From: Nitrospiraceae bacterium
GTDB taxonomy: Bacteria > Nitrospirota > Thermodesulfovibrionia > UBA6902
DNA: 64,000 nucleotides
Direction of reading: 5' to 3'
NCBI GenBank assembly: GCA_020356065.1
Contig: CP070632.1
Coordinates: 58,665-122,664 of the forward strand
In this document: piece after piece, positions 1-64,000 of the stretch
Numbering within the stretch: the first letter of the stretch is position 1
Layout: each line of letters starts with the position of its first letter
The notes under the pieces: model-generated
Database searches by the model: none
What the model was told of the DNA's origin: nothing
Seen by the model: the letters and a program-made list of their open reading frames with translations, nothing else
Made by a program: the position numbers and the translations under genes

Positions 1-20
1 TATACGTAAAGGATAACCTT

Positions 21-52
21 GGCAGGGTCAGCAATGGCTCTGCCTTTTTTTT
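21..52 (+). terminator. Rho-independent terminator-like hairpin ending the gene upstream of the window: GGCAGGG-N10-CTCTGCC followed by T8
   Basis: 7-bp stem with one G·U pair, then TTTTTTTT at 45-52, seen directly. The same hairpin sequence recurs inverted at 42900-42928. Confidence 0.5.
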
Positions 53-170
53 ATTGATTTAAACCGGCAATACTAAGCCTGAACCTCGCCTGATCTATCT
101 ATAAAGCAGCAGGATTCGGTTTTTGGATCGAAGTCTTTCTTTTAAAGGGGTAAAATAGTACAATTGTTCA

Positions 171-1661
171 TTGCTTACAAGCAGTATTCATGCATATCTG
201 GAGGGAGCCTTGGAGCTATTTAATCTGAGTATCGCAGAATTACAGACCATGATCAAAAGTGGGAAGATCGGCTATGCCGAGATAGCTGATTCGGTTTTCA
301 GCAGGATAGATGCTGTTGAGGAAAGGATAAGGTCGTATGTTACATTAAATACGGAACAGGCCGTTGGTCAGGCGAAACAGGCAGACAACAATAGTACGGA
401 TGAGAAGCATGCCCTTTATGCCATGCCATTGGCAATCAAGGACAATATATGCACTGAAGGTGTGAAGACTACCTGCTCTTCAGCTATGTTAAGAAATTTC
501 ATCCCCCCCTATGAAAGCAGTGTTACGGAAAAACTGAAAGAACAGGGTTATATTCTCACAGGCAAGACAAACCTTGATGAGTTTGCCATGGGTTCGTCTA
601 CCGAAAACTCGGCATTCGGGCATACCAGGAATCCTTGGGACCTGGAGCGGGTACCGGGCGGGTCAAGCGGGGGGTCTGCTGCTGCTGTTGCTGCCGATGA
701 ATGCATTGCGGCCCTTGGATCTGATACGGGAGGGTCTATCAGGCAGCCCGCAGCTTTCTGCGGGGTTGTGGGTCTTAAACCGACATACGGAAGGGTTTCC
801 CGATATGGTCTGGTCGCTTTTGCATCATCTCTTGACCAGATAGGACCTGTGACAAAATGTGTTAAGGATTCTGCGATATTATTAAATGCCATTGCAGGAC
901 ATGATGTGTGCGACTCAACGTCTGCTGATGTACCTGTTCCTGATTTTACCGCTGAGATCGGGCAGGACATTAAAGGAATGAAGATAGGTATTCCCAGGGA
1001 ATATTTTATTGAAGGTATTGATGAGGAGGTTGAAGCGGCTGTCAAGGAAGGTATCAGGCAGCTTGAATCGCTTGGAGCGGTTCCAATAGAAATCTCCCTG
1101 CCTCATACCGGATATGCTGTGGCAACGTATTATATACTTGCAACTTCAGAAGCATCTTCAAATCTTGCACGGTATGATGGAGTCAGGTACGGAATGCGTG
1201 TTGAGGGAGATGACCTTATTGATATGTATATGCGCACAAGGGAAGAGGGATTCGGCGCTGAGGTTAAGAGGAGGATAATCCTCGGGACATACTCCCTCTC
1301 ATCAGGCTACTATGATGCCTATTATAAAAAGGCCCAGCAGGCCAGGACATTGATCAAACAGGACTTTGAGAATGCATTTGAAAAGGTTGATGTGATAGTT
1401 ACACCGACCACTCCGACACCTGCTTTTAAAGTTGGGGAAAAGATGGAGGACCCGCTTCAGATGTATCTGACTGATATTTTTACCATATCAATAAATCTTG
1501 CGGGCGTTCCGGGCATTTCTATTCCATGCGGTTTCACAGCTGCAAACCTTCCTGTCGGACTTCAGATCATAGGGAAGCATTTTGACGAGGGATCGGTACT
1601 TAAAGCAGCGTATGCTTTTGAGCAGTCCACAGAATGGCATAAGAGAAAACCGGATTTATAA
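171..1661 (+). CDS. gatA: Glutamyl-tRNA(Gln) amidotransferase subunit A (amidase family)
   Basis: Amidase signature '[12 protein letters not shown]' and '[12 protein letters not shown]', about 490 aa. It lies immediately upstream of gatB. The ORF-track start is a TTG, and the true start may be a few codons downstream. Confidence 0.9.
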
Positions 1662-1679
1662 AATGACAGATGTCAAAGC
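1657..1679. repeat. Motif 'TATAAAATGACAGATGTCAAAGC' containing the palindrome TGACA-N2-TGTCA, overlapping the gatA stop codon
   Basis: About 22 of 23 positions match the copy at 4725-4747. Seen directly. Confidence 0.6.
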
Positions 1680-1814
1680 ATAAATGCCAACTGATATCAC
1701 AATTTAATCGTGAATAATGGCAGATCGTCATTTGAACTTGATTTGACATCCGGATGCAGATATCTGTAATTTCTGTGTTCACGTAACTGAAACTTATTAC
1801 GATAAGGAGCGCAG

Positions 1815-3245
1815 TTGATACAATATGAAGCGGTAATCGGACTTGAGATTCATGCTCAGTTATTGACTGACACCAAGATATTCTGCGGTTGTTCCACGGG
1901 GTTCGGTTCAGAGCCCAATACACAAACGTGCCCGGTATGTACCGGGATGCCGGGTGTGCTCCCTGTTATGAACAGGAAAGCAGTGGAGTATGTTGTCAGG
2001 ACAGGACTTGCCCTGAATTGTGATATTTCTTCGCTCAGCAGGTTTGCACGAAAAAACTATTTTTATCCTGACCTTCCCAAGGGTTACCAGATAAGTCAGT
2101 TTGAGTTTCCCCTGTGTGAGGGTGGCCATGTTGAAATAAACGGAAATGGTACCATTAAAAAAATCGGTCTGACGAGAATACATCTGGAAGAGGATGCAGG
2201 AAAAAATATCCATGAGGGTTCTGCAAACAGCAGTTTTGTTGATCTGAACAGGGCAGGGGTGCCGTTAATGGAGATCGTCTCTGAACCTGATATCAGTACC
2301 GCGAAAGAGGCAGTGGATTTTGTGAAAAAGTTAAGGACAACGGTCCGGTACATAGATGTGTGTGATGGTAACATGGAACAGGGCTCTCTGAGGTGTGACG
2401 CGAATGTTTCTGTAAGACCGGAGGGAGCAGAAGAGTTTGGCGTGAAAACAGAGATTAAAAATATGAACTCCTTCAGGTTTATAGAGAAGGCCCTTGATTA
2501 TGAAATCAAGAGACAGATTAAGGTGTTACAGGAAGGGGGAAGAATCGTACAGGAGACCAGACTGTGGAATGCTGAAAAAGGCATCACTGAATCCATGCGT
2601 TCCAAGGAAGAAGCACATGACTACCGATACTTCCCTGACCCTGACCTTGTTCCGATAGAATTTGATGTATCATGGACAGATGGGATAAGGGCAAATATGA
2701 CTGAGCTGCCTGATGTCAAGAAGGAGCGGTTCATGAATGAATGGGACATTGCGGAACAGGACGCAGAGCTCCTAGCCTCAGAGAGATCAACTGCAGAGTG
2801 GTTTGAGGAGACGGTTAAAATGGGCGGTGATCCAAAGTCAGCCTGCAACTGGATGAAGGGTGATTTTATGAAACTTCTTAATGAAGAAAATATCCAGATT
2901 GATGAGAGCAGAATAAAACCCAGAGATCTTGTCGATATGCTTGCTCTCATTGACAAGGGCACCATAAGCGGAAAGATTGCAAAAACTGTCTTTGAGGAGA
3001 TGTATAAGACCGGGAAAAAGGCCGGTATCATTGTGGAGGAAAAGGGCCTTGTCCAGATAAGTGATGCTTCGGGTCTTGAGTCGATCATTGATGATTTGCT
3101 TGCTAAAAACGCTGATGCAGTGAATAAGTTTAAGGCCGGAGAAAATAAACTGATGGGTTTCTTTGTGGGGCAGGTCATGAAAGAGACAAAGGGCAAGGCC
3201 AATCCCGGGATGGTGAATGAACTGTTAAGGAAGAAGCTCGGGTAA
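1815..3245 (+). CDS. gatB: Aspartyl/glutamyl-tRNA amidotransferase subunit B
   Basis: N-terminus 'YEAVIGLEIHAQL' is typical of GatB, and a C-terminal GatB/YqeY domain is present. TTG start preceded by an AAGGAG ribosome-binding site. Confidence 0.9.
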   Translation: MIQYEAVIGLEIHAQLLTDTKIFCGCSTGFGSEPNTQTCPVCTGMPGVLPVMNRKAVEYVVRTGLALNCDISSLSRFARKNYFYPDLPKGYQISQFEFPLCEGGHVEINGNGTIKKIGLTRIHLEEDAGKNIHEGSANSSFVDLNRAGVPLMEIVSEPDISTAKEAVDFVKKLRTTVRYIDVCDGNMEQGSLRCDANVSVRPEGAEEFGVKTEIKNMNSFRFIEKALDYEIKRQIKVLQEGGRIVQETRLWNAEKGITESMRSKEEAHDYRYFPDPDLVPIEFDVSWTDGIRANMTELPDVKKERFMNEWDIAEQDAELLASERSTAEWFEETVKMGGDPKSACNWMKGDFMKLLNEENIQIDESRIKPRDLVDMLALIDKGTISGKIAKTVFEEMYKTGKKAGIIVEEKGLVQISDASGLESIIDDLLAKNADAVNKFKAGENKLMGFFVGQVMKETKGKANPGMVNELLRKKLG

Positions 3246-3361
3246 CCGTTACTAGTTATCAGGTATCTGTAACTTTTTAATTTAATAATTACCTGATGTA
3301 TGGGGAATTAAATATATAATCTTTATTTTCTTTTAACAAATAACGATTAACTTTTAAAAAA

Positions 3362-4729
3362 ATGTCAAAAATCCTCGTTGTTGAAGACAAGACCGCAATG
3401 GCCCAGATGCTTAAGGAATCCCTGGAACTCGAAGGTTATGAAGTTATCACTGCAAGTGATGGGGCAGAGGGGATCAGGAAGATCAAAGAACGCAGTGCAG
3501 ATCTCGTTCTTACCGACCTTAAACTTCCCAAAAAGAACGGCATCGAGGTATTAAAGGCATCGAGGAATGAAAGCCCGCTAACACCGGTTATTGTGATGAC
3601 AGCGTATGGTTCGATAGAGACTGCGGTTAATGCAATGAAGCTGGGTGCGTATGACTTCATCACCAAGCCTCTTGATATTGACCATCTGAACCTGCTTATA
3701 GACAGGGCACTGAAGAACCAGAAAATTGTAGCGGAGAATTTATTACTCAAAGATGTACTTGCCGAAAGAAAAGGCATTCCCAACATAATCGGTAAGAGTC
3801 CCAGAATGCGTGACGTGGCTGATAACATTCAGAAAGTAGCGTCTGCGAGGACTACGGTACTGCTACTTGGTGAGTCAGGAACGGGGAAGGAGCTTTTTGC
3901 AAGGGCCATTCATGATCTGAGTTCAAGAAAGGACCATCCATTTGTACCGATAAACTGTGCCGCCATTCCGGGAGAGCTTCTTGAATCAGAACTGTTCGGC
4001 CATGAAAAGGGTGCCTTTACAGGCGCCACAGAAAGAAAGCTGGGAAAGCTGGAGATTGCTGACAGGGGGACGGTGTTTCTCGATGAGATCGGGGAAATGG
4101 AAATCTCTCTTCAGTCCAAGATGTTACGAGCACTTCAGGAGGGAGTTATTGAGAGAGTCGGCGGAACAGGTTCACTGAAAGTAGATGTGAGAATTATTGC
4201 TGCAAGTAATAAAGACCTTGAAGCAGCCGTGAATGAGAAAACGTTCCGGGAAGACCTTTATTACAGGTTGAGTGTGTTCCCCATAGTTATTCCTCCTCTG
4301 CGGGACAGAAAAGAGGATCTTCCGGCCCTGATAGAGCACTTCATTGCCAAATATTCGATAGAAATGAACATATCCGGAAAAGAGATCGGACCTGATGCCA
4401 TGAAGGTCCTGCATAGTTATTCATGGAAGGGAAATGTAAGGGAACTGGAGAATGTTATAGAGCGTGCAATGATCATAAGCGATACTGACCGGATAACAAA
4501 GAATGATCTCGGACTCATGCCTGCAAATCTTTCTGATGATGGACTCGCAGGAATATCAATGGAAGGAACGCTCGATGAGGCTGCAAAGGCTGCCTTAAGG
4601 ATAGTTGAGTCCCGAAGGATCAGGCATGCCCTCGAAGAGACCCATGGGAATAAAAGCAGGGCATCTGAGATTCTAAAAGTAAGTTACAAAACGTTACTGA
4701 CCAAAATCAAGGATTATAACATCGAATAA
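3362..4729 (+). CDS. σ54-dependent two-component response regulator, NtrC/AtoC family (REC-AAA+-HTH)
   Basis: Receiver domain with a D in 'LVLTDLKLP'. AAA+ σ54-activator motifs 'GESGTGKE' and 'GAFTGA'. C-terminal Fis-type helix-turn-helix. Confidence 0.85.
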
Positions 4730-4747
4730 AATGACAAATGTCAAAGC
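4725..4747. repeat. Second copy of the TAAAATGACA-N-ATGTCAAAGC palindromic motif, starting at the stop codon of the NtrC-like gene
   Basis: Seen directly. TGACA-AA-TGTCA at 4733-4744. Confidence 0.6.
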
Positions 4748-4839
4748 TCAAATTTCAAAAAAAGTCCCACATGGAAATTGAGCATTTCGTCATTTAGTAT
4801 TGAATGGACATTTGGGTATTATCATTTGATATTTAATTT

Positions 4840-5706
4840 ATGTGGGTCTTCTACTCTCTTTTAACCGCATTTTCCCTTGCAACAAGTGATACCTTGACAA
4901 AACGCATGCTGGCCTCAAGGGACGAGTATTATGTTGCATGGGCCAGGCTGGTGTTTTGTCTTCCGCCTCTTGCATTGAGCTTTCTGTTTATCGAGATACC
5001 ATCGCTTGACAGAACATTCTGGGCTGCAACGTTCTGTGCACTTCCCCTTGAGATACTTGCCATAATTTTATACACAAAGGCCCTTAAAGTGTCTCCCATA
5101 AGTCTGACAGTCCCCTTTCTTGCTCTGACACCGCTGTTCCTGATAGGTATCTCATATATTGTCCTTGGAGAAAGAGTCTCTCTTTACGGCGGCATAGGGA
5201 TTCTTTTAATGGCTGCGGGCAGCTATGCTCTTAACCTTCATAAAATCAGCAGGGACCTGGTTGCTCCTTTTAAGGCGATATTCAGGGAAAAGGGCTCACT
5301 CCTGATGATAGCTGTGGCATTTATTTACAGCTTTACTTCATCTCTGGGTAAGCTTGCAATAGAGCATTCTTCGCCTGTTTTTTTCGGCAGCTTCTATTTT
5401 GTTCTTGTGGTGCTTTTTTTTACTCCGGTTGCCATTGCCCGAAGCAGTGAACGGCTGGTGATTTCCAGACAGGATATAACGCCGCTTTTATGTATTGGCC
5501 TTTCGTATGCAATGATGATTATTTTTCATATGATTGCCATAAGCATGACCCAGGTCTCATACATGATCTCGGTGAAGCGCATGTCTCTCTTCTTCAGTAT
5601 ATTTTACGGCTATCTGATTTTCAAGGAAAAGAATATAAGGGAACGGACCCTGGGAAGCATCATACTGTTTTCAGGATTTTTAATAATAGTCCTGGGAACG
5701 AATTAA
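4840..5706 (+). CDS. EamA/DMT-superfamily membrane transporter
   Basis: About 10 predicted transmembrane helices in two repeated halves, 288 aa. Confidence 0.55.
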   Translation: MWVFYSLLTAFSLATSDTLTKRMLASRDEYYVAWARLVFCLPPLALSFLFIEIPSLDRTFWAATFCALPLEILAIILYTKALKVSPISLTVPFLALTPLFLIGISYIVLGERVSLYGGIGILLMAAGSYALNLHKISRDLVAPFKAIFREKGSLLMIAVAFIYSFTSSLGKLAIEHSSPVFFGSFYFVLVVLFFTPVAIARSSERLVISRQDITPLLCIGLSYAMMIIFHMIAISMTQVSYMISVKRMSLFFSIFYGYLIFKEKNIRERTLGSIILFSGFLIIVLGTN

Positions 5707-5744
5707 AACATTGAACATGCTGTATAATATTCTGAATTCTTTCC

Positions 5745-5816
5745 GTTATTCCCGCTGTTTTAAGCGGGTCTCCGCTAAAGGTCGCTTCGACTCGATCAAC
5801 AGACCTCGGGAATGAC
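5745..5816. repeat. Intergenic repeat copy A. Termini GTTATTCCCGCTG ... CCTCGGGAATGAC are inverted repeats, and the core is the reverse complement of TCGAAGCGAC.
   Basis: Related to 9206-9318 and 37905-37962 by shared termini or core. Seen directly. Confidence 0.4.
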
Positions 5817-5896
5817 ATTGTTAAACCATATTGTGTATGCTGAATATTTACTCATACAAACGTTGATAGAATTATGAATTTAAATCATTCAATACA

Positions 5897-7102
5897 ATGC
5901 CCAAAATCATAGCTGACTTGCATATTCACTCCGAATTCAGCAGGGCTACGAGCAGGGAGATGAATGTCGAGGTGCTTGCATTATGGGCCAAAAAGAAGGG
6001 CATTAATTTAATAGGCACCGGTGACTTTACCCATCCCGGTCATTTCTCGAACTTGAAAAAATCTCTTGAGCCATCCTGCAGCGGTCTCTACTCAATACCA
6101 TCGGAACCTTCGATTTATTTCATGCTGTCAGCCGAAGTCAGCAGCATTTACAAACAGAAGGGAAAGGTGAGAAAGATCCACAACCTCATTTTTGCTCCGG
6201 ATTTTGACATTGCGGAAAAAATAAACGTTGAGCTTGACAGGCGTGGAAATATTTCATCTGATGGGAGGCCCATACTGGGTATATCTGCCAGGGAACTTCT
6301 GGAAATTGTACTGGATATCTCAGAGGACTGTTTATTTGTTCCTGCCCATGCATGGACTCCCTGGTTTTCGATTTTTGGCAGCAGGTCCGGTTTTGATTCC
6401 ATAGAAGAGTGTTTTGAAGAGTATTCGGAGTACATATATGCAATTGAAACGGGCCTGTCCTCAGACCCTGAAATGAACTGGAGGCTGTCCATGCTCGATA
6501 ATATAACCCTTCTCTCAAATTCCGATGCCCATTCACCTGCAAAAATAGGAAGGGAGGCAAATGTATTTCAATGCGATATGGACTATTTCGAGATTATGGA
6601 TGTGATCAGGAAGAAAGACAGAGAGAGATTTCTTTACACGATCGAGTTCTTTCCGGAGGAGGGAAAGTATCATTTCGATGGACACAGAACATGCGGCTTA
6701 TCATTTGCACCTGAACAGACGATTGAGAATGACTTTCTCTGCCCGGCATGTAAAAAGCCGTTGACAGTTGGTGTGATGAGCAGGGTTAATGAACTTGCTG
6801 ATAGACGTCAGGGATTTGTTCCTGATAATGCCGTGCAAACAAAACACCTGGTCCCATTGCAGGAAATTATTTCCGAGGCATACAGCGTAGGTGTTAACTC
6901 AAAAAAAGTGAAGAATGAATATGAGAAGATTGTTTCAACCAGCACGGAATTTGAAGTGATGTTGGACCTGACGGTGGATGAGCTACACAAGATAACAGAC
7001 AGGAAGATAGCTGAGGGGATATTAAAAGTTCGAGCGGGCGATATGTCCATTATACCGGGATATGATGGCGTTTTTGGGAAAGTATCTATTTTTTCAGATT
7101 AA
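5897..7102 (+). CDS. PHP-domain phosphoesterase with C-terminal zinc ribbon; endonuclease Q (EndoQ)-like, COG1379 family
   Basis: 'DLHIHSEFSRA', 'GTGDFTHP', 'PAHAWTPWFS', 'LSNSDAHSPAKIGRE' and 'GKYHFDGHRTC...CPACKK' match the PHP plus Zn-ribbon architecture of archaeal and Bacillus EndoQ. Recalled from memory, not searched. Confidence 0.5.
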   Translation: MPKIIADLHIHSEFSRATSREMNVEVLALWAKKKGINLIGTGDFTHPGHFSNLKKSLEPSCSGLYSIPSEPSIYFMLSAEVSSIYKQKGKVRKIHNLIFAPDFDIAEKINVELDRRGNISSDGRPILGISARELLEIVLDISEDCLFVPAHAWTPWFSIFGSRSGFDSIEECFEEYSEYIYAIETGLSSDPEMNWRLSMLDNITLLSNSDAHSPAKIGREANVFQCDMDYFEIMDVIRKKDRERFLYTIEFFPEEGKYHFDGHRTCGLSFAPEQTIENDFLCPACKKPLTVGVMSRVNELADRRQGFVPDNAVQTKHLVPLQEIISEAYSVGVNSKKVKNEYEKIVSTSTEFEVMLDLTVDELHKITDRKIAEGILKVRAGDMSIIPGYDGVFGKVSIFSD

Positions 7103-7269
7103 TCGTGAAGCAACTAACCCGATAATAAACAAAAGGTTTTTCCTGAGAAGTCCGATAATATAGTATGATTAACTTGCCCCAGTGCAGTTAAATCGGATTA
7201 CATGCATTGCTGGTAATATAAAAAAGAAATATGTTACTCTTAGGGGAATCTAACTTATAGCGGGAGGAA

Positions 7270-9174
7270 GTGTATTTGTATAAAAGTATAGCAATATGGG
7301 TCCTGTTTGGCCTTATGATGATACTGGTTTTCAACCTTCTTGAAACGTCCAAACCTGATGAAGAGATGGTGTTTTCTGATTTTACGGCTAAACTTCTGCA
7401 GGGTGAAGTGGCCGAAGTAACCATCCAGCAGCCTGAAAATCTTATTATAGGAGTACTGAAGAGCGGAGAAAGATTTAAGTCCTATGCTCCTGATTATCCA
7501 GACCTTGTTACGGAGCTTCGCAGCAAGGGTGTCAGAATTACGGCCAAACCTGAGCATACCCCCTGGTATATGAGTGTTCTGTTCAATTTCGGGCCGATCA
7601 TACTTCTTGTATTTCTTTGGGTATTTTTCATGAGGCAGATGCAGGCAGGTGGCAACAAGGCACTTTCTTTCGGCAGAAGCAGGGCAAAGCTTGTTTCTGA
7701 TAAAGGTGTGAAAATAACCTTTACTGATGTGGCCGGTATTGAAGAGGCAAAGGAAGAAGTAACCGAGATTATCGAGTTTCTTAAAGATCCTCAGAAATTT
7801 CAGAAACTTGGCGGAAAGATTCCCAAGGGAGTCATGCTTGTGGGTCCACCGGGTGCGGGAAAGACGCTGCTTGCCAAGGCGATAGCCGGAGAGGCAGAGG
7901 TGCCTTTCTTTTCTATCAGCGGGTCTGATTTTGTGGAAATGTTTGTCGGCGTGGGCGCTTCAAGGGTAAGGGACCTGTTTGAGCAGGCAAAAAAGAATTC
8001 TCCCTGCATCATATTTATAGATGAAATAGACGCGGTTGGCCGCCACAGGGGAGCAGGTCTCGGTGGTGGTCATGATGAGCGGGAACAGACATTGAACCAG
8101 CTTCTGGTGGAACTGGACGGGTTTGCTCCAAATGAAGGTATCATAGTGCTGGCAGCTACCAACAGACCTGATGTGCTTGACCCGGCCCTGTTAAGGCCCG
8201 GCAGGTTTGACAGGCAGGTTGTTGTACCGCAGCCTGACGTTAAAGGCAGGCTGGAAATTATCAAAGTCCACAGCAGGAAGGTACCTCTTGAAGATGATGT
8301 TAACCTTGAGACTCTTGCCAGGGGCACTCCAGGTTTTTCCGGAGCTGATCTTGCCAATCTTATTAATGAAGCAGCTCTGCTCGCGGCCAGAAGGTCCAAG
8401 ACAAAAGTGGCAATGATTGATTTTGAGGATTCAAAGGACAAGGTCATGATGGGCAAGGAAAGAAAGAGCATGATCATTTCTGAAGAGGAAAAAACCAATA
8501 CAGCTTATCATGAGGCAGGACATGCTCTTGTTGCCAAACTGACACCCGGAACTGACCCTCTTCACAAGGTGAGCATAATTCCTCGCGGCATGGCCCTGGG
8601 CATTACCCAGCAGTTACCGATTGATGACAGATATACATATTCTAAGGACCATGTGTTAAATATGCTTGCGGTTCTTATGGGGGGAAGGGTTGCTGAAGAG
8701 ATATGTATGAATCATGTCACCACCGGAGCAGGCAATGATCTGCAGAGGGCGACAGAACTTGCCCGTAAAATGGTTTGTGAGTGGGGTATGAGTGACAAGA
8801 TGGGACCCCTTACATTTGGAAAACGGGAAGAGCAGATTTTCCTTGGTAAGGAATTTTCAAGGCACAAGGACTATTCTGAAAAAACCGCTGAGGAGATTGA
8901 TGGGGAAGTGACAAAAATTGTTGCTGAAAGATATGACTATGCAAAAAAACTTCTTCTTGACAATAAGGACAGACTTCTCAGGATTGCAAATGCGCTACTG
9001 GACAGGGAAACCCTTGATGCATCTGAAATAGATGATTTAGTCAGCGGTAAAGAGCTGGCTCCTTCAGGAAACGGGGATAATCCGAAAAAAGAAGAGAAAG
9101 CTCCATCAGACACAGTTGAAGCAGAAAAAGTAGATGAAGCGGCAGGCGAGTCATCAGATGACTCAAAAGCATAA
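7270..9174 (+). CDS. ftsH: ATP-dependent zinc metalloprotease FtsH
   Basis: Two N-terminal transmembrane helices. AAA Walker A 'GPPGAGKT'. Zn-binding 'HEAGHAL'. GTG start after a GGGAGGAAG ribosome-binding site. Confidence 0.95.
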
Positions 9175-9205
9175 TTAGTATTTTTCCATAACTAAAACCT
9201 TGAGT

Positions 9206-9318
9206 GTCATTCCCGCAGTCTGATGAACAGGAATCCAGAATTTTAAGTAAGTTCTGGTCGAAGCGACTCGTCGCGTAGACTCACTCCAATATACCCGATT
9301 AAGCACTTCGGGCATGAC
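9206..9318. repeat. Intergenic repeat copy B. Termini GTCATTCCCGCAG ... CTTCGGGCATGAC; core GGTCGAAGCGACTCG.
   Basis: Seen directly. Same family as 5745-5816. Confidence 0.4.
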
Positions 9319-9395
9319 AAAAATTGGATAGGGTAATTTATGGACATTCTAAATCACTGATTTCTAAGTAAAACTCATATTCCCATCACTAATAA

Positions 9396-10235
9396 ATGAA
9401 ACTCACATGGAAAAACTACAGTTTTGACTTTTTACTAAAGACCTATATTATGGGCATTCTCAATGTAACGCCAGACTCCTTTTCTGACGGCGGACGGTTC
9501 CTTGATGAACAGAGCGCAGTTCAACAGGCGCTAAGAATGGTGAAGGAAGGCGCGGATATTATTGACATAGGTGGAGAGTCCACCCGGCCCGGGGCTGATC
9601 CTGTCTCAGCAAAAGAAGAAATAAGACGCGTGGTGCCGGTCATCAGGACGCTAGCAAAAAAAATAAAAGTGCCCATATCAATTGACACATGCAAGGCCAA
9701 AGTTGCTGATGAGGCGGTCTCTGCAGGGGCCTCGATAATCAATGACATCAGCGGTCTGAGATTTGACAGAAGAATGGCCAAAGTTGCTGTACAGCACAAA
9801 GTCCCAGTGGTGATCATGCATATACGGGGAACACCTGGAAACATGCAGAAACATCCTGTCTATAAAGCACTCATCCCTGAGATCATGGATTACCTGCGAG
9901 TGGGCATTGATATTGCCCTGAAGGCCGGAATGCGCGAAGACATGATAATAATCGATCCCGGTATAGGTTTTGGAAAAACTGTAAAGCATAACCTTGAAAT
10001 CATTAACAGGCTGGATGAGTTCAAGGGATTTGAAAAACCGATACTCCTGGGTCCGTCCAGAAAGTCCTTTATCGGTAAGTTATTGGGGAACCTGCCAGTT
10101 ACAGATAGGCTTGTGGGTACAGCGGCTGCCATCGCGATCGGTATATCAAAAGGGGCAAACATTATAAGGGTACATGACATTGAAGAGATGACCAGAGTTT
10201 CAAGGATTGCGGATGGAATAACAAGAATAAGCTGA
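9396..10235 (+). CDS. folP: Dihydropteroate synthase
   Basis: 'GILNVTPDSFSDGG' pterin-binding start and a DHPS TIM-barrel. In the ftsH-folP neighbourhood common in bacteria. Confidence 0.85.
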   Translation: MKLTWKNYSFDFLLKTYIMGILNVTPDSFSDGGRFLDEQSAVQQALRMVKEGADIIDIGGESTRPGADPVSAKEEIRRVVPVIRTLAKKIKVPISIDTCKAKVADEAVSAGASIINDISGLRFDRRMAKVAVQHKVPVVIMHIRGTPGNMQKHPVYKALIPEIMDYLRVGIDIALKAGMREDMIIIDPGIGFGKTVKHNLEIINRLDEFKGFEKPILLGPSRKSFIGKLLGNLPVTDRLVGTAAAIAIGISKGANIIRVHDIEEMTRVSRIADGITRIS

Positions 10236-10391
10236 TTAATAAGCAGTTTGCTCTATTTATAATTTTTCCCTCTCAAATTATTTATCCATTTTTTTCTCAT
10301 TATCTAATCACAAGTATTTTCCATATAGATATTAAAGTTTTAATTTTTCTGTTCCGATAAGTACTTAACTATACAACATAATGTACTAAAC

Positions 10392-10406
10392 GGCTCAATA
10401 ACTGCG
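10392..10406 (+). promoter_or_regulatory. Candidate σ54 (-24/-12) promoter 'CGGCTC-N6-CTGC' upstream of the pilin-like gene
   Basis: GG at 10392-10393 and GC at 10404-10405 with the canonical 10-nt separation. Type IV pilins are often σ54-dependent. Confidence 0.3.
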
Positions 10407-10501
10407 GATGTTGTGAATTATGTTAGATCACATAAAAAAGACCTAGAATTAAATTCCATGAATTTTTCTGCAGGAAGAAATCTTTTAAAAGGAGGAGAAA
10501 G

Positions 10502-11083
10502 ATGAGAAATGATTTGAGGGAAAAAGGATTTACGCTGGTTGAACTGGCGATAGTAATGGTCATTATCGGTCTTCTGATCGGTGCGGTGCTTAAAGGTCAG
10601 GCCATGATCGATGATGCAAAGGGAAAAAGACTGCTCAATGACATGCAAGGCATCAGCGCTGCAATGTATACATATCTTGACAGGTATTCGGCAGTCCCGG
10701 GTGATGACACATCAAATCATGGATGGACAGGTGTTGCTACCGGTAGTGGGGATGGCTTAATAACTGGTGACAATAGCACGGATGCGACAGAAGCCCACGA
10801 TGCCTGGCAGGCATTGAGATATGCTGGACTTCTGACTGGAGATCCTGCAGATACGGGCGCGTCACACCTTCCAAAAAATCCTTTTGGTGGTTCCTACGAA
10901 CTGGGATCAATGAGTTTTGGGAGCGGGATAGGCACAAAGAATTATGTCAGAGCTATGGGTGTAACCGGTACACTTGCAGAACTGTTCGACATTAAACATG
11001 ATGATGGCGTATATAATTCAGGATCAGTCCAGGCGAGTGCTGCATTTACATCTGCTACTGTTGATCTGTCTTACGCTAATTAA
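10502..11083 (+). CDS. Type IV pilin / pseudopilin-like protein with prepilin N-terminal methylation motif
   Basis: 'KGFTLVELAIVMVIIGLLIGAV' is a class III signal: G-1, F+1, E+5. Confidence 0.7.
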   Translation: MRNDLREKGFTLVELAIVMVIIGLLIGAVLKGQAMIDDAKGKRLLNDMQGISAAMYTYLDRYSAVPGDDTSNHGWTGVATGSGDGLITGDNSTDATEAHDAWQALRYAGLLTGDPADTGASHLPKNPFGGSYELGSMSFGSGIGTKNYVRAMGVTGTLAELFDIKHDDGVYNSGSVQASAAFTSATVDLSYAN

Positions 11084-11134
11084 CAGAAACTGGCAAGTAT
11101 CTGAGCTTCAGCATATTGCTTTTGGACAATATTT

Positions 11135-11166
11135 GAAAAAGGGGTGAAACATCGCCCCTTTTTCAT
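11135..11166 (+). terminator. Rho-independent terminator. Stem GAAAAAGGGG/CCCCTTTTTC, loop TGAAACATCG.
   Basis: Perfect 10-bp stem followed by a T-run, immediately after the pilin-like gene. Confidence 0.55.
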
Positions 11167-11378
11167 TGTTAAATATCAGGGGCAGAAGTTTGCGATATTC
11201 ACTGATAACATTGACAGGACTTATAGGGGCTCTTTTACTCATTATTACTTACTATCTTCTCTGGATTGATCCTCAAACAGAACTTGAGGATGTTATAATC
11301 AGGACGAGGATGGCGATTATCACATCAATGGTGGGAAGTATACTGAGTGTATATTATATGTTTATGAAGAACAGGTAA
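11166..11378 (+). CDS. Small 2-TM membrane protein (70 aa), hypothetical
   Basis: Two hydrophobic helices. Positioned between two prepilin-type genes. The start codon abuts the terminator, so the real start is uncertain. Confidence 0.3.
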   Translation: MLNIRGRSLRYSLITLTGLIGALLLIITYYLLWIDPQTELEDVIIRTRMAIITSMVGSILSVYYMFMKNR

Positions 11379-11384
11379 AACTTT

Positions 11385-12653
11385 ATGACGAAAATATGGT
11401 ATAAAAACCATGGATCAAGCGGTTTTACCCTGATTGAACTTGCAATAGTCCTTGTCATTGTCGGTCTTCTTATCGGTATGGGGTCAGGACTTGTGGGAAC
11501 ACTTACAAAAAGAGCAAAACTCTACGAGAACAGAAATATCATTGATGCTGCTGTAGAATCATTAATTAGCTATTCCGCTTCCAATAATGAGCTTCCAGAT
11601 ATTTCAACCTTTCCCACGGTGGTCAGAAATCCTAATGATGTATGGAAGAAACAGTTATATTATATAGCTGATGATGATCTTCTCGACACCACTGCCGGAG
11701 GAATATGCGACAGAAGAACGACACAGCTGAAACTGGCAAACTGCCCTGATACTGCCTGCGGGACCCCGACCAATACAATTGATAATGTCGCATTTATCAT
11801 CCTCAGCGGCAGTGCCAATTTCAATAATCAGACCGGTATACCTGCTACGAATCCTGTAACATCAGCTACAACGGTGAATCATTACAGTCAGGGTTTGACG
11901 CTTGATGATTACACTACAGACATGAACAGAGCAGAGCCCTATGACGATATTGTCAGATGGATCACCCTCGATGAATTGAGAATAAAGGCGGGATGTAAAG
12001 GTGCGCCGCTCAATATAGTCAACAATGAGCTGCCTTACGGGTATCAGGATAGCACATATAACGCGACCATCTTTGCAAATGGAGGGGTGCCTTACACGAG
12101 CGGAGGCGGTAAGTACCGTTGGTGCAGACAGGAGAGCGCTTCTACAGGACTGACGTTTACGCCTGATGTTTCAAGTCTTGATTGCCTTGCACTTGCTGAG
12201 GCATCATGGAACCCCCAAGCGGATAGCACGCTCATATCAGGCACTGCTGGTGCGACCGGCAGTTTCCGTATTACATTTTTTGTCAGGGATGACAATGACT
12301 CTGGAGTCCTTGCTCCTGATGACAATATTGCACAAAAGACATTTGTTATCACAGTCAATCCCGCTCCCACCGCTTCAGGTGGGTGTGCTGATTACCGCGT
12401 GTGGAATGCGACAGGCAGTACCTTTGACTTTGATGTTGATGGAACATGCAAAACGCTTGCTAATGGTCTGGAAATCACAACTCCGCAGATGCTGAACGCA
12501 GGAGAAGACATTGAGCGCAGGGCTTCAACTGATGGCGGTTGTACCGGTCAGAACAGAAAACTTTCATATAACGAAGCAGTTGCTGCTGATTTTGATGGTG
12601 ACTGTTGCGTGAATTCACTGGGTGAAACAGGCACGGACAGGGCCTGTCCATAA
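11385..12653 (+). CDS. Large prepilin-type N-terminal cleavage/methylation domain protein (422 aa) with Cys-rich C-terminal region
   Basis: 'SGFTLIELAIVLVIVGLLIG' prepilin motif. A long secreted-like domain with multiple Cys pairs. Confidence 0.6.
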   Translation: MTKIWYKNHGSSGFTLIELAIVLVIVGLLIGMGSGLVGTLTKRAKLYENRNIIDAAVESLISYSASNNELPDISTFPTVVRNPNDVWKKQLYYIADDDLLDTTAGGICDRRTTQLKLANCPDTACGTPTNTIDNVAFIILSGSANFNNQTGIPATNPVTSATTVNHYSQGLTLDDYTTDMNRAEPYDDIVRWITLDELRIKAGCKGAPLNIVNNELPYGYQDSTYNATIFANGGVPYTSGGGKYRWCRQESASTGLTFTPDVSSLDCLALAEASWNPQADSTLISGTAGATGSFRITFFVRDDNDSGVLAPDDNIAQKTFVITVNPAPTASGGCADYRVWNATGSTFDFDVDGTCKTLANGLEITTPQMLNAGEDIERRASTDGGCTGQNRKLSYNEAVAADFDGDCCVNSLGETGTDRACP

Positions 12654-12657
12654 TATC

Positions 12658-12670
12658 GAGGTTCAACCTC
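12658..12670. terminator. Short palindrome GAGGTT-C-AACCTC between two convergent genes
   Basis: Lies between the stop at 12653 (+) and the stop at 12676 (-). The stem is weak and there is no clear U-run. Confidence 0.25.
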
Positions 12671-12675
12671 CATAA

Positions 12676-14781
12676 TTAAACCAGCCCGAATATTATATTC
12701 CTCTCTTCAGTATCAACGCTCTCTACACGTACCGTAAGTTTATTGCCGATGCTGAACATTCTCTTTTTACGTCTTCCTATTAAACGGTAGTTTTTTTCAT
12801 CAAACCGGTAGTAATCATCACTCATGGATGATACATTCAGATATCCTTCGATAAAGAAATCCGTCAGCTTTATTTTCAATCCATGAGAAGTGACATTTGT
12901 GACGATACCGGTATATTCATCGCCTACCTTGTCTTTCATAAACCATACCCTCATGGCATTAACAATTTCCCTTTCAGCCTCTTCAGCTGTACGCTCTGTT
13001 CTTGATGAATGGACGGCAAGATCAGGAAGGAGTTTGGAGAACGCCTGTTTCTTCCTGTCAGACAACTGTTTTTTGCCCAGAATGCTCCGCAGCATCCGAT
13101 GGACAATAAGATCCGGGTATCGTCGTATGGGAGAGGTAAAATGCGTATAGCATGTCGAGGCTAGACCGAAATGTCCGATATTCTCAGTCGAGTACCTTGC
13201 CTGCTTCAGTGAGCGCAGCAGCAGGATATTAATGATGGACTCTTCTTCTCTGCCTTTTGTTTTTTTCAGGACAGAATGGAACGTCTTTTTATGTGCCTTC
13301 TTAATATGTATGCCGAACGCTGCCAGAACCGGTTTAAGCTCATCAATTTTGGTCGTATCAGGCTCTTCGTGCACTCTGTATACTGAAGGAATGCCTGCTT
13401 CTTCGAGATATGATGCAACTGCTTCATTGGCCGCTATCATGAACTCTTCGACCATCATATGCGCGAGGTTCCTCTCACTCTGTATGACCGCCTCGGGTCT
13501 GCCCTGCATATCAAGAAGGATCTCGGGCTCGGGCAGGTCAAAATCAAGACTCCCTCTGCTGATCCTCTTTCTTCTCAGGAGGGCACAGAGTTTTTCCATT
13601 GTCTCAAAGCTGTTGATCAGATATGAATATCTTGATCTTACATCACTATCATTGTCGACCAGTATTTTTTTTACCGACGTGTATGTCATCCTCTCGTTGC
13701 TGTGGATTATGCTCGGGTAAAAATCAGAATCAATAATCTGAGCGTTATTATCAAAATGCATCTCAACAGTAAAAGTGGGTCTGTCCTGCTTCGGAACAAG
13801 ACTGCACAGATCGTTTGACAGTTTTTCAGGCAGCATGGGGATGACACTTCCCGGGAAATAAACACTTGTGCCCCTTCTTCTTGCTTCTAAGTCAATTTCT
13901 GATTCCCATGGAACATAATGGCTGACGTCAGCAATATGCACATACAATATGAATCCTTTGTCATTCCTTTCAATTGAAATGGCATCATCAAAATCCTTTG
14001 CTGTCTCTCCGTCAATAGTAACAGTAAACATGCTGCGGCAGTCCTTCCTGTTGCGAAGGCTGATCTTTGAAGAGAGGTCCTTGACTGCCGAAAGAACGGA
14101 TGCCGGGAATTTACGGGGAAGAGAGTATTCCTCTATGATCATATCGGTTTCAAGGGAGGGCTCTGTCACATCAGTCAATACCTTGAGAACCTTACCCTCG
14201 GGCGGTCTGTTCATGGTGGGGTAGGATATTATCTCCACGGACACTTTACTCCCATGTGCCGCCCCTTTCCGATTCTTCGGGTTTATAACGATGCCAAAGG
14301 GGATGTTCCTGCTTTTGGGTGTTACATAAAATAAATTATCTTCACGGTGGAAGGTCCCGATGATCTTTTTCTTTCCCCGTTCGAGAATTTTAATAATGCT
14401 TGCTTCTCTTCTCTCGATACTTTCCAGACGGGCAACGACCCTGTCACCTGACATAGCTGCCATTGTTTTTCTCGGAGGAATAAAAAGGTCCCGTTCACCT
14501 GATGTTTCAGGGATAACAAATCCATAGCCGTCCCTGTGTGCCTCAAAAAGTCCTGTAACTAGGTTCATCTCCCTGACAAGCCCGTAAAAACCTTTTTTGG
14601 TCCTGAATATCTCCCCTGATTTTATCAGTACGTAAAGAACTCGCCTCAACGTACGTGAGCCCTTTCTCTGTATACCGAGGGCCCGGGCTATCTCCTTGAA
14701 GTTAACAGGCCTTGATGTCTTTGTCCTGAGAAATGTTAAAACAGAATCTTTAAGATGTATGTCTTTTCGGATCATGGTCAT
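12676..14781 (-). CDS. rnr: Ribonuclease R (HTH-OB-RNB-S1)
   Basis: RNB catalytic domain, C-terminal S1 domain, N-terminal winged helix. 701 aa. Confidence 0.9.
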   Translation of the reverse strand: MTMIRKDIHLKDSVLTFLRTKTSRPVNFKEIARALGIQRKGSRTLRRVLYVLIKSGEIFRTKKGFYGLVREMNLVTGLFEAHRDGYGFVIPETSGERDLFIPPRKTMAAMSGDRVVARLESIERREASIIKILERGKKKIIGTFHREDNLFYVTPKSRNIPFGIVINPKNRKGAAHGSKVSVEIISYPTMNRPPEGKVLKVLTDVTEPSLETDMIIEEYSLPRKFPASVLSAVKDLSSKISLRNRKDCRSMFTVTIDGETAKDFDDAISIERNDKGFILYVHIADVSHYVPWESEIDLEARRRGTSVYFPGSVIPMLPEKLSNDLCSLVPKQDRPTFTVEMHFDNNAQIIDSDFYPSIIHSNERMTYTSVKKILVDNDSDVRSRYSYLINSFETMEKLCALLRRKRISRGSLDFDLPEPEILLDMQGRPEAVIQSERNLAHMMVEEFMIAANEAVASYLEEAGIPSVYRVHEEPDTTKIDELKPVLAAFGIHIKKAHKKTFHSVLKKTKGREEESIINILLLRSLKQARYSTENIGHFGLASTCYTHFTSPIRRYPDLIVHRMLRSILGKKQLSDRKKQAFSKLLPDLAVHSSRTERTAEEAEREIVNAMRVWFMKDKVGDEYTGIVTNVTSHGLKIKLTDFFIEGYLNVSSMSDDYYRFDEKNYRLIGRRKKRMFSIGNKLTVRVESVDTEERNIIFGLV

Positions 14782-15021
14782 ATGAGGGGCCGGGGAGACG
14801 AGGATTCAAATGAGTTACAAAAACTTTCATTCTGAATTTGTTTCAGGATCTCTCTTTGTTGTAACACGCAGTAAAAACGAGATTCCGAAACAAGTCCGGA
14901 ATGATAGAATATGCATTTTCTGTATTCTGAAACAGCCTGTTCAGTGGTTTGAGGGATCAGGCGATAAACAAGGTCTTTCACACTTGACTCCTCGAACCTG
15001 GAATCCCTTGCTTTTTTAATT

Positions 15022-16572
15022 TCATTTTGTCTTTTTCCATAGGACCCACTTAATTATTTCCTGAACCATCGCCTCTATGGTGGCTTCCTCTGGCATTACT
15101 GAAACTTTCAGTCCTGCCTTTTCAACCGCCTTTGCAGTAACCGGACCGATGACCGCTATCATAACATCTTTCAGCATCCTGGCTGAGTCTTCACCTGTCA
15201 TCTCAAGGAAATTATTAAAAGTGGCGGCACTGGTAAACGTGGCTATGGAGATCTTGCCTTCTTTTAAAAACCGCTGTAATCTCTTGCCGTGCACCTCAGG
15301 CTTGATGGTCCTGTATACCGGCGGAACATCGATCATACCACCAAGCTCACGGACCTTTTCAGGGAAGACTTCACGTGCAACTTCCGCCCGTGGTAAGAGT
15401 ATTTTAAGTCCGTCAAGTTTCTTATCTGTTGTCTGTTGACTGCCGTGTGCTGTCTTGACAAATGCCTCAATCAGGCCTTCCGCATTAAACTCTTTCGGGA
15501 CCAGATCGACCTTGATCCCGAATGCTCTGATAGCTGAAGCGGTTTTGGATCCGACGGCGCAGATGTTAATACCTTTTAAATCTCTTATATCTCTGTCCTT
15601 CTCAAACAGTCTCTGGAAGAAGAATTTCACTGCATTGCCACTGGTAAGAGTTATCCAGTCATAAGATTCAATCCTGTCGATGGATTTGTCAAGTTCTGAC
15701 CAGTCTTCAGCAGGGACTATCTTAATGGTGGAAAATTCGATGACCTCGGCCCCCATCTCCTCCAGTGGTTCGAAGCCATGGGTATGCTCCCGTGTAACCA
15801 GTACTCTCTGTCCGAACAATGGTTTTTTCTCGATCCAACTTAATGTGTCTCTGAGTTTAACCACATCTCCTACAACCATCACGGCAGGAGGCTTAATGTC
15901 CCGTTCTTTAACAATCTCTGATATATTGCTCAGTTTGCCAACAAGGGTTGTCTGGTCAGCCCGTGTTCCCCAGCGCACAACAGCAACAGGGGTTTCTGCA
16001 CTTCTGCCGTTTTCGATCAGCTTTTTGCATACTTCAGCAATGTTTTTTACCGTCATGAGAAATACGATCGTACCCACCCCGGTTGCAAGACGTGTCCAGT
16101 CTATGAAGTTGTCTTTCTTGGTAACATCTTCATATCCCGGAACAACCGCAAGCGAGGAAGAGTATTTTCTGTGGGTAAGGGGAATTCCCGCATACGCCGG
16201 TGCTGCGATAGATGAACTGATGCCGGGAACAATCTCAAAATCTATTCCTTCACTGGCAAGAACCTCTGCTTCTTCACCGCCCCGTCCAAATACAAAGGGG
16301 TCTCCTCCTTTTAATCGGCAGATCATCTTTCCCTGGTTTGCTTTTTCGACAAGAGTCTGGTTTATCTGGTCCTGAGTCATTGCATGCTGGCCGCCCCGCT
16401 TTCCTGCATAGATAAACTCTGCTTCATGGTCTATATAGTTTAATATCTGTGCATTGAGATGAAAATCATAGACCACAACTTCAGCAGTTTTAAGACACTT
16501 TAAGCCCTTTACCGTGAGGAGACCTATATCTCCAGGTCCTGCGCCTACTATATAAACTTTACCTTTTGACAT
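15022..16572 (-). CDS. cobA-hemD: Uroporphyrinogen-III C-methyltransferase / uroporphyrinogen-III synthase fusion (CobA/HemD)
   Basis: N-terminal 'VYIVGAGPGDIGLLT' SUMT domain plus a C-terminal HemD-like domain. 516 aa. Confidence 0.85.
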   Translation of the reverse strand: MSKGKVYIVGAGPGDIGLLTVKGLKCLKTAEVVVYDFHLNAQILNYIDHEAEFIYAGKRGGQHAMTQDQINQTLVEKANQGKMICRLKGGDPFVFGRGGEEAEVLASEGIDFEIVPGISSSIAAPAYAGIPLTHRKYSSSLAVVPGYEDVTKKDNFIDWTRLATGVGTIVFLMTVKNIAEVCKKLIENGRSAETPVAVVRWGTRADQTTLVGKLSNISEIVKERDIKPPAVMVVGDVVKLRDTLSWIEKKPLFGQRVLVTREHTHGFEPLEEMGAEVIEFSTIKIVPAEDWSELDKSIDRIESYDWITLTSGNAVKFFFQRLFEKDRDIRDLKGINICAVGSKTASAIRAFGIKVDLVPKEFNAEGLIEAFVKTAHGSQQTTDKKLDGLKILLPRAEVAREVFPEKVRELGGMIDVPPVYRTIKPEVHGKRLQRFLKEGKISIATFTSAATFNNFLEMTGEDSARMLKDVMIAVIGPVTAKAVEKAGLKVSVMPEEATIEAMVQEIIKWVLWKKTK

Positions 16573-16903
16573 ATGAATGATGGAGTGTCCTTTTCTGATC
16601 CGGGATAACCATGTAATAATACCACAATTATATTTTGTTCGTAACTATATTCACAGGCAAATGGTACCTGCACAGGAAGAAAGTAATAAGGGCACACAGG
16701 CACAAAGTTGTAACAGCAAAACATGACAAATGATTTCAAGCCTCTGTTTGCTTTGTCCCTTTGCAACGTTGTGCCTGATTGTTTACTGTCGTTCGGATAG
16801 AAACGAATTCGTACTAGTAGAAAGGTTATTAGATTAAATAAGCTGTGGGGACGAACGGCTGTTCGCCCCTGACATGAGTATATGTAAATTGCGAATGAAT
16901 CTC

Positions 16904-17188
16904 TTACAGGCTTCTGTTGACCATCTCACGCAGTTCTTTTCCTACCTTGAAGTAAGGTACCTTTTTGGGAGGAACATCAACTGCTTCTCCTGTTTTCGGG
17001 TTCCTGGCTTTCCTGGCATTTCTGCTGCGAAGCCTGAAATTGCCAAATCCCCTTATCTCAACTTTGCCGCCCTTAGCAAGAGACTCTTTTATGCTTTCAA
17101 AAATCGTTTCAACGATAACCTCGGTCTGCTTTTTTGAAAGCCCGTCCACCTTTTCAGATATTTTTTCGATCAACTCAGACTTTGTCAT
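16904..17188 (-). CDS. ihfB: Integration host factor β / HU-family DNA-binding protein
   Basis: 'GFGNFRLRSRNARKARNPKTGE' IHF/HU arm. It lies downstream of rpsA, as in the E. coli cmk-rpsA-ihfB arrangement. Confidence 0.7.
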   Translation of the reverse strand: MTKSELIEKISEKVDGLSKKQTEVIVETIFESIKESLAKGGKVEIRGFGNFRLRSRNARKARNPKTGEAVDVPPKKVPYFKVGKELREMVNRSL

Positions 17189-17262
17189 ACCTTCCTCCTG
17201 CTGTATTTAATATATATGCCAACGTTTATGTAATATCCCTTTAAATTAAAATATACCATACA

Positions 17263-18111
17263 TTATAAAGTAAATAAATATTTAAGTGAAACTCCTGAAA
17301 AAGTATCTCCCATGAATTTAACGGGAATCTGGTTCCTGAGTATCTCTAGGAGACTGAATTTTTCCTTCTTACGGACAACCTCAGGCTCACCCTTGATCCC
17401 TGACAGTTTTCCCGCCAGGGCGATTGCATCTTCAAGGCTGCCCAGTTCGTCAACAAGTCCGGCTTTCATTGCCATGCGTCCGGTAAATATTCTTCCATCC
17501 GCAATTTTTCTGGTTTCCTCCACATCCATTCCCCTGCCGTCTGAGACGGCCTGGATAAACTGATCATGCACATCATCGAGCACTGTCTGGAGTATTTCTT
17601 TTTCCTCAGGCTTCAGGGACTTGAAGACAGAGGCAAGGTCCTTATGCTTTCCGCTTTTTATTACCTGTGCCTCTATACCTATTTTTTCCATCAGTCCTTT
17701 GACATTGGGGATTTCCATAATAACACCGATAGATCCGGTCAATGTTCCGGCGTTTGCCACTATCCTGTCAGCTGGCGCCGAGATATAATATCCACCTGAT
17801 GCGGCAACAGATCCCATAGATACAACGACTTTTTTCTTTTCTCTTGCCTTGAGCACTTCTTTATAAATCTCCTGGGAGGGAGCGACTGCTCCGCCCGGAC
17901 TGTCTACCCTTAACACAATTGCCTTTATGGAATTGTCCTTGGTATGGGTCTTGAGTTCTTCAACCGCTCCCGAAGAATCCAGAATGACGCCTGTAACGTT
18001 AATCAGTGCGACTTTTTCTCCGGGAACGACTTTTTTTGAAAAAGTCACAATAAAGCTGAGAATGGCAGTAATAATAAAAATGATTGCAAAAAAGATGAGA
18101 ACCTTTTTCAA
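17263..18111 (-). CDS. sppA: Signal peptide peptidase SppA (36K type)
   Basis: N-terminal transmembrane helix and a ClpP/crotonase-fold S49 peptidase domain. Confidence 0.75.
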   Translation of the reverse strand: MKKVLIFFAIIFIITAILSFIVTFSKKVVPGEKVALINVTGVILDSSGAVEELKTHTKDNSIKAIVLRVDSPGGAVAPSQEIYKEVLKAREKKKVVVSMGSVAASGGYYISAPADRIVANAGTLTGSIGVIMEIPNVKGLMEKIGIEAQVIKSGKHKDLASVFKSLKPEEKEILQTVLDDVHDQFIQAVSDGRGMDVEETRKIADGRIFTGRMAMKAGLVDELGSLEDAIALAGKLSGIKGEPEVVRKKEKFSLLEILRNQIPVKFMGDTFSGVSLKYLFTL

Positions 18112-18170
18112 CTTTTAAACCTCAATCATGTACAAGAGTTACGATATCTATAATTATGAATGACCGGGCA

Positions 18171-19748
18171 CTAACCGATCATGGTCTTTAATGTGAGGTC
18201 TATCTTTCTTTCCTCTGTGTTGAGATTAATCACTCTTGCCGTGATCTCATCACCGATCGCGAAAAGCTCTTCGATTTTTTCATCAGGCTTTTTTTCGATC
18301 TCTGAAATATGGATCAGTCCCTCCGCACCTTCCTCAAGTTCAACAAAGATCCCAAAATCGGCGATACTCACGACTCTTCCAGTGACACTGTCCCCTAGAA
18401 TATATTTTTCAGGAATCTCACTGATCCAGGGGTCTGTCGTAAGCTCCTTGAGTCCTACAGAAATTCTTTCCTTTTCAGGTTCGATATTAAGCACGACAAC
18501 CTCTACGTCCTGTCCCTTGGTTAACACATCGGAAGGATGGCGGATCCGTTTTACCCAGGACATATCTGAAATATGCAGGAGGGCGTCAACGCCTTCATCC
18601 AAAGCTATAAATGCCCCAAACTCGGCAAAGCTTTTTACTTTCCCTTTTATCCGCTGCCCAACTTCATAGGTGTCTTTTACCGCTTCCCATGGGTTTGGTT
18701 TCAGCTGCTTTATGCTCAGAGAAATCCTCTTTTCAGATTTACTGACTTTCAATACCGCTGCTTCCACTTTATCTCCAATGGAAAAAAACTTGGATGGTTT
18801 AATGGATTTTTCAACCCAATCGAGTTCACTTACATGGATAAGTCCTTCAACACCCTCTTCGAGCTCGATGAAGATGCCATAGTCAGTGATGGTGATGATT
18901 TTTCCCAGCACTTTCTGCCCCGGCGGATATTTCTCTTCAGCGGTGGCCCATGGATCGTCTTTTTTCTGTTTATACCCGAGCGTGACCTTTTCATTTTCCT
19001 TATCATAGGTTAATACAATGACTTCAACAGTGTCACCGATGCTGAACAATTCCCCGGGATGGCTGATCCGCCCCCAGGACATATCAGATATATGTAAAAG
19101 GCCGTCTATACCGCCCAGATCGATAAAAGCTCCATAATCGGTCAGGTTCTTAACAACCCCTTTTACCGTAATTCCTTCTTTAAGCGTGGTCAGTGTCTGT
19201 TCCCTGAGTTTGTTGCGTTCTTCCTCAAGAATGACGCGTCGTGAAACTATGACATTTGCTCCTCTATGGTTCAGGTTTAACACCCTGAATGTAAATGTCT
19301 GGCCGATCAGACTATCCGTGTTTTTCGGTGCTTTAAGGTCTATCTGCGATCCCGGCAGGAAAGCACTGATGCCCCCTATATCGACAGTCATTCCCCCTTT
19401 TACCTTGCCGGTTATTTTGCCATCAACAGGTTTGTTTGCATGAAAGGCATCATCGAGCATATCCCATGTCTTGGCCCCCTCAGCTTTCTGCCGGGACAGT
19501 TTTACAAAACCATCGGAGTCACTGAGATTAACAACAAAAACTTCAACTTCATCGCCGGGGGTCAACTTTGCGAGTTCATTTTCGGTGAGCTCGTGCAAAG
19601 GAACAAAGCCTTCACATTTTGATCCCACGTCAACAATCACACCATCGGACTTGACCTGTATTACCTTTCCTGTGGTTATTGCACCAGTCTTCAGTCCTTT
19701 GAATGTGTCGGCGTACAATTTTTCAAGGTTATCCATTTGTATTTCCAT
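18171..19748 (-). CDS. rpsA: 30S ribosomal protein S1
   Basis: Multiple tandem S1 domains. 525 aa. Confidence 0.9.
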   Translation of the reverse strand: MEIQMDNLEKLYADTFKGLKTGAITTGKVIQVKSDGVIVDVGSKCEGFVPLHELTENELAKLTPGDEVEVFVVNLSDSDGFVKLSRQKAEGAKTWDMLDDAFHANKPVDGKITGKVKGGMTVDIGGISAFLPGSQIDLKAPKNTDSLIGQTFTFRVLNLNHRGANVIVSRRVILEEERNKLREQTLTTLKEGITVKGVVKNLTDYGAFIDLGGIDGLLHISDMSWGRISHPGELFSIGDTVEVIVLTYDKENEKVTLGYKQKKDDPWATAEEKYPPGQKVLGKIITITDYGIFIELEEGVEGLIHVSELDWVEKSIKPSKFFSIGDKVEAAVLKVSKSEKRISLSIKQLKPNPWEAVKDTYEVGQRIKGKVKSFAEFGAFIALDEGVDALLHISDMSWVKRIRHPSDVLTKGQDVEVVVLNIEPEKERISVGLKELTTDPWISEIPEKYILGDSVTGRVVSIADFGIFVELEEGAEGLIHISEIEKKPDEKIEELFAIGDEITARVINLNTEERKIDLTLKTMIG

Positions 19749-19938
19749 AATTATAAATTATATTACCTCCTGAAAGAAATTTTCTTTTATTTTTCATGTC
19801 AGTAATCATTGACAATGACAACATTACAGCATTTCGACGGCAAATCACAAGTTCATTGTTACGTAATTGCTGTCATCAGGCTGAATAATGCATGTAACAT
19901 TATACTTTATTTCCCATGATAAATCATAAGTAATATTA

Positions 19939-19989
19939 TAGTGATATCTTGAACATAGTGATATCTTGAACATAGTGATATCTTGAACC
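19939..19989. repeat. Perfect tandem repeat, 3 copies of the 17-bp unit 'ATAGTGATATCTTGAAC', upstream of rpsA
   Basis: Seen directly: 19939-19955, 19956-19972 and 19973-19989. The unit contains a GATATC palindrome. Confidence 0.9.
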
Positions 19990-20031
19990 GGCATTTTTTT
20001 ACATAATGTCATGCATAATGATATCCCGGTT

Positions 20032-20682
20032 TTACCGAAGTTGCTTATGCTCAAAATCTCTTTTTAACTCTCCAATGGCATGCATGATCGTGCTTCCGAT
20101 TGGGTGGTCCTGCTTTTTACCGGTATCGGACTCAGTTTCAGTTATTGCATTATAATATATGGGCTTTCCAAATACTACCGATATGTCGGCCCTCTTGATC
20201 CACTTTGCATGAAAGGGCAGGGCTTTGTTCGATCCGTGGAGATATGTGGGAATGATAGCAGCTTTGCTCAGTCTAGCGATGACGTCAACTCCCCGCCTTG
20301 CTTCCTGAAGCTCTCCTGTTTCACTTCTCTTCCCTTCAGGAAAAAGTACGATAAGCTCTCCCTTCTTTAACCGGGTTACAGCATCTTTAATGGACGACGG
20401 TCTGGGATTTTCCCTGTCAACAGGAAAGGCGGCCCGGCTTATCATCCATCCCAGCACAGGGGCATCAAACAGCCCTTTTCTGGCCATAAAGGTTGCTATC
20501 CTGGGCAGTACCGCTCCGACAAGGGGCGGATCCAGGTAACTGATATGGTTACAGGCAACAATGACTCCGCCTTTTTCCGGTATGTTTTCCCTGCCATATA
20601 CCGTGAGCGTTCCGCTTATTCTCAGTATGATCTTTATTGTCAGCTGGACTAGCCGGTAAAGCACATTATATACGAAATCCAT
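20032..20682 (-). CDS. plsC: 1-acyl-sn-glycerol-3-phosphate acyltransferase
   Basis: 'NHISYLD' HxxxxD acyltransferase motif and an 'FPEGKRS' block. Confidence 0.75.
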   Translation of the reverse strand: MDFVYNVLYRLVQLTIKIILRISGTLTVYGRENIPEKGGVIVACNHISYLDPPLVGAVLPRIATFMARKGLFDAPVLGWMISRAAFPVDRENPRPSSIKDAVTRLKKGELIVLFPEGKRSETGELQEARRGVDVIARLSKAAIIPTYLHGSNKALPFHAKWIKRADISVVFGKPIYYNAITETESDTGKKQDHPIGSTIMHAIGELKRDFEHKQLR

Positions 20683-20700
20683 GTAATTACCTTCAGTACA

Positions 20701-21345
20701 TCACTTTAATCTGTCGAATATGTGAGTTACAACGTAGTCAATCTCCATTCCCGTTGAATCAACATATATCATGTCATCGGTTTTCCTTAACGGCGAACTT
20801 TCCCTTGATGAGTCCCTTAAATCCCTGCTTCTGATATCATCAATCGTCTTGTCCATGGTCATCTCCGGGTTATTGATTTTGAGTTCTTTAAATCTGCGCC
20901 TTGCTCTCTCCTCAACACTTGCATCAAGATAGAATTTATTTTCTGACTCAGGACATATGGTAGTGCCTGTGTCTCTTCCCTCAATTACGACTCTTCCCTG
21001 AAGACATAATTTTCTCTGGATATCAAAAAGAGCTGATCTGACAGAAGGCTTCGCAGAGACACGGGAACTCAGTTCGCTTATTTCAGCTGTCCTGATCTCT
21101 GAAGAGATGTCCTGCCCGTCAACAAGGATCTGTTCATTTTCAAAGGTGATATGTATTTTCTTCAGCATATCATCAAGGGCCTTTTCATTTTCAATATCTA
21201 TTTTATGTTGGTCCGTCTGCCAGGCAACGGCCCTGTACAACGCACCTGTATCAAGGTAACTGTAACCGAGTTTCCTGGCGAGGAGCTTTGCGATTGTTCC
21301 CTTGCCTGACCCTGACGGGCCGTCTATTGTTATAACATGCTTCAT
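20701..21345 (-). CDS. cmk: Cytidylate kinase
   Basis: P-loop 'IDGPSGSGKGT'. 214 aa. Upstream of rpsA. Confidence 0.9.
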   Translation of the reverse strand: MKHVITIDGPSGSGKGTIAKLLARKLGYSYLDTGALYRAVAWQTDQHKIDIENEKALDDMLKKIHITFENEQILVDGQDISSEIRTAEISELSSRVSAKPSVRSALFDIQRKLCLQGRVVIEGRDTGTTICPESENKFYLDASVEERARRRFKELKINNPEMTMDKTIDDIRSRDLRDSSRESSPLRKTDDMIYVDSTGMEIDYVVTHIFDRLK

Positions 21346-21403
21346 TGTCTGTTCAGTATTCGATTCATGAATGTCAAAGATGTTTGGCCCACATTATTCA
21401 CAC

Positions 21404-21557
21404 AGCCAGGGAGGTAAGCTTTAAAAAAAGTTTTGAATTAGGCGCAATGCAAGTTAAAATGATCATTCTTAGCACTTCATCAAGGTATAATATGTATGCT
21501 TACGTACTGCTGTGATAGCCGCTCCCAAAACTTTTTTTAAAGCTTACCTCCCTGGCT
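21404..21557. mobile_element. MITE-like 154-bp element with perfect 32-bp terminal inverted repeats (AGCCAGGGAGGTAAGCTTTAAAAAAAGTTTTG) flanking a 90-bp core
   Basis: The left arm 21404-21435 is the exact reverse complement of the right arm 21526-21557. No coding capacity. It sits between aroA and cmk. Confidence 0.5.
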
Positions 21558-21594
21558 CAACTATTTATGAATAAAAAGGATTAGTAATACAGTT

Positions 21595-22992
21595 TCAATA
21601 CAAACTTTTCAGCAGTTCAGGAAACTGAGGGAAAGATGTATTGATACATTCCGTGTCCTCAATTATTAAGCCGCCTTCTGTAACCAGGCCCGCGACAGCC
21701 ATTGACATTGCGACTCTGTGATCACCGTGACTCTGTACGACGGCATGTCTTAATCTGTCTAATCCTGTAATGGCAAGGCCATCTTCAGATTCTTCAACGT
21801 GCACCCCTGTCTTCCGCAGTTCCATAGCCATTGATGCGATCCTGTCGGACTCCTTTACCCTCAATTCTGATGCCCCGGATATTCTGGTTACCCCTCCGGC
21901 TATTGCTGAAGCAGCACACAATACAGGAAATTCATCTATTGCCCTGAGAATGAGGTCTCCGCCGATGTCTGTTCCCATGAGTTCTGAATATCTGACGCGT
22001 ATATCAGCGACAGATTCGCCGGAAACTTCGTGTACATTATGGAGAGTTATATCTCCACCCATCTTCTGAAAGATATCAATTATGCCTGTTCTTGTAGGAT
22101 TAATTCCCACTTTTTTTATAACTATATCCGAGCCGGGCACTATCAGACCGGCAGCAATAAAAAATGCAGCGGACGAAAGGTCACCAGGGATGGTGATGTC
22201 AAATGGAGCCAGTCCCTTTCCACCCTGAATGCTCACTTCCAGGCCATCAATATTAATATCAGCTCCGCATGAGGTAAGCATCCTCTCGGTATGATCACGC
22301 GATTTGCCAGGCTCAATAACTGTTGTACAGCCTTCACAGTAAAGGCCTGCGAAAAGAATTGCTGACTTTACCTGTGCGCTGGCAACAGGGGAATGATATG
22401 TAATTGCAATCAGGTTACCGCCTTTAATAGTGAGAGGAGGCCTACCCCCTTTTTCAGAACTGATATGAGCGCCCATTTCAGAAAGCGGCTTAATGATCCG
22501 GCGCATTGGTCTTCTGAGAAGAAACTTATCTCCCGTAAGGACCGAAGTAAATGGCTGTGCTGAAAGAATTCCGCTCAGAAGCCTCATTGTTGTGCCGGAA
22601 TTACCGCAATCTATGTTATCCCGTGGAGCTGTCAGTCCTCTTAGTCCCTTTCCATTAATGATGATCCGGTCGCTGTCTTTATCATCTATGTCTATGCCCA
22701 TTTGGCGGAATGCTTTAAGGGTGCTTACGGGATCTTCAGCCTGCAGAGAGTTTCTGATGCTGCTTTTACCCTCGGCAAGGGAGGCCAGCATAATAGCTCG
22801 ATGGGAAATTGATTTGTCAGCAGGAGGTTTAATTTCTCCTTGCAACGGGCCTCTATGCCTGATACTAATCTGACTCAATGAGCTTTCTTGCCTCTTGTGC
22901 CTTGATAAATTCCTGTTCCAGGCCGGGCCAGTCAGAATTTTCAAACATCGCAATGAGAGCAGTGATGTGAGAAGAGAACTTTTTAAGGACAT
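21595..22992 (-). CDS. aroA: 3-phosphoshikimate 1-carboxyvinyltransferase (EPSP synthase)
   Basis: 'LQGEIKPPADKSISHRAIMLASLAEG' and 'NSGTTMRLL' EPSPS motifs. The annotated N-terminus overlaps tyrA by about 128 nt, so the true start is probably a TTG or other alternative codon near 22878. Confidence 0.88.
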   Translation of the reverse strand: MSLKSSLLTSLLSLRCLKILTGPAWNRNLSRHKRQESSLSQISIRHRGPLQGEIKPPADKSISHRAIMLASLAEGKSSIRNSLQAEDPVSTLKAFRQMGIDIDDKDSDRIIINGKGLRGLTAPRDNIDCGNSGTTMRLLSGILSAQPFTSVLTGDKFLLRRPMRRIIKPLSEMGAHISSEKGGRPPLTIKGGNLIAITYHSPVASAQVKSAILFAGLYCEGCTTVIEPGKSRDHTERMLTSCGADINIDGLEVSIQGGKGLAPFDITIPGDLSSAAFFIAAGLIVPGSDIVIKKVGINPTRTGIIDIFQKMGGDITLHNVHEVSGESVADIRVRYSELMGTDIGGDLILRAIDEFPVLCAASAIAGGVTRISGASELRVKESDRIASMAMELRKTGVHVEESEDGLAITGLDRLRHAVVQSHGDHRVAMSMAVAGLVTEGGLIIEDTECINTSFPQFPELLKSLY

Positions 22993-23719
22993 TTAATACT
23001 TCATCTTTATTGCTCGAGCATATATCACGCCATAATTCTGCCGGACTTAATGCGATTCGGGTCATGTCCTTTAATCCTGTTCCGCCAAAATGCAGTATAT
23101 TGGGATTTACGTCCATGATCGTGTTGACAACAGCATAGGCAACCACATGTGGCATATGGCTGACCGCAGCAAAAATCCGGTCGTGTTCTTCCGGGTTCAT
23201 ATGCAGAACGACCGACCCGACTGACTCCCATAATTCGATCACATTGTCAATGGCATGATCAACTGTCTTCGCGCTGGGAGTAATGATGCATTTTGAATCC
23301 CTGAACAGATCGGCGCTCGCACAATCAATGCCGGAACATTCCTTCCCTGCAATAGGATGGGCGCCGACAAAACTGACGCCTTGAGGCATCATGTCATCAA
23401 GCGTCTGTACAATACGTGCCTTAACACTTCCCACATCTGTGACGATCGAGCCTGTTTTGAGACCTGTTTTAATACTGTTCATGATATCGGTAAAATGTCC
23501 TGTGCAGGATGCCAGAACTACAAGATCGGCATCATGAACTCCCTCCTCATGGACCGTAGTGTAATTATCTATCATTCCGAATTCTCTGGCCTTGATCAGG
23601 TTTTCTTCACGTCTCCCTATGCCGGTAATGTGTCCCGTGAAGCCGGTCTGCTTGATCGCAAGTGCAAGTGAGCCGCCGATAAGACCTAATCCGATAATGG
23701 CAATTTTACTGAAGTTCAT
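22865..23719 (-). CDS. tyrA: Prephenate dehydrogenase
   Basis: N-terminal Rossmann 'IAIIGLGLIGGSLA' and a PDH domain. Confidence 0.85.
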   Translation of the reverse strand: MNFSKIAIIGLGLIGGSLALAIKQTGFTGHITGIGRREENLIKAREFGMIDNYTTVHEEGVHDADLVVLASCTGHFTDIMNSIKTGLKTGSIVTDVGSVKARIVQTLDDMMPQGVSFVGAHPIAGKECSGIDCASADLFRDSKCIITPSAKTVDHAIDNVIELWESVGSVVLHMNPEEHDRIFAAVSHMPHVVAYAVVNTIMDVNPNILHFGGTGLKDMTRIALSPAELWRDICSSNKDEVLNVLKKFSSHITALIAMFENSDWPGLEQEFIKAQEARKLIESD

Positions 23720-23824
23720 GATCGTACGTATAACTGATAAGTGGTATTTTCCCTCATTCTGAAATAATCAGCTACTAAGTATAAATAAATGAAAAATAAA
23801 AGTCATAACACCCCTGAGATGTGC

Positions 23825-24901
23825 TTACGTTATTGCTTTTCCCAGGGCATGTACAAGCTTTTTGTTTTCTCCCTGAAGACCTACGGTAATGCGTATTGAA
23901 TTCGGTCCCATCGGTCTGACGATAACCCCCAGTTTTAACATTTTATTATAAACCCTTTCGGCATCATTTTCGCCAACTACAACATATATGAAATTGGCTT
24001 CTGAAGGGACAAAGGTGACCCCAAGGTTCTTTAATTCTCTGTAAAGAAATTTTTTACCACGGGTGTTCATCTGTTTTACTTTTTTCACGTGGTTGTCATC
24101 ACGAAGAGCTTCAATGGCAGCGGCCTGAGCCAGGGAATTTACATTAAATGGCTGCCTGACCTTATTCAATTCCTGTATGATCGAAGCCTGTGCAACGCCG
24201 TATCCTATTCTCAAACCGGCCAGGCCGTAGATTTTTGAAAAAGTCCTGAGTATCAGGATTTCCTTACTTGCCCTCAGGTATGTAAAGCTGTCAGCGTATT
24301 CAGGAGCGTCGACATATTCGGAGTACGCCTCATCAACTACGATCAGTACGCCCTCAGGTACTTTTTTTACGAAACGGTCCATCTCATCCATGGTATTAAT
24401 TGTACCGGTAGGATTATTGGGATTGGCTATGAAAATCAATCTGGTCCTGTCTGTTATTCTTGAGGCCATTGCATCAAGGTCATGACGCCAGTCTCTAAGG
24501 GGAACGAGATTACTTTTGCCATTAGCTGCCTGAACGATCATTGAATACACAACAAAAGAAGGATGTGCCATAATTGCCTCATCCCCCGGATTTATGAATG
24601 TTCTGACTGCCAGTTCAATAATTTCATTTGAGCCATTGCCGAACAGAATTTGATCAGAACTGACCCGAAGTTTTTTTGACAGGACATCCTTCAGGTAGTA
24701 ACAGTTCCCATCAGGATATCTGTGTAATGTCTTCAGGCCGTTACGGATGGCTTTTACGGCTGAAGGTGAAGGCCCCATCGGATTTTCATTAGAAGCCAGT
24801 TTTACTGATTCTGATATACCCAGTTCCCGTTCAAGCTCCTCAACCGGTTTACCCGGTACATAAGGTTTTATACTGCTGATATGTTCGGGGGCTTTGATCA
24901 T
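23825..24901 (-). CDS. hisC: Histidinol-phosphate / aromatic aminotransferase (class II PLP)
   Basis: 'LASNENPMGPSP' start and the 'RTFSKIYGLAGLRIGY' lysine block. Embedded in the aro cluster, so it may serve Phe/Tyr transamination. Confidence 0.8.
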   Translation of the reverse strand: MIKAPEHISSIKPYVPGKPVEELERELGISESVKLASNENPMGPSPSAVKAIRNGLKTLHRYPDGNCYYLKDVLSKKLRVSSDQILFGNGSNEIIELAVRTFINPGDEAIMAHPSFVVYSMIVQAANGKSNLVPLRDWRHDLDAMASRITDRTRLIFIANPNNPTGTINTMDEMDRFVKKVPEGVLIVVDEAYSEYVDAPEYADSFTYLRASKEILILRTFSKIYGLAGLRIGYGVAQASIIQELNKVRQPFNVNSLAQAAAIEALRDDNHVKKVKQMNTRGKKFLYRELKNLGVTFVPSEANFIYVVVGENDAERVYNKMLKLGVIVRPMGPNSIRITVGLQGENKKLVHALGKAIT

Positions 24902-25003
24902 AAAAAATAAAAGATAAAATAAGAAAACTTAAAAATATGGATTCTATTTATTAAAATAATTTCCGAAAATTTAATTTTTTATTATTAATGTTTGATCTTT
25001 TTG

Positions 25004-26071
25004 TTACTCCGCAGAAGGATACGACCCGAGGACTTTAAGAAAGAGGCATTCCTTCTTTACATCTTTTATGGCCTTGCTTACTGCCCTGTCTTCTACATGT
25101 CCGGACATGTCAACAAAAAACAGGTATTCCCAGGCTTTTCTTCTTGAAGGTCGTGACTCGATTTTTGTCAGGTTAATCTTGTGTCTGGCAAAGGGTCTTA
25201 ACATCAAATACAGCGCACCCGGCTTATCCTTCAGAGACAGCATGATTGATGTCTTGTCCTTACCTGTCTTCCCCGGTGATTCCTTTGCTATTACAAGGAA
25301 ACGGGTATAATTTGCCTTATTATCTTCGATCCCCTTTTCAACGACCTTCAGATTATACACAGATGCCGCAAGCTCACTCGCGACTGCCGCAGCTGAAGGG
25401 TCCCGTGCTGCACGCCTTGCTGCTGCTGCCGTGCTGAGTTCTTCCAGGATAGGAACATGTGGATAGTTTCGATCCAGCCATGCCCGGCACTGGGCCCTTG
25501 GTTGAGGATGGGAATATATTTTCTTTATATTTTTTTTTAATCCGGTCTTTGACAGCAGATAGTGAGATATTGGTAGCATGACCTCAAAAGCGATTTTAAG
25601 GTCGAAATCAATAAACATGTCGAGTGTATAATTAATTACTCCTTCGGTGGAGTTTTCGATTGGTATTACACCATACTGCACATGTTCTCTCAGCACAGAC
25701 TCGAACACCTCTTTTATGGTACTTTCAGGAAGGTACTCGGAAGACGTTCCAAACTTCCTCCTTGCTGCTAAATGTGTGAATGTTGCTGACGGTCCCAGAT
25801 ACGCGACTTTTAAAGGTTGCTGCAAAGCCAGGGATGCTGATATTATTTCTTCATACACAAGTCTGAGCGTTTCATCAGGAAACGGCCCGGGGTTGAGCTT
25901 TTTCAGCCTTTTAAGGATTGCCCGTTCCCTTTCCGGAGAATGAATCTTCAGGCTCTTGTTCTGCTTGGTTTTTCCAACTTCCAGTGCGACCTCTGCTCGC
26001 TTATTCAAAAGGCCAAGGATCTGCTGATCTATTACATCAATTTCTTCCCGGAGTTTTTTCAGCTCTGACAT
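25004..26071 (-). CDS. pheA: Bifunctional chorismate mutase / prephenate dehydratase (P-protein) with ACT domain
   Basis: N-terminal chorismate mutase helix, a PDT domain and a C-terminal ACT domain. Confidence 0.85.
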   Translation of the reverse strand: MSELKKLREEIDVIDQQILGLLNKRAEVALEVGKTKQNKSLKIHSPERERAILKRLKKLNPGPFPDETLRLVYEEIISASLALQQPLKVAYLGPSATFTHLAARRKFGTSSEYLPESTIKEVFESVLREHVQYGVIPIENSTEGVINYTLDMFIDFDLKIAFEVMLPISHYLLSKTGLKKNIKKIYSHPQPRAQCRAWLDRNYPHVPILEELSTAAAARRAARDPSAAAVASELAASVYNLKVVEKGIEDNKANYTRFLVIAKESPGKTGKDKTSIMLSLKDKPGALYLMLRPFARHKINLTKIESRPSRRKAWEYLFFVDMSGHVEDRAVSKAIKDVKKECLFLKVLGSYPSAE

Positions 26072-26541
26072 AGTAATTAATGCTTCGGGTTAAAGGGTTA
26101 TCGCAGAAATATGTTGATGCTTAATTTAGCAATAAAAACAAGATTTTTCAAGACTTGAAGCAAGAACCTCTTGTTGTTTGGATACTCCTTCTATCATGTT
26201 GATCATGATCATTTATCAAAAATACAACTTATCAGCGGAGGTGCAAGTTGGATGAGTGACGGACTTGAATACCGTTTTTTATGACGAATAATCTGTGTGT
26301 ATAAAACATTACATTCTATGTATCAGTAAAGTCATTCAATTGCATGATTTTGCATACACAATCAGGGATTGTGCTCTGATAATTAATTTGTCATTATGAC
26401 AATTACATATTAATCAATTAGTTATAAGAGGCATAAATATAGGCATATTTATTGCTTCCAACTAATACACGCACTATGTGAAGCAATGGATGCGTACGTT
26501 CTTAAGCTCAATTTTCAGAAAATTTAAGGCATGGGAGTAAT

Positions 26542-27579
26542 ATGATCATAACAAACAAGAGAAGATCCAGACGGTTTGATCGTCCCTTTTTTGTCCAGTT
26601 CAGACAATTGAAGGGACTGGCTTCGTATTCACTGGGTATGACATCTAATATTTCAAGTGATGGATTTTGCTTTCAGTTTCAAAATATTGAGCTTAAGCAG
26701 GGTGATAACCTGGAATTCAAATTTAACAACCAGCAGACTAAACAGTCTGTTCATTTTTTTGGAGATGTGATGTGGACTCAGAAAAATGATATGAAATACA
26801 TCGCAGGTATAAGATTCTGCATGTCTGACAAGAAAAACAGAAAGAAAATGCTGAAAATTATATCTGACTTTTTTACAATTCCTTTGGATCAGTTGACTTA
26901 CAGGCATGATAAAAAATCGTCAGAGCATGTGAGAAGTAAAAAAGCAGTATCAGAAACGGATCAGGTGCACGGAAATTTATCAAGTTATTGGAAGCATATC
27001 ATAAAAAAAGGAATTAAAATATGCATGCATTTGGTTATATTAGCTGTGATCACCACTGCATTCGTGTTAGTTATGCCAGTATTGACCGAACAGTATGAGC
27101 ACCTGACGAAACCCCCTGTTGAATCGCATGTTCAAACTGTTGTTTATGATAATTCTGTTAATGATACGTCAAAATCAATGTCTGTACATCAGATAAGGGA
27201 TGCAATCAGAAGTGAATATGACGAATCAGAGAAATTATTTTTTGCAGATAAACATAGCGACTTGGAAGTAAAGAAAGGAAGCAGCAATGTAACTGCAATA
27301 GAGAAAGGAATGGAACTGACACATACTCAGCCGACACAAAGCGAATCAGAAAATTTTAAATTTTATGTTCAGGTCACATCTCCATACGACCCTGAGCATG
27401 CTTATGAAATGCTTTTAAAAATAAAAAATTATTATCCGGATGCGTTCCTGTTTAAGATAAATGACTATTATAAAATAAGAATTCCAGGAATAACGAGTGA
27501 AAAACAGGGGACAGAGGTCAATAAAGATCTGGAGGATAAGCTGAACGTCAAGTCTGTCTTAGTATACAGACTGAAATGA
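26542..27579 (+). CDS. PilZ domain - single transmembrane helix - SPOR domain protein
   Basis: PilZ motifs 'RRSRRFDR' (RxxxR) and 'NISSDG' ((D/N)xSxxG). Transmembrane helix 'ICMHLVILAVITTAFVLVMPVL'. C-terminal SPOR-like 'FYVQVTSPYDPEHAYEMLLKIK...YKIRIPG'. Confidence 0.55.
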   Translation: MIITNKRRSRRFDRPFFVQFRQLKGLASYSLGMTSNISSDGFCFQFQNIELKQGDNLEFKFNNQQTKQSVHFFGDVMWTQKNDMKYIAGIRFCMSDKKNRKKMLKIISDFFTIPLDQLTYRHDKKSSEHVRSKKAVSETDQVHGNLSSYWKHIIKKGIKICMHLVILAVITTAFVLVMPVLTEQYEHLTKPPVESHVQTVVYDNSVNDTSKSMSVHQIRDAIRSEYDESEKLFFADKHSDLEVKKGSSNVTAIEKGMELTHTQPTQSESENFKFYVQVTSPYDPEHAYEMLLKIKNYYPDAFLFKINDYYKIRIPGITSEKQGTEVNKDLEDKLNVKSVLVYRLK

Positions 27580-27892
27580 TAGCTGGTACGTGCCATACAA
27601 AATGGTATCGATTATGAGGGACCGATGTGATCCGTATGACAAATATCATGGTTTAATTTCTGAAATACGGGTAATTAATACTAAGAAAAGAAATAGGCAA
27701 TCAAAAGAGGGTGTTGATTGAAATAAAAAGTTCCTATCTACCCCCCCCACTAAGAGCTTGGACTTTTTATTTTCACGTTGTCCAAAGACATCAGTCAGCA
27801 TCCTCTTTTTCCTTTCTTTTAATCATCGATTAAATTCTTTAAGATCTGAGTTTTGCACATGAACATGCAATTAAGGAAGGAGATGTTCCGTA

Positions 27893-30800
27893 TTATTTTT
27901 TTATCACTTTTACCATGATATCACCAAAGCCCGGCATACCGGTGAAGGGAGATAAGTTATTTGAGTCAAAAAGTTCATTAATATTAAAAGTGTACCCTGA
28001 AGTATTATTTGCAAATCCCATTCCAGACGCTGTTTGACCTCCTGGCCCGAAAGCTGTTTTAATAACCCCAGGCATTATTTCCTCTGTCAGGTATACCTTA
28101 CCATTCACTCTTTGTCCTAAAGGATTCTCAAGAGTAACTATTTCTCCGGTCTTGATTCTGAGATGATTGCCATCGGCTGTGTTAATAGATAAAACTGGTA
28201 TTGATACAGTTCCGGCATGAAATAGTTTTTCACCGTACTGAGGAATCGCATCTTTATCAGCCGGATTATGAATGGCAGGGTTAACATTCCGGAAATCGTC
28301 ATTTAATGGTTTCATACATTCAGTTTCAGTCTCGGCAAGGGAGGGGCATATACCAGTCATAGTCATTGCATAATGCGCCCTTCCGCTGATTAGTTGAAAG
28401 GGATACTCTTTCTTTTTTTCTCTGTAATGAAAATTTGAAGTAATCCACTTGCATTCTGACCAGTAAAAAGTAGAAGGGAAATCAGTGCCGAAAGTGCTAT
28501 TTATTTTTTCAAGATAACTGAATTTAAATTCAAATCTGCCCGACCCAGTGCGGGGGTACGTTCCTGAAGGGGATCCGTCTGACTTTTTATAACGGTAATA
28601 GCTTGCAGGCCAGATTGCCACGCCGTGGTTGTTTCTTAACCACTCAACAGTGAGGGGTACTCCCTGCCTGATCTTTATTTTGTCCAAGTTAGCTGTAGGA
28701 TCATCCGGCACTCCCATAATCAAGCTTCCTTCCGGCAGATCAGGATAGGGAAGGGGGTGTCCGAAATTATAGAATCCCGGAGCTTCACTTAATATTTCAT
28801 TTATGAAATCTTCTTCGTCTGTGTACTTCATAAAATCCTCAGCCTTTATATCAGGATCACCGTTTTTTATAAAGGCTTCAGAAAGGCAGGTCATGATTTC
28901 AAATGGAGTTTTAGAATTGTGTAATGGTTTAATTGTCTGGTCTCTTAAAGCAATTTCCGGGCTCATGGTATACACATCACTCACACCCATTCTCTCCAGA
29001 TATCCGGCCTCCGGTAGTATTAGATCAGCGTATTTACCGGTAACATTGATATGTGTGTCAATAAATACCATCAGCTCTAGGTGATAATCTCCGTTTTTTT
29101 GTTTTGCAGTAACGGAGTCGATCCAGTCATTGGTGTTGCCGGCAGTGATAACAGGATTTCCAGCCCTTGCTATAAAGGCCTTTACAGGGTAATGGTGACC
29201 TTTGAACGGGCCGTGTTTGAGTGTTATTCCATTTCGTATTTTATCCGGCATATCAGCAAGAACCCCTTTCCAGGCCGCTGGATAGTCGCCTAAGAGGTCT
29301 TTATGAAGTGCTGAGAGTTTGCCATTATTCTCACGACCTTTAATAATCCGGCTGACAATAACATTTAAAAAATTTTTGCCTGAAGTACGCTCCCCCTTTC
29401 TGGCCTTCTGGGAATCTATGAATACAAGCCCTCCCGGCACATCCATATTGCCAGTAATCAGGCAAATCGCTGTCATGAGAATGGACGTTACATCACCATT
29501 TGTGTGGTGAGCAGTACCATGCATACCAATTTCAATCGCAGAAGGTTTTGTGATTCCAAAGAGATGGGAAATATTCCTTATATCAGCTTGGGAAATTCCA
29601 GTCCTTTGCTCAGCCCACTCAGGCGTGAAAAAATTCAAACCATTAGATTCATCTATTCTAGTTGTATATGACAGAAATGCTTTTTTAAACTCGGTCCAAC
29701 CGGTTGTATATTTATCAATAAAATCATGATCTATATATTTTTTATTATCATTATTTGGATCGTCATCAGTAATAATGCAATAAAGGATTGATGCAAGCAG
29801 CGCCGCATCTGCCCCTGGATTTATTGGTAACCAAATGTCAGCATGTGCAGAAGAATTGGTGTAAGATGGATCAATAACAATATACATGCATCCGTTTTCT
29901 TCTTTAGCTGCCGGGATACCTCCAGACATGTAATTGAACCTGGTTGCCACTAATGGATTAGCGCCTATATTAAGAAGCAATTTTATGTCATGCTTTTTTT
30001 TTAGATCCAGATTCCCGTTATCATTTCTTACCAAAACCGGCCTCTGAATGTCAGGTAAAGGTCTTTCATCACCTATCATGATGCTCTGTCCCCATTTTCG
30101 GTTAGGATCACAGATGCTGCCATGATTGTAAGTATTCGGTGTACCGAAAGCATGAAATAAACGGTAATAGGCTTCCCTGTCAGTGACATCCCCGCAATCG
30201 AGAAATACTGATTCAGGTCCGTAATTCTTTTTAATATCAATTAATTTGCCTGCGATATGGTCAGCTGCTTCTTTCCATGTGATTTCTTTCCATTTATCGT
30301 CACCCCTATTACCGGTCCTTATAAGAGGAGATTTTATTCTATTCTGTGAGTATGTTAGCTCAAGCCCTGCAGCTCCTTTTGCACAAAGTGCTCCGTTATT
30401 AACTAAAGTATGGGGATTGCCATGTATCTTTGTAGCTACACCGTTCTCAACAGTTACTGTTATCCCGCATTCGGAAGGACACATTGCGTCTGAAGTAAAT
30501 ATCTGTGATGAAGAGTGTTCAGAAGGTGATAGGGGAAGTCGTGATTGAGTGCGAAGGGTAGACGGAATTTTTGCTTTTATATTCCTGGATAAGAGATTAA
30601 TATCAATGGGGTCATTTATTGTATAAAAAATTGAAGGATTTGTGGGGTGCTCTGAAAATCGAACATACTGATTTTTCTGTGTTAAAGCATGAGATATCTC
30701 ACTTGTTTTATTATTCAGGTCACCGAATATCATTGCTTTTCCCATACAACTATCAACACATACGGGTGATAAATTGTGTACTATCCTGTTGTCATAACAG

Positions 30801-31168
30801 AAATCACACTTTTCCACCTGAGCCGATTCCTCATTTATCTCAATCGCATCATATGGACATTTGTCATAACAGATCTGACATCCGGTACATTTTTGCTTAT
30901 CAAAAACAACAACACCATCCTGATTTTTAACGAGTGCCTGTTCCTCGCAGGCATCTATGCAGGGTGCACTATCACAGTGATTACATAAGCGCGGAAGGAA
31001 AATTTTTTTCAGATGTGGGTAATTACCTGACCGGACTGTTTCAATTCTGCATCTGGAAGTACCGAAGGGGATATTGAATTCAGATTTGCAGACCATCTGG
31101 CAGGCCTGACATCCAATGCATCTGTTAAGATTGATTAACATTCCCAATCTTCGCTGTTTATGGGCCAT
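27893..31168 (-). CDS. Fused 4x[4Fe-4S] ferredoxin (PsrB/NrfC-like) and molybdopterin (Mo-bisPGD) oxidoreductase catalytic subunit; no Tat motif
   Basis: Four N-terminal CxxCxxCxxxCP clusters, e.g. 'CIGCQACQMVCK' and 'CTGCQICYDKCP'. Then a MopB N-terminal FeS 'CPSECGITV...CAKG' and a long molybdopterin domain. 1091 aa. Confidence 0.75.
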   Translation of the reverse strand: MAHKQRRLGMLINLNRCIGCQACQMVCKSEFNIPFGTSRCRIETVRSGNYPHLKKIFLPRLCNHCDSAPCIDACEEQALVKNQDGVVVFDKQKCTGCQICYDKCPYDAIEINEESAQVEKCDFCYDNRIVHNLSPVCVDSCMGKAMIFGDLNNKTSEISHALTQKNQYVRFSEHPTNPSIFYTINDPIDINLLSRNIKAKIPSTLRTQSRLPLSPSEHSSSQIFTSDAMCPSECGITVTVENGVATKIHGNPHTLVNNGALCAKGAAGLELTYSQNRIKSPLIRTGNRGDDKWKEITWKEAADHIAGKLIDIKKNYGPESVFLDCGDVTDREAYYRLFHAFGTPNTYNHGSICDPNRKWGQSIMIGDERPLPDIQRPVLVRNDNGNLDLKKKHDIKLLLNIGANPLVATRFNYMSGGIPAAKEENGCMYIVIDPSYTNSSAHADIWLPINPGADAALLASILYCIITDDDPNNDNKKYIDHDFIDKYTTGWTEFKKAFLSYTTRIDESNGLNFFTPEWAEQRTGISQADIRNISHLFGITKPSAIEIGMHGTAHHTNGDVTSILMTAICLITGNMDVPGGLVFIDSQKARKGERTSGKNFLNVIVSRIIKGRENNGKLSALHKDLLGDYPAAWKGVLADMPDKIRNGITLKHGPFKGHHYPVKAFIARAGNPVITAGNTNDWIDSVTAKQKNGDYHLELMVFIDTHINVTGKYADLILPEAGYLERMGVSDVYTMSPEIALRDQTIKPLHNSKTPFEIMTCLSEAFIKNGDPDIKAEDFMKYTDEEDFINEILSEAPGFYNFGHPLPYPDLPEGSLIMGVPDDPTANLDKIKIRQGVPLTVEWLRNNHGVAIWPASYYRYKKSDGSPSGTYPRTGSGRFEFKFSYLEKINSTFGTDFPSTFYWSECKWITSNFHYREKKKEYPFQLISGRAHYAMTMTGICPSLAETETECMKPLNDDFRNVNPAIHNPADKDAIPQYGEKLFHAGTVSIPVLSINTADGNHLRIKTGEIVTLENPLGQRVNGKVYLTEEIMPGVIKTAFGPGGQTASGMGFANNTSGYTFNINELFDSNNLSPFTGMPGFGDIMVKVIKK

Positions 31169-31259
31169 ATCTGTAATTTAACTGATTATTTCTTATAAAA
31201 TAAACCGATGTCAGTTAAGGTATAATTAACAACTTCATATAGATATCATTATTCAGAAC

Positions 31260-31649
31260 ATGACTGCATATTTCAATACACATAATTTGGAGGGAAAAAT
31301 GTCATATAAAATAAATTTTAATATTGAACTGGATTGTCTGGATAGGGATGAATTATTGGAAAGAATAAACGGACAATTCAATTTTGTGCTGATAGATACA
31401 ATTGGAAAATATGATGGGAACAGGTTCAAAATTAAAGGGGCTACAACAATCTCCTATCCTGAGGTTGTGGATAGACGCAAAGAGTTTGAATTATTTGATG
31501 AAATTATCATTTACTGCAAACATAAGGATTGCATGGCTTCAAAAAAAGTTGCAATTGGCTTAAAAATGCTTAATATACCTAATGTGAAAATATATGAGGG
31601 AGGAATAGACGAATGGATTGCAAATAACCTGCCTGTAGAACAAGAATAA
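31260..31649 (+). CDS. Rhodanese-like sulfurtransferase (single domain)
   Basis: Rhodanese fold with a candidate active-site Cys loop 'IIYCKHKDCMASKK'. Confidence 0.65.
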   Translation: MTAYFNTHNLEGKMSYKINFNIELDCLDRDELLERINGQFNFVLIDTIGKYDGNRFKIKGATTISYPEVVDRRKEFELFDEIIIYCKHKDCMASKKVAIGLKMLNIPNVKIYEGGIDEWIANNLPVEQE

Positions 31650-31678
31650 TATACTCCTTCATTATACTACATTTTTAT

Positions 31679-32005
31679 TTACTCACTGAAGATAAACTTG
31701 CAGCAGCCCAGGTCCAGAACCTGGTTGTCTTCAGAAAGGTGTGACCTGAGGTTTTCTGTAACATGATAAATTCTGTGTATCCCGTCTTTTCTTTTCTGTA
31801 CCAGTCCGCTGGTTTCAAGGATCTTCAGGTGCTTTGAAATATTATATGTCTTGATATCCAGAGATTCAGAAAGGTCCTGAACAGAGGACTCCTGCTTCAG
31901 GAGCGTATGAATGATCTGAAGACGGTTTTCATCAGCCAGAGCCTTTAATATCGAAGTCCAGTTAAGCGTAGACTCAATTCGTGACTTTTTCCCCTTGTAT
32001 TCCAT
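31679..32005 (-). CDS. ArsR/SmtB-family transcriptional regulator
   Basis: 'LKALADENRLQIIHTL' winged helix-turn-helix. C-terminal Cys pair 'GCCK'. Confidence 0.75.
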   Translation of the reverse strand: MEYKGKKSRIESTLNWTSILKALADENRLQIIHTLLKQESSVQDLSESLDIKTYNISKHLKILETSGLVQKRKDGIHRIYHVTENLRSHLSEDNQVLDLGCCKFIFSE

Positions 32006-32270
32006 ATTTTTTATATATTCTATTACAGAAGTAAAATCAAGAGAATGTTATTCTCTAATCATTTGGATATAAAACAGATTTTGAATAGTAATATTAATAT
32101 AGTTTAACAGATTCTGTTATTACTTGCCAAAGTCAGCAAATAATAAATTGCATATTAATAATCGTCTTATAAATATTTCTAATTGCTCCAGTAAATTATA
32201 GTATGTTATAATGCGTCGATTGATTTTCTTGACTCTTTTTTAAAATCTAACAGTTAATCAGGAAATTATC

Positions 32271-33791
32271 ATGCTGCTATATATATTTCTGGTTGTATAC
32301 TTTCTCATCCTGTTCACGGTTTTTGTTTATTCCTCCCACAGGTATTACATGGTGTATCTTTATTACAAACATCAGAAAGATAAACCTGTCCTTAAAAAGA
32401 AACTCGACAAGCTTCCCCAAGTGACCGTACAACTTCCAATTTATAACGAAATGTATGTCACCAGGAGATTGATACAGGCATCGTGTAATATTGACTACCC
32501 GGTTGAACTGCTCGAAATCCAGGTCCTGGATGATTCAACTGATGAGACGACTGAAGTGGCCCGCACATGCGTCGAGGAACTCAGAGCAAAAGGTTATGAC
32601 ATTCAATATATTCACAGGGAAAACAGAGCGGGCTTTAAAGGGGGTGCGCTTGCAAATGGACTGAAAACAGCGAAAGGTGAGTTTGTGGCAGTGTTTGATG
32701 CTGATTTCGTCCCCCAGAAGGACATTCTGAAGAAAACGATTCATTTCTTTGCGGACCCGACCGTGGGAATGGTACAGACCAGATGGTCCTATCTGAACAG
32801 GGCATATTCATTTCTGACAAGGATTCAGGCGATCATGCTTGACGGGCACTTTGTAATTGAACATACAGCAAGAAACTGGTCAGGGAGATTTTTTAATTTT
32901 AACGGTACAGCCGGCGTGTGGAGGAAAGAGGCCATTCAGACTGCAGGGGGCTGGCAGAATGATACGCTCACCGAAGACCTGGACCTGAGCTATAGATCAC
33001 AGCTTAAGGGATGGAAGTTTATATTTCTGAAAGATGAACTGTCACCGTCAGAAATTCCTGTTGAAATTAACGGTTTTAAAAGTCAGCAGCACAGGTGGGC
33101 AAAGGGATCGATACAGACAGCAAAAAAACTCCTCCCCCAATTATTGAAAAGCGATCTGCCCTTAAAAATTAAAGTCGAGGCTTTTTTTCATCTTACCAAT
33201 AATATTTCGTATCTGCTGATGCTGGTACTTTCGGTTTTAATATATCCTTCGATGGTTGCAAGAATCAACATCGGCTGGTTTCAGATGCTGGTTACCGACG
33301 TACCTTTCCTTTTATTTGCAACGGTCGGGATATCTTTCTTTTACACCTGTTCGCAGAGGGAGGCTTATAAAAACTGGAGGTCAAGAATTCTCTATCTTCC
33401 CATGCTCATGTCTCTCGGGATCGGGCTTTCCGTTAACAACTCAAAGGCTGTTCTAGAAGCGATCTTTAACAGACAGACAGAATTTAAACGGACCCCGAAA
33501 TACAGCATAGAAGCAAAAAAAGACAGCTGGCTTGGGAAGAAATACAGGGGAGAGATAAATTTTCTGGTTATCATGGAACTGCTGCTGGGTGTGTATTTCT
33601 CATTCAATATTTATTTTGCATTCATTAACAAGATTTATGTATCGATACCGTTTCTGATGATATTTCAGATGGGATATTTTTATGTTGCCTTTCTCTCGAT
33701 TTTTCAAGTAATATTAAACGCCATAACTTCGAACAGACTGGCACGCCACATTATTTCAAAAAGAAACACGGAAGACGTCATTGCTGCTTAG
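32271..33791 (+). CDS. Membrane-embedded processive family-2 glycosyltransferase (cellulose/chitin/PNAG-synthase-like)
   Basis: DxD 'DDSTDET', 'DADF', and the 'QQHRWAKG' QxxRW processivity motif. N- and C-terminal transmembrane helices. No C-terminal PilZ. Confidence 0.7.
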   Translation: MLLYIFLVVYFLILFTVFVYSSHRYYMVYLYYKHQKDKPVLKKKLDKLPQVTVQLPIYNEMYVTRRLIQASCNIDYPVELLEIQVLDDSTDETTEVARTCVEELRAKGYDIQYIHRENRAGFKGGALANGLKTAKGEFVAVFDADFVPQKDILKKTIHFFADPTVGMVQTRWSYLNRAYSFLTRIQAIMLDGHFVIEHTARNWSGRFFNFNGTAGVWRKEAIQTAGGWQNDTLTEDLDLSYRSQLKGWKFIFLKDELSPSEIPVEINGFKSQQHRWAKGSIQTAKKLLPQLLKSDLPLKIKVEAFFHLTNNISYLLMLVLSVLIYPSMVARINIGWFQMLVTDVPFLLFATVGISFFYTCSQREAYKNWRSRILYLPMLMSLGIGLSVNNSKAVLEAIFNRQTEFKRTPKYSIEAKKDSWLGKKYRGEINFLVIMELLLGVYFSFNIYFAFINKIYVSIPFLMIFQMGYFYVAFLSIFQVILNAITSNRLARHIISKRNTEDVIAA

Positions 33792-33866
33792 CGGGCATGT
33801 ATGAAAAGATCCGGAAGCGGAATAAATAATATTTTATTAAATCTAATTCTAAAGGAGAGCGTAATT

Positions 33867-34904
33867 ATGAAGAAGATTTTGTTGGTGGCTTTCTTGTTAA
33901 TCACAGCATTGATTTTTACAGCTGGTGATGCCTTTTCTGCATGGACACAGCCCAAAGGATATGCTTACAATCAATTATCCTTCAGTTATTACAAAACGAA
34001 TGAGAAATGGACAACATTAGGACTCAACGCCGATGGTGAGGTCATTGACCTGGATGTTGATGTGGAAAAGACCGATACTGAAGATTTTACCTCTACAAAG
34101 ATTTCCTACTACAGTGAGTACGGAATAATTGATAAACTGACCATATTCTATTCATTTGGATATGACTGGCAGAAATCTGATGATGTTCAGAAATTCACAG
34201 ATGAAAACGGTCCGAGTGGCATAGGAGATATAGATCTTGGATTACGATATCATCTCATGGACAATATCGCGGGAACCGGCATTCTGTCGTCAGCACAGGT
34301 GAAACTAAAAATTCCTGAGGCGTATGATTATGGTAACCCAGTTACAAAACTCAGTCTTGGAGACGGCCAGTATGATGCTACGTTTGCACTGTTGTTTGGA
34401 AGAGGCTTCAGCAAGGGATATGCATGGCTTAACGCAGGCTATAAGTACAGGTTTGAAAATAAAGAGCATGATCCTATTACGTTCAAGCCGTCTGACCAGG
34501 TCAAGGTTTCCTTTGGCGGCGGGTATCCTCTTTTATCATGGTTGTCAATAGGAGGCCTTGTTGACTGGACCAAGTCTGTCGGCAATGCAGAAGTGTCAGA
34601 TGAACTATTAATAGCCAATTATCCAGCCGGGGGAAAAACTTGGCATGGTGATACTGTAGTTATTAAAGACTCCCTTGGCCTTGAGCCGAGCGCCCTGAGT
34701 CTTGGTGTTGATCTGATCTTTGATATATCCAAGTTTGTACCGGTTATGAAGGAAACATTCCCGAGCAAATCAATTGTCTTTTCTTTTGTAACGGATGTGG
34801 CCGGTTTCGGACCTTTTAAAACCGAGGATTACTCTCTCGGCAGGACGTACAGCGTTGCTTTTGTATTTCCGGGTAAGGGTTTTTTCCCGGTCAACCTGTT
34901 CTAA
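33867..34904 (+). CDS. Outer-membrane β-barrel protein (putative exopolysaccharide export porin)
   Basis: Signal peptide 'MKKILLVAFLLITALIFTAGDAFSA' after an AAAGGAGAG ribosome-binding site. Alternating amphipathic strands. C-terminal '...FPVNLF' terminal-Phe β-barrel signature. The ORF-track start at 33801 is probably too long. Confidence 0.5.
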   Translation: MKKILLVAFLLITALIFTAGDAFSAWTQPKGYAYNQLSFSYYKTNEKWTTLGLNADGEVIDLDVDVEKTDTEDFTSTKISYYSEYGIIDKLTIFYSFGYDWQKSDDVQKFTDENGPSGIGDIDLGLRYHLMDNIAGTGILSSAQVKLKIPEAYDYGNPVTKLSLGDGQYDATFALLFGRGFSKGYAWLNAGYKYRFENKEHDPITFKPSDQVKVSFGGGYPLLSWLSIGGLVDWTKSVGNAEVSDELLIANYPAGGKTWHGDTVVIKDSLGLEPSALSLGVDLIFDISKFVPVMKETFPSKSIVFSFVTDVAGFGPFKTEDYSLGRTYSVAFVFPGKGFFPVNLF

Positions 34905-34951
34905 ACGCTGTTCATTCGTTTCCGGTGATTATCCGGACTTGACGATCTTTT

Positions 34952-34996
34952 ATAAATTTTATCCCGACCCTTACATAGGATCGGGATAAAATTTAT
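34952..34996 (+). promoter_or_regulatory. Perfect 16-bp inverted repeat ATAAATTTTATCCCGA / TCGGGATAAAATTTAT with 13-nt loop, between the OMP and TPR genes
   Basis: Seen directly. Either an intercistronic terminator/attenuator or a protein-binding palindrome. Confidence 0.4.
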
Positions 34997-35053
34997 CTGC
35001 AAATTACGAAGCTGTCAGGTATATACCTTAGTGTCAGTTCAGGATGTGCACAC

Positions 35054-35665
35054 ATGAACATAAAAAAGGTTCTCCCTCTGCTCATCATAATCTCTGTTTC
35101 GAGCGTTCTTGCTCTTTATATGTATCATCACAGATACACGCTTACTGCTCTATTTTACCAGACATTCCGGGAGCAGAACAGGGCGATCGATAACTTCAAG
35201 ATGGCCATAGAACGTGATCAGGGAAATGTGTATGCATATTATCAGCTTGGATTAATATATAAGGAAAGAAAAGAGTATGCCAAGGCCGAGAATATATATC
35301 TGAAGCTGTTAGATCTGGCCCCTGAGCATCCCTTTGCCAATTATGATCTGGGATTCATATATCGGGAGCTGAAATTATTTCAAAAAGCGATGAGGCATTA
35401 CGAGAAGGCTCTGGAGATAGATCCACGGAATACATACGCACTATCTGATATTGGATATATTTACAAGGAGCAGGGTATGTATGGTAAAGCTGTTGTCCAG
35501 TTTGAGAAGGTCCTCGCAATTGAACCTGACCATAAATATGCCTTATGGGACATTGCCGAGGTCTATGAAAGGATGGGGATGAAAGAACGGGCTGACGAAC
35601 AATACAAATATTATCACGAAAGGACGGACTGCAGTTTCACAAAAGTCTGGAATTGTTTTGATTGA
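35054..35665 (+). CDS. TPR-repeat protein with N-terminal signal-anchor
   Basis: Four to five TPR units, e.g. 'AYYQLGLIYKERKEYAKAENIYLKLLDLAPEHP'. The stop codon directly abuts the next gene's start. Confidence 0.75.
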   Translation: MNIKKVLPLLIIISVSSVLALYMYHHRYTLTALFYQTFREQNRAIDNFKMAIERDQGNVYAYYQLGLIYKERKEYAKAENIYLKLLDLAPEHPFANYDLGFIYRELKLFQKAMRHYEKALEIDPRNTYALSDIGYIYKEQGMYGKAVVQFEKVLAIEPDHKYALWDIAEVYERMGMKERADEQYKYYHERTDCSFTKVWNCFD

Positions 35666-37666
35666 TTGAATATTATTTCCTATATCCTCATAAATCTGCT
35701 GCTTTTTTCTTCCTGGTACACATTCCTATTTAACAAGAGGGGATTCATACCTTTTGTTGACCGGCTCATTGGGACTTCTGTATTTGCCCTGACACAGATA
35801 ATATTGACTGAAATGTTCCTTGGGGTTTTATTTAAAGCACTCTACAGTTCAAGCCTGCTGTCTCTTAATCTGATTATATCCATGACAGTATTGACATATT
35901 CCCTCCGCTTCGGGAGTGTCACTGCAGGAACTCCTCTTTCAGTTTATATAATATCGGTCTTTGTTGAGCTGGGAGAAAAGAGCAAACGGTTTTTCAGTAT
36001 CATTGGCAATGACATTATATTAACTTTAATATTCAGTCTTTTTTGCATTTTAATCGGCTGGATGATTTTCATTGCATATCTTTTCCCTTCGTATACGTGG
36101 GATGCTCTGTGGTACCATCTCCCGATAGTCGGGTATATCATGCAGAATGGAGCTGTCCAGGAGCTTGCCAACAACTCATTTATAGAGCAGTTTATAAATA
36201 TTTTTCCGAAAAACATAGAGTTGTTCTTCCTCTGGAACATAATATTTCTTAAAAGCGATGTCTTGATTGATCTGAGCCAGATGTTATTTACACTGGTCGG
36301 GGTATTAGCAGTGTTCAGTATGGCAATAAAACTTGAAATTCGGGAAGAGTACGCTATGTACGCTGCTTTATTGTTTTTCTTTACACCGGTTATTATTCTA
36401 CAGTCCACAACCAACTATGTAGATATTGCTATTTCTGTTTTATTTCTTGCCGCCCTGAATTTTTTAATCAGCAACTGCGAGCTGACGTCCTGGAACAGTG
36501 TGATGGTAATTAACAATATTAAGCAGAGAAAAATGTTTCTGCTTCTGGGAGGACTGACTACAGGCATACTGCTTGGTGCAAAGGGATCAGGCCCGTTGTT
36601 CCTTGTCATACTCTCTGCACTGGTCATGATACAGAAAGTAAGGAAATATATGGCTTATACTCGGAATCCGGACATGTTAAAGGAATACATAGCCCGGAAA
36701 GTTATGAAATCATATCTCATATATTTTATTGTCCCGGCTGTCATGATGGGAGGGTACTGGTATATGAAGAACTGGGTTTTATATGACAATCCGGTATATC
36801 CAATGGATGTGTCAATCATGGGCAAGGTATTGTTCAAGGGTTTATATAAGGATATGATTGAGCCGGTCCCGGATACCATTAAAAAGCTTTCTTTCTTTGC
36901 AAGACCAATATATGTCTGGATGGAACATATTGAATTTTATTTATATGATTCCAGGCTCGGCGGTTTGGGACCCATATGGTTTATTCTTTTTATTCCCAGC
37001 CTGGTTTTTTCAACTTTACATGCTCTGAAAAACAGAAAATATCAATTCCTTGCTGTTGTGGCTATTATTATGACAGGTTTTTTTATCTATCCACGACACT
37101 GGACGCCAAGATATGTAATATTTATTGTAGGACTGGGTGCGCTGTCATTTGCATATATTATGGACTTCTTTTATGTTAGAGACAGAATAATCAGACTAAT
37201 CGTGCTTTTGCTTACCGCATATACATTTTTAACGGTCAATTCCCCGTGCGTTACTCCTGCACAAATTAAACATTTCGTCAATCTTCCTGCCAGTGAAAGG
37301 ACGATTGCGCGTCATGCTCCATATAATATAGATATACATGCCCGGCAGGAATACGGACACTGGATCTGGATAAGTGATAACATAAAGACAGGTGAAACTT
37401 TGGCCTATACATTTGAACCATTGTTCCTCTCGCCATTATGGAACAGCGGATTTTCAAACTCTATTATATATATTAAAGCAGAATCATATAATGAATGGTT
37501 AAAGGATCTGGAGATGAACATGGTCTCATATGTACTTGTAAGAACAAAATCTAAAGAGGACAAATGGGTAGAGGCCAGTTATTCCCTTATCTGGATGGGG
37601 ATGAGGGAAAGGTTTAACGTTGAATATGCTGACGATCATTACAAAATCATAAGGTTTTTAAAGTGA
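35666..37666 (+). CDS. Large polytopic membrane protein, putative GT-C-fold glycosyltransferase (PMT/ArnT/YfhO-like)
   Basis: At least 11 transmembrane helices followed by a roughly 150-aa C-terminal soluble domain. Paired with a DPM1-like GT2 downstream. Assignment is by architecture only. Confidence 0.35.
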   Translation: MNIISYILINLLLFSSWYTFLFNKRGFIPFVDRLIGTSVFALTQIILTEMFLGVLFKALYSSSLLSLNLIISMTVLTYSLRFGSVTAGTPLSVYIISVFVELGEKSKRFFSIIGNDIILTLIFSLFCILIGWMIFIAYLFPSYTWDALWYHLPIVGYIMQNGAVQELANNSFIEQFINIFPKNIELFFLWNIIFLKSDVLIDLSQMLFTLVGVLAVFSMAIKLEIREEYAMYAALLFFFTPVIILQSTTNYVDIAISVLFLAALNFLISNCELTSWNSVMVINNIKQRKMFLLLGGLTTGILLGAKGSGPLFLVILSALVMIQKVRKYMAYTRNPDMLKEYIARKVMKSYLIYFIVPAVMMGGYWYMKNWVLYDNPVYPMDVSIMGKVLFKGLYKDMIEPVPDTIKKLSFFARPIYVWMEHIEFYLYDSRLGGLGPIWFILFIPSLVFSTLHALKNRKYQFLAVVAIIMTGFFIYPRHWTPRYVIFIVGLGALSFAYIMDFFYVRDRIIRLIVLLLTAYTFLTVNSPCVTPAQIKHFVNLPASERTIARHAPYNIDIHARQEYGHWIWISDNIKTGETLAYTFEPLFLSPLWNSGFSNSIIYIKAESYNEWLKDLEMNMVSYVLVRTKSKEDKWVEASYSLIWMGMRERFNVEYADDHYKIIRFLK

Positions 37667-37904
37667 TGAATATAAAAGACAGGCGGGACTAATATTATTT
37701 TCTGTTTATAATATGCATAGCTGTTCTTGCATTCTATTATTTCACCATGTAGGAAAGAGCGGCCTTTATAAAGCAGCAGTTAATATGGTGGTGAGAGTTT
37801 TTTAGATAGTAACATGAATTATGCAAAATATATGAATGAGTTAACTCGAAAAAGTTTCTATAATCTTCAGGAGTTAAGGTGTCAAGGATTCAAGGAGTAC
37901 AGTT

Positions 37905-37962
37905 AGAAGTCGCTTGATTCCTGGGATTTCGAAGCGAGTCTACGCAAGAGTCGCTACGACCT
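37905..37962. repeat. Intergenic repeat copy C (TTCGAAGCGAGTCTACGC / GAGTCGCTACGACC palindromic core)
   Basis: Shares the TCGAAGCGA and GCGTAGACTC / GAGTCTACGC segments with copy B. Seen directly. Confidence 0.3.
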
Positions 37963-37998
37963 GTAATTCCATTTCTAACTAAATGTGAGAAATAAATC

Positions 37999-38691
37999 AT
38001 GCTTGATGACAAAAAAATAGCTGTCATCATACCGGCCTTAAATGAAGAATCCACACTTCCTCTTGTGTTGAAAGATATATCAAGAGAGCTGGTGGATGAA
38101 ATAGTTGTTATTGATAACGGCAGCAGTGACAGGACCGCTGTAATAGCAAGAAATGCCGGGGCAACAGTCCTTCATGAAACCAAAAAGGGTTACGGATATC
38201 CCTGTCTGAAAGGAATTGAACACATCAAAACCAGCAGGGCAGATGTTCTGGTCTTTGTAGATGGCAATTACAGTGATCACCCTGATGAAATCATGAATCT
38301 GGTAGAACCGATAGTAAGAAATGATTATGATCTTGTTCTTGGATCCAGAACTCTTGGACAGGCTGAAGAAGGATCATTAAGGGTGCCTGTACGATTTGGA
38401 AACTGGCTTGCTACAGTCCTGATCAGCCTTTTTTATAATTATAAATACAGTGATGTTGGTCCATTCAGGGCGATTAAATTTGACAGGCTTCTTGACCTTG
38501 ATATGCATGATAACCTCGGATGGACAATCGAGATGCAGGTAAAAGCCGTCAGGAGAAAATACAGGATAACCGAAGTGCCTGTCAGTTACCGGACTGGAAC
38601 GGGAAAGTCAAAGTTAACGGGAAATATAAGGGGCATTGCTGTTGTTGGATACAGGATAATCAGGGCTATACTTAAAAATCTTTTTTACTAG
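37999..38691 (+). CDS. Family-2 glycosyltransferase, DPM1/GtrB-like polyprenyl-phosphate sugar synthase (soluble form)
   Basis: 'IAVIIPALNEE', 'VIDNGSSDRT' and 'DGNYSDHPDE' (DxD). 230 aa. Confidence 0.75.
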   Translation: MLDDKKIAVIIPALNEESTLPLVLKDISRELVDEIVVIDNGSSDRTAVIARNAGATVLHETKKGYGYPCLKGIEHIKTSRADVLVFVDGNYSDHPDEIMNLVEPIVRNDYDLVLGSRTLGQAEEGSLRVPVRFGNWLATVLISLFYNYKYSDVGPFRAIKFDRLLDLDMHDNLGWTIEMQVKAVRRKYRITEVPVSYRTGTGKSKLTGNIRGIAVVGYRIIRAILKNLFY

Positions 38692-38735
38692 AACTAATTA
38701 TGCATACCTTTTGTTAACAAAAAAGAAAAACTGAA

Positions 38736-39893
38736 TCATAGATGTGAGATGAGGTCCCTTTTGTATACAGAATAAAATGCAAAAGGAACAGTAATAACCA
38801 TGCCCAGCAACACGGTTCCCATAATAACCTCGATGAAAGGTCCGGCGGAAAAGATAAAACGCAGGGGTACATGATCTGCCTGAATAACGGTCACGATGAG
38901 TGCAATAGTCTGTCCTGCAATGGAACCAAGGAGTGTTATCCAGACTGTTCTGAAAGTAAGTATCTTGAGAATGATATTCTGTGCAGTCCCCAGTGTATAT
39001 ACTGTTGATATTTCGGATTTTCTGGCGTCGAGGTTAATATAGGTGCTGATCATGATACAGAAGGCTATCAGAATAAATGCTATGGTGTACAGGGCCTTCT
39101 GATACGTTTCCAATGTTGAATCTACCTCTTTCTCAGCCGTATCACCCCGGTATGCATCAACAGTGTTTAACTGACTGCTGTATTCATTAAGCAGTGATTT
39201 CAGTTGTTCATAAGATGGCAGGGAAGCGGGGAACAGCCGTATCTCATTAATACGCCCTGAGTGACCTGTAATGTCCTGCAGGACAGAGAGTGGTAAAAAA
39301 ACAGATGCGTCTTCAATCCCTCCTGTTGTAGGGATGATTCCGGCGACTGTATACGTCCCGGAGCCGATCATGACTGTATCATTCATTACTTTTCCCAATT
39401 TATCAGAAGCAACTTTACCTAGTATGACCTCATTATCCCTGATCGAATATTCTGAAAATGGATAAGAGTAAACATTTGAAAACTCTATTCCGGTAACCGG
39501 TATCTTTTTGCCGTCTACCTGCAGTCTTAATGTGAATCTGGGTTCAGCATAACGAAGGTGTGAAAAGAACTTTTGTTTAATATCGTTGAAGAGTGAAAGT
39601 GGATAATACCGCCCTTTAAAATTTGCCGTTACAAGATCAGACGAGTCTGTACCTTTGGGTATGAGTATCAGGGATGGTCCGATATAATCGATCCTGTTGT
39701 TGACAGAGCTCTTCTTGGCCTTACCCAGAAGATCGAGCGATACAGGCAGTGCGACCAGCAAGGATACAAGTATGACATTAATGATAAAAACCGCTTTACG
39801 GCCTGTGAGCTCCTGCCATGAAAGCCAGAGACTGAATGGGGCAGACAGTAATGCTGATTTACCGATTGTTGGTTCCGTTTGTGAATTTTCCAT
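38736..39893 (-). CDS. ABC transporter permease, FtsX/MacB/LolE-like
   Basis: N-terminal transmembrane helix, large periplasmic domain, and three C-terminal transmembrane helices of the FtsX fold. Confidence 0.65.
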   Translation of the reverse strand: MENSQTEPTIGKSALLSAPFSLWLSWQELTGRKAVFIINVILVSLLVALPVSLDLLGKAKKSSVNNRIDYIGPSLILIPKGTDSSDLVTANFKGRYYPLSLFNDIKQKFFSHLRYAEPRFTLRLQVDGKKIPVTGIEFSNVYSYPFSEYSIRDNEVILGKVASDKLGKVMNDTVMIGSGTYTVAGIIPTTGGIEDASVFLPLSVLQDITGHSGRINEIRLFPASLPSYEQLKSLLNEYSSQLNTVDAYRGDTAEKEVDSTLETYQKALYTIAFILIAFCIMISTYINLDARKSEISTVYTLGTAQNIILKILTFRTVWITLLGSIAGQTIALIVTVIQADHVPLRFIFSAGPFIEVIMGTVLLGMVITVPFAFYSVYKRDLISHL

Positions 39894-40539
39894 TCTGGAG
39901 GTGCAGTACTTTTTGAGCGTAGGCAGCTACTTCTTCTTCATGAGTCACGATTATAACCGTATGACCACTGCTGTTCAGCTCTTTGAAAAGAGACATGACT
40001 TCCCGGGTCATGGCAGGGTCAAGATTTCCGGTAGGCTCATCAGCAAGGATAATATCCGGGTTGTTTATCACACTTCTGCATAAGGCGACCCTCTGTCTCT
40101 CCCCCACACTGAGTTCAGAAAAGTTATGTTCCAGCCTGGCTCCTAGACCGAACCTCTGCAGCAGCTCAGAGGCCCTTTCATTGGCTTTTTTCCTCGATTT
40201 TATGGTGAGCATGGCAGGTACGGAAACATTGTCCAGTGCGCTCAGGTAGGGTATGAGATTGAACGTCTGAAACACAAACCCTATCTCCCGAAGCCTGAGA
40301 CCAGCCCTGTAGGAAGGAGTTGTATCATACATGTTTTTGCCATTTAAAAGGACTTCTCCTTCTGACGGGTTTAAAAGCGCGCCGATGATAAACAGCAGGG
40401 TACTTTTTCCGCTGCCGCTTGGTCCCACTATTGACAGGAACTCACCTTTTTCTACCTTCAGATTAATGTCTGTCAGCGCTGCCACCTGCTCCTTTTTATT
40501 ATTGATAAAGTCTCTTGCTACATTTTTAAGTTCCAGCAT
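39859..40539 (-). CDS. ABC transporter ATP-binding protein (LolD/MacB-type)
   Basis: Walker A 'GPSGSGKST', signature 'LSVGERQRVALCR', Walker B 'ILADEPTGNLD'. Confidence 0.85.
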   Translation of the reverse strand: MLELKNVARDFINNKKEQVAALTDINLKVEKGEFLSIVGPSGSGKSTLLFIIGALLNPSEGEVLLNGKNMYDTTPSYRAGLRLREIGFVFQTFNLIPYLSALDNVSVPAMLTIKSRKKANERASELLQRFGLGARLEHNFSELSVGERQRVALCRSVINNPDIILADEPTGNLDPAMTREVMSLFKELNSSGHTVIIVTHEEEVAAYAQKVLHLQNGKFTNGTNNR

Positions 40540-40540
40540 A

Positions 40541-41638
40541 TTATTCCTCTCTTAACAGTCTCGTAGGATCAAGTCTGGTCACAAACCATGAAGGAAATGC
40601 TGAGGCCAATAAGGCGATAACCAGTGATGCAGATACAAAGTGTGGTAAATAATCCCATGAAGGTATGAGGCCAATGCGCATGAAGGTCTTTCCAAACCAG
40701 GACATAAACGGGACGCTCAGGATATGACCGAGCAGTGCCCCAATGATCGAAGACAATACCGCTATGGTAATATTTTTAAAGATAATTTTCCCCGGTGTAA
40801 ATCCTATGCTGAGTAAAAGGCCTATCTCCCGTTCACCTTTGTGCAGCATATAGAAGATAAGAAAGACAATACTTCCAACAACCAGCACCGTACCTGTGAT
40901 CCATAACAGCGTAGAGTACTGTTGCATGATGGCATTAATCTGGGTCTGTGCCTTGGCCATGCCGTCAACAGTAATAGCCATCGTCCCGGGCAGGGTATTT
41001 TCAACCTCACCGGCAAAACCGGCCACGTCCAGTTTGCACCAGCAGCCGCCCATGTTAAGGGCATTAATTTTACCTGGTTTATCAAGGATATTCTGTGCTG
41101 CACCTAACGGCATGAAAATGGCCATGTCATAACCCTTTGGCGGGGGATCAAGCACCCTGGCAATCCTGAATGAATTTCCCCTGATATCCAGTGCATCTCC
41201 TTTTTTAAGACCAAGGACAGATGCAGCGCCTTTGCCAATGGTGATAGACTGGGAATCCGTATATCCATAGCGGGGATTATTTACCGTGCGTCCGACAATG
41301 ATAAGGTCATTGCCCTGAACATTTATATTTCCGTATAACCAGGGCTGAATTTTTCCGGCATGTCTGCCCACCGGAGATTGTTTTATGCGGTCACCATAAT
41401 CATCAGGCATGACCTCCGGGCCGTATTTCATTGAATAAAACGATTCCAGGTCAGTCCCCTGTGGAACGACGAGCATCCCTTTACCCAGATCATGTGTCAG
41501 TTCTTTGATCCTGTCTTCTGCTGAACTGTTTAATGAACTTTGAATAACAAGTACAGATATTACAAATGCCATGAGAAGAATGACCAGTGTATGAATCAGC
41601 CATCGGTGTCTGATCTCCTTAAGCATTAACAGAAACAC
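40541..41638 (-). CDS. ABC transporter permease, FtsX/MacB/LolC-like
   Basis: Same architecture as 38736-39893. The permease-ATPase-permease order resembles lolCDE. Confidence 0.65.
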   Translation of the reverse strand: MFLLMLKEIRHRWLIHTLVILLMAFVISVLVIQSSLNSSAEDRIKELTHDLGKGMLVVPQGTDLESFYSMKYGPEVMPDDYGDRIKQSPVGRHAGKIQPWLYGNINVQGNDLIIVGRTVNNPRYGYTDSQSITIGKGAASVLGLKKGDALDIRGNSFRIARVLDPPPKGYDMAIFMPLGAAQNILDKPGKINALNMGGCWCKLDVAGFAGEVENTLPGTMAITVDGMAKAQTQINAIMQQYSTLLWITGTVLVVGSIVFLIFYMLHKGEREIGLLLSIGFTPGKIIFKNITIAVLSSIIGALLGHILSVPFMSWFGKTFMRIGLIPSWDYLPHFVSASLVIALLASAFPSWFVTRLDPTRLLREE

Positions 41639-41861
41639 GTAATATTAAAGCCTCCGTTCAAAATTTCATTACCTATATATATTATATTTATAATAGTGAA
41701 GATAATATGAAGGAGAATAAGGCTAACCCTTCTGCTTTCGCCTTAGTAAGGGAAGAATAATTTTTCCCCTCCTTACTAAGGATGGGGGGCGGGGAGGTGG
41801 CATGACTTCAATCAACAGGGATATGACATAAGGCATACATAATAGAATGTGATAACAATTC

Positions 41862-42353
41862 TTGAACGAGGGAGAAGATGAGATGAAAAAAGTTATGTTT
41901 ATTACATTAATAATATTGCTCTTTGTATCAGCCGGAATGGCCCACATGATGAAGGAGGATAGATATGAAGGAAGGCATGATTTTCCTGACAACCGGATGG
42001 AAGGATATAAATTTTTCGGCTGGGGAATGCATGGACCTCAAACTCCCGACTGTGGATGCGGGCATGAAATGATGAGTCATGAATACTGCGGCACAATGGG
42101 GCATCAAGGTATGTTGCCCGGAATGATGGGGTATGGCATGGGCCCCGGAATGGGGGGATTTGATGCGGACAGGTATGATACATTTATGCGTGATACCATT
42201 GACATGAGAAGGGAATTTCATAACAGGGAGTTTGACTATAATGAGGCTCTTCGAAACAGGGACGTAAAACACGATGACCTGATCAAGATGGAAAAAGAGA
42301 TGCTTGAACTTCAGATGAAGATCAGGGAAAAATGGTGGAACAGGACTGACTGA
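41862..42353 (+). CDS. Secreted Met/His/Gly-rich protein, putative periplasmic copper-binding protein
   Basis: Signal peptide, then 'MHGPQTPDCGCGHEMMSHEYCGTMGHQGMLPGMMGYGMGPGMGG'. A charged helical C-terminus. Confidence 0.45.
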   Translation: MNEGEDEMKKVMFITLIILLFVSAGMAHMMKEDRYEGRHDFPDNRMEGYKFFGWGMHGPQTPDCGCGHEMMSHEYCGTMGHQGMLPGMMGYGMGPGMGGFDADRYDTFMRDTIDMRREFHNREFDYNEALRNRDVKHDDLIKMEKEMLELQMKIREKWWNRTD

Positions 42354-42453
42354 TAAGGACTTCCCGGTTACGGACTTTAAGTAATGCCCATGAGATGGAA
42401 CAGGCCTTCTCGCGTCACTCAGAGTGACACAAAAAGCATGTCAACTTTACAGG

Positions 42454-42669
42454 CTAACTGACTACTTTATAGCCGGCAGCTTGAATTGCTCCGGTTATTG
42501 CATCACTGTTTGTCTTTGATTCATCAAAACTGACAACCGCACTGCCAACCTCAACATTTGAAGAACTTACTCCGTCCACTGCATCCACTGCTTTTTTTAC
42601 AGCAGTCACACAATGCTGGCAGCTCATGCCGTCAATTTTTATTGTTACTTCTGCCATAAAATCCTCCAT
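42454..42669 (-). CDS. copZ: Heavy-metal-associated (HMA) domain copper chaperone
   Basis: 'GMSCQHC' MxCxxC motif. 71 aa. Confidence 0.8.
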   Translation of the reverse strand: MEDFMAEVTIKIDGMSCQHCVTAVKKAVDAVDGVSSSNVEVGSAVVSFDESKTNSDAITGAIQAAGYKVVS

Positions 42670-42899
42670 TACAGTATCAGGACATTATTTGTCCGAATAA
42701 ACAATATAAATAATACAAAATTTAAAAGTAATAAGCCAGATTTTGGAATAATGCAATAATCGAACTATTAGTTAACTTGTTTGATCAGTCTATTATCCGC
42801 TGATTATACCGACACCCATATAGCGTGATCAACAATAATATCATGATATGAGTAAATCGATGTGATCCAAAAGTTAAGGATTGCCAGTTTAAGTCAATG

Positions 42900-42928
42900 A
42901 AAAAAGCAGAGCCATAGATGACCCTGCC
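42900..42928 (-). terminator. Terminator hairpin on the minus strand (GGCAGGG-N8-GGCTCTGC + T6); a near-identical copy of the hairpin at 21-44
   Basis: Plus-strand sequence 'AAAAAAGCAGAGCCATAGATGACCCTGCC'. It lies downstream of the minus-strand CheC-REC gene. Confidence 0.45.
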
Positions 42929-43120
42929 TTATGGTTACTACTTTATGAAAAGAACCTTTGTTTCAGTTTCTTTCTTAACCCCCTGTACTAAAGAATGTTT
43001 TAGCAAATTGCTTATAGTTAAATGCAAATCCTGAAGTGATGAAATAACTCGGGGCCAAATCACCAAGGTCTTCAATTAGATGCATGAACGTCAATAAAGC
43101 TGAGCCAGGCGTATTGTAGT

Positions 43121-44020
43121 TTACAGGAACACTTTCAGCCTGCTCGGCCCGTTTTCAGCCGTAAGCGGTTTCAAGACAAACCCGGAAACTCCCATCTGGT
43201 TGCATCTGTCAATCACGGTATAGTCAGTTACAGATGTCAGCATGACAATGGGTATATTGCTGTCTGTTGCCCGGATTTTTTTCAACGCCTCATCCCCGGT
43301 CATCTCGGGCATGACAATATCCATAAAGATAATCGCCGGTTTATCTTTTGCATGCATCTCGACTGCCTCTACTCCGTTTGCAGCTTCCACAATATTTTCA
43401 TAACCCAGGGAGTTGAGGAATCTCTTCATGCTGCGCCTGATAAACTTTGAATCATCAACAACCAGAATCTTTTCACCTGTCTGTATTTTGGGAGCATCCT
43501 TTGCCTCGCCTGCTTTGGAGTCGATCATAAGAAGGTTAAAATAGAACCTGCCCACATCATCAATATGGACTGGTACGGAAATGATTTCCCGAACATTTTC
43601 CAAAAGCGACTTCATGTTTTCAGTGTTAAGAATAAAATAAGGTGGCTCAAACTGTATGCCAAGTCTTTGCGTTTCAAGGCACTGTGTAGCATTTCCGATT
43701 GCGGTGTTGCCCCACTCGGCCAAGGCAGACTGCATCTCTTCATTTATTTCAGGCAATTCGTCTGATTCATTGAGTATATTAAACCTGAGGCGGTTGCCGA
43801 TGGCAAGAGCAGTTTCGACATAATGATGTATAAGAATAACCATTTCAAGGTTGCCGTGAGTTTTGGCTGCAATAGCATATCCCTTAAATCTGAAATCCTC
43901 TACGTTATCTGTAAATGCTTCACCTACATGCGCCTTGAGATGAGCCATTACCTCCAGGCTATTAATCGTTTCATCAATAAACGGTTTCAGCATGTTTGTT
44001 TTGATCTCTGTAGCTATCAT
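43121..44020 (-). CDS. CheC/CheX-like phosphatase domain fused to a CheY-like receiver domain
   Basis: C-terminal REC 'ILVVDDSKFIRRSMKRFL...IIFMDIVMPEMTG...LKP'. The N-terminal 150 aa resemble the CheC/CheX fold. Confidence 0.55.
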   Translation of the reverse strand: MIATEIKTNMLKPFIDETINSLEVMAHLKAHVGEAFTDNVEDFRFKGYAIAAKTHGNLEMVILIHHYVETALAIGNRLRFNILNESDELPEINEEMQSALAEWGNTAIGNATQCLETQRLGIQFEPPYFILNTENMKSLLENVREIISVPVHIDDVGRFYFNLLMIDSKAGEAKDAPKIQTGEKILVVDDSKFIRRSMKRFLNSLGYENIVEAANGVEAVEMHAKDKPAIIFMDIVMPEMTGDEALKKIRATDSNIPIVMLTSVTDYTVIDRCNQMGVSGFVLKPLTAENGPSRLKVFL

Positions 44021-44461
44021 ATGATCTCCTTTTCATTTAAGTTCTTCTATTCCCTTCCAATAAAGGAACTGTATAAACAGACTATTATTATATCGGCAGG
44101 ATTATCAATAACTTTACTGACATGTAATAATAAACGACAGAATATGGTCTGAATAAACTTTATTTATAACTTCAAAAAGTCAATGAAGTCCTGCCTGCTG
44201 CGAAATTATTGATAGGAGGGGAAAAGCGAGGATTTATGTTCTTATTAGAAAACAGTGACTCTTAGATCGGAGTTATCATCATGTGCCATTCTTGATACTG
44301 ATTATAATTTGATGTTTTCCAGGTCATCTTCAGGTTTTATCATCTCCAGTGATTTTCAATTTAGGTCAGAAATGTAAAGTTATCTGACTCAAATACTGTA
44401 TAATGAAAAATGAAATACTTTTTACGAACGAATTATATTATACAGTGAAGGAGGATATGAA

Positions 44462-44857
44462 ATGAGTTACCATTTCACAAAAAAACTTGACACTTCATAT
44501 GATGAAGCTATTAGCAGGGCCACAGAAGAGTTGAAAAAGGAAGGATTTGGGATTCTGACAGAGATCGATGTAAAAGAGGCCCTTAAGAAAAAACTTGATG
44601 TGGACTTCAGGAAATATAAAATCCTTGGTGCATGCAATCCCTCTTTTGCATATCAGGCACTGCAGGCGGAAGATAAAATAGGGACCATGCTTCCCTGTAA
44701 CGTGATTGTTCAGGAGACGGATGACGGCAAAATTGAAGTTTCAGCCATTGATCCGATTGCTTCGATGCAGGCTATTGATAACCCGTCTCTTGGTGATATT
44801 GCCAGAGAGGTCAGAGAGAAGTTAAAAAAGGTTATAGATAGTATTCAATCCACATAA
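44462..44857 (+). CDS. DUF302 family protein
   Basis: Small α/β protein whose pattern matches DUF302. Extended -10 'TGTATAAT' at about 44395-44403. Confidence 0.55.
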   Translation: MSYHFTKKLDTSYDEAISRATEELKKEGFGILTEIDVKEALKKKLDVDFRKYKILGACNPSFAYQALQAEDKIGTMLPCNVIVQETDDGKIEVSAIDPIASMQAIDNPSLGDIAREVREKLKKVIDSIQST

Positions 44858-45030
44858 AGACCATTATTTCTTTATGTCAGCCCGAAGTCCGTAATCGGGC
44901 ATACAGAAGAAACTTATGAATAGATTGGATTTTGTGCCTCAGGCCTTTCGTGCCGGAAGGCAGACTGCCGGAATGATGAATAAAAAACTTTTTCTTAAAA
45001 TCTAAATGACGCCATTTATAGTTAATAATA

Positions 45031-47568
45031 ATGATTAATAAGCGTGACAAAAACAGGCAGAATAAAGAAGCCTGCCCATTGCCTGAACGGGATAAGAAAG
45101 CAGATCCCAGGGGGTCTTCCCATGCTAAAAGAATAGACCTCCCGGTTACCGGTATGTCCTGCGCTGCCTGTTCGGCCCGGGTCCAGAAGTCACTTTCAGG
45201 ACTGAAGGGTGTCAAGTCTGCAATGGTTAATCTTGCTGCTGAAAGAGCAACAGTCTTTTACGATCCGGAAGAATCATCCGTAGATGATGTAGTTTCTCAT
45301 ATTAAGGACCTGGGTTATGGAGTTTCTGTTTCAAAAGTTACCATACCCATAAAGGGTATGACCTGTGCTGCCTGTGTTAAAAGGGTCCAGGATGCTCTCC
45401 AGTCTTTGGACGGAGTTTTGAATGCAACAGTAAATCTGGCCACAGAAAAAGCCACTGTTGAATATTCTCCAGCTCAGGCAGGGATGAGAGACTTCAAGAA
45501 TGCAATAAAGGGAACGGGATATGATATTGTTGAGTTTAAGCAGGGGGAGGATATTGTTGAAAAAGAAAAAAGAGAACGGGAAACAGCGTATAAGAAACTC
45601 AGATCCAGGGTTATTATCGGTGCTTCCTTAACCGTTCCTGTATTTCTTCTGGTATTCTGGGACAGACTTGGACTAAATTTAATATTATCCATTCCAATGC
45701 AAACCAATTTTTTTCTGCAGTTTCTGATTCAGACACCTGTTCAGTTCTGGGCAGGGTGGCAGTTTTATACGGGTGCGATCTCTGCTGCCCGGCATAGAAC
45801 CACAAACATGAACACGCTTATTGCTGTTGGTACGTCCGCAGCGTATATGTACAGTGTAACCGCTACTTTTATTCCATCTATATTCGAAATAAAGGGATAC
45901 TCCGCACATGTATATTTTGACACAGCAGCTACCATCATAGTTCTTATTCTTCTTGGTCGGCTCTTCGAAGCGCAGGCAAAGGGCAAGACCTCAGAAGCCA
46001 TTAAGAAACTGGCCGGCCTGCAGTCAAAGACCGCCCGTGTTGTTCATAACGGTGAGGAAAAAGATATCCCGATTGAAGAGGTTGAAATAGGAGACATCAT
46101 TCTGGTGAGACCGGGTGATAAAATTCCGGTTGACGGGGTAATCAGGCAAGGATACTCGTCAGTGGATGAATCAATGATATCTGGTGAGTCCATTCCTGTT
46201 GAGAAAAAAACAGGGGATGAAGTAATCGGGGCCACGATCAATAAAACCGGTTCTTTTAAGTTTGAGGCAACAAAGATCGGAAGGGACACTATGCTCTCGC
46301 AGATCATACATATGGTCCAGGAGGCCCAGGGATCAAAACCCCCCATAGCCAGACTTGCAGATAAGATCGCTTCGGTTTTTGTACCGGCGGTCATGGTTAT
46401 TGCAACGCTGACATTCATGATCTGGTTCATTTTTGGACCTGCACCTTCATTTACATATGCGATTCTGAATTTCATAGCGGTCATGATCATAGCATGTCCA
46501 TGTGCACTTGGACTGGCAACACCCACATCGATAATGGTGGGGACCGGTAAAGGTGCTGAGCAGGGCATTTTGATCAGAGGAGCAGAAGCCCTGGAGACAC
46601 TACATAAAGTAACGTCAATCGTCTTTGACAAAACTGGCACGCTGACTAAAGGGAAGCCGGTTGTTACCGATATTATAGGTTTAAACGGGAATGCTGATGA
46701 AGTTCTTTTCTTTGCTGCATCTGCGGAAAAAGGGTCTGAGCATCCTCTTGGTGAAGCAATTGTAAATAAGGCAAAAGATGAAAGTATCCGGCTGACAGAT
46801 CCGGTTGATTTTTCAGCTTTCCCCGGTCATGGGATAACAGCTGGCGTTGACGGTAAAACAGTATATCTTGGAAATCTCAACTTCTTGAAAGATCAGAATG
46901 TCGATATATCAAATTTATCTCAGGTTGCCGGGGAAATGTCAGGACAAGGGAAAACTCCTATGTATGTAGCAGTGGATGGGCAGGCAGCTGGGCTGATAGC
47001 TGTAGCAGATACATTGAAAGAAAATTCAGCACAGGCAGTGACCGCTCTCAGGAAATCAGGGATTGAAACAGTGATGATAACAGGGGATAACAGGCGGACT
47101 GCCGACGCAATCGGTAAGCAGGTCGGGATTGACAGGGTGCTATCTGAAGTTCTTCCTGAAGACAAGGCGGCCGCAGTAAAAAAATTTCAGTCTGAAGGCA
47201 GAATTGTTGCCATGGTAGGTGACGGAATTAATGATGCTCCAGCACTTGCACAGGCAGATGTCGGCATTGCTATCGGTACAGGAACTGATGTTGCGATGGA
47301 GGCCTCGGATGTTACATTGATCAGGGGTGATCTCAAGGGAGTTGTTGAGTCTATTGCGCTGTCAAAGGCAACAATCAGAAATATCAAGCAGAACCTTTTC
47401 TGGGCATTTGCTTATAATACGGTGTTGATTCCTGTTGCTGCAGGCTTACTGTTTCCGTTCTTCGGGATTTTACTTAACCCTATGTTCGCAGCTGCGGCCA
47501 TGGGTATGTCATCAGTTACGGTTGTCTTAAATGCGTTAAGATTGAGAAGTTTTCAGTACACGATCTAG
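45031..47568 (+). CDS. copA: Copper-translocating P1B-type ATPase with two N-terminal HMA domains
   Basis: 'GMSCAAC' and 'GMTCAAC'. CPC motif 'ACPCALG'. 'DKTGTLT' phosphorylation site. 'GDGINDAP'. Confidence 0.9.
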
Positions 47569-47740
47569 GGTATTATAATTTCCTATTATATTCGATAGCT
47601 TCCCCCCGTTCTCTCACAGCATAAAATCATTCTGATTTATGTTAATTCTCAGCTATAAAGGTCTGTTTAAGATGAAAGAAATGATGTCCGATAATAATAT
47701 ATGAAGAAGAATTTAAAATTATCGAAAGGGATCAAATCGC

Positions 47741-49363
47741 TTGCTTAACCTGACATTAAAAAATATTGCTCACAAAGAAGACTTTTCTGCACAGAAAGAT
47801 GTTTCATTGAGAGATGTAACGGAATTAATGAATAAAAATGGAAAAGGTGTTGTTGTCATCCTTGATGGTAAGAAAATTGCGGGCATTCTTACCGAAAGGG
47901 ACATAGTGAAATGCCTTCACAAGGGAATAGATCTGGATACTAATGTTACGGGTTTTGCCGATAAAAAACTTGTTGCGACAAGAGGAGACAGAACAGTCGG
48001 ATATGCACTATCCCTTATGATAGAAAATAATATCAGACGTATAATCATTACAGACGGGTTCCTGGATGAATTTATTGGAGTTGTTACACAGCAGGATTTG
48101 CTGAAATATCTTGAAGAGGATTTTTACCGAGCAACCATCAAAGTCAAACATATCATAGACCGATTGGGGCATTTGTTTAACGTGGAACCTGATGACTCAC
48201 TGAAAAGTGTTCTGGATCAGATGGTTGGAAATCAAATAAGTGCGGTTGCCATCATCAGTGACGGTGTAGCTGAGGGAATTATCTCTGAGAAAGACATATT
48301 GCGATTGGCCTGTGAAAATATATCTCTTGACAGCAGAGTTCATGAACATATGTCAACCCCGGTGATCAATGTACATCTCGATAATGCGCTTGTCGACATT
48401 GTGACCATAATGAATGAATTGCAGATCAATAGAGTTATCGTACATGATGACAGCGGTATCGCTACCAATGTCATTACCACGAGAGATGTGTTGAAAAGCC
48501 TGGAGAGTGATTATAGTGCATTCCTTGAGCGCAAACTGAGGAGTGCCAAGGAAATTCTTAACCTTTTGCCGGAAATGATGGTAGAAATAGCTGAAACCGA
48601 GTCTGACCAGTTAATTGTGTGGGCAAACGATAAGGTGACGAGGAAGTTCGGCATGGACCTCCTTGACCAGCCGATAACTGAGTTTCTGCCCAGGGAGCAG
48701 TGGCATAAGATTTACACAACACTGAGAGACTCGGGGAAAGTAGAAAATATAAAAATGAAGAAGGGAGACAGCATTCTTGAGCTTTCCGGGTTTTATCTGA
48801 ACGTTGACAGTAATCAGAATAATGGAAAAATCCAGCTCATTATCAGAGATATCACGGATGATATACGATTGTCTACTTCTGACCCCTTGACAGGTTTATA
48901 TAACAGACGGTTTGTGAATGAATATTTAATAAAGGAGATCGCACGATTTAAAAGGTCGAACGAATCTTTTTCACTTGTGATGTGTGACATTGATAACTTC
49001 AAGGAGATAAATGACACGTACGGCCATTTGGCCGGTGATATAGTTCTTAAGTCATTGGCACAGCTTGTCACTCCTACGTTAAGGCAGCTTGATATCTTCG
49101 GCAGATACGGCGGCGATGAGTTTGTTTTAATTCTGCCCGGGACGGACAGTACATTTGCCTCAAATGTAATTGACAGACTGAGGATAAAAATAGAAAGCAT
49201 TCCAATAGCTCTTCCCGCAGGAGTAAAAAAATCTATAACTGCCAGTTTTGGTGTTGCAACATTTCCGATGGACGGAGAATCTTCAGATGATCTGCTGATC
49301 AAGGCCGATGAGCGATTATATAAGGCGAAGAGTCTTGGAAAAAACAAGGTTGTCTTTGTATGA
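47741..49363 (+). CDS. Diguanylate cyclase: 4xCBS - PAS - GGDEF, with I-site
   Basis: 'RYGGDEF' active site preceded by an RxxD I-site 'RQLD'. CBS pairs at the N-terminus. Confidence 0.85.
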   Translation: MLNLTLKNIAHKEDFSAQKDVSLRDVTELMNKNGKGVVVILDGKKIAGILTERDIVKCLHKGIDLDTNVTGFADKKLVATRGDRTVGYALSLMIENNIRRIIITDGFLDEFIGVVTQQDLLKYLEEDFYRATIKVKHIIDRLGHLFNVEPDDSLKSVLDQMVGNQISAVAIISDGVAEGIISEKDILRLACENISLDSRVHEHMSTPVINVHLDNALVDIVTIMNELQINRVIVHDDSGIATNVITTRDVLKSLESDYSAFLERKLRSAKEILNLLPEMMVEIAETESDQLIVWANDKVTRKFGMDLLDQPITEFLPREQWHKIYTTLRDSGKVENIKMKKGDSILELSGFYLNVDSNQNNGKIQLIIRDITDDIRLSTSDPLTGLYNRRFVNEYLIKEIARFKRSNESFSLVMCDIDNFKEINDTYGHLAGDIVLKSLAQLVTPTLRQLDIFGRYGGDEFVLILPGTDSTFASNVIDRLRIKIESIPIALPAGVKKSITASFGVATFPMDGESSDDLLIKADERLYKAKSLGKNKVVFV

Positions 49364-49528
49364 AGCAAATCGCACCCAATCGTACCTCTTGTTACATCAT
49401 ATCAAGCTGAGATTCTTCTGTGATAAGAGTCCATGTATATCACTGTGGTACCGGGCTAAACATATTCATCGAAAATGCCGATTTATAATCAGGAGTTAAA
49501 ATGAAATGCCATTAATACGGAAGGGACT

Positions 49529-51535
49529 ATGTTAGAAGAGGATAAAAGACAATTTGCCCGGTACCGAAAACAGTCATTATGTGATGTAAGAATAGGGTCA
49601 GAACTCCATAAAGGAAAAGTCGTTGATTACTCAAACGGTGTTGGGATACTCATAAAAAAAGTTCCGGAACTGGTAAAAGGTGCCATTGCTGAAATAGAAA
49701 TTTTAGACTATGAAATTAAATTCAGCGGCGAAGTGGTGTGGACAGAAGATTTTGGATATCAGCTCAGAGTCGGATTCAGAAGGCTCAACAACCTGAGGGG
49801 CAATCTTAAACATTACAGACTGATTGACATCCTTTTAGGTCTCAGCAAGAGCAGAAAAACGGGAATACTTGAGATAATCGTAGGTTCGACAGTAAAAAAG
49901 ATATATATTGACAATGGACTGAAGATTTTTGCTGTATCTACAAATACAAATGACCGCCTCGGAGAGTATCTTTTAACACAGGGTAAAATTACCCTTGAAG
50001 AATATAATCAGGCCTCTTACCTCGTTGAAAAAAAGGGACAGCGACTGGGTCAGGTTCTTATCGATCTTGGTTATTTAAAACCGAGTGATCTTGCCCCGTC
50101 AGTCCAACATCAGGTTGAAGAGATTATTATGGGCCTCTTTAATATAGATGAAGGCATATTTGAATTTAAAGAAGTCCCGCTCCCAACGGATGAACCAATA
50201 AAACTCCAAGTCAGCACGCCAAATCTCATATACAAGGGAATCAAGAGAATTAACAGCTTTCCCATGATAGATAAGATGTGTCCACCATTAGATACAGTAT
50301 TTAATCTGGCCAAGGACCCGCTCCCGCTGTTTCAGTCGCTCGACATTTTGGATGCCGATAAAAAAGTCCTATCGTATGTGAACGGAATCCATCCACTAAA
50401 AGGGATATTAACCCTTTCTCATACAAGTAATTTTGAGACACTTAAATCTGTTATCGCCCTTATGACCATAGGACTCATTACTATCAAGGGAGAAAATGAC
50501 ACTCCTGTTAAACTTCCCCTTGAAGTGATCTTTGGCGAACCTGACAAAACTCAACCGGTGGAACCAGATGAAGAGACACAGGAAGAGGTAACGACTGATA
50601 TTGGTGCAGGAGCTGCTGAAATGACAGACACTCAAACGAATATTGTTGAGAAACAGGAGAACGTTAAAGAACCCACAAAAGAGGAAGAGTCGGCAGTACC
50701 AGCATTGCCTGAAGCTCCCGCGTCTGAAATAACTGATGAAGATTCACATGACGATGAATCGGCTGATGTGAATGCAGAAGCCACTGAATGGGCAGTTGAA
50801 TATACGAATATGGTCGAGAATCAGGAGAACATGAAAGCGTCTGATGAGGAGGAATTGGCGATATCAACACCGCCTGAAGTTCCTGTTTCTGAAATAAATG
50901 AAGATACACATTCAGAAGAGATGGCTTCATTACGCGCAGAGAGTGCTGAAGAGACAATCGAACATGTGAAAACAAGTGAGAGCATCAGTAAAATGAATGT
51001 GATATCAGAGTCACACCTGTCTTTTATAGATGAGCATGATGAGATACAGGCTGAGAATATTACTGAACAGACAGATGAAAAACAATCCATTACATACACA
51101 GCAGGTTATGTCAATGAAACATCCGGAGTTCCTGAACCTGCTGCCATGGAGTCAGAAATGGCGGCTGCAGCAGGAGAGGAAGCATACGTACAGATGAATG
51201 ATATGACGTCTGAAAACACATCAACTGACGTGCTGCCGAACACTGTTCTGCAAAATGACGAAAGTGCTGACACTGCAGCAAAACCGAAGTCCAGAAAAAT
51301 ACTCATCATCTCAATTGTTATGATAATCATTCTTGTTGGAGCCATTGTTCCGATCATTTATGAATATATTACAATGCCATTATCTCCACCTGCCGTGACA
51401 ACTATAAAAAAATCTGAGTCTTTATCACCTGTGAACAATGAGGCATCAGAAAAAGTGAATGCAGGAATGCCGCAAGACAAATCATCATTCCCTGTCTTTC
51501 GGGAGGATGCAATAAAAAAGTTTCTCAACGAGTAA
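49529..51535 (+). CDS. PilZ - DUF4388 - acidic repeat linker - transmembrane helix protein (putative c-di-GMP receptor)
   Basis: 'RQFARYR' (RxxxR) plus 'DYSNGVG'. DUF4388-like 'LIDILLGLSKSRKTGILEI'. E/S/T-rich repeat. Transmembrane helix 'ILIISIVMIIILVGAIVPII'. Confidence 0.6.
   Translation: MLEEDKRQFARYRKQSLCDVRIGSELHKGKVVDYSNGVGILIKKVPELVKGAIAEIEILDYEIKFSGEVVWTEDFGYQLRVGFRRLNNLRGNLKHYRLIDILLGLSKSRKTGILEIIVGSTVKKIYIDNGLKIFAVSTNTNDRLGEYLLTQGKITLEEYNQASYLVEKKGQRLGQVLIDLGYLKPSDLAPSVQHQVEEIIMGLFNIDEGIFEFKEVPLPTDEPIKLQVSTPNLIYKGIKRINSFPMIDKMCPPLDTVFNLAKDPLPLFQSLDILDADKKVLSYVNGIHPLKGILTLSHTSNFETLKSVIALMTIGLITIKGENDTPVKLPLEVIFGEPDKTQPVEPDEETQEEVTTDIGAGAAEMTDTQTNIVEKQENVKEPTKEEESAVPALPEAPASEITDEDSHDDESADVNAEATEWAVEYTNMVENQENMKASDEEELAISTPPEVPVSEINEDTHSEEMASLRAESAEETIEHVKTSESISKMNVISESHLSFIDEHDEIQAENITEQTDEKQSITYTAGYVNETSGVPEPAAMESEMAAAAGEEAYVQMNDMTSENTSTDVLPNTVLQNDESADTAAKPKSRKILIISIVMIIILVGAIVPIIYEYITMPLSPPAVTTIKKSESLSPVNNEASEKVNAGMPQDKSSFPVFREDAIKKFLNE
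50641..50960 (+). repeat. Degenerate tandem duplication of about 162 bp (54 aa) inside the acidic linker of the PilZ-DUF4388 gene
   Basis: 'IVEKQENVKEP...PEAPASEITDEDSHD' against 'MVENQENMKAS...PEVPVSEINEDTHSE'. Confidence 0.6.
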
Positions 51536-51583
51536 CCGGTAAATTAATATATTTTTATTCGTTTATAGAATTATTTATCATTA

Positions 51584-51702
51584 CCCCTCTGTATCTCCCT
51601 TCGGAATCGGGTCGTACCGGCTTCGCAATGAGTCACATCGAACTGGCACAGAGGGGGTTTGAATTCTCCCCTTAACGAGCCGGTCCGACCCGATTCCGAG
51701 AC
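51584..51702. repeat. Highly structured intergenic element with nested inverted repeats: a roughly 25-bp imperfect pair (13-bp perfect core CGGAATCGGGTCG / CGACCCGATTCCG) plus CCCCTCTGT / ACAGAGGGG
   Basis: Seen directly. Located between convergent genes. No ORF. Confidence 0.4.
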
Positions 51703-51801
51703 CTGCTTAGGGATGGCCTTGGCGCGGTGATCTTTTGAAATTTCAAGTCACTAAAAACCCTTACCATAATGGCAGGTATTTTTAGTGTTCAACGTACATT
51801 A

Positions 51802-52713
51802 TTAATTAATGATCGCAAGAAGTTGATTCGAGGTCTTTTTATCGATATTCTTTATTTTGAGGTATATATCCATGGCCTTATCTTTATTGTCGTTCTTTGC
51901 ATATGTAATGCACAGACCCGTCAGGGCATCTAAATGCCCTGGATCAAGACGTAAGGCATTGTTAAACGCATCAATTGCCTCATCATACCTTTTAAGAAAA
52001 AAGTACGAATACCCGAGACCATTATGAAACTCCGGGATGTCCGGGGACAGCCGTGTGGCTTTTTCAAGGTATCCCCGGGCCTCTGAAGGTTTATCCATCT
52101 TCAGAAGGACCATTCCGAACCATGCGTTAAGGTCAGGGTGATCCGGCTGTTGTCTTATTTCCGCAGTTATAATATCAAACGCAGCAGTATAATCATTATT
52201 CTTGACAAGAGTCTCAATTTCTTTCAGGTTCTCCTTTAATCGCACATCTCTGACATTTTTGTCCTCATCTTCAGATGCAATGGAAACAGCTTGGTCAAGG
52301 GCAGGGGATGCAGATGATCTGTCCCCAGGCTCTTTCATTTTCACAGTGGATGAATCGGAATAAAGCTTCACGATCCTTTCCTCTTTTATATATGCTTTCA
52401 TCACAACAGCACTGGGTAGTTTTGATTCGACCGAACTGAAGAATTTCTCAACCAAATTATAATCCGTAAATTTACCCAGTCTGACAGAGTAGTATTTGCC
52501 GATTTTCTCTATTCTTAAATGGTCCAGTTGAGTTTCATCCAAAGTATTTGCAATCGAATCAAACTGCTCCTGTGCATCGTTCACATTTGAAAAGCTGCTT
52601 ACCTGAATTGTATGAAACAGGTTCGATGAATAAACTTTCAGAGGTAACAGCATTAAGAACAAGAATAAGGTTGCATATCCTGCTGCAGATACATTAAAGA
52701 CATTTTTTCGCAT
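51802..52713 (-). CDS. SPOR domain + TPR repeat protein with N-terminal signal-anchor
   Basis: SPOR-like 'IQVSSFSNVNDAQEQ...YYSVRLGKF'. C-terminal TPRs 'AWFGMVLLKMDKPSEARGYLEKATRLSPD'. Confidence 0.6.
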   Translation of the reverse strand: MRKNVFNVSAAGYATLFLFLMLLPLKVYSSNLFHTIQVSSFSNVNDAQEQFDSIANTLDETQLDHLRIEKIGKYYSVRLGKFTDYNLVEKFFSSVESKLPSAVVMKAYIKEERIVKLYSDSSTVKMKEPGDRSSASPALDQAVSIASEDEDKNVRDVRLKENLKEIETLVKNNDYTAAFDIITAEIRQQPDHPDLNAWFGMVLLKMDKPSEARGYLEKATRLSPDIPEFHNGLGYSYFFLKRYDEAIDAFNNALRLDPGHLDALTGLCITYAKNDNKDKAMDIYLKIKNIDKKTSNQLLAIIN

Positions 52714-53020
52714 ATAAAATCCTTTTTTCCCTTACGTTCCCGATGCTAGTGTTCTTATCGGAACATACATATGAAAACTTAAAATTATATTGTGAACGAA
52801 GTGACGTTTTTTATCATTGATTATACATGGTGCACAATGTTCAAAGGAATGCGTACATGTCATTCGATATACGAACTTACGAGCTGGAAGGAAATCCTTC
52901 TTGTACCTGGTAACGAATGTCTTGTAGCATATATAATCACCCTCAATGAACGCAGGGTCAGCGCATGCTCCAACATCCCTAAATCACTGATTTAAAACGA
53001 TGATGTGTCTACCCACAGCA

Positions 53021-54019
53021 TCAATTACCGAAAAGGTTGGGGAAATAAAAAGTATCATATTTTGTAACAAGGCTTTTAATATTCAGGTACTGAAGATCTT
53101 TAGACCTCTTCTCGCCAAATCCCAGTTTTTCAAAATCCATCATTCCGCCGGACACATGACATTCATTGCAGGCAATACTCACTTCTTTTCTTGCTATGTT
53201 TTTGTGGAACAGCTCAAATGAGTCCTTTTTCTCTTTATTGGACAGAGAGCTCTCCTTTGACATATATTCTCTGGCCTTGTCAGAATCTGCTGTATTCATC
53301 AATATTTTTTTCTTGCCGCTTTTTTTTGAAAACACGGCTATTCTTGATATGAGTGCGCCGTTTGCCTCCACAGGTTCATCTGATTTGTGTGAATCCGGAG
53401 ACATTTTTAGCATCTCCTGAATCGCCTTATTTGAATTGTGGCTTGAACGGTCTGTGATCGTTCCATAGGGTTCACCCACATATTCAAAGTGCTCCGGATC
53501 ATTCCAGTCATACTGGAGCTGTTTCAGATCCTCTTTCTTAAGGTGGCAGACTTCACACAACATGAAACCAGTGTGCATATTCAGCAGTGCCCTTACTTTT
53601 TTATTGTTGCTGTGAGGGTAAAGAGGGTGACAGACCCTGCATGACGATTTATCATCCAGCTTTGTAATGGCAAACCGCTCAAGCTTATGATAATTAACTT
53701 TGTATCCCGGGTACAGTGCATCTATTTTATCCCTGTCCTCAGTGTGACACCCGGTTGTGCAATTGACCGCGGTTTCACCGGTATGCGGTATCTGTGTGAC
53801 TGTAGGATGACACTTCCTGCAATCAACCGTGCCGTGGTCCGATGCAAGATGAATTTCTTCATCTATATGCATGACTTTAAATGTGTCAGGTTTCTCCATT
53901 CTGACCAGTCCCGGGTATTTATGACAGGTAAGGCAGCCCCCGTGGTCAACGGCAACACTTGTAACCGGAACTATCAATATAGTTAATAGATTTACTAACA
54001 GAAGCTTAATATTTCTCAT
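53021..54019 (-). CDS. Periplasmic multiheme cytochrome c (five CxxCH plus one CxxxCH)
   Basis: Signal peptide. Heme motifs CLTCH, CRKCH, CRVCH, CEVCH and CNECH, plus 'CTTGCH'. Confidence 0.75.
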   Translation of the reverse strand: MRNIKLLLVNLLTILIVPVTSVAVDHGGCLTCHKYPGLVRMEKPDTFKVMHIDEEIHLASDHGTVDCRKCHPTVTQIPHTGETAVNCTTGCHTEDRDKIDALYPGYKVNYHKLERFAITKLDDKSSCRVCHPLYPHSNNKKVRALLNMHTGFMLCEVCHLKKEDLKQLQYDWNDPEHFEYVGEPYGTITDRSSHNSNKAIQEMLKMSPDSHKSDEPVEANGALISRIAVFSKKSGKKKILMNTADSDKAREYMSKESSLSNKEKKDSFELFHKNIARKEVSIACNECHVSGGMMDFEKLGFGEKRSKDLQYLNIKSLVTKYDTFYFPNLFGN

Positions 54020-54166
54020 GTCATCAATTTTAAAAGGTATTACATAAGGAATCTCTGTATCGATACGAGCACATGAACGATACTATTCATTTTCTATCAT
54101 ATTATCGGGGCGTTGTAAATTAAAAAAAACTGATACAGATATAAATCTGAAAGATGTGCTGTCGGG

Positions 54167-54709
54167 TTAGGGGCTGGATACGGGTGTATGTGCGGCGGAA
54201 TCCTGTATGTCTATAATTTTTACATCAAAGTACAGTGTTTTGCCGGCGAGAGGGTGGTTGTAATCAAGAATGACTGTATTGTCTTTAACTTCCCTGACAG
54301 TTAATGGGATGACCCTGCCTCTCGCAGTTCGTCCCTGAATTTGAGCACCTGCCTTACGGGAATCTTCCGGTATTTTATCCTTTGGAACTTCACGGATTGC
54401 ATCTTCACGTACGTTACCGTAACCATCTTCAGGTTTAACAACAACATGTTTGCTTTCGCCTTTTTTCATACCGGAAAGTTCTTTCTCCAGCCCCGGCACC
54501 AACTGACCCTTTCCATGAATAAAGGACATGGGAGTTGGTCCGTCATTTGTATCATCCACATTTGTACCATCCACTTTGAGTGTATATTCAATCACAACAT
54601 ATTTCCCATCCGTAATGATTGGGATAATTTCCACTCCGGTTGTCTCAGCTAGAACCGAGGCTATAAAAAAAGCGGTGCATAAAAAAAGAATGACAACAAT
54701 CTTATTCAT
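54167..54709 (-). CDS. FKBP-type peptidyl-prolyl cis-trans isomerase, secreted
   Basis: Signal peptide plus an FKBP domain: 'YTLKVDGTNVDDT', 'GKGQLVPGLEKEL' and 'LAGKTLYFDVKIIDI'. Confidence 0.75.
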   Translation of the reverse strand: MNKIVVILFLCTAFFIASVLAETTGVEIIPIITDGKYVVIEYTLKVDGTNVDDTNDGPTPMSFIHGKGQLVPGLEKELSGMKKGESKHVVVKPEDGYGNVREDAIREVPKDKIPEDSRKAGAQIQGRTARGRVIPLTVREVKDNTVILDYNHPLAGKTLYFDVKIIDIQDSAAHTPVSSP

Positions 54710-54891
54710 GAAACACTGGCCCTCTTATTCTGCCATACGTTAACATGTACCGGATACCTATCTAAAAGTAACATATGGCAGGCACATATGCCAACCCGAT
54801 ACATAACTGGGATTATAATTTTATTTCATATATAATTCTATGACCAATATTTTGATACAAAGTAAACATTTTCATACTGGAGGTCCATACA

Positions 54892-55386
54892 ATGGCTGAA
54901 TATTCATTTGATGTAGTAAGCAGGGTCGATCTTCAGGAGGTTTTAAATGCGATCCAGCAGGCAATGAAGGAAATCAAACAGAGATTTGACTTCAGAGGCA
55001 GTAAGAGCAACCTGGAACTGGATCAGGGTAACAGCCTGATAACGATAACGTCTGATGATGAGTATAAACTGAAAAGTGTAATCGATATCCTTGAGAATAA
55101 GCTCATCAAAAGAAAGGTGCCGGTCAAGGCAATCAGCTACGGTAAAGTAGAGGATGCCGCCGGAAGCACAGTGAGACAGGTTGCTACTCTTCAGCAGGGC
55201 ATCCCGACAGAGAAAAGCAAGGAAATTGTCAAAATAGTGAAACATTCCAAACTGAAAGTACAGTCCGAGATCCAGAAAGACCAGCTCCGGATCAGGGCCA
55301 AGAAAAAAGACGATCTGCAGGCAGTTATTGCATTGTTAAAGGAAAAAGATCTGGGTATTCATATAGAGTTTGTGAATTACAGGTGA
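54892..55386 (+). CDS. yajQ: YajQ-family (UPF0234) nucleotide-binding protein
   Basis: 164 aa with the YajQ fold pattern. Family members bind c-di-GMP in xanthomonads. Confidence 0.75.
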   Translation: MAEYSFDVVSRVDLQEVLNAIQQAMKEIKQRFDFRGSKSNLELDQGNSLITITSDDEYKLKSVIDILENKLIKRKVPVKAISYGKVEDAAGSTVRQVATLQQGIPTEKSKEIVKIVKHSKLKVQSEIQKDQLRIRAKKKDDLQAVIALLKEKDLGIHIEFVNYR

Positions 55387-55479
55387 GATAGGGAATGGAT
55401 AATAGGTGACAGGTCATGGGTCATTGTCTTTTTTTATAACCGATAACCCATAATCCGTATTTTTTGTATAATACCTTTT

Positions 55480-57597
55480 ATGAGTGTATGGAATGATATA
55501 AGGCATGATTTTAAAACTGTTTTTACCATGGATCCTGCTGCCAGGAGCAAGGTTGAGGTCATTATCTCCTATTCAGGATTTCATGCTATAGTTTTTCACA
55601 GGTTAAATCATTACCTCTGGAATGCCAGGATACCCATACTACCCCGTTTTTTTTCGCAGGTAGCAAAGATATTTACCGGTATAGAGATACATCCTGCTGC
55701 AAAGATTGGCCGTGGGTTTTTCATAGACCACGGGATGGGTGTGGTGATAGGTGAGACTACGGAGATAGGAGAAAACTGTCTGCTGTATCAGGGAGTGACT
55801 CTTGGGGGTACGGGCAAGGAAAAGGGAAAGAGACATCCTACCTTAAAGAATAATATCGTTGTTGGCACCGGAGCAAAAGTGCTCGGGGCGATTACCATTG
55901 GAGACAACGTTAAAATAGGGGCCAATTCGGTTGTGCTTCATGATGTTCCCAAAGACTCCATTGTGGTAGGAGTGCCTGGAAGGGTCATTAAGAAAAAGGT
56001 TGTGAAGATGTTTGAAGATGGTCCGGTTGAGATGCTTGACCATGTTCATATTCCTGACCCGGTCGAAGATAAGTTTGAAAAGCTGAATAACATTATTCAT
56101 GAACTTGAAAGGAGAATCAGCACATTGGAAGGCAAGGGAGAGACCATAAAGGTTTATAACACAATGAGCGGAAAGAAAGAGGAGTTCATTCCCTTCACTC
56201 CGGGCAAGGTCAATATGTATGTGTGCGGGATTACCGCCTATGACGTATGTCACCTCGGACATGCAAGGAGCGCTATCGTGTTCGACATTATTAAGAGATA
56301 TCTGAGATACAGCGGTTATGATGTGACCCATGTGAGAAATATTACTGACATTGATGATAAGATTATAGCCCGATCAGCACAGGAGGGCATTTCCACTGAG
56401 GAAGTCGCCAAGAAATACACTGATGAATATTACAATGACATGGAGCTTCTGGGTGTCAGCAGGGCTGATATTGAGCCAAACGCTACTGACCATATCCATG
56501 AAATGGTAGAAACCATTAAAGGACTTATTGAAAAGGGATACGCATATCCGGTTGATGGTGACGTTTATTTTGAAGTGAGCAGGTTCTCCGGTTACGGGAA
56601 ACTGTCCGGGAAAAATATCGATGATCTCAAGGCAGGAGCCAGGGTCGATATTGATGAGAGAAAGAGGAGCCCTCTTGATTTTGCACTCTGGAAATCATCT
56701 AAGGAAGGTGAGCCATTCTGGGAAAGCCCATGGGGCAAGGGAAGGCCGGGCTGGCACATTGAGTGCACTGCCATGTCTTCAAAATATCTTGGGACAAGCT
56801 TTGATATACACGGCGGCGGAGCAGACCTCATATTCCCCCATCACGAAAATGAGCTTGCGCAGAGCGAAGCCTATTCGGACGAGCCTTTCGTGAAATACTG
56901 GATGCATAACGGTTTTATTACAGTGGACAAGGAAAAGATGTCTAAATCTCTCGGCAATTTCTTCACAATCAAGGAGATCTTAAGCAGATATGAACCCGAA
57001 GTAGTCAGATATTTTCTGCTCTCCGCTCATTATAGAAGTCCGATAGAGTTTTCTGACGTGCAGCTCAATGAAGCAGAGCTGTCGATTGACAGATACTATA
57101 CCACTGTCCTGCGGATCGATGATTTTCTGCAGTCAGAAAGTAATATTGACAGGATCACATCATCCGCTGAACTTGAAGACATTATGTCCGGATTCAGGCA
57201 CAAGTTCCATAATGCAATGAATGATGATTTTAATACTGCATCAGCACTGGGAATTATTTTTGAACTTATCAGAGAGGTAAACAGGTTTCTTGATTCCAAA
57301 CCTGCAGGTCAAAGGGCCAGGGACTTTGTTAAGCAGGCTTATGATCTGCTTGCTGAAATAGGCGGGGTGCTGAATATTTTTAATAAAACACCTGAAGAGT
57401 GGTACCGGGCGCTTATGAAAGTCAAGAAGATAGACATTACAGAAGATGATCTTCTCAAAAAAATTGATGCACGGCAGAATGCAAGGAAGAACAAGGACTG
57501 GTCTGCTGCGGATGATATAAGAAATGAACTCGCAGCAAAGAATATAATCCTTGAAGATAAAAAAGACGGGACTTCCTGGAAGATCAAGGTGGGTTAG
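55480..57597 (+). CDS. cysE-cysS: Fusion of serine O-acetyltransferase (CysE) with cysteinyl-tRNA synthetase (CysS) in one 705-aa ORF
   Basis: N-terminal 'IHPAAKIGRGFFIDHGMGVVIGETTEIG...LGGTGKEKGKRHP' matches the SAT hexapeptide domain. From about residue 225, 'MYVCGITAYDVCHLGHARS' (HIGH) and 'KMSKS' mark a class-I CysRS. Confidence 0.8.
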   Translation: MSVWNDIRHDFKTVFTMDPAARSKVEVIISYSGFHAIVFHRLNHYLWNARIPILPRFFSQVAKIFTGIEIHPAAKIGRGFFIDHGMGVVIGETTEIGENCLLYQGVTLGGTGKEKGKRHPTLKNNIVVGTGAKVLGAITIGDNVKIGANSVVLHDVPKDSIVVGVPGRVIKKKVVKMFEDGPVEMLDHVHIPDPVEDKFEKLNNIIHELERRISTLEGKGETIKVYNTMSGKKEEFIPFTPGKVNMYVCGITAYDVCHLGHARSAIVFDIIKRYLRYSGYDVTHVRNITDIDDKIIARSAQEGISTEEVAKKYTDEYYNDMELLGVSRADIEPNATDHIHEMVETIKGLIEKGYAYPVDGDVYFEVSRFSGYGKLSGKNIDDLKAGARVDIDERKRSPLDFALWKSSKEGEPFWESPWGKGRPGWHIECTAMSSKYLGTSFDIHGGGADLIFPHHENELAQSEAYSDEPFVKYWMHNGFITVDKEKMSKSLGNFFTIKEILSRYEPEVVRYFLLSAHYRSPIEFSDVQLNEAELSIDRYYTTVLRIDDFLQSESNIDRITSSAELEDIMSGFRHKFHNAMNDDFNTASALGIIFELIREVNRFLDSKPAGQRARDFVKQAYDLLAEIGGVLNIFNKTPEEWYRALMKVKKIDITEDDLLKKIDARQNARKNKDWSAADDIRNELAAKNIILEDKKDGTSWKIKVG

Positions 57598-57602
57598 AGA
57601 TG

Positions 57603-58670
57603 TTATTCTGTAATCCTCTTTCCATTGAGGAAGAAATGCACGCCCGTATCAGCCAACGAAAGAGTTATTTCTGCTCCTCTGCGTATCTGAAAACCTGAAG
57701 CAGCTTTTGCAGTAATTCTCTTTCCGTTAACGCTGACATAAATAAGGGTCTCAGGTCCGAGATGTTCGGTCAGTTCGACAGTTCCTGTAATCGGTCCAGC
57801 GCCGGGAGACAGGGACTCTGGCCTGATACCCATTATAAGATCCTTGCCTGTATACTGCATCAGCTCAGTTCTCGATGATACGTCAATCATCAGAGGTCCT
57901 GATTCAAAAAATATTTTGCCATCTCTATGAAGAGTTGTGCCGGTGAAAAGATTAATCTGTGGAGTCCCAATGAAGGTTGCTACAAACAGGTTGGAGGGTT
58001 TATGGTAGACCTCATCAGGAGTGCCTGTCTGTTGAATCTCTCCCTGATCAAAAAGAATGATTTTTTCCCCGAGTGTCATTGCCTCCACCTGGTCGTGAGT
58101 AACATATACAGTTGTTACCTTTAACTTCTGATGAAGATTTGCGAGCTCTACCCTCATGGTACTGCGCAGTTTAGCATCAAGGTTTGAAAGGGGCTCGTCA
58201 AAGAGAAAAAGCTTTGGGTTCCTTACAATAGCTCGCCCTATCGCAACGCGTTGTCTCTGTCCACCAGAAAGTTCTTTAGGCTTTCTGTCAAGGAAGTTAT
58301 AAAGCTCAAGCAGTGATGCTGTTTCTTTTACTTTAAGGTCTATATCATTCTTTGGCATGTTCCGCATTTTCAAGGCAAATGCCATATTATCAAATACGCT
58401 CATATGGGGGTACAATGCATAACTCTGAAATACCATGGCAATGTCCCTGTCTCTGGGAGTAAGATTGCTGACGTCTCTGTCGTTAATGAAAATACTGCCT
58501 TGATCAGACTGGTCCAGACCTGCTATCAGCCTGAGAACAGTGGTTTTTCCACATCCTGACGGCCCCAGGAGGACACAAAATTCTCCGTGATGTATTTCAA
58601 ATGATACATCTCTTATCACCTCAGTATTACCAAATGATTTTTTCAGATTGCTTACTTTGAGACTGCCCAT
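57603..58670 (-). CDS. MalK/UgpC-type ABC sugar-transport ATPase (orphan, with C-terminal TOBE-like domain)
   Basis: 'GPSGCGKTT', '[14 protein letters not shown]', '[11 protein letters not shown]'. No permease gene adjacent. Confidence 0.8.
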
Positions 58671-58980
58671 ACCTGATATATCGTTATTTCGGAAAATTAC
58701 TTCTTTTACATTGAGTTGAGGTTTTTAAAACAAATGATCTGGGTCTATTATAGCGTTCAGTTTCATAAAAAACATTCAATACCTGAAATTCCTGCATGAA
58801 AGAGGTGTATGTCAATTTATTTATCTAGTATGTTCAAATTATCCGTTTGATTAATGGAATTACGCTATTTATTGAATAACTTGCAGGTAAAAGGCTGTTA
58901 TCTATAAGTGACTGAATAAAAAAGGGAAATATTTTTTTCTCAATCTAAAGCTAACAATCAAAATTGCCGATAATATCAGT

Positions 58981-59667
58981 ATGACCGACATTCCCATGGA
59001 TGATAATGAAATAAACAAAGATTCCCTGGTCAACAATGCAGAAGAACTGAATAAATCTTATAGTGGAGAAACGGCAAATATGAGTGAAATGGATGAGCAA
59101 AGCAGATCAGACAGCAGCAGATCGTCTGATAATGATTTACATAACAACGTGTCTGCCAATGGATCTGAAACAGATAATAACGAAGCGTCAGGCGAAGAGT
59201 ATGCAGACCTGAATCAACCGTATGTACCTGACAGGCGGCAGGAAGAGCGAGATGGCCGTGACCGGAGGAGACATGAGCGTTCGGGGTTTACATATCCTGT
59301 GGGGCTGAAGATTTTTAAAAATCAGACATCAAATACATCTCACGATGGATATATTGAAGACATATCTATTAGCGGGGCAGGCGTAAAGTTTGAGGACAAA
59401 TATGGCAGAGTACAATTGGAAGGTCTTGCCGGTTCAAGTATCAAGATGATTGTCAGAATGCCGCGTGGTGATGATATAGCTTTATTGTCTGTTATAAAAT
59501 GGATCAGAAGAGATGTTACTGACAATGCGATTGTCAAAGTCGGCATTCAATTTCAGAGAATGGAAGACTGGCAGTTAAAGACAATAAAACAGCTGATCAG
59601 TCTTAAGAACAAGGACCACAATATGATGTGGAACCTTTTTGATAACTATGAAAAAAATGTCAGGTAG
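58981..59667 (+). CDS. PilZ domain protein with acidic, Ser-rich disordered N-terminus
   Basis: 'RDRRRHER' (RxxxR) plus 'DISISGAG' ((D/N)xSxxG). Confidence 0.6.
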   Translation: MTDIPMDDNEINKDSLVNNAEELNKSYSGETANMSEMDEQSRSDSSRSSDNDLHNNVSANGSETDNNEASGEEYADLNQPYVPDRRQEERDGRDRRRHERSGFTYPVGLKIFKNQTSNTSHDGYIEDISISGAGVKFEDKYGRVQLEGLAGSSIKMIVRMPRGDDIALLSVIKWIRRDVTDNAIVKVGIQFQRMEDWQLKTIKQLISLKNKDHNMMWNLFDNYEKNVR

Positions 59668-59673
59668 GGAACC

Positions 59674-60639
59674 ATGGATGAGATAAAGAAAAAGTTATGG
59701 GCCATTGGCGGAGGCAAGGGAGGTGTCGGAAAAAGCATCGTATCGATTATGCTCGGGGCTTCCCTTGCCAGACAGGGGAAAAAAGTCATACTGGTAGATG
59801 CGGATCTTGGAGGAAGTAATCTTCATACTCTTGTTGGTATTAAATATCCTCTTTATACACTTGCAGATTTTATTAACAGGCAGGTTGAGAATATTGAAGA
59901 GGTCGTGATGGATACCCCGGTAGAAAACATGCAACTCATATGCGGAGCTGATGATATACTTGGCATAGCCAATCCGAAAAACACGCAAAAGAACCGCCTC
60001 TTTAATCATCTGAAGAATCTAAAGGCTGATTATATTGTGCTGGATCTCGGCGCCGGTGCTTCGTTTACAACAATGGATTTTTTCCTTTTTGCCACCAATA
60101 AAATATGTGTCCTTACTCCACAGATAACATCAATTCAAAATGCATATGGATTTATTAAGGCCAGTATGTACAGAGGATTAATGCAGGTCTTCAGAGGTGA
60201 ACCAGGGGCGCAGGATATGGTGAGACGTGCCAGTTCTGCTATTGAGGGTGAGAATATTGATTCAATAGATACACTAAAAGATTCTCTGAAAAATCTTGAC
60301 GAGCATTTTGAAAGTGACCTGAATACATACATCGAAAGTTTAAAAATCAAGACTATTGTAAATATGGTCAGAAATGACAGAGAAAAAGAGGTAGGCAATA
60401 TTGTCAGGTCTGTTGCAGAAAACTACCTGAATCTGCCTCTTGAGAATTATGGTTATGTGCCATATGACAGGATACTGGTTAATTCGATAAATCACATGCC
60501 CGAGTTTCTTAAGAACAGAAAAGACAGCATGTCAAGCATGAGTTTTTATGAAATAGCCGGAAGTATTATCCGCGACAGTGAGCAGCCGTCCACATCTGAA
60601 AGCCGGTTCAGTGTGAAGATCCCTGCAAGCAGGCTATAA
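59674..60639 (+). CDS. MinD/ParA-family P-loop ATPase (FlhG/FleN-like)
   Basis: Deviant Walker A 'GGGKGGVGKS' and the 'DADLGGSNLH' motif. 321 aa. Confidence 0.75.
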   Translation: MDEIKKKLWAIGGGKGGVGKSIVSIMLGASLARQGKKVILVDADLGGSNLHTLVGIKYPLYTLADFINRQVENIEEVVMDTPVENMQLICGADDILGIANPKNTQKNRLFNHLKNLKADYIVLDLGAGASFTTMDFFLFATNKICVLTPQITSIQNAYGFIKASMYRGLMQVFRGEPGAQDMVRRASSAIEGENIDSIDTLKDSLKNLDEHFESDLNTYIESLKIKTIVNMVRNDREKEVGNIVRSVAENYLNLPLENYGYVPYDRILVNSINHMPEFLKNRKDSMSSMSFYEIAGSIIRDSEQPSTSESRFSVKIPASRL

Positions 60640-60864
60640 AAGTGTCCTGAACACTCATTGCACACATACTGCATGCGAACGCATTTCCCGACTTCATTAT
60701 AAAATCGTCATGAAAATGACAAATATCAAAATCTAAATGTCAAATTATATCCCATTAACTTAATATCGACAAAATTTCTTAAATGAAAATTTTGTCATTC
60801 ATTTGGCATTTGAACTTTGACATTTGACTGCAAGATTGTATTTATATAAACACGAACTGAGACA

Positions 60865-62076
60865 TCAAGGGGAGACAGGTCTTCTTACCAGATCATTGGC
60901 CCTTACTCCTGGTTCTGAAGGGATGATTACCATCTGTTCATTTCTGGCTGACTCAATAGGCAGCCCCTCTCTGCTTAATATCTTGTCTACGACATACGTC
61001 CTGTTTTCAATGCCATGAGAAAGAAACTGGATGGTATCTCCGAGTTTGAGAGTATTTCTCAATGCCAACTGAACATGTCCGTTGTTCAGTGACGTGACAA
61101 TTCCGACGAGTTCATGGCTCATTGAATATTTGTTCTTCTCATCATGATTGTAATCTCTATCCGGCTGCTTGCCGAAAAACATTCCGGTCGTATATCCCCT
61201 GCTTGAGAACATTGATAATTCATTCATCGATTGCTTACTCACTTTATAAGGTTTGTGATGAAGCCCGTCGATAGCCTCCCTGTATGTTTTTACAACTCCC
61301 GCAACATAGTTGATGCCTTTCATCCTGCCTTCTATTTTAAAACTGTTAATTCCCGCATCATACAGCTTGTCTAGATGCTCAATCATGCACAAGTCCCTTG
61401 AGCTCATCACATACGTACCCCTGTCATTCTCATACACCGGATGCCGTTCTTCAGGTCGCATCTCTTCCATTAAGGTATAGTTCCATCTGCATGAATTGGT
61501 GCATTCACCAAGATTGCCTGATCTGTTTGCCAAAAAACTGCTAATATAACATCTGCCAGAATAGGAAATGCATATCGCTCCATGGACAAAGCACTCAAGA
61601 TCAATGGATACGTTATCACGTATCTCTTTTATTTCATCCAGGGACAGTTCTCTTGCAAGTACGAGTCTCCTTGCACCAAGCTGCTCCCAGAACCTGGCAG
61701 CTCTGTGGTTAGTAATATTTGCCTGTGTGCTGATGTGCACCGGGATCTCAGGAACAGAATCAATGGCCATTTCTACCACTCCCGGATCTGAAATGATAAT
61801 ACCGTCGGGCCTGATGTTTCTCAGCTCATGAAGATGATGCCTGATCATTGCAATATCCCTGTTATGAGGGAAGATATTAACTGTGATGTACAGTTTCTTC
61901 CCCTTACGGCGTATTAACCCGGCAGCATCCTGGAGTTCTTTGAAAGTGAAGTTGTCGGCCCTGGCCCTGAGACTCAACTCGGAAATGCCCATGTATACGG
62001 CATCGGCACCGTAGTGCAGCGCAGTTACAAGTTTTTCAAAATTACCCGCGGGAGCAAGCAGTTCAGGCTTTTTCAT
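60865..62076 (-). CDS. Peptidase U32 family protein (likely Fe-S RNA/quinone hydroxylase such as RlhA/TrhP/UbiU)
   Basis: U32 core with the conserved Cys cluster 'CISYSGRC...GECTNSC'. Confidence 0.8.
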   Translation of the reverse strand: MKKPELLAPAGNFEKLVTALHYGADAVYMGISELSLRARADNFTFKELQDAAGLIRRKGKKLYITVNIFPHNRDIAMIRHHLHELRNIRPDGIIISDPGVVEMAIDSVPEIPVHISTQANITNHRAARFWEQLGARRLVLARELSLDEIKEIRDNVSIDLECFVHGAICISYSGRCYISSFLANRSGNLGECTNSCRWNYTLMEEMRPEERHPVYENDRGTYVMSSRDLCMIEHLDKLYDAGINSFKIEGRMKGINYVAGVVKTYREAIDGLHHKPYKVSKQSMNELSMFSSRGYTTGMFFGKQPDRDYNHDEKNKYSMSHELVGIVTSLNNGHVQLALRNTLKLGDTIQFLSHGIENRTYVVDKILSREGLPIESARNEQMVIIPSEPGVRANDLVRRPVSP

Positions 62077-62274
62077 AAATGATATATTACCTCTTTGAGG
62101 CTGATAATTTCCTGTTTAGGCACTTACAGGATATATCACCTGACGCATAATGAGGGATGGTTCATGGTGAAAAGAAAGGAATGGTTGATCAGCCAGGCAG
62201 TAGATTGCAGACAATACGGGGAATAATTCATTCCGGATTCCGGCTGCGTAACTCAGTCAGGAAATTATGATTTG

Positions 62275-62592
62275 TTATGACTTTATCAGATGGGCATGTG
62301 TCATTGAATACTCATTGAATAACTCGATATAGTCCAGCCCCTCTTCAGCAGTGATATGTAAAAAGACTTCACATCCCACGCAGCTTTCAAGCTTTGATGT
62401 ATATGTGCCCTGGATCTTGCTACAGCAGATTGTTCCTTCCGCTGACCAGCATGATCGTCCTGCATTGATTCCTCCATTTGCTCCGTTTTTTGATGTGCAC
62501 GTGGATGCAGGACATGCTCCACGCTTTGCAGCCTTTTTTCCGCCCAGCTCTCTGCCACACTTTTTAATGTCCCAGCAGTTTAGTTTATCCAT
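62275..62592 (-). CDS. Small Cys-rich protein (105 aa), unknown function
   Basis: Eleven Cys in 75 residues: 'NCWDIKKCG', 'GACPASTC', 'SCWSAEGTICC', 'CVGCEVF'. Confidence 0.4.
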   Translation of the reverse strand: MDKLNCWDIKKCGRELGGKKAAKRGACPASTCTSKNGANGGINAGRSCWSAEGTICCSKIQGTYTSKLESCVGCEVFLHITAEEGLDYIELFNEYSMTHAHLIKS

Positions 62593-63118
62593 AATTTCTA
62601 TCTCCTTATTGGTTATCTATGTAATCGGCTGTCTCTCTGTTAATCTTTACAATAAAATGATTTCAGTTCCGGATTTAATCAGCTTACATAAGCAATTTAT
62701 ATGCCAACACAATGAGCATGATTAATGTCGTGATGCAGCTTCATTTACAGAAATATTTTAACTGTGATTAAACATACAATCCATATAATTTTAAAAAGAG
62801 AGGTACACTGAAAAAAACTTATTCATCAATACGTTAGAGATAAATATCAATAACACTTTTTAAGATATGTTCTTAATCGGGATTAATGCATATAACGAAT
62901 CTCGTCTCATTTTAATAAGTTTTTTTAGTATGACTGTCCTGACAAGAATCTCAATGAATTTTACTGGCGAGGAATTTCTGTATGATTTCACAGACGAAAA
63001 ATAAAGGGAAAAAGATTTTAGGCTACTGGTAATATCATATAAAAAAACCAGATATAAAGAACAGTGAACATTAATGCATCCAGGTACTAATTTCCCGAAC
63101 AACACCCGGAAGAAGGAA

Positions 63119-63142
63119 GGCAGCCAGGGGGGGCTGGCTGCC
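63119..63142. other. GC-rich perfect hairpin GGCAGCCAG-GGGGG-CTGGCTGCC in an AT-rich 840-bp noncoding stretch
   Basis: 9-bp perfect stem. No clean U-run on either strand. Confidence 0.3.
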
Positions 63143-63431
63143 TTTAGGGGAGATGAAAGGACCTGTGTCCATTCATCTGTAACAATTGATAGTTTTAGGT
63201 TATGGAAAGAATATGAAGATAATATGAATGTCTTCCGACTCTGAGGAATTATTAACTAATTCAAAGAGTTGTCATGAACGTAGTCTGATCAATCTAAAAT
63301 AAATGTCATGACAGAAAATAACCCTGCATATCCGGTTTGCAGTATAACGCATATTTTTATACTATTTTATGCAGAAGTGAAGATAGTGGAAATTAATAAT
63401 TAATTTTTCTCAACACAGATGCGGACAGGTA

Positions 63432-64000
63432 ATGTTTATTGTTCAAAAACGACACTTCAATAAAGTATTGTTATTGATTATTATGGTTGTATTATTCTGT
63501 TTTTTCCAGTTCTACTGGGATATTGCCTCCTATGTTACACCGGAAGAAACCGGGAATTTGCTTTCGGGAGCAGGTAGTCTGGCGCCACTGTTATATATTG
63601 CTACTATGGCTCTTGCGGTAGTAATCAGTCCTGTTCCCAGCCTGCCGCTGGATATTGCTGCCGGTGCATTCTTTGGCCCTTTTTTAGGTACCCTGTATTC
63701 TGTCAAAGGAGCATTGTCCGGTTCGGTTGTCAGTTTCATGATTTCACGTTTTATTGGACGGGAATTTATCGAACGACTGCTGGGCGGTCATATAAATTTC
63801 TGCACCGAATGCTCAGACGGATTATTAAGCAAAATTGTTTTTTTCTCCCTTCTCCTACCTATCGTATCATTTGATGTCATCAGCTATGGCGCCGGATTGA
63901 CGAAGATGTCTCTCAGGAAATTCACCCTGGCAACGGTGCTGGGGATGATACCCCTTACCTTTATCTACAATTACTTCGGCTCGGTACTGGTTATCGGAAA
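63432..64000 (+). CDS. DedA/TVP38/SNARE-associated family membrane protein (5' partial; runs off the window)
   Basis: The translation 'MFIVQKRHF...LLYIATMALAVVISPVPSLPLDIAAGAFFGPFLGTLYS...' carries the DedA signature region. The ORF is open to the window end. Confidence 0.7.
   Translation, partial: MFIVQKRHFNKVLLLIIMVVLFCFFQFYWDIASYVTPEETGNLLSGAGSLAPLLYIATMALAVVISPVPSLPLDIAAGAFFGPFLGTLYSVKGALSGSVVSFMISRFIGREFIERLLGGHINFCTECSDGLLSKIVFFSLLLPIVSFDVISYGAGLTKMSLRKFTLATVLGMIPLTFIYNYFGSVLVIG

Follow-up and report, generated by a model that had tools for sequence, protein, structure and literature searches.

An intact endonuclease Q homolog with a predicted histidine-containing zinc ribbon in a Nitrospiraceae chromosome

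Endonuclease Q (EndoQ) nicks DNA beside deaminated or missing bases. In a stretch of Nitrospiraceae DNA of 64 kb, all of which was analysed here (the window), an open reading frame of 401 codons was predicted from its motifs to encode an EndoQ-like protein with a PHP domain and a zinc ribbon, whereas an identical protein has been deposited as 'DNA helicase UvrD'. The locus raises the question of what this protein is, and whether its gene was laterally acquired, as its placement had been taken to suggest. The gene and its domains are as follows.

5897..7102, + strand: endoQ-like coding sequence, 401 aa, ATG to TAA, stop codon at 7100-7102
5897..6652, + strand: PHP catalytic domain, residues 1-252, from the residue map onto Pyrococcus furiosus EndoQ (PfuEndoQ)
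6653..6853, + strand: predicted Zn-binding domain with a C3H ribbon, residues 253-319, aligned to PfuEndoQ C249, C252, C268 and C271
6854..7099, + strand: C-terminal helical domain, residues 320-401, ending in ...GKVSIFSD, from the PfuEndoQ alignment and helical in the model

Family assignment and the catalytic domain

Searching the PDB with phmmer aligned residues 6-398 of the 401-aa protein with residues 5-382 of PfuEndoQ (PF1551; chain 5zb8_A) with an E-value of 5.8e-50, well outside what chance would give, and the two proteins share 33% identity. TIGR00375, a hypothetical equivalog of NCBIfam, was the sole NCBIfam match (E=1e-57, profile positions 2-374 of 374), so that the HMM search proposed with the original prediction returned the expected family and no other PHP subfamily. 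The score of 196.3 bits, however, missed the curated (trusted) cutoff of 326.6 bits. When five proteins were scored, relatives reached 180-200 bits, a Bacillales-type protein of Brevibacillus 264 bits and PfuEndoQ 430 bits. Since the archaeal enzyme alone among the five clears the cutoff, we did not file the 401-aa protein as a TIGR00375 equivalog. We placed it in the endonuclease Q family in the broad sense, taken as the NCBI 'endonuclease Q family protein', COG1379 and Pfam PF27218. The NCBI name is carried by close relatives, and the C-terminal domain PF27218 is precomputed on a deposited protein of a Nitrospiraceae MAG that is 100% identical to ours.

All motifs named in the original prediction were found in the frame: DLHIHS at residues 7-12 (nt 5915-5932), GTGD at 40-43, PAHAWTPW at 149-156 (nt 6341-6364), SNSDAHSP at 207-214 (nt 6515-6538), GKYH at 256-259 and CPAC at 282-285 (nt 6740-6751). 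The metal ligands, essential residues and pocket residues of PfuEndoQ have been defined and mutated (PMC5961232), and we compared them one by one. The PHP metal ligands H9, H11, E80, H95, H151 and D210 correspond to H8, H10, E76, H84, H139 and D193 of PfuEndoQ, the essential R124 and H212 to R114 and H195, and the wedge W156 to W144; all are identical. The six metal ligands together with R124 and H212 were invariant in an alignment of 45 homologs. The lesion pocket of PfuEndoQ (H139, T142, E167, L168, G169, L170, S171, N191 and D193) is matched by H151, T154, E184, T185, G186, L187, S188, N208 and D210, identical save for T185 in place of L168, a residue that contacts the base via its main chain alone. 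Inteins of relatives are inserted exactly at H151, S188, H212 and C285, which marks these positions as critical sites. The comparison with the P. furiosus enzyme thus found the catalytic and zinc ligands kept, with His for Cys at the first zinc ligand.

The AF2 model of the 401-aa protein had a pLDDT of 91.3 (mostly above 90 in the PHP domain) and a pTM of 0.90. In Foldseek it matched 5ZB8 with TM 0.87/0.88 at 2.6 A over about 400 columns, covering all three domains, and the dU-DNA complex 7K30 with TM 0.83/0.85, whereas the next PHP proteins gave TM of 0.37 or less and matched over the PHP barrel only. [quoted passage not shown] Short insertions at residues 68-70 and 87-93 distinguish the 401-aa protein from the archaeal enzyme. 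The predicted identity as an EndoQ-like PHP and zinc-ribbon protein was in this way borne out by sequence, by individual residues and by fold.

The deposited name and a weak Pfam PHP_C match could point instead to a UvrD helicase or to another PHP subfamily (histidinol phosphatase, Pol X or Pol III PHP, YcdX or RNase AM). No HMM match to either was obtained, the other PHP structures resembled the model only in the barrel, and the SF1 helicase domains PF00580 and PF13361 had no Pfam match in the 401-aa protein and were found in fused relatives only. We thus rejected a UvrD/PcrA helicase identity and consider this alternative refuted, with next to no probability left to it. The name 'DNA helicase UvrD' is explained by EndoQ-UvrD fusion proteins, which populate the same cluster space.

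A further possibility is that the gene is a decaying remnant in which loss of a clamp-binding tail was the first step of inactivation. The tail is indeed absent, and the in-frame sequence past the stop codon (...NKQKVFPEK) has a faint resemblance to it. Yet dN/dS against the ortholog in an 86%-identical relative (L003) was 0.057 and low across all three domains, a sign of purifying selection, every catalytic residue is intact, tail-less forms occur in several clades, and the region downstream is not conserved in L003, for which reason we rejected ...NKQKVFPEK as a relic tail. Decay is hardly credible. The 401-aa frame is a real gene encoding an intact, well-conserved bacterial EndoQ homolog that adds a further representative to a large bacterial branch of an established family. 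It is ordinary save for two small structural differences.

Zinc ribbon and C-terminal tail

The C-terminal ribbon had been described as of the CxxC type. This holds for the second pair of ligands, CPAC at C282-C285, but the first pair is H263-x-x-C266, so that the ribbon does not consist of two CxxC pairs. The predicted ligands lie at these positions.

6683-6685, + strand: H263
6692-6694, + strand: C266
6740-6742, + strand: C282
6749-6751, + strand: C285

The four ligands of this predicted zinc ribbon stand at conserved family positions, with H263 where PfuEndoQ has Cys249, and the arrangement HxxC-15-CxxC keeps the 15-residue spacer of PfuEndoQ. The same arrangement was present in 119 of 120 close homologs, at 85 of 87 genome loci and in 144 of 150 distant representatives, and H263, C266, C282 and C285 were invariant in the 45-sequence alignment. 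H263 is thus near-universal in the HxxC bacterial subfamily. PfuEndoQ and the Bacillales-type homolog of Brevibacillus have a C4 ribbon. Because its first ligand is His and not Cys, we filed the 401-aa protein in a separate bacterial subfamily, neither of the archaeal nor of the Bacillales type.

The Bacillales type was represented by Brevibacillus laterosporus WP_031414379.1, which, going by the B. subtilis locus, is presumably the YqxK ortholog. Like the 401-aa protein, it is a bacterial, standalone protein of about 390-400 aa that has the PHP ligands and the SNSDAHS and PAH.TP motifs and falls under the TIGR00375 cutoff. It differs in having only 28-31% identity to the 401-aa protein, a C4 ribbon (ACQGC...CPAC) whose spacer is shorter, an insertion after DLHIH, and the neighbourhood NUDIX-endoQ-spoIIM-fur. 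Activity has been shown for EndoQ of B. pumilus and B. subtilis (PMC5961232, PMC6202378). In the literature the characterised EndoQs are archaeal or from Bacillus, and we found no assayed member of the HxxC bacterial subfamily.

The C-terminus of EndoQ can carry a sliding-clamp motif, a PIP box in archaea and a beta-clamp consensus in bacterial homologs, and EndoQ of the archaeal Methanomicrobiales is without it (PMC4858679). The 401-aa protein lacks the PIP-box extension of PfuEndoQ, and a clamp-binding-like Q..LF tail is missing from it and its closest relatives, so that it probably acts untethered to the beta-clamp. The tail was carried by 85 of 120 and 68 of 87 relatives (for example as ...GQKSLF in P0042), and forms without it recur in several clades, for example in the P0016 group and in CPR members. 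The clamp motif is an accessory, not a universal, feature of EndoQ.

Genomic neighbourhood and upstream region

The original prediction had placed the gene between a DMT transporter and ftsH, with a repeat element upstream, and had read this placement as consistent with lateral acquisition. The two flanking genes are as claimed.

4840-5706: EamA/DMT transporter, flanking endoQ
7270-9174: FtsH, flanking endoQ

The order gatA-gatB-RR-EamA-endoQ-ftsH-folP was fully collinear in L003, where the neighbours have 82-90% identity, and the linkage of endoQ to gatB and the sigma54-regulator persisted in relatives at 60-70% identity. The composition of endoQ was typical of its surroundings (GC z=0.00, GC3 z=0.95, codon-usage distance 9th lowest of 40 genes). 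In a neighbour-joining tree (without support values) it nested in a Nitrospirota-labelled clade. No integrase, transposase or tRNA was annotated near it in the window, and repeat searches found no flanking repeats around it. Phage and viral-contig searches returned no EndoQ relatives, and a plasmid search gave one match only, on a 733-kb Brevibacillus replicon.

These results do not support the lateral reading of the placement. For a recent gain of endoQ, alone or with the DMT transporter, one could cite the proposal of an ancient archaea-to-bacteria transfer of endoQ (PMC5961232, PMC4858679), the middle of the neighbourhood, which is variable among relatives (EamA is found here, whereas L002 and L004 have three other genes), and the two separate Nitrospirota EndoQ lineages in the same unsupported tree. 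Against it stand the typical composition, the conserved linkage, the nesting in a Nitrospirota clade and the lack of mobile genes, Rfam elements, flanking repeats and phage or viral relatives, and we consider it very improbable. Nothing marks the gene as cargo of a genomic island or mobile element; it has long resided in the chromosome and is inherited vertically in Thermodesulfovibrionia-like Nitrospirota, with no recent import. Its neighbourhood is made of housekeeping genes and is not a defence island, and no UvrD-like or other repair gene was found in the 64-kb window.

In the 190-nt region upstream of endoQ, where a repeat element had been claimed, no repeat beyond a 10-nt inverted repeat was found. 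Two features were delineated there.

5745..5816, no strand: intergenic stretch of higher GC with the arms of a 10-nt inverted repeat, GTTATTCCCG / CGGGAATGAC, at its two ends; present once in the window
5812..5841, + strand: sigma70-like promoter candidate for endoQ, ATGACA-18-TATGCT, from a consensus scan and a conserved block

The inverted repeat (arms 5745-5754 and 5807-5816) does exist, but it is weak and single-copy, its interior differs by indels in L003, and it does not mark a mobile element. The 3' arm runs into the -35 of the putative promoter. This candidate lies within a block, at about 5795-5850, that is kept in L003 while the remaining spacer diverges. The consensus scan that gave the promoter candidate yielded a number of sites not above that in shuffled sequences. 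Because the whole 64-kb window had no Rfam match and the fold of the upstream region was only marginally better than shuffles (z-score -1.9), we claim no RNA element upstream of endoQ. Repeat searches at two scales found no repeat family in this spacer. Nearby, only a 20-nt palindromic motif forms a true repeat family: the window holds 3 copies of it where 0.02 would be expected. None of the copies lies downstream of endoQ, and the nearest, at 4728-4747, is upstream of the DMT gene.

Helicase fusions and proposed function

EndoQ was more widespread in bacteria than the sporadic distribution originally supposed. At E<=1e-30 we found 1,029 clusters at 50% identity, and EndoQ was present in no fewer than 580 GTDB species genomes from many phyla, including Thermodesulfobacteriota, Nitrospirota, CPR/Patescibacteria and Omnitrophota. 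Among the best 150 representatives of the 50% clusters, 121 were fusions of EndoQ to a UvrD helicase, and adjacent endoQ-uvrD gene pairs were found at two loci (L074 and L078). Fusion proteins such as the 'DNA helicase' of Desulfosarcina widdelii (about 1,135 aa) belong to the same HxxC-15-CxxC subfamily and have 47-55% identity over the EndoQ module. They differ in that a whole UvrD/PcrA SF1 helicase follows at the C-terminus and a GQxxLF motif is kept in the linker, whereas the 401-aa protein is standalone, without the tail, and has no uvrD within 64 kb. Shiraishi et al. 2017 reportedly defined EndoQ families 1-3 by domain organisation, and may already have noted the fusion architecture.

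We consider it likely, at roughly 80%, that the gene encodes a functional, standalone and chromosomally resident endonuclease Q of the bacterial subfamily. We infer the activity itself and, with it, which metals the protein holds, which substrates it cuts and at which bond, and which partners act after it. By homology, catalytic Zn2+ ions in the PHP domain would be held by H9, H11, E80, H95, H151 and D210, and Trp156 would enter the duplex as a wedge. A pocket formed by H151, T154, E184-S188, N208 and D210 would receive the flipped-out lesion, be it a deaminated base (uracil or hypoxanthine, and probably xanthine as well) or an abasic site. Hydrolysis of the phosphodiester bond directly 5' of this lesion would then produce a nick bearing 3'-OH and 5'-phosphate, from which an excision or nick-translation repair pathway could start. 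In many relatives a UvrD-type helicase is part of the same protein or encoded next to it, so that here a UvrD/PcrA encoded as a separate protein could plausibly take over next and unwind the DNA.

Endonuclease V (Nfi) and Mth212-type ExoIII are functional analogues only, with unrelated folds and no sequence similarity, and the cut made by endonuclease V falls at the second bond on the 3' side of the lesion. The lesion-specific nicks of these enzymes at deaminated bases start alternative excision or nucleotide incision repair (PMC4357722, PMC8307549).

The fusions also allow a different reading, in which the EndoQ fold supplies the nuclease alongside a UvrD-type helicase, with its lesion specificity altered or lost. 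Such a helicase-nuclease might process nicks or ends, or restrict uracil-containing foreign DNA. In favour of this, a full UvrD/PcrA helicase is attached in the majority of the best-matching clusters, the zinc ribbon differs from that of the characterised enzymes, and an antiviral role has been proposed for Bacillus EndoQ in a review (PMC8307549). However, the residues that exclude T and A (PfuEndoQ H139, G169, S171 and W144) are all identical here, the neighbourhood is of the housekeeping kind, PADLOC and PHROGs gave no match for the EndoQ module, and a UvrD fusion is equally expected for nick-initiated excision repair. We judge the altered role unlikely, and the tasks assigned to it similarly so. 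Strong GajB/DRT matches of an EndoQ-UvrD fusion protein were set aside as generic UvrD similarity.

For this single gene the value of the lesion-endonuclease reading is mostly corrective: the name 'DNA helicase UvrD' is wrong, and the protein is an EndoQ-type lesion endonuclease by homology. More generally, bacterial EndoQ is not a rarity of Bacillus and a few others, but a large family with a His-for-Cys zinc ribbon, and its frequent UvrD fusion provides a testable hypothesis for the steps after EndoQ nicking in bacteria. We tentatively propose, as a possibility that we hold to be on the doubtful side, that the ancestral mode of the HxxC-ribbon clade was to nick and unwind, with lesion-specific 5' incision tied directly to a UvrD-type helicase and, through GQxxLF at the module boundary, to the beta-clamp; tail-less standalone forms would be a clamp-independent derivative. 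If so, a glycosylase-independent excision pathway would be widespread in anaerobic and uncultured phyla.

The fused form of this module was seen in Desulfosarcina and other Desulfobacterales, and adjacent gene pairs elsewhere.

Identity of the endonuclease Q homolog

The open reading frame at 5897-7102 (+) begins with ATG, ends with TAA and encodes 401 aa. Every motif named in the original prediction was found in it:

Residues 7-12, DLHIHS
Residues 40-43, GTGD
Residues 149-156, PAHAWTPW
Residues 207-214, SNSDAHSP
Residues 256-259, GKYH
Residues 282-285, CPAC

When all PDB chains were searched with phmmer, Pyrococcus furiosus endonuclease Q (Pfu EndoQ) was the sole match (5ZB8, E=5.8e-50; DNA complexes 7K30-7K33, 3e-49), with query residues 6-398 aligned. 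TIGR00375, the profile proposed earlier as a check, was the only NCBIfam match (E=1e-57); it was covered from position 2 to 374 of 374, though at 196 bits, under the curated cutoff of 326.6. Pfu EndoQ scored 430 bits, a Brevibacillus EndoQ 264 and relatives of the query 180-200. Because the archaeal enzyme alone passes among the proteins scored, failing this cutoff says little about EndoQ activity. The Pfam search gave a sub-threshold PHP_C match alone, and the identical database protein carries PF27218 (MJ0043_C) as a precomputed annotation.

An AlphaFold2 model built with 45 homologs in the input (pLDDT 91.3, pTM 0.90) was compared with known structures by Foldseek. It matched 5ZB8 with TM 0.87/0.88 and 2.6 A over about 400 columns, and the dU-DNA complex 7K30 with TM 0.83/0.85. 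A different PHP subfamily was excluded, since the next PHP proteins (PsfC, BAD_1165, RNase AM, Pol III alpha and YcdX) reached TM 0.37 at most and covered the barrel alone. The PDB match, the profile match and the fold agree with the proposed EndoQ identity, and we concluded that this is a genuine, intact gene of the EndoQ family. The family itself is already known, and close relatives carry the label 'endonuclease Q family protein'.

In Pfu EndoQ, the Zn ligands are H8, H10, E76, H84, H139 and D193, R114 and H195 are essential, W144 is the wedge, and the pocket consists of H139, T142, E167, L168, G169, L170, N191 and D193 (PMC5961232). S171 also takes part in the steric gate against T and A, according to a review of the DNA complexes (PMC8307549). 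In the HMMER alignment, H9, H11, E80, H95, H151, D210, R124, H212 and W156 of the query were identical to the Pfu residues, as were T154, E184, G186, L187, S188 and N208 of the pocket. Pfu L168 is replaced by T185, at a position where the base is contacted via the main chain only.

The protein is likely (about 0.8) a base-flipping, Zn-dependent endonuclease; in this reading it nicks DNA 5' of uracil, hypoxanthine or AP sites, and glycosylase-independent excision repair follows. What was established here for the gene is its homology, its residues, its fold, the constraint on it and its genomic setting; its chemistry, substrates and partners are carried over from Pfu and Bacillus EndoQ. By this analogy, the damaged base (uracil or hypoxanthine) would be flipped out, AP sites would also serve as substrate, the nick would be placed immediately 5' of the lesion, and it would lead to excision repair independent of a glycosylase.

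A bacterial subfamily with an altered ribbon

The C-terminal CxxC-type ribbon of the original prediction was right for CPAC at 282-285, but the first pair is HxxC: the query ligands are H263, C266, C282 and C285, while those of the Pfu C4 ribbon are C249, C252, C268 and C271 (PMC5961232). Both ribbons have 15 residues between the ligand pairs. HxxC-15-CxxC was present in 119 of the 120 closest database clusters, in 144 of the 150 best 50%-identity representatives and in 85 of 87 genomic loci from many phyla, the other two being HxxH; H263 was invariant in the 45-sequence alignment. As judged from these sequences, the His-for-Cys ribbon is a trait of the subfamily. The Brevibacillus laterosporus 'endonuclease Q family protein', in contrast, has a C4 ribbon with a shorter spacer. 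Its gene lies in the order NUDIX-endoQ-spoIIM-fur-xerD, which we take to match the B. subtilis yqxK locus. This protein was used as a stand-in for the Bacillus-type EndoQ, which has been demonstrated to be active (PMC5961232, PMC6202378). Because of its ribbon type and the TIGR00375 scores, the query was placed within EndoQ in the broad sense, as part of a bacterial subfamily apart from both characterised types, and TIGR00375 equivalog status was not assigned.

In 85 of 120 close homologs and 68 of 87 genomic homologs, the C-terminus is extended by 15-25 residues and finishes with Q-x-x-[LIM]-F (such as GQKSLF, RQIGLF or EQLKLF; bearers include P0042, P0061 and P0102). This tail fits the beta-clamp-binding consensus, which was previously noted in bacterial EndoQ homologs and whose archaeal counterpart, the PIP box, interacts with PCNA and increases cleavage (PMC4858679). 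It is missing from the query and from the relatives closest to it (86-99% identity), which stop at ...GKVSIFSD, and EndoQ of this lineage may act without clamp tethering. dN/dS against the 86% ortholog was 0.057 (0.044 in the PHP domain, 0.074 in the Zn domain and 0.078 in the C-terminal domain), similar to the 0.084 of the neighbouring EamA gene, with all ratios approximate as dS is near saturation. These values point to strong constraint despite the absent tail, and that the gene is decaying is very improbable. In frame past the stop codon (7100-7160), ...NKQKVFPEK, with QKVF at 7130-7141, bears a faint, unconserved resemblance to the tail.

Fusions with UvrD and inteins

Among the 150 best 50%-identity representatives (P0121-P0270), 121 exceeded 900 aa. 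By Pfam, such proteins of about 1,000-1,200 aa start with an EndoQ module (residues about 2-415) and continue into a complete UvrD/PcrA helicase (UvrD-helicase and UvrD_C). A search with one fusion returned more than 100 full-length 90%-identity clusters (P0273-P0391); cultivated bearers include Desulfosarcina widdelii, D. ovata and D. alkanivorans, whose fusions, with their kin, are named just 'DNA helicase' or 'UvrD-helicase domain-containing protein'. GQxxLF is kept in the linker directly past the EndoQ module, and QxxLF also ends 69 of the 121 fusions. A separate uvrD-like gene directly follows endoQ in a Peribacteria locus (L074, 1917-5145) and a Nitrospirae locus (L078, 5583-8813). We found no description of these fusions in the literature searched; a study that reportedly divided EndoQ into three families by their domain organization could have included this architecture. 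The large HxxC subfamily and its fusions, rather than the query gene, are the most interesting thread here.

'DNA helicase UvrD' is the deposited name of the protein identical to the query (P0001) and of many standalone relatives, although these have no helicase domain. Because fusions and endoQ-uvrD pairs exist, the fusion proteins seem to be the source of this name; that the query is a helicase or a member of another PHP family has a negligible chance. By a Rosetta-stone argument, the fusions and gene pairs suggest that UvrD-type unwinding comes after EndoQ nicking. In the main alternative, the EndoQ fold would supply the nuclease of a UvrD-linked system whose role is different or broader, for instance defence against uracil-containing DNA. 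We regard this as unlikely, as the lesion pocket is intact, no PADLOC or PHROG match was obtained and the context is one of housekeeping genes. No UvrD-like protein is encoded within the 64-kb window.

LAGLIDADG/Hint inteins were found within the EndoQ modules of six proteins (P0123, P0125, P0136, P0142, P0170 and P0208, the last with two). In query numbering they lie after H151 (PAH|), after S188 (ETGLS|), after H212 (SNSDAH|) and before C285 of the ribbon, each adjoining a predicted catalytic, pocket or ribbon residue. Since inteins characteristically sit in indispensable motifs, this fits a functional role of these residues, ribbon included, in the bacterial subfamily.

Genomic context and distribution

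The gene and its neighbouring elements are arranged as follows:

4840-5706, EamA/DMT transporter
5897-7102 (+), endoQ
7185-7245, block ATGCATTGCTGGTAATATAAAAAAGAAATATGTTACTCTTAGGGG, nearly identical in the 86% relative (L003), in which the surrounding spacer has diverged
7270-9174, FtsH

Farther upstream lie gatA, gatB and an NtrC-type sigma54 response regulator, and farther downstream folP, two pilin-like genes, RNase R and cobA/hemD. All are housekeeping genes, with no integrase or transposase among them. The block at 7185-7245 is probably the ftsH promoter or leader. Because ftsH is served by a strongly conserved promoter block of its own, endoQ looks monocistronic; part of its upstream spacer, including a sigma70-like match (5812-5841), is conserved with L003.

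Composition, synteny, phylogeny, mobility and repeats were all examined and lent no support to the suggested lateral acquisition. The GC content of endoQ (0.42-0.44) is similar to that of its flanks, and among 40 window genes its GC z-score was 0.00, its GC3 z 0.95 and its codon-usage distance the 9th lowest. L003 is collinear over gatA-gatB-regulator-EamA-endoQ-ftsH-folP, with neighbours 82-90% identical. Relatives with about 70% identity retain gatB-regulator-(three other genes)-endoQ, and gatA/gatB are still within 5 kb in Thermodesulfobacteriota relatives with about 60% identity; one relative (L001) shows no synteny. All named matches of at least 63% identity were from Nitrospirota or Thermodesulfovibrionia, with Deltaproteobacteria at 62% or below. 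In a neighbour-joining tree without bootstrap support and with taxon labels as deposited, the query fell inside a Nitrospirota clade whose sister is the gatB-linked Thermodesulfobacteriota group. No relatives were found in 50,697 phage genomes or IMG/VR, and the B. laterosporus protein was the one match among 72,556 plasmids. Recent lateral transfer is thus quite improbable, while the ancient inter-domain or inter-phylum transfer proposed in the literature is compatible with the data.

Nitrospirota-labelled genomes formed two separate EndoQ lineages in the same tree (loci L058, L061, L067, L070, L073, L075, L078, L079, L082 and L084). The second, at 52-55% identity, lies beside the UvrD-fusion clade, some members having a uvrD-like gene next to endoQ or at most 5 kb away, and hints at a complex deep history.

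An exhaustive HMMER search of 1.84 billion 50%-identity representatives gave 3,532 matches with E<=1e-3, of which 1,029 had E<=1e-30, and a pattern scan of GTDB species genomes confirmed at least 580 relatives. The best 80 of these included Thermodesulfobacteriota, Nitrospirota, many Patescibacteria/CPR groups, Omnitrophota, Methylomirabilota, WOR-3, Planctomycetota, Armatimonadota, Ignavibacteria and two Micrarchaeota MAGs. The distribution had been called sporadic in bacteria, which understates these counts, as does the literature wording 'a limited number of bacteria'.

A repeat element had also been placed upstream of endoQ; the spacer holds just a 10-nt inverted repeat, single-copy in the window. 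What had been seen was probably a 20-nt intergenic repeat, which may be an operator or REP-like motif. Its three copies (0.02 expected) each lie just past a gene end, and it was not found in any of 88 related loci. It and other features of the window are:

1660-1679, 4728-4747 and 60713-60732 (+), 20-nt repeat AAAATGACAAATGTCAAAGC with palindromic core TGACAAATGTCA
60802-60826, inverted partial copy of the 20-nt repeat
21404-21435 / 21526-21557, perfect 32-nt inverted repeat AGCCAGGGAGGTAAGCTTTAAAAAAAGTTTTG, arms 90 nt apart, intergenic, upstream of the EPSP synthase gene (21595-22992, minus strand)
35666-37666 (+), 666-aa open reading frame with TTG start, low GC (0.383) and no Pfam match at E<=1e-6
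55480-57597 (+), cysteinyl-tRNA synthetase of 705 aa, an unusual fusion in which about 230 N-terminal residues form a hexapeptide-repeat (acetyltransferase-like) region

Follow-up and report, generated by a model that had tools for sequence, protein, structure and literature searches.

The palindromic element that separates aroA from cmk in this Nitrospiraceae genome is very probably a copy of a 194-bp non-autonomous MITE that inserted at a T-purine-purine target in a former aroA-cmk spacer of about 52 nt. It combines the features by which prokaryotic MITEs are recognized, namely size (under about 500 bp), lack of coding sequence, terminal inverted repeats, target-site duplications, occurrence at multiple loci and a precise empty site. 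No description of MITEs in Thermodesulfovibrionia or Nitrospirota was found in the searchable literature, and the family is previously undescribed in these groups, the kind of element being already known. Throughout, "the window" designates the whole analyzed stretch of 64,000 nt, from a genome of 3.17 Mb, and the sequences used for comparison are numbered with the prefix L. The coordinates of all features are collected in Table 1.

Table 1. Features of the aroA-cmk junction, in window coordinates.
Feature	Position	Strand	Details
cmk ((d)CMP kinase)	20701..21345	-	TIGR00017, 235 bits
Left flanking trinucleotide TTG (minus strand CAA)	21384..21386		Decayed half of the target-site duplication
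Complete MITE-like element	21387..21580		194 bp; nhmmer family-profile match 21384-21585, E = 6e-39
Outer terminal inverted repeat, "short" end (GCCCACATTATTCACAC)	21387..21403		TTCA to GGTAAGC, 12 nt
Inner arm 1 (AGCCAGGGAGGTAAGCTTTAAAAAAAGTTTTG)	21404..21435		Identical in the L002, L001 and L005 arms
Sigma-70-like match TTGAAT-16-TAAAAT, arm/core junction	21433..21460	+	9/12 positions; directed towards aroA, antisense
Core, 90 nt (AATTAGG...GCCGCTCC on the + strand)	21436..21525	+	Inverted relative to the outer ends, compared with the other copies
Inner arm 2	21526..21557		Exact reverse complement of arm 1
Outer terminal inverted repeat, "long" end (reverse complement TCCTTTTTATTCATAAATAGTTG)	21558..21580		7-nt extra segment; partly decayed
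Right flanking trinucleotide TTA (minus strand TAA)	21581..21583		Target-site duplication
aroA (3-phosphoshikimate 1-carboxyvinyltransferase)	21595..22992	-	TIGR01356, 428 bits; C-terminus PELLKSLY (then stop)

Gene calls place hisC, tyrA, aroA, the element, cmk, plsC and rpsA in this order on the minus strand, in agreement with an earlier, sequence-only reading of this DNA that located the element between a same-strand aro block and cmk-plsC-rpsA. The aroA stop codon (TGA, 21595-21597) lies 11 nt from the duplicated TAA, and the cmk ATG is found 38 nt past the flank of the element on the other side. The two genes are 249 nt apart, a gap that shrinks to 52 nt after subtraction of the element and one trinucleotide. 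At 21584-21610, the sequence directly after the aroA stop (…AAAAGTTTGTATTGA) reads AACTGTATTAC-TAA and resembles the aroA 3' end in L011 and L019 (AAACTGTAT…), as if a short duplication had displaced the older C-terminal coding end of aroA, with the MITE target TAA ending the relic. Elsewhere in the window, positions 26001-38000 have a G+C content of 0.35-0.39 compared to 0.41-0.46 outside this segment, and they carry a PilZ-domain gene, a 1091-aa molybdopterin oxidoreductase with ferredoxin domains, glycosyltransferases, a TPR protein and two large ORFs without a Pfam match.

A repeat search of the window bore out the exact reverse-complement pair on which the sequence-only reading was built: the two 32-nt arms are 100% complementary and 90 nt apart, their sequence occurs in just these two places of the 64-kb window and is not matched in any of 100 dinucleotide-preserving shuffles. 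The same reading took the arms as the termini of a 154-bp element, which requires revision, as the arms are internal and the element continues for 17 and 23 nt beyond them. These ends were set by comparing the L001 site with the empty site in L024 and by the family alignment, and were then transferred onto the window copy, resulting in a layout of a 17-nt outer end, a 32-nt arm, the 90-nt core, a second 32-nt arm and a 23-nt outer end. Across the family, an outer repeat CCCnCATTATTCA is followed by a spacer, a 32-bp arm, a core of 90 nt, the second arm and the outer repeat TGAATAATGnGGG(Y), so that terminal inverted repeats are present with the 32-bp arms nested inside. The spacer between outer repeat and arm measures 10 nt at the "long" end and 3 nt at the "short" end. 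The short end of the window copy matches that of L001 (GCCCACATTATTCACAC) near-exactly, and its long end, with 19 nt between GCTTACC and TGAA, shows 3 mismatches to the consensus CCCnCATTATTCA.

The absence of coding potential that had been claimed for the core holds: the sole overlapping ORF is a 56-aa TTG ORF running into the unique flank, and no protein-like conservation is seen between copies. No Rfam family was matched, either with gathering thresholds over the whole window or with relaxed thresholds over 21300-21650, where the search returned only far sub-threshold plant miRNA-precursor matches that are generic for long hairpins. The suggested half-CIRCE motif in the core (TTAGCACT) is best regarded as a chance match, having no partner half-site and no conservation in the other copies; the complete HrcA operator (TTAGCACTC-N9-GAGTGCTAA) gave 0 matches in the window with up to 3 mismatches allowed. 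The IHF-site consensus is WATCAANNNNTTR. As judged by eye, ATCAA is conserved in the middle of the core and the full consensus is unmatched.

The sequence-only reading had weighed a mobile MITE-like element against a selected RNA hairpin and had proposed to look for further copies of arm and core and for target-site duplications. Such copies were found at unrelated sites. Seven contigs from two Thermodesulfovibrionia MAGs (FO_M_Nitrospirota_05 and _06) and two contigs from JGI metagenomes contain an exact match to a 22-mer of the arm; the viral contigs scanned contain none. Outside the window, the family is represented on nine contigs from related genomes and metagenomes by ten copies or fragments, all at non-homologous loci. 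The likeness covers the core (about 74-79% by BLASTN) and reaches past the 32-bp arms on both sides. An nhmmer profile built on six full copies detected only one clear family copy in the window. Full copies measure 194 bp in L001, L002, L005 and the window and 191 bp in L006; the core is exactly 90 nt long in all seven full copies, and its left third is well conserved across the family alignment. Shortened copies also exist. An 82-bp core-less derivative in L007 (3203-3284) has its TAA duplication intact and its arms joined at a short AAAG repeat, and two half-elements, L003a (L003 7268-7377) and L004 (685-780), both end near mid-core. The breakpoints of the latter two adjoin a 14-bp palindrome (ATGTTGATCAACAT), which is present in most cores and absent from that of the window copy. 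The neighbors of the copies are housekeeping genes, including trpD-like and purB-like genes, hypF, cvpA, an EamA transporter gene and a TrmB-type regulator gene, and the orientation of the copies shows no consistent relation to them. Since the source is a metagenome-assembled genome, a spurious palindrome introduced by assembly could be considered; however, the same architecture, with identical arms and a 90-nt core, recurs in independent NCBI MAG and JGI metagenome assemblies, which refutes this explanation and leaves it a negligible probability. A separate 22-nt inverted repeat at window positions 51601-51699 (TCGGAATCGGGTCGTACCGGCT...), 95% complementary with 55 nt between its arms, is located between two convergent ORFs. 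A sequence much like it, TCGGAATCGAGTCGTACCGACC, is found upstream of an MBL-fold gene in L025, L026 and L027, and may represent a third dispersed repeat family.

The flanks of the copies record the insertion events. Five copies are bordered by exact 3-bp direct repeats (TAA/TAA, TAG/TAG, TAG/TAG, TGA/TGA and TAA/TAA) that are the same within a copy and vary between copies, and the probability that at least five of eight flank pairs match by chance is 7e-8. These trinucleotides are not part of the inverted repeat, because all five copies would mismatch if the flanks were read as inverted sequence; they are direct repeats outside it. For the window copy, the flanks read TAA...CAA on the minus strand and match at 2/3 positions; given this partial match and one decayed outer end, the copy may have lost its mobility. 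Most direct is the comparison of a filled with an empty site. In L001, the sequence ...GCAGAACTGC TAA (excerpted also as ...AAAGCAGAACTGC TAA) is followed by the 194-bp element and then by TAA ACAAAGGCAGGCTGTTCAT. In the metagenome contig L024, which shares the gene order and encodes a downstream neighboring protein 97% identical, ...GCAGAGCTGC TAA ACAAAAGAAGGCTGTTCAT is found with a single TAA (left flank excerpted also as ...AAAGCAGAGCTGC). The locus downstream of trpD in L002 provides a second case, as relatives with 90-91% protein identity do not carry the element there. Together with the multi-copy occurrence at non-homologous sites and the absence from orthologous spacers, the 3-bp duplications and the exact empty site favor the MITE reading over the hairpin that had been offered beside it.

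Two further observations concern the trpD region. In L034, at about 1012-1040, the sequence CCCGCATTCTTCAAGATAGTTCATCC is located 9 nt past the trpD stop and agrees at 12/13 positions with the long outer end of the family (CCCGCATTATTCA). No arm or core follows, and it may be the relic of an independent, mostly deleted insertion near the L002 site. In addition, a conserved 42-codon ORF that encodes four Cys (MKYPACVNESCTHNDKYFCKAEVLDEDIIC...) and is preceded by a strong Shine-Dalgarno sequence is located between trpD and a rubredoxin gene in several Thermodesulfovibrionia (L002 about 1590-1715 on the minus strand, L030 4209-4337 and L034 1217-1345), and no Pfam match is on record for it.

The outer terminal inverted repeats of about 14 bp (CCCnCATTATTCA...TGAATAATGnGGG) are presumably recognized by a transposase that is provided in trans, and transposition would depend on an IS elsewhere. 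No transposase was present among the genes next to any copy, and a search for the outer-end motif in the window and 36 loci, aimed at a parent or full-length IS with matching ends, returned MITE copies only.

The orthologous aroA-cmk junctions illustrate what the locus looks like in relatives, the closest of which has a Cmk protein 85% identical to that of the window. The family profile gave no match over the orthologous loci L010-L023. In L019, L020 and L022, the aroA stop is separated from the cmk start by 13 nt, and the L010 spacer of 234 nt is occupied by an unrelated nested palindromic repeat (TGTCATTCC...GGAATGACA), of which further variants are present in the spacers of L011, L013 and L014. 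L010 belongs to MAG _06, which has copies of the MITE family at other loci. The unrelated repeat itself (L010 5767-6000; L013 and L014 5764-6000; L011 3333-3504; L017 1-319; L029 1-70) has TGTCAT(T/G)CC...GGAATGACA ends and internal GGGAATCC and CCCGAAG...CGGGCA hairpins, and its L029 copy is located upstream of an MBL gene. It is probably another MITE-like family, and the contigs L015, L016 and L018 start inside it, so that assemblies break there. Small palindromic insertions seem to have a hot spot at the aroA-cmk junction. The cmk-plsC spacer of the same gene cluster measures 311 nt and is very A+T-rich in L019, L020 and L021 (L019 6646-6956), compared to 8-18 nt in the window and other relatives, and represents another lineage-specific insertion.

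These junctions bear on the idea of a selected cis-regulatory RNA hairpin, an attenuator, terminator or insulator that would part the aro genes from cmk-plsC-rpsA. The element does lie between two co-oriented genes, and the spacer folds on the transcribed strand with -76 kcal/mol (z = -6.0). Nevertheless, the 90-nt core shows no structure beyond that of shuffled sequence on either strand (z = +2.0 and +1.0), and the stability of the spacer is therefore due entirely to the arms, which are transposon arms common to the whole family. No terminator-like site was detected within the element on either strand, the sole match of the scan (21304-21320) lying outside, and the mRNA-strand sequence past the stem, GUGUGAAUAAUG, contains no U-tract. 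Moreover, copies reside at unrelated sites, where every orientation to the neighboring genes occurs, and the orthologous junction is either as short as 13 nt (L019) or filled with unrelated repeats (L010, L011 and L013). Since the element is not conserved at this junction, the attenuator or insulator alternative loses its main support, and a selected hairpin is highly improbable. The sequence-only reading had held that a single-copy element, conserved in distant relatives with compensatory change, would be a structural RNA or terminator; the element is multi-copy elsewhere and absent from the orthologous spacers. Read-through transcription is probable because aroA and cmk are on the same strand and only 249 nt apart, and assuming such transcription the element probably lies within the mRNA. 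There, the arms would form a very stable hairpin and a possible RNase III or stability determinant, as a by-product rather than a selected attenuator, and any effect on aroA or cmk expression is probably incidental.

A dispersed family of small-RNA genes, in which the core would be the sRNA and the arms would serve as processing or terminator stems, could account for the fixed 90-nt core of all full copies and for the good conservation of its left third. However, it does not fit with a core structure no better than shuffled, with the lack of a conserved promoter and with the absence of an Rfam match, and the dispersal is already accounted for by transposition, given the target-site duplications and the empty site. 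An sRNA family is accordingly given hardly any weight here.

Perfect arms had been taken by the sequence-only reading to imply a recent origin, an argument that comparison between genomes does not sustain. Between the window copy and that of L002, the arms are identical at 64/64 positions, compared to 63/91 aligned columns (69%) of the core (Fisher p = 4e-8), even though the TrpD proteins of the window genome and MAG_05 are only 80% identical and the organisms are thus well separated. Pooled over six comparisons, identity amounts to 90% in the arms and 67% in the core. Changes within the arms tend to occur in concert in some copies, with two in L006 that are the same in both arms and about seven in L003b, including a 3-nt insertion, and remain unpaired in others (two in L001, three in L005 and about eight in L009). 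Here, pairing was counted by aligning arm against arm within each copy, as MAFFT columns are unsuitable due to the asymmetric placement of gaps in A/T runs. Because the arms are far better conserved than the core and change in concert, and because one outer end of the window copy has decayed, perfect arms are no evidence of a recent insertion. Either the arms are homogenized against each other, or selection on transposition keeps them paired. A candidate homogenizing process would be arm-to-arm recombination within the molecule or template switching during replication.

The second unusual property of the window copy is the orientation of its core. The 7-nt segment that is present at one end only makes the ends of the element distinguishable, and the core can therefore be oriented relative to them. 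In the six other full copies, 19 nt on the left (the long end) and 12 nt on the right enclose a core reading AATACGG...GCCGCTCC, and two truncated copies agree. The window copy has the two lengths exchanged (left 12 nt, right 19 nt) and the core on the same strand, so that its short end adjoins the AATACGG side. The strand assignment of the core is based on 59-65 matches of 90 to the other copies on the same strand versus 31-53 as reverse complement, and an alignment anchored on the outer ends leaves the window core unaligned. One flipped core thus stands against six full and two truncated copies, in a comparison between different loci. The core of the window copy is therefore inverted relative to the asymmetric outer ends. 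A single inversion with breakpoints inside the 32-bp arms explains the arrangement, the alternative being a deletion and an identical insertion at opposite ends. Recombination within the molecule or template switching during replication, in both cases between the perfect arms, would produce such a flip, and the same arm-to-arm process would keep both arms identical. Reported inversions of Correia elements in Neisseria (review PMC10969869) set a precedent.

Whether inversion is accidental or programmed is a separate question. The arms could act as recombination sites of an invertible switch carried by the MITE, with the core flipping reversibly and altering transcription out of the element, a form of phase variation that has been proposed for Correia elements, and the window copy being in the alternative state. 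The flipped core in one of seven full copies, the perfect arms evolving in concert and the 9/12 promoter-like match at the arm/core junction of the window copy are consistent with this view, and for the Correia elements of Neisseria, core inversion and promoter activity have been reported (review PMC10969869). Yet the sigma-70-like match is specific to the window copy, is absent from L001 and L002 and is probably not functional. A conserved family promoter was considered as well and rejected, as no such motif is present in L001 and L002. Further, no recombinase gene is found beside any copy or among the annotated ORFs of the window, eight of the nine orientable copies share one orientation, as fits a rare accidental event, and two states at one locus were not found, the relatives being without the element at the loci tested. 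A reversible switch is therefore unlikely. The wider proposal of a transposon-borne DNA switch, in which each insertion would seed a local, heritable two-state element beside housekeeping operons and the window copy would represent the rarer state, is likewise improbable.

The element explains a gap of 249 nt that is unusual in a housekeeping gene cluster as compact as this one, and a repeat family is now defined by its consensus, exact ends and 3-bp duplication. The family breaks assemblies of uncultivated Thermodesulfovibrionia, as illustrated by contig L008, which terminates within a copy. Furthermore, it would provide a clear case in nature, from a host other than Neisseria, of a MITE with internal arms that are kept identical and a core that is apparently invertible, and accidental versus programmed switching by palindromic MITEs becomes testable in another phylum.

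Several known systems share individual features with this element. Intrinsic terminators would be expected to show a U-tract directly behind a G+C-rich stem and conservation at the orthologous position, neither of which is seen here (L010-L023). As in invertons, a short segment lies between inverted repeats and is known in both orientations, here across different loci. In contrast to invertons, however, the segment belongs to a dispersed transposon family; housekeeping genes make up the neighbors of the copies and the ORFs examined in the window, no adjacent invertase was found, and the 9/12 promoter-like match of the window has no counterpart in L001 and L002. Elements of the IS5 superfamily and PIF-Harbinger, together with "Tourist-like" MITEs, generate 3-bp target duplications on TA-rich trinucleotides. 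This duplication type is held in common with the present family, yet the TAG and TGA duplications observed here depart from the strict TNA/TWA target, and neither a transposase nor a full-length IS bounded by CCCnCATTATTCA was detected in the window and 36 loci, so that an IS5/PIF-Harbinger assignment is a lead only. The ERIC/IRU repeats of enterobacteria and other long-hairpin repeats are imperfect palindromes of intergenic regions, which are transcribed together with the neighboring genes and can change mRNA stability (PMC10969869). They differ from the present element in sequence and host, and transposition is directly supported here by the empty site and the target-site duplications.

The closest parallel is found in the Correia elements (CREE), which are defined by 26-bp Correia repeat ends and a characteristic core, are restricted to Neisseria and have arms that can form an mRNA hairpin serving as a substrate of RNase III (PMC2649163). 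The arm and core sequences of the Nitrospirota family differ from the motifs quoted in that study, its host is not a member of the Betaproteobacteria, its outer terminal inverted repeats of about 14 bp enclose inner 32-bp arms instead of a single 26-bp repeat, its duplication comprises 3 bp of the type T-purine-purine, and it is without a conserved promoter. In both cases, the elements are non-coding, about 100-200 bp long, have inverted-repeat ends, a directional core and a target duplication, and are mostly intergenic beside ordinary genes. They also share shorter, core-deleted variants (here the 82-bp copy of L007), hairpin-capable arms and core inversion, the latter represented here by one flipped core. 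The element is a functional analogue of the Correia elements and not a member of them.

Follow-up and report, generated by a model that had tools for sequence, protein, structure and literature searches.

A predicted PilZ-TM-SPOR protein from a Nitrospiraceae bacterium: a putative c-di-GMP receptor potentially targeted to septal peptidoglycan

The DNA studied here is a stretch of 64,000 nucleotides (referred to in the following as the window) from the genome of a Nitrospiraceae bacterium (GCA_020356065.1; CP070632.1:58665-122664). It carries a gene whose predicted product joins an N-terminal PilZ domain, a single transmembrane helix, plus a SPOR domain at the C-terminus (Table 1). The gene is monocistronic; pheA is positioned divergently upstream, and the gene for a large oxidoreductase lies in a convergent orientation downstream. 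A GT2-led gene cluster, whose genes resemble those for exopolysaccharide production, follows at some distance, forms a separate transcription unit, and is missing around distant members of the protein family described below. When the intergenic regions flanking the gene were scanned with Rfam, no credible riboswitch or other RNA element was detected, and promoter-like sites flanking the gene occur at a frequency not above that expected by chance. The NCBI database holds an entry that is 100% identical to the window protein and carries the title 'PilZ domain-containing protein [Nitrospiraceae bacterium]'. Full-length orthologues with an amino acid sequence identity of 47-54% are present in syntenic position in three related metagenome-derived (MAG) assemblies from the Thermodesulfovibrionia, where the shared gene order comprises cmk-aroA-tyrA-hisC-pheA on one side and the genes for the oxidoreductase, a rhodanese, an ArsR protein, and a GT2 protein on the other; a search for related loci yielded two close MAG loci. 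Because full-length orthologues of this degree of identity have kept their syntenic position in three MAG assemblies, the open reading frame is not a chance occurrence; the PilZ-TM-SPOR gene is real, conserved, and under selection.

Table 1. Features of the PilZ-TM-SPOR gene, its predicted product, and other genes of the window (positions counted from the first nucleotide of the window).
Feature	Position	Strand	Basis or remark
Whole gene, PilZ-TM-SPOR protein, 345 aa + stop	26542..27579	+	ORF listing, ATG start
Shine-Dalgarno-like GGGAG	26533..26537	+	4 nt upstream of ATG, from sequence
PilZ domain, predicted cytoplasmic c-di-GMP-binding beta-barrel, aa 5-105	26554..26856	+	Pfam PF07238
RxxxR c-di-GMP motif, R7-R-S-R-R11 (RRSRR, aa 7-11)	26560..26574	+	motif scan
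(D/N)xSxxG c-di-GMP motif, N36-I-S-S-D-G41 (NISSDG, aa 36-41)	26647..26664	+	motif scan
Conserved post-barrel helix and tail, aa 96-118 (S108, [IV]113-P114-x-D116-x-[FL]118)	26827..26895	+	family alignment, model
Cytoplasmic linker, basic, poorly conserved, aa 119-159	26896..27018	+	charge counts, pLDDT <50 at aa 121-148
Single transmembrane helix, aa 160-182, predicted N-in/C-out	27019..27087	+	sole Kyte-Doolittle segment >1.6, peak 2.62
Periplasmic linker, acidic, Ser/Thr-rich, aa 183-272	27088..27357	+	17 D/E vs 9 K/R
SPOR domain, predicted periplasmic binder of denuded peptidoglycan glycan, aa 273-345	27358..27576	+	orthologues, profile, fold
pheA	25004-26071	-	divergent neighbour, 470-bp spacer
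Fe-S/molybdopterin oxidoreductase, 1091 aa	27893-31168	-	convergent neighbour
GT2-led exopolysaccharide-like cluster	32271-38691		~4.7 kb downstream of the PilZ-TM-SPOR gene
Second SPOR protein, SPOR-TPR	51802..52713	-	SPOR 24.1 bits, TPR repeats; ~24 kb from the PilZ-TM-SPOR gene

Two suppositions about the history of the gene were rejected. Its low GC content might suggest that it was recently acquired by horizontal transfer, but the syntenic orthologues possess an equal GC offset. The sequence P0005 could have been viewed as a natural split, with a TM-SPOR protein existing without PilZ; however, the homologue at the related locus L001 is otherwise full-length and is interrupted by one in-frame TGA at codon 105, to be explained by a nonsense mutation or by an error in the assembly.

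A reading of the window prior to any database search (the sequence-only reading) had assigned a PilZ domain with both signature motifs to the N-terminus of the protein, an assignment that is borne out by our analysis. The Pfam model PF07238 matches the window protein with 36.6 bits (gathering score: 22.5 bits), and it also matches each of the 45 members of the family compiled in this study. The arginine residues R7 and R11 of the first c-di-GMP motif are each found in 41 of the 42 non-gap rows of the family alignment, while N or D at position 36 and G41 of the second motif are present in all 45 proteins and S38 in 41 of them. Both motifs are thus near-invariant in proteins that are otherwise only 18-54% identical, the pattern expected from purifying selection on ligand binding. 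In the AlphaFold2 model of the full-length protein (mean pLDDT: 50.6; about 60-76 for the PilZ barrel), the β-strands of the PilZ domain fall within amino acids 10-92 and are followed by helices at amino acids 97-111 and 115-118; this model and the Foldseek matches together display the six-stranded β-barrel plus C-terminal helix by which PilZ domains are recognized. When the full-length model was compared with the PDB by Foldseek, nearly all of the best approximately 37 matches were PilZ proteins, many of them with c-di-GMP bound, and included VCA0042/PlzD, BcsA, MrkH, MotI, YcgR, PA2989, Alg44, and MapZ. Sequence searches barely reach these solved structures: the single PilZ sequence retrieved only spurious matches from the PDB, and the profile of the PilZ family produced a weak match to YpfA/MotI (E 0.06), besides a probably spurious one to FliM. 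It is thus Pfam and the fold search on which the PilZ identity rests. PilZ is a divergent domain, and a weak reach of sequence searches to solved PilZ structures is usual. We regard the N-terminal domain, as judged from its sequence and model, as a canonical PilZ domain that is predicted to bind c-di-GMP on the basis of its conserved residues and the domain family to which it belongs. The window codes for a second PilZ domain; that the two are recent paralogues was considered and rejected (28% identity over 43 amino acids; E 0.004).

The conservation of the protein family does not end with the Pfam match. The helix and tail that follow the barrel constitute a family signature with a per-column information of 2.27-2.28 bits, as compared with 2.42 bits for the barrel itself (32 family members), and this segment is a candidate for an output or partner-binding surface. 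The basic linker that had been noted beyond the PilZ domain is present (nine K/R versus five D/E at amino acids 111-158); its length ranges from 18 to 174 amino acids across the family, and the median lengths of the two linkers of the family proteins are 78 and 81 amino acids, respectively. The claim of one transmembrane helix is equally sound, as the segment formed by amino acids ~160-182 is the sole hydrophobic one, and the window protein lacks an N-terminal signal peptide. The 159 residues preceding the helix contain 29 K/R. Within its 15-residue flanks, the N-terminal side has four K/R and no acidic residue, and the C-terminal side has one K/R and three D/E; a positive bias of the N-terminal side is exhibited by 36 of the 45 family members, with seven ties. 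The predicted topology is consequently N-in/C-out, which would place the PilZ domain in the cytoplasm, where the sequence-only reading needed it to be, and the SPOR domain outside of it. No other orientation would bring PilZ together with c-di-GMP and SPOR together with peptidoglycan. The periplasmic linker of about 90 residues is probably disordered, with pLDDT values below 50 over amino acids 179-281 of the full-length model. It contains a QTxxYDN motif (amino acids 198-204) that is kept in close orthologues only, and no linker motif, including one resembling that of the FtsN essential domain, is conserved across the 45-member family.

The C-terminal domain required a broader set of comparisons. 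A SPOR-like domain had been proposed for this part of the protein, and the proposal holds at the level of homology, profile searches, and fold, although the window copy taken alone stays below the Pfam cut-off (SPOR model PF05036; gathering score: 21 bits). With the whole window protein as the query, Pfam reported no SPOR match at E<=10, and the isolated C-terminus scored 13.7-15.1 bits. The equivalent region of three orthologues (58-62% identical) reached 22.7, 26.8, and 26.4 bits, all above the cut-off, and the Pfam SPOR model was matched in 37 of the 45 family members (E<=0.01; best E 2.7e-10). A profile of the 45 C-termini found the SPOR domain of CwlC as the top match in the PDB (E 8e-4) and that of FtsN as the second (E 2e-3; 63 aligned columns), with weaker matches to RlpA and DedD lower down; the large profile was needed, as one built from five close C-termini yielded zero matches in the PDB. 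The AlphaFold2 model of amino acids 268-345, computed with the 45-member alignment, has a pLDDT of 88.9 and a pTM of 0.76 and displays the β-α-β-β-α-β order of secondary structure elements. Its nearest relatives in the PDB according to Foldseek are solved SPOR domains with this RNP-like fold, namely those of RlpA (TM 0.68-0.76, including the complex with denuded glycan, 6i09) and CwlC (TM 0.73), while generic ferredoxin-like folds score 0.4-0.55.

The residues with which SPOR domains contact glycan can be traced in this domain as well. Mutation of any of five residues of FtsN, four of which are Q251, S254, W283, and R285, lowers its septal localization, and in the RlpA complex the SPOR glutamine touches both MurNAc and GlcNAc (PMC6895207). 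In the profile alignment, these four FtsN residues correspond to Q277, S280, Y309, and K311 of the window protein; four of the five septal-localization residues, with the key glutamine among them, are thus conserved in identity or in kind, and the domain has both the strand-1 glutamine and the basic/aromatic glycan-binding face of SPOR domains. Q277 is present in 44 of the 45 family members, position 280 is always occupied by A, S, or T, and 38 of the 45 proteins carry R or K at position 313. The window SPOR domain is atypical in possessing T279 and P281 in place of the G and W found at these positions in the family, and its close orthologues carry T/A and P/L; the replacement of G279 and W281 is probably the reason for the low Pfam score of the window copy. 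Taken together, the C-terminus is a SPOR domain by sequence and by model, a classification that is founded on the scores of the orthologues, the scan of the family, the profile search, and the fold, and not on the window protein's own Pfam score. To our knowledge, every characterized SPOR domain binds denuded glycan made by cell-wall amidases at the constricting septum. By analogy with this behavior of the domain family, and given its conserved residues, the SPOR domain of the window protein would likewise be expected to bind glycan and to be targeted to the septum.

The window protein is not an isolated case. When 1.84 billion cluster representatives were searched with a profile, 322 matches were obtained at E<=1e-3, and the domain architecture was counted over 153 sequences, i.e., the best 150 of these 322 matches together with those found earlier. 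Among these 153 sequences, the order PilZ, transmembrane helix, and SPOR-type C-terminus is found in 45 or more clusters (50% identity), with SPOR ending no more than 15 residues from the C-terminus in 41 of the 45 proteins. Variants with appended OmpA, SH3, or TPR modules exist, one of which carries an extra OmpA peptidoglycan-binding domain. Family members with organism names come from the Thermodesulfovibrionia (Nitrospirota) or Candidatus Mariimomonas. Searches for homologous proteins, which were limited by their word index, returned one match for the C-terminal profile and 15 for the full family alignment and added little taxonomy. In public databases, the family proteins are labelled as either 'PilZ domain-containing' or 'DedD', and only rarely as both; the metagenomic members, which make up most of the family, are called 'DedD' (several of them 'cell division septation protein DedD') or 'hypothetical' by IMG.

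The sequence-only reading had also pointed out a second SPOR protein in the vicinity. This SPOR-TPR protein exists, but it can hardly be called a neighbor, since its gene is located about 24 kb away on the minus strand. The gene belongs to a trio of adjoining genes (47741-52713) for GGDEF, PilZ-DUF4388, and SPOR-TPR proteins. A metagenome scan seeded with it recovered three further PilZ-TM-SPOR proteins (L029, L041, and L042; the latter two ORFs gave identical results in our analyses). They possess a PilZ domain of the family type (E ~1e-18 against the family HMM) and a transmembrane helix, followed by a distinct SPOR subtype that scores 20.5 and 18.5 bits with Pfam and is about 46% identical to the domain of the window's SPOR-TPR protein. 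BLASTP detected no similarity between the two SPOR subtypes. The fact that PilZ is fused to two different SPOR lineages speaks for selection on the pairing itself, and the PilZ-SPOR combination hence appears, from these sequence comparisons, to be under selection.

The genomic surroundings of the family members vary. No neighbor or operon partner conserved family-wide was found in the loci of distant members that we inspected, and therefore no partner can be named from gene context. One member directly follows a tolQ-tolR-tolA-tolB-pal-cpoB-like gene cluster, and another is encoded near divIVA and yggT; the neighborhoods of these two members provide hints pointing to cell division. One member lies near a gene for an SLT-LysM transglycosylase. 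Another is found near NamZ and a gene for a fusion of an NTP-transferase with a kinase (NTP_transferase plus APH), a fusion protein that may act in MurNAc recycling.

Among well-studied proteins, the E. coli bitopic SPOR division proteins DamX, DedD, and FtsN are the closest in layout. The window protein shares their architecture and their SPOR fold, and the residues by which FtsN contacts glycan are retained in identity or in kind. The cytoplasmic parts differ: a PilZ domain is present here, whereas FtsN has a short FtsA-binding peptide and DamX a cytoplasmic domain of its own. The periplasmic essential (E) domain of FtsN, which is located shortly behind the transmembrane helix, has no counterpart in the window protein, as its QTxxYDN motif is dissimilar to it, and sequence similarity to DamX, DedD, or FtsN is absent outside of the SPOR fold. 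An NCBIfam scan of the window protein at E<=10 did not report any FtsN, DedD, or DamX model either. In terms of sequence and modelled structure, the window protein thus belongs to the domain families PilZ and SPOR and not to the FtsN, DedD, or DamX families. The SPOR domains of RlpA (6i05/6i09/6i0n) and CwlC (1x60) are attached to a lytic transglycosylase and an amidase, respectively, while the one studied here is attached to a predicted signalling receptor, and their sequence identity to the window SPOR domain is only 11-17%. From the side of the PilZ domain, the comparison leads to Alg44, the alginate co-polymerase of P. aeruginosa, which likewise consists of an N-terminal cytoplasmic PilZ domain (a fold match; 4rt0), a single transmembrane helix, and a domain in the periplasm. 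Both proteins would pass the sensing of cytoplasmic c-di-GMP on to a module facing the envelope. The periplasmic part of Alg44, however, resembles membrane-fusion proteins, and its gene is part of an exopolysaccharide synthase operon, whereas the window protein possesses a SPOR domain, shows no Pfam match to an HlyD/MFP domain, and is encoded by a gene that stands alone. Finally, M. xanthus DmxA, E. coli YfiN/DgcN, and P. fluorescens PFLU5608 show that the septum is a place where bacteria employ c-di-GMP signalling. These enzymes make c-di-GMP and reach the septum via transmembrane domains or contacts with the divisome; in contrast, the window protein is a predicted receptor, and its recruitment would occur via septal peptidoglycan.

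That the window protein has a cytoplasmic PilZ domain, one transmembrane helix, and an extracytoplasmic C-terminal SPOR domain is, in our view, close to certain. We favor, with a probability of roughly 0.6, a combined reading by analogy with the systems just described: the protein would be a bitopic inner-membrane septal protein with a cytoplasmic c-di-GMP receptor that couples c-di-GMP to cell division or to the identity of the new pole. The SPOR domain would bind glycan denuded by amidases and thereby enrich the protein at the site of division and at nascent poles, as is the case for FtsN, DamX, and DedD, while the PilZ domain would read the cytoplasmic c-di-GMP level at the division site. 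Binding of c-di-GMP may then alter the contact with a cytoplasmic partner via the barrel and the conserved post-barrel segment; candidate partners are a divisome component or a protein that is to be delivered to the new pole. In sum, the c-di-GMP status of the cell would be coupled to cytokinesis or new-pole identity. A more specific version of this proposal, which we put forward only tentatively, envisions the PilZ-TM-SPOR proteins as c-di-GMP-gated landmarks of the septum or the new pole. Their SPOR domain would hold them on the denuded glycan that septal amidases leave behind, and their PilZ domain with its conserved tail would, only at raised c-di-GMP, recruit or release a cytoplasmic partner, which could be a divisome protein or a polarity or motility factor.

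The strongest competitor of this division-site reading, although we think it rather unlikely, is that of a wall-anchored c-di-GMP receptor with no relation to division, whose SPOR domain would simply tether it to peptidoglycan while its PilZ domain regulates an apparatus for pili, flagella, secretion, or exopolysaccharide. PilZ receptors often control motility or polysaccharide machines, and YcgR, MotI, BcsA, and Alg44 are among the nearest solved folds; the addition of OmpA, a general peptidoglycan anchor, in one variant, the presence of a CheX gene near the family member at L009, and the variable and mostly not division-related neighborhoods of the family fit such a role. However, a mere tether does not sit well with the retention of the glycan-contact glutamine in almost every family member, and genes for pili, flagella, or secretion do not recur beside them.

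Less probable still is that the protein represents this lineage's version of a DedD/DamX-like division protein in which the PilZ fold no longer binds c-di-GMP and functions only as a protein-interaction module. The overall topology is indeed that of DamX and DedD, the IMG labels of several members name DedD, and non-binding PilZ domains do exist, as exemplified by PilZ structures from Xanthomonas further down the Foldseek list. Against a loss of binding stands the near-invariance of the motif residues R7, R11, N/D36, S38, and G41 in the family alignment, and against kinship with DedD or DamX the lack of matches to the NCBIfam models of DedD, DamX, and FtsN. We consider it highly improbable that the protein is an Alg44-like co-polymerase, i.e., a c-di-GMP-activated inner-membrane partner of the GT2 cluster: the Alg44 layout, the Alg44 PilZ domain among the fold matches, and a similarly spaced GT2 synthase-like gene in the window as well as in the close relatives L001 and L002 are outweighed by a periplasmic domain that is of the SPOR and not of the membrane-fusion (HlyD-like) type, by the opposite-strand oxidoreductase gene, the rhodanese gene, and, in the relatives, the ArsR gene that lie between the gene and the GT2 cluster, and by distant members that have no such cluster nearby.

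The architecture had been thought not to be commonly described, and this impression stands: our search of the full-text literature uncovered no description of a PilZ-SPOR fusion. The fusion is carried by the family delineated above. Precomputed annotations give both Pfam matches on some of its members. Hence, the PilZ-SPOR combination is visible in databases and, as far as can be told, unstudied.

What is known about the connection of c-di-GMP with cell division mainly concerns the enzymes synthesizing this second messenger (the cyclases DmxA, YfiN, and PFLU5608 at the septum), and the receptors operating there are largely unknown. The M. xanthus diguanylate cyclase DmxA acts at the division site, and the authors of that study postulate a c-di-GMP effector or landmark at the nascent poles 'which possibly binds peptidoglycan' (PMC11255338). 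In the PilZ-TM-SPOR family, a single polypeptide chain combines both properties, as it has a receptor domain of the canonical c-di-GMP type and a domain of the kind that binds septal peptidoglycan. If the tentative landmark proposal were true, the family would be the kind of peptidoglycan-binding c-di-GMP effector postulated for bursts of c-di-GMP at the division site, and it would connect a second messenger directly with cytokinesis or pole identity in the Nitrospirota. Both domains are familiar, the function is deduced, and the hosts are uncultured; the candidate is nevertheless well defined and can be tested by standard assays. If confirmed, these proteins would extend the SPOR division proteins by a new class and the PilZ receptors by a new class of output, and they would offer a first handle on cell-cycle signalling in the mostly uncultured Thermodesulfovibrionia.

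The conserved part of the PilZ-TM-SPOR family reaches past the Pfam PilZ match. C-terminal to the PilZ barrel, residues 96-118 of the 345-aa target protein (window positions 26827-26895) show a level of conservation in the family equal to that of the barrel; this segment consists of a helix followed by the motif S108...[IV]-P-x-D-x-[FL]. When the PilZ family profile was compared with the PDB, a weak match to a FliM fragment (7dma; E 0.009) was obtained on these residues; it is probably spurious. The orthologue of the target in the metagenome-assembled genome GCA_947259595.1 (locus L001, 5650-6690) is interrupted by one in-frame TGA, located at codon 105, and gene callers therefore report it as two separate reading frames, a 104-aa PilZ ORF and a 229-aa TM-SPOR ORF. 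We consider this TGA to be a nonsense mutation or an assembly error, while recoding is the less likely explanation.

The target gene and its flanking spacers (26072-27892) have a G+C content of only 32-36%, whereas the window averages 42% and the adjacent pheA gene 45%. Since the orthologues exhibit a like offset (35-36% versus 40-41%), the gene's low G+C content is a stable feature. Terminator-like sites, each a hairpin followed by a T-run, are enriched in the region 26000-27950 (five observed versus 1.0 ± 0.8 expected), an excess that may merely stem from the AT-rich composition.

Features of the window near the target gene and at the second c-di-GMP/SPOR locus
Feature	Position	Strand
Terminator-like site, spacer upstream of target gene	26361-26380	
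Terminator-like site inside PilZ coding region	26570-26584	+
Terminator-like site inside PilZ coding region	26732-26751	+
4Fe-4S dicluster subunit (Fer4_11) and molybdopterin oxidoreductase catalytic subunit, one fused 1091-aa polypeptide	27893-31168	-
Exopolysaccharide-like cluster, five ORFs	32271-38691	
CBS-CBS-PAS-GGDEF diguanylate cyclase	47741-49363	+
PilZ and DUF4388 protein, 668 aa	49529-51535	+
SPOR-TPR protein, signal-anchored, convergent to PilZ-DUF4388 gene	51802-52713	-

The Fer4_11-molybdopterin oxidoreductase fusion listed in the table is also present in the close relative L002 (1052 aa); its 951-aa homologue in L001 has no Fer4_11 match. The exopolysaccharide-like cluster comprises a GT2 synthase-like protein (506 aa), a 367-aa ORF, a TPR protein (203 aa), a 666-aa ORF and a second GT2 (230 aa); the 367-aa and 666-aa ORFs have no Pfam match.

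The tolQ-tolR-tolA-tolB-pal-cpoB genes encode an envelope machine associated with division. In locus L006 (2014-8041), the gene for the distant family member P0029 lies directly 3' of a complete cluster of this type, on the same strand. A variant of 642 aa (P0027; L009 5940-7868) possesses PilZ, TM and SPOR segments followed by an OmpA-family peptidoglycan-binding domain. Nearby are genes for a stand-alone PilZ protein (100 aa), NamZ and an NTP-transferase/kinase fusion, the last of which possibly acts in peptidoglycan recycling.

Three neighbouring genes between 47741 and 52713 form a second c-di-GMP/SPOR locus in the window, which may correspond to the PilZ-TM-SPOR fusion in unfused form. 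Besides its two named domains, the PilZ-DUF4388 protein of this locus has a c-di-GMP motif resembling that of MshE, a low-complexity stretch of acidic character and, at its C-terminus, a TM helix. In L013, the sole close relative with a flank long enough for this comparison, the PilZ-DUF4388 gene (75% identical) likewise adjoins a convergent SPOR-TPR gene (61% identical).

The SPOR domain of the window's SPOR-TPR protein belongs to a subtype (consensus YTIQ..S...LRIEKIGKYY.LRLGKF) that also occurs in PilZ-TM-SPOR proteins of three metagenome loci (L029 78-1145; L041 2815-3927; L042 2580-3692), and the SPOR domains of these three have no similarity to that of the target by BLASTP. This second subtype is abundant in the metagenome loci L019-L048, where it is found in many architectures, among them 300-870-aa proteins with a signal peptide and an N-terminal SPOR domain, and lipoprotein-like proteins with a C-terminal one. 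Such abundance and variety suggest that SPOR proteins underwent a lineage-specific expansion.

Follow-up and report, generated by a model that had tools for sequence, protein, structure and literature searches.

Our analysis of a 64,000-nt stretch of a Nitrospiraceae bacterium genome (GCA_020356065.1, CP070632.1:58665-122664; hereafter the window) identifies ORF B (positions 49529-51535, plus strand) as the gene of a 668-aa bitopic PilZ-PATAN receptor or scaffold, with a predicted cytoplasmic N-terminus and periplasmic C-terminus. On balance, we favour the view, drawn from sequence comparisons, that this protein is a scaffold that probably responds to c-di-GMP and that its functional partner is the periplasmic SPOR-TPR protein encoded convergently with it, rather than the diguanylate cyclase encoded upstream (ORF A). 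Judging from its relatives, the constant core of the family is an N-terminal cytoplasmic PilZ domain, one transmembrane (TM) helix, a periplasmic tail ending in a short motif and an adjacent SPOR-TPR gene; cytoplasmic accessories, present in some members and absent from others, are the PATAN domain with its MshEN-like insertion, the J-domain and the acidic linker. We propose that the PilZ-TM-tail protein and its SPOR-TPR partner constitute a new, uncharacterised Nitrospirota family, and the evolutionary retention of the receptor with SPOR-TPR points to a connection, as yet uncharacterised, of c-di-GMP with the cell wall in this phylum.

The receptor and SPOR-TPR genes form a cassette

ORF B and the convergent SPOR-TPR gene make up a 3.7-kb cassette (49360-53027) that is absent from the colinear loci L084 and L085. 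By blastn, window positions 44391-49359 correspond to L084 2580-7500 and positions 53028-56000 to L084 7677-10745. In both loci the backbone is intact and the cyclase, 74-75% identical, adjoins the cytochrome gene, with the receptor and SPOR-TPR genes both missing; L088 likewise shows backbone synteny without the receptor. The same convergent pair is found in L089, set in a different backbone. By this distribution, the two genes are gained or lost together. The intergenic region between them (51536-51801) is unique in the window and has a fold z-score of -5.1. It includes a 22-nt inverted repeat (51601-51622 / 51678-51699) as well as another hairpin (51749-51787), and probably serves as a terminator in both directions. 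Next to the cassette, the window has neither a pilus-motor gene nor a division gene.

The partner gene (51802-52713, minus strand; Pfam) encodes an exported protein of 303 aa with a signal-peptide-like N-terminus, a SPOR domain (residues 34-104) and TPR repeats (residues ~170-300), and a comparison of N-termini revealed export signals on all of its orthologues. It is the convergent neighbour of the receptor in L001, L003, L004, L006, L007, L009, L013, L016, L017, L089 and L092. A SPOR(-TPR) neighbour or fusion accompanies 12 of the 14 membrane-anchored members, L002 and L012 being those without the neighbour, and none of the 66 cytoplasmic or other relatives (Fisher p ~1.5e-12, uncorrected for shared ancestry). 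In L010, a single MAG contig in which no palindromic assembly artefact was found, one 792-aa ORF continues past the TM helix and motif into a complete SPOR domain. The minimal form, in L092 (Nitrospira), is a 192-aa PilZ-TM-tail protein convergent with a 46%-identical SPOR-TPR protein; its PilZ domain is 39% identical to that of the window (E=3e-20). All four features, PilZ, one TM helix, the tail motif PxFR(D/E)(D/E)AxxKxL and the convergent SPOR-TPR gene, are present in the window and recur as a set in L001, L003, L004, L006, L007, L013, L016, L017, L089 and L092. More distant homologues of the SPOR-TPR protein are found in the company of peptidoglycan genes (VanY, Alr, DivIVA, PG_binding_1, DegP). 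An earlier reading of this DNA, made from the sequence only, had overlooked both the conserved partner and the tail motif.

Domain architecture of ORF B

The sequence-only reading placed in ORF B an N-terminal PilZ domain with RxxxR and DxSxG motifs and a DUF4388-like segment, and the HMM scan it proposed recovers both domains above cut-off. The PilZ beta-barrel spans residues 5-92 (49541-49804, plus strand). Its family membership is given by this fold together with a profile score above the curated threshold (PF07238, residues 5-85, 32.5 bits versus a cut-off of 22.5). Both motifs are there, RQFAR at residues 7-11 and DYSNG at 33-37, with the qualification that the second (D33-Y-S35-N-G37) lacks one residue relative to the canonical (D/N)xSxxG. 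Among 85 relatives, the canonical form occurs in 77 and the short form in 6, R7 is kept in 83 and R11 in 84, and RxxxR, S35 and G37 hardly vary. Within the clade of the window protein the short loop is conserved too, which argues for selection on the site. Residues 1-330 are modelled by AF2 with a pLDDT of 89.9; in phmmer, the PilZ region taken alone (residues 1-96) matched none of the solved PilZ chains.

The DUF4388 segment, now named PatA_N in Pfam, is a PATAN domain (residues 90-241; 49796-50251, plus strand) that scores 68.6 bits against a threshold of 25 (PF14332). Inside it lies an MshEN_N-type four-helix insertion (49955-50113, plus strand), a motif overlooked in the sequence-only reading. 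It has the layout of MshEN/GSPII domains (PF05157), a four-helix bundle built from two 24-residue motifs with a 5-residue gap, here EKKGQ. Against the consensus RLGxx(L/V/I)(L/V/I)xxG(L/V/I)(L/V/I)xxxxLxxxLxxQ (Wang 2016, PMC5013675), motif II (RLGQVLIDLGYLKPSDLAPSVQHQ, residues 172-195) fits at 11 of 11 relaxed positions and motif I (RLGEYLLTQGKITLEEYNQASYLV, residues 143-166) at 8 of 11, so that the full consensus is not present in both motifs. The misfits in motif I are K153 for a hydrophobic residue, S163 for Leu and V166 for the terminal Gln; it lacks the Leu-Leu-Gln half, with V166 at the position of MshE Q32. The NCBIfam model NF053729 is narrowly missed (36.6 bits versus a cut-off of 38), and the RLG...Q positions of the insertion are conserved across the 85 relatives. 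Work on the GSPII-A domain of PilF shows that the terminal Gln of each motif is important and that a domain may fail to bind even with a perfect consensus (PMC12002112).

A conserved helical subdomain (residues 244-320) and the junction motif PVKLPLEVIFGEP (residues 326-338), delimited by the family alignment and AF2 (50258-50542, plus strand), are common to all family classes. In relatives, a J-domain comes next; the J-domain and TPR of most relatives were likewise overlooked before. Pfam gave no DnaJ (PF00226) match in ORF B, and a J-domain with HPD is absent: the window protein is a J-less variant and thus cannot recruit DnaK, unlike most of its relatives.

Residues 336-586 (50534-51286, plus strand) form an acidic disordered linker with a net charge of about -55 (68 D/E versus 13 K/R over residues 330-590). 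The full-length AF2 model falls below a pLDDT of 50 over residues 330-417 and 441-586, and a short helical island at 413-439 is conserved only in the closest relatives. This segment had been described as a long acidic E/S/T repeat; it is indeed acidic and disordered, but it is not a repeat, as there is no DNA tandem repeat within it and only one diverged internal duplication of ~55 aa. The single TM helix described earlier is supported by hydropathy and by an AF2 helix (pLDDT 70-81) at residues 588-615 (51290-51373, plus strand), and KPKSRK on its N-terminal side fits the positive-inside rule. The predicted periplasmic tail (residues 616-668, ~55 aa; 51374-51532, plus strand) is short, as had been noted, but not featureless: it ends in FPVFREDAIKKFLNE (residues 654-668; 51488-51532, plus strand), predicted to be helical (AF2 helix at 657-667). 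Of 12 membrane-anchored members, 11 have the corresponding family motif, some of them in two copies. A search among 1.84 billion representatives returned only 4 matches, all from the ORF B family, making the TM helix plus tail family-specific.

The upstream cyclase belongs to the genomic backbone

ORF A (47741-49363, plus strand, TTG start) encodes a 540-aa diguanylate cyclase recognised by Pfam, NCBIfam and alignment to active cyclases. Its description as a CBS-PAS-GGDEF protein with an intact GGDEF and an RxxD I-site holds: Pfam finds four CBS stretches (residues ~5-260), a PAS domain (286-373; PAS_9, 27.9 bits, just above the cut-off of 27.0) and a GGDEF domain (379-536; 158.7 bits). A motif search places the I-site RQLD (448-451) five residues upstream of the active-site GGDEF (457-461), its canonical position (49082-49123, plus strand). 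The GGDEF domain aligns end to end with the active cyclases 3ign, PleD (1w25) and WspR (3bre), and DPLTGLYNRR, DIDNFKEINDTYGH and KADERLYKAK are all found in it. With its active site, metal- and substrate-binding segments and I-site in place, ORF A looks catalytically competent. Its orthologues fall into 282 clusters at E<=1e-40, and it is a widespread, well-conserved member of the backbone (DUF302-CopA-cyclase-cytochrome-FKBP-YajQ-CysS), not of the receptor cassette.

The sequence-only reading saw in ORF A and ORF B a dedicated local pair, co-transcribed, in which the cyclase feeds c-di-GMP specifically to the adjacent receptor; we now consider this improbable. The two ORFs have exactly the coordinates, shared strand and 165-bp spacing that it gave, and in the gap (49364-49528), where the 3.7-kb indel has its left edge, there is neither a terminator-like site nor any unusual RNA structure (z = +0.72). 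The apparent competence of ORF A and the retention of the adjacency in L004 point the same way. However, L004 is the only relative in which the two genes co-occur as a pair, and it is syntenic with the window across the whole region, so it provides no independent support. As conserved neighbours the two genes fail: L084 and L085 retain the cyclase and backbone without the receptor, cyclase orthologues in L088 and L086 adjoin YajQ or UbiA instead, and upstream of the receptor in its closest relatives (L001, L002 and L003) lie different, unrelated genes. Two further PilZ proteins and one YajQ are encoded in the window, giving several candidate receptors near the cyclase. In favour of some pairing, c-di-GMP turnover genes lie directly upstream of the receptor in L016 (a true HD-GYP), L089 (a degenerate HD-GYP), L035 and L037 (GGDEF-EAL), and L092 has a GAF-GGDEF gene two genes upstream of its PilZ-TM-tail gene. 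Counted by independent membrane-anchored lineage, these diverse, non-orthologous genes occur in ~3 of 13 (P = 0.0003-0.006 at a 1-3% per-gene background), and since this exceeds the background, lineage-specific local pairing is possible. A GGDEF gene beside a PilZ gene in one genome is weak evidence for a dedicated pair, a caution for annotation.

Proposed function and alternative readings

ORF B might sense no c-di-GMP at all, both nucleotide-binding modules being degenerate, and serve with SPOR-TPR as a purely structural tether or PATAN scaffold. The DxSxG loop in place of DxSxxG, the modest PilZ score without a match to solved chains, the three misfits of MshEN motif I, Gln among them, the sub-threshold NF053729 score and the precedent of GSPII-A as a homologous yet non-binding domain (PMC12002112) would all fit. 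We nevertheless think it rather unlikely, given the near-invariance of RxxxR, S35 and G37, the conservation of the short loop in the window clade, the perfect motif II and the recurrence of c-di-GMP turnover genes nearby. Far less probable still is that ORF B, as a paralogue of a c-di-GMP-regulated J-domain co-chaperone (PilZ-PATAN-J-TPR), is in decay and has lost its J-domain and most of its function. The HPD-bearing J-domain and TPR of most relatives could suggest it, as could the unstructured acidic segment that occupies the J-domain position in ORF B, but the reading frame is intact, J-less membrane-anchored orthologues at 47-79% identity occur in several lineages with the N-module, TM helix and tail motif conserved, and the J-domain lies outside the conserved core, as is clear from the minimal PilZ-TM-tail form.

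In the c-di-GMP-responsive, trans-envelope scaffold that we favour, c-di-GMP from any cyclase, the neighbour included, would bind the PilZ barrel, and possibly also the MshEN-type four-helix insertion, and would alter what the PATAN module binds. As a ~250-residue acidic disordered linker presumably cannot transmit a conformational change, coupling across the membrane would occur by tethering or localisation: the tail motif may dock to the TPR domain of the partner, which would itself bind denuded (septal) peptidoglycan through its SPOR domain. At places where the wall is remodelled (septum or new pole), the cell would thereby gain a cytoplasmic interaction platform under c-di-GMP control. By analogy with PATAN-REC regulators, a type IV pilus motor ATPase is a possible partner of the PATAN module; in L001 and L009, a PilB-like MshEN-T2SSE-REC gene is found upstream of the receptor gene. 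PATAN domains are protein-interaction modules that localise to the membrane and bind the pilus motor PilB1 in Synechocystis (bioRxiv 10.1101/2021.06.11.447907). A more speculative version, which we think rather unlikely, is that the PilZ-TM-tail protein and SPOR-TPR form a trans-envelope c-di-GMP reader at septal peptidoglycan, an FtsN/DamX- or HubP-like landmark, and that the PATAN domain of the window protein, with a second, MshEN-type site, recruits a client such as the pilus motor.

Networks of c-di-GMP comprise many cyclases and few understood effectors, and we know of almost no c-di-GMP effectors in the Nitrospirota, an environmentally important and mostly uncultured phylum. The locus defines a coherent, testable effector family with a constant core and exchangeable cytoplasmic parts (PATAN with MshEN-like insertion, J-domain, TPR). 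Should the coupling prove real, it would offer a new route from c-di-GMP to peptidoglycan or division sites and a candidate ligand for the PATAN "helical insertion"; the trans-envelope reader, if true, would be a previously undescribed class of Nitrospirota effector that couples c-di-GMP directly to the cell wall or divisome.

Comparison with known systems

Like ORF B, Alg44, the alginate co-polymerase of P. aeruginosa, is a bitopic PilZ receptor. Its periplasmic part is a folded membrane-fusion-protein domain in an exopolysaccharide machine, whereas ORF B has a 55-aa tail with a short motif and a SPOR-TPR partner; Alg44 has neither PATAN nor acidic linker, and no polysaccharide synthase adjoins ORF B. 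With the MshEN (GSPII) domains of MshE and PilF, ORF B shares the N-subdomain only, inserted in PATAN rather than leading a secretion ATPase, and its motif I lacks the equivalents of MshE L25, L29 and Q32 (Y159, S163 and V166); its binding site is putative. The PATAN/DUF4388 domain is held in common with the PATAN-REC proteins PatA, PixE, PixG and TaxP1, but Pfam finds no Response_reg (REC) match in ORF B, hence no PatA-type REC after PATAN; its input would be c-di-GMP via PilZ, not phosphorylation, and it is an integral membrane protein of Nitrospirota, not of cyanobacteria. In the DgcJ-NfrB pair of the E. coli N4 exopolysaccharide system (PMC8669469), too, the cyclase gene lies near that of a membrane effector that binds c-di-GMP, NfrB, which uses an MshEN-type domain; the adjacency of ORF A and ORF B, in contrast, is not conserved, any interaction between the two would be hypothetical, and the conserved partner of ORF B is non-enzymatic. 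PilZ-DnaJ and PilZ-DnaK fusions of Myxococcus xanthus (PMC8316039), likewise uncharacterised, join PilZ to chaperone-system domains as the majority PilZ-PATAN-J-TPR class does, whereas ORF B lacks the J-domain.

Two further likenesses concern the envelope. HubP and FimV, which organise pilus and flagellar components at the poles, resemble the present system in having one TM helix, a periplasmic element that binds peptidoglycan and, on the cytoplasmic side, a long and highly acidic region plus an interaction module. The likeness is an analogy only: there is no sequence homology, the order is mirrored (their LysM is N-terminal), and the wall-binding domain here is SPOR, on the partner protein. 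FtsN, DamX and DedD share the topology of ORF B, a single N-in, C-out pass, with a periplasmic SPOR domain for septal peptidoglycan. On the cytoplasmic side, ORF B has a large sensor module in place of a short FtsA-binding peptide, and no divisome genes are adjacent; any likeness of the tail motif to the essential helix of FtsN is an assumption of ours. In the window, SPOR sits on a separate exported protein with TPR, and only in L010 is it part of the same polypeptide, which there matches the FtsN/DamX/DedD layout exactly: cytoplasmic module, TM helix, short conserved periplasmic motif and SPOR.

Architecture of the cyclase and the receptor

The two genes lie where the sequence-only reading placed them, on the forward strand and separated by 165 bp. 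ORF A (47741-49363, +; 540 aa, TTG start) encodes a cyclase with four CBS stretches, a PAS_9 match barely over threshold and a GGDEF domain (158.7 bits, Pfam), an assignment with which NCBIfam concurs. Its GGDEF motif and RxxD I-site are indeed intact, the former occupying residues 457-461 and the latter (RQLD, 448-451) lying five residues upstream, the canonical I-site position. The GGDEF domain aligns end to end with the active cyclases 3ign, PleD (1w25) and WspR (3bre), and keeps the substrate- and metal-binding segments.

ORF B (49529-51535, +; 668 aa) consists of PilZ, PATAN, an acidic linker, a transmembrane (TM) helix and a tail. A Pfam HMM scan bore out the proposed N-terminal PilZ (residues 5-85, 32.5 bits against a cut-off of 22.5) and DUF4388 (residues 90-241, 68.6 bits, also over cut-off), the latter renamed PatA_N (the PATAN domain) in current Pfam. 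A phmmer search of the PilZ segment alone against the PDB gave no PilZ match, and its PilZ status thus depends on Pfam and fold comparison; an exact-sequence look-up of ORF B found no record. Both PilZ motifs had been read as present: RxxxR is, and the second, DYS-NG, is one residue short of the canonical (D/N)xSxxG. The linker is acidic as described (68 D/E versus 13 K/R at residues 330-590); the E/S/T repeat proposed there turned out to be low-complexity acidic sequence with one diverged duplication of ~55 aa, and no DNA-level tandem repeat was found in it. In the full-length AF2 model, pLDDT is <50 at 330-417 and 441-586, with a TM helix predicted over 588-615 and another, short one near the C-terminus (657-667). 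Hydrophobicity likewise gives a single helix at ~588-615, preceded by KPKSRK and followed by ~55 residues, as expected of the single-pass topology with a short extracytoplasmic tail; to this description must be added a conserved motif in the tail. A short predicted helix within the disordered linker (EATEWAVEYTNMVENQ, residues 413-439, 50765-50845), kept only in the nearest relatives (proteins P0031 and P0329, and locus L004, which has two copies), may be a linear interaction motif.

The relatives of ORF B (n=104) are nearly all from Nitrospirota/Thermodesulfovibrionia, the closest to the window at the genome level being L004, a Thermodesulfovibrionia MAG; a look-up of P0236 gave only contigs of <2 kb, which were uninformative. 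All the relatives have in common the PilZ-PATAN-helical module up to the junction P(V/I)xLP(L/I)E..FGEP and diverge beyond it. The majority (class 1, ~560 aa) are cytoplasmic and carry a J-domain (HPD) and TPR; class 2 has a J-domain, acidic linker, TM helix and tail; and class 3, which includes the window, has the linker, TM helix and tail without the J-domain. Other C-terminal domains replace the tail or TPR in L012 (7965-10532), L015 (7986-10190) and L008 (7998-10400). The first two have a common domain of ~200 aa (…EQFDNN…NWE.FN…ASARIE.GKYYIENK…), which the ~250-aa C-terminus of L008 does not resemble. This variety shows the PilZ-PATAN-J module to be a sensor head that is portable. All that the literature mentions of such proteins are uncharacterised PilZ-DnaJ and PilZ-DnaK fusions in M. 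xanthus (PMC8316039).

The cyclase belongs to the backbone and the receptor to a cassette

The proposal that ORF A and ORF B form a dedicated cyclase-receptor pair did not survive a co-occurrence check in the forward and reverse directions: the cyclase is not a conserved neighbour. In the three nearest receptor relatives, the upstream gene is a PilB-like ATPase (L001), the C-terminus of BipA (L002) or an unknown opposite-strand gene (L003). An ATPase of this kind, with MshEN, T2SSE and, at its C-terminus, REC, immediately precedes the receptor orthologue in both L001 (215-2308, +) and L009 (4605-6776, +). In further membrane-anchored members, this place is taken by a gene for a PilZ singlet, M15 peptidase, phospholipase C, MiaA/NUDIX, flavodiiron protein, HD-GYP or SdhB, and the cyclase is found there only in L004, which is syntenic with the window over the entire DUF302-to-YajQ stretch.

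The cyclase orthologous group is itself large and well conserved (282 clusters at E <= 1e-40). In L084 and L085 (cyclase 74-75% identical), the genes run DUF302-CopA-cyclase-cytochrome-FKBP-YajQ-CysS, none separating cyclase and cytochrome; blastn aligns window positions 44391-49359 and 53028-56000 in colinear order with L084, and 49360-53027, which holds the receptor and the convergent SPOR-TPR gene, is missing from it. YajQ-CysS-U32 peptidase directly follows the cyclase orthologue in the complete genome L088, and the L086 orthologue sits between DnaG and UbiA. Because the former two loci are colinear without the cassette and the neighbours in the latter two differ, the cyclase is part of the backbone and the receptor is gained or lost within a two-gene cassette.

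The yajQ/DUF520 gene (54892-55386, +, in the window; 7763-8293 in L088; 9570-10064 in L084) is more conserved as a neighbour of the cyclase than the PilZ-PATAN gene. It lies directly downstream in L088 and two to three genes off in L084, L004 and the window, and in two Acidobacteriota loci (L062 and L063) YajQ matches are 4-5 kb away from PATAN-J genes. In Xanthomonas, proteins of the YajQ family are c-di-GMP binders, and the pairing of cyclase and YajQ may therefore be the more ancient one. The next gene, for cysteinyl-tRNA synthetase (55480-57597, +; 705 aa), has an N-terminal extension of ~230 aa with a hexapeptide-repeat (acyltransferase-like) segment; the L084 protein is of the same length, and that of L088 (483 aa) is without the extension.

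Scans for sigma-70 promoters and terminators gave counts not above those of shuffles; no terminator was found between ORF A and ORF B, and the other output was uninformative. Rfam had no match in the window at the gathering threshold or in 47400-53100 at E<=1, and on this ground we rejected a riboswitch or any other RNA element close to the two genes.

Apart from an exopolysaccharide-like GT2/TPR/ABC cluster, the window consists of ordinary housekeeping DNA of the chromosome, and no magnetosome or pilus-motor context was found in it. The cluster (32271-41638) has two GT2 glycosyltransferases, a TPR protein, a MacB/FtsX-type ABC transporter and two large ORFs without Pfam match (33801-34904, 367 aa; 35666-37666, 666 aa). 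The region has many candidate c-di-GMP receptors and a single GGDEF gene; a 345-aa protein (26542-27579, +) has an N-terminal PilZ, and a 228-aa protein from 58981 (+) has PilZ at its C-terminus, with the gene for a ParA/MinD-like ATPase (59674-60639) coming immediately after it. A CheX-REC fusion is encoded at 43121-44020 (-). N-terminal methylation motifs mark two pilin-like proteins (10502-11083 and 11385-12653, +), an indication that the organism has type IV pilus or pseudopilus machinery.

The receptor travels with a SPOR-TPR protein

The SPOR-TPR gene (51802-52713), convergent with ORF B, encodes a protein that starts with a signal-peptide-like segment and has a SPOR domain and TPR repeats. 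Homologues occupy the equivalent convergent position in L001, L003, L004, L006, L007, L009, L013, L016 and L017. A SPOR neighbour or fusion occurs in 12/14 membrane-anchored members, against 0/66 for cytoplasmic or distant relatives (Fisher p ~1.5e-12, uncorrected for phylogeny). In L010, one 792-aa ORF has a full SPOR domain, ~50% identical to that of the window, after the TM helix and motif; a palindromic assembly artefact was rejected as its origin, no large inverted repeat being found. In L089, a SPOR-TPR gene (66% identical) converges on a gene for a 604-aa PilZ-PatA_N protein in another backbone, and in L092 and L093 one of 46% identity (Nitrospira) converges on an unannotated ORF. This ORF, from a Nitrospira MAG (L092 5945-6523, -; identical coordinates in L093), encodes a minimal 192-aa PilZ-TM-tail protein with two copies of the tail motif; its PilZ shares 39% identity with that of ORF B (E = 3e-20). 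Genes for an AAA_16 ATPase and a PocR-GAF-GGDEF protein precede it on its own strand, and those for VanY, alanine racemase and DivIVA lie on the other side. The SPOR-TPR gene of L094 (39%), without a receptor, adjoins DegP and PG_binding_1 genes. The tail motif, (F/Y/L)PxFR(D/E/N)(D/E)(A/L)xx(K/N)(L/F)L, is present in 11 of 12 membrane-anchored members, and among 1.84 billion representative proteins, TM helix plus tail as query matched only four, all from the receptor family. Comparative genomics supports the association between receptor and SPOR-TPR well.

The convergent intergenic region (51536-51801) has an unusually stable fold (z = -5.1), with a 22-nt inverted repeat (51601-51622/51678-51699, spacer 55 nt) and a second hairpin of 19 nt (51749-51787), and is probably a bidirectional terminator. 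The repeat is unique within the window, without an Rfam match or a blastn alignment to L004. As it lies inside the cassette, between convergent genes, and is window-unique, we rejected the idea that 51601-51699 marks the cassette boundary or the end of a mobile element.

An MshEN-like insertion in the PATAN domain

The NCBIfam model "MshE-related c-di-GMP-binding motif" matches ORF B at 143-195 slightly under its cut-off (36.6 bits; cut-off 38). This stretch has two RLG...Q motifs of 24 residues with a 5-residue spacer, as in the definition of MshEN by Wang et al. (2016; PMC5013675). Motif II (RLGQVLIDLGYLKPSDLAPSVQHQ) satisfies 11/11 constrained positions of the relaxed pattern of that study and motif I (RLGEYLLTQGKITLEEYNQASYLV) 8/11, the misses being K153, S163 and V166, the last in the place of MshE Q32. 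Residues 141-201 align gaplessly with MshE 7-67 and match PilF (E = 3.9e-8), and in an AF2 model of residues 1-330 (pLDDT 89.9, pTM 0.86), the segment is a four-helix insertion. In the non-binding GSPII-A of PilF, both terminal Gln are important and a perfect consensus is insufficient (PMC12002112), and c-di-GMP binding by the ORF B insertion is for this reason possible but uncertain. The DUF4388 Pfam model (positions 48-74) weakly matches the extreme N-terminus of the PilB-like ATPase of L001 and L009, so that the PATAN profile itself holds an MshEN-like segment. In the literature that could be searched, we found no statement of a link between the helical insertion of PATAN and MshEN; Han et al. 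went no further than to point out that some DUF4388 proteins are co-annotated with GspE_N.

Discussion

Four elements make up the constant core of the system (PilZ, TM helix, periplasmic motif and SPOR-TPR neighbour); the accessory modules in the cytoplasm vary across the receptor family, and the receptor and SPOR-TPR genes are gained or lost jointly. Binding of c-di-GMP to PilZ, and perhaps also to the MshEN-like insertion, would alter partner binding by PATAN; PATAN-REC proteins bind the pilus motor PilB1 (bioRxiv 10.1101/2021.06.11.447907). The disordered acidic linker would serve as a tether, unable to relay conformation, and the tail motif would dock to the TPR domain of the exported SPOR-TPR protein. 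The SPOR domain of this partner would bind denuded peptidoglycan, as established from FtsN, DamX and DedD. The outcome would be a c-di-GMP-responsive platform localised at wall-remodelling sites.

A rival explanation is that cyclase and receptor are a lineage-specific local pair. In its favour, c-di-GMP turnover genes of varied kinds are the immediate upstream neighbours in about three of the 13 independent lineages with a membrane anchor (window/L004, L016 and L089), are adjacent as well within the class-1 loci L035 and L037, and are two genes off in L092, with a GGDEF background of ~1.2 matches per 100 kb in the examined loci; against it stands the backbone status of the cyclase. Other rivals concern ORF B itself, which could be a degenerate, non-binding scaffold, with its shortened second PilZ motif and imperfect motif I, or a decaying J-less paralogue. 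Family-wide conservation extends to RxxxR, S35, G37 and, in the MshEN-like motifs, to the first RLG and the last Q, and the tail motif and SPOR-TPR neighbour recur among the membrane-anchored members. We favour the wall-tethered platform.

In its topology, ORF B is like Alg44, a bitopic PilZ receptor, and its PATAN insertion is like MshEN/GSPII. It has PATAN in common with PatA-type regulators but lacks their REC domain. Its SPOR link recalls FtsN, DamX and DedD, and its acidic tether is similar, by analogy only, to those of HubP and FimV. Beyond the domain level, ORF B has full membership in no characterised family; its own family, as yet uncharacterised, falls among the membrane-anchored PilZ effectors.
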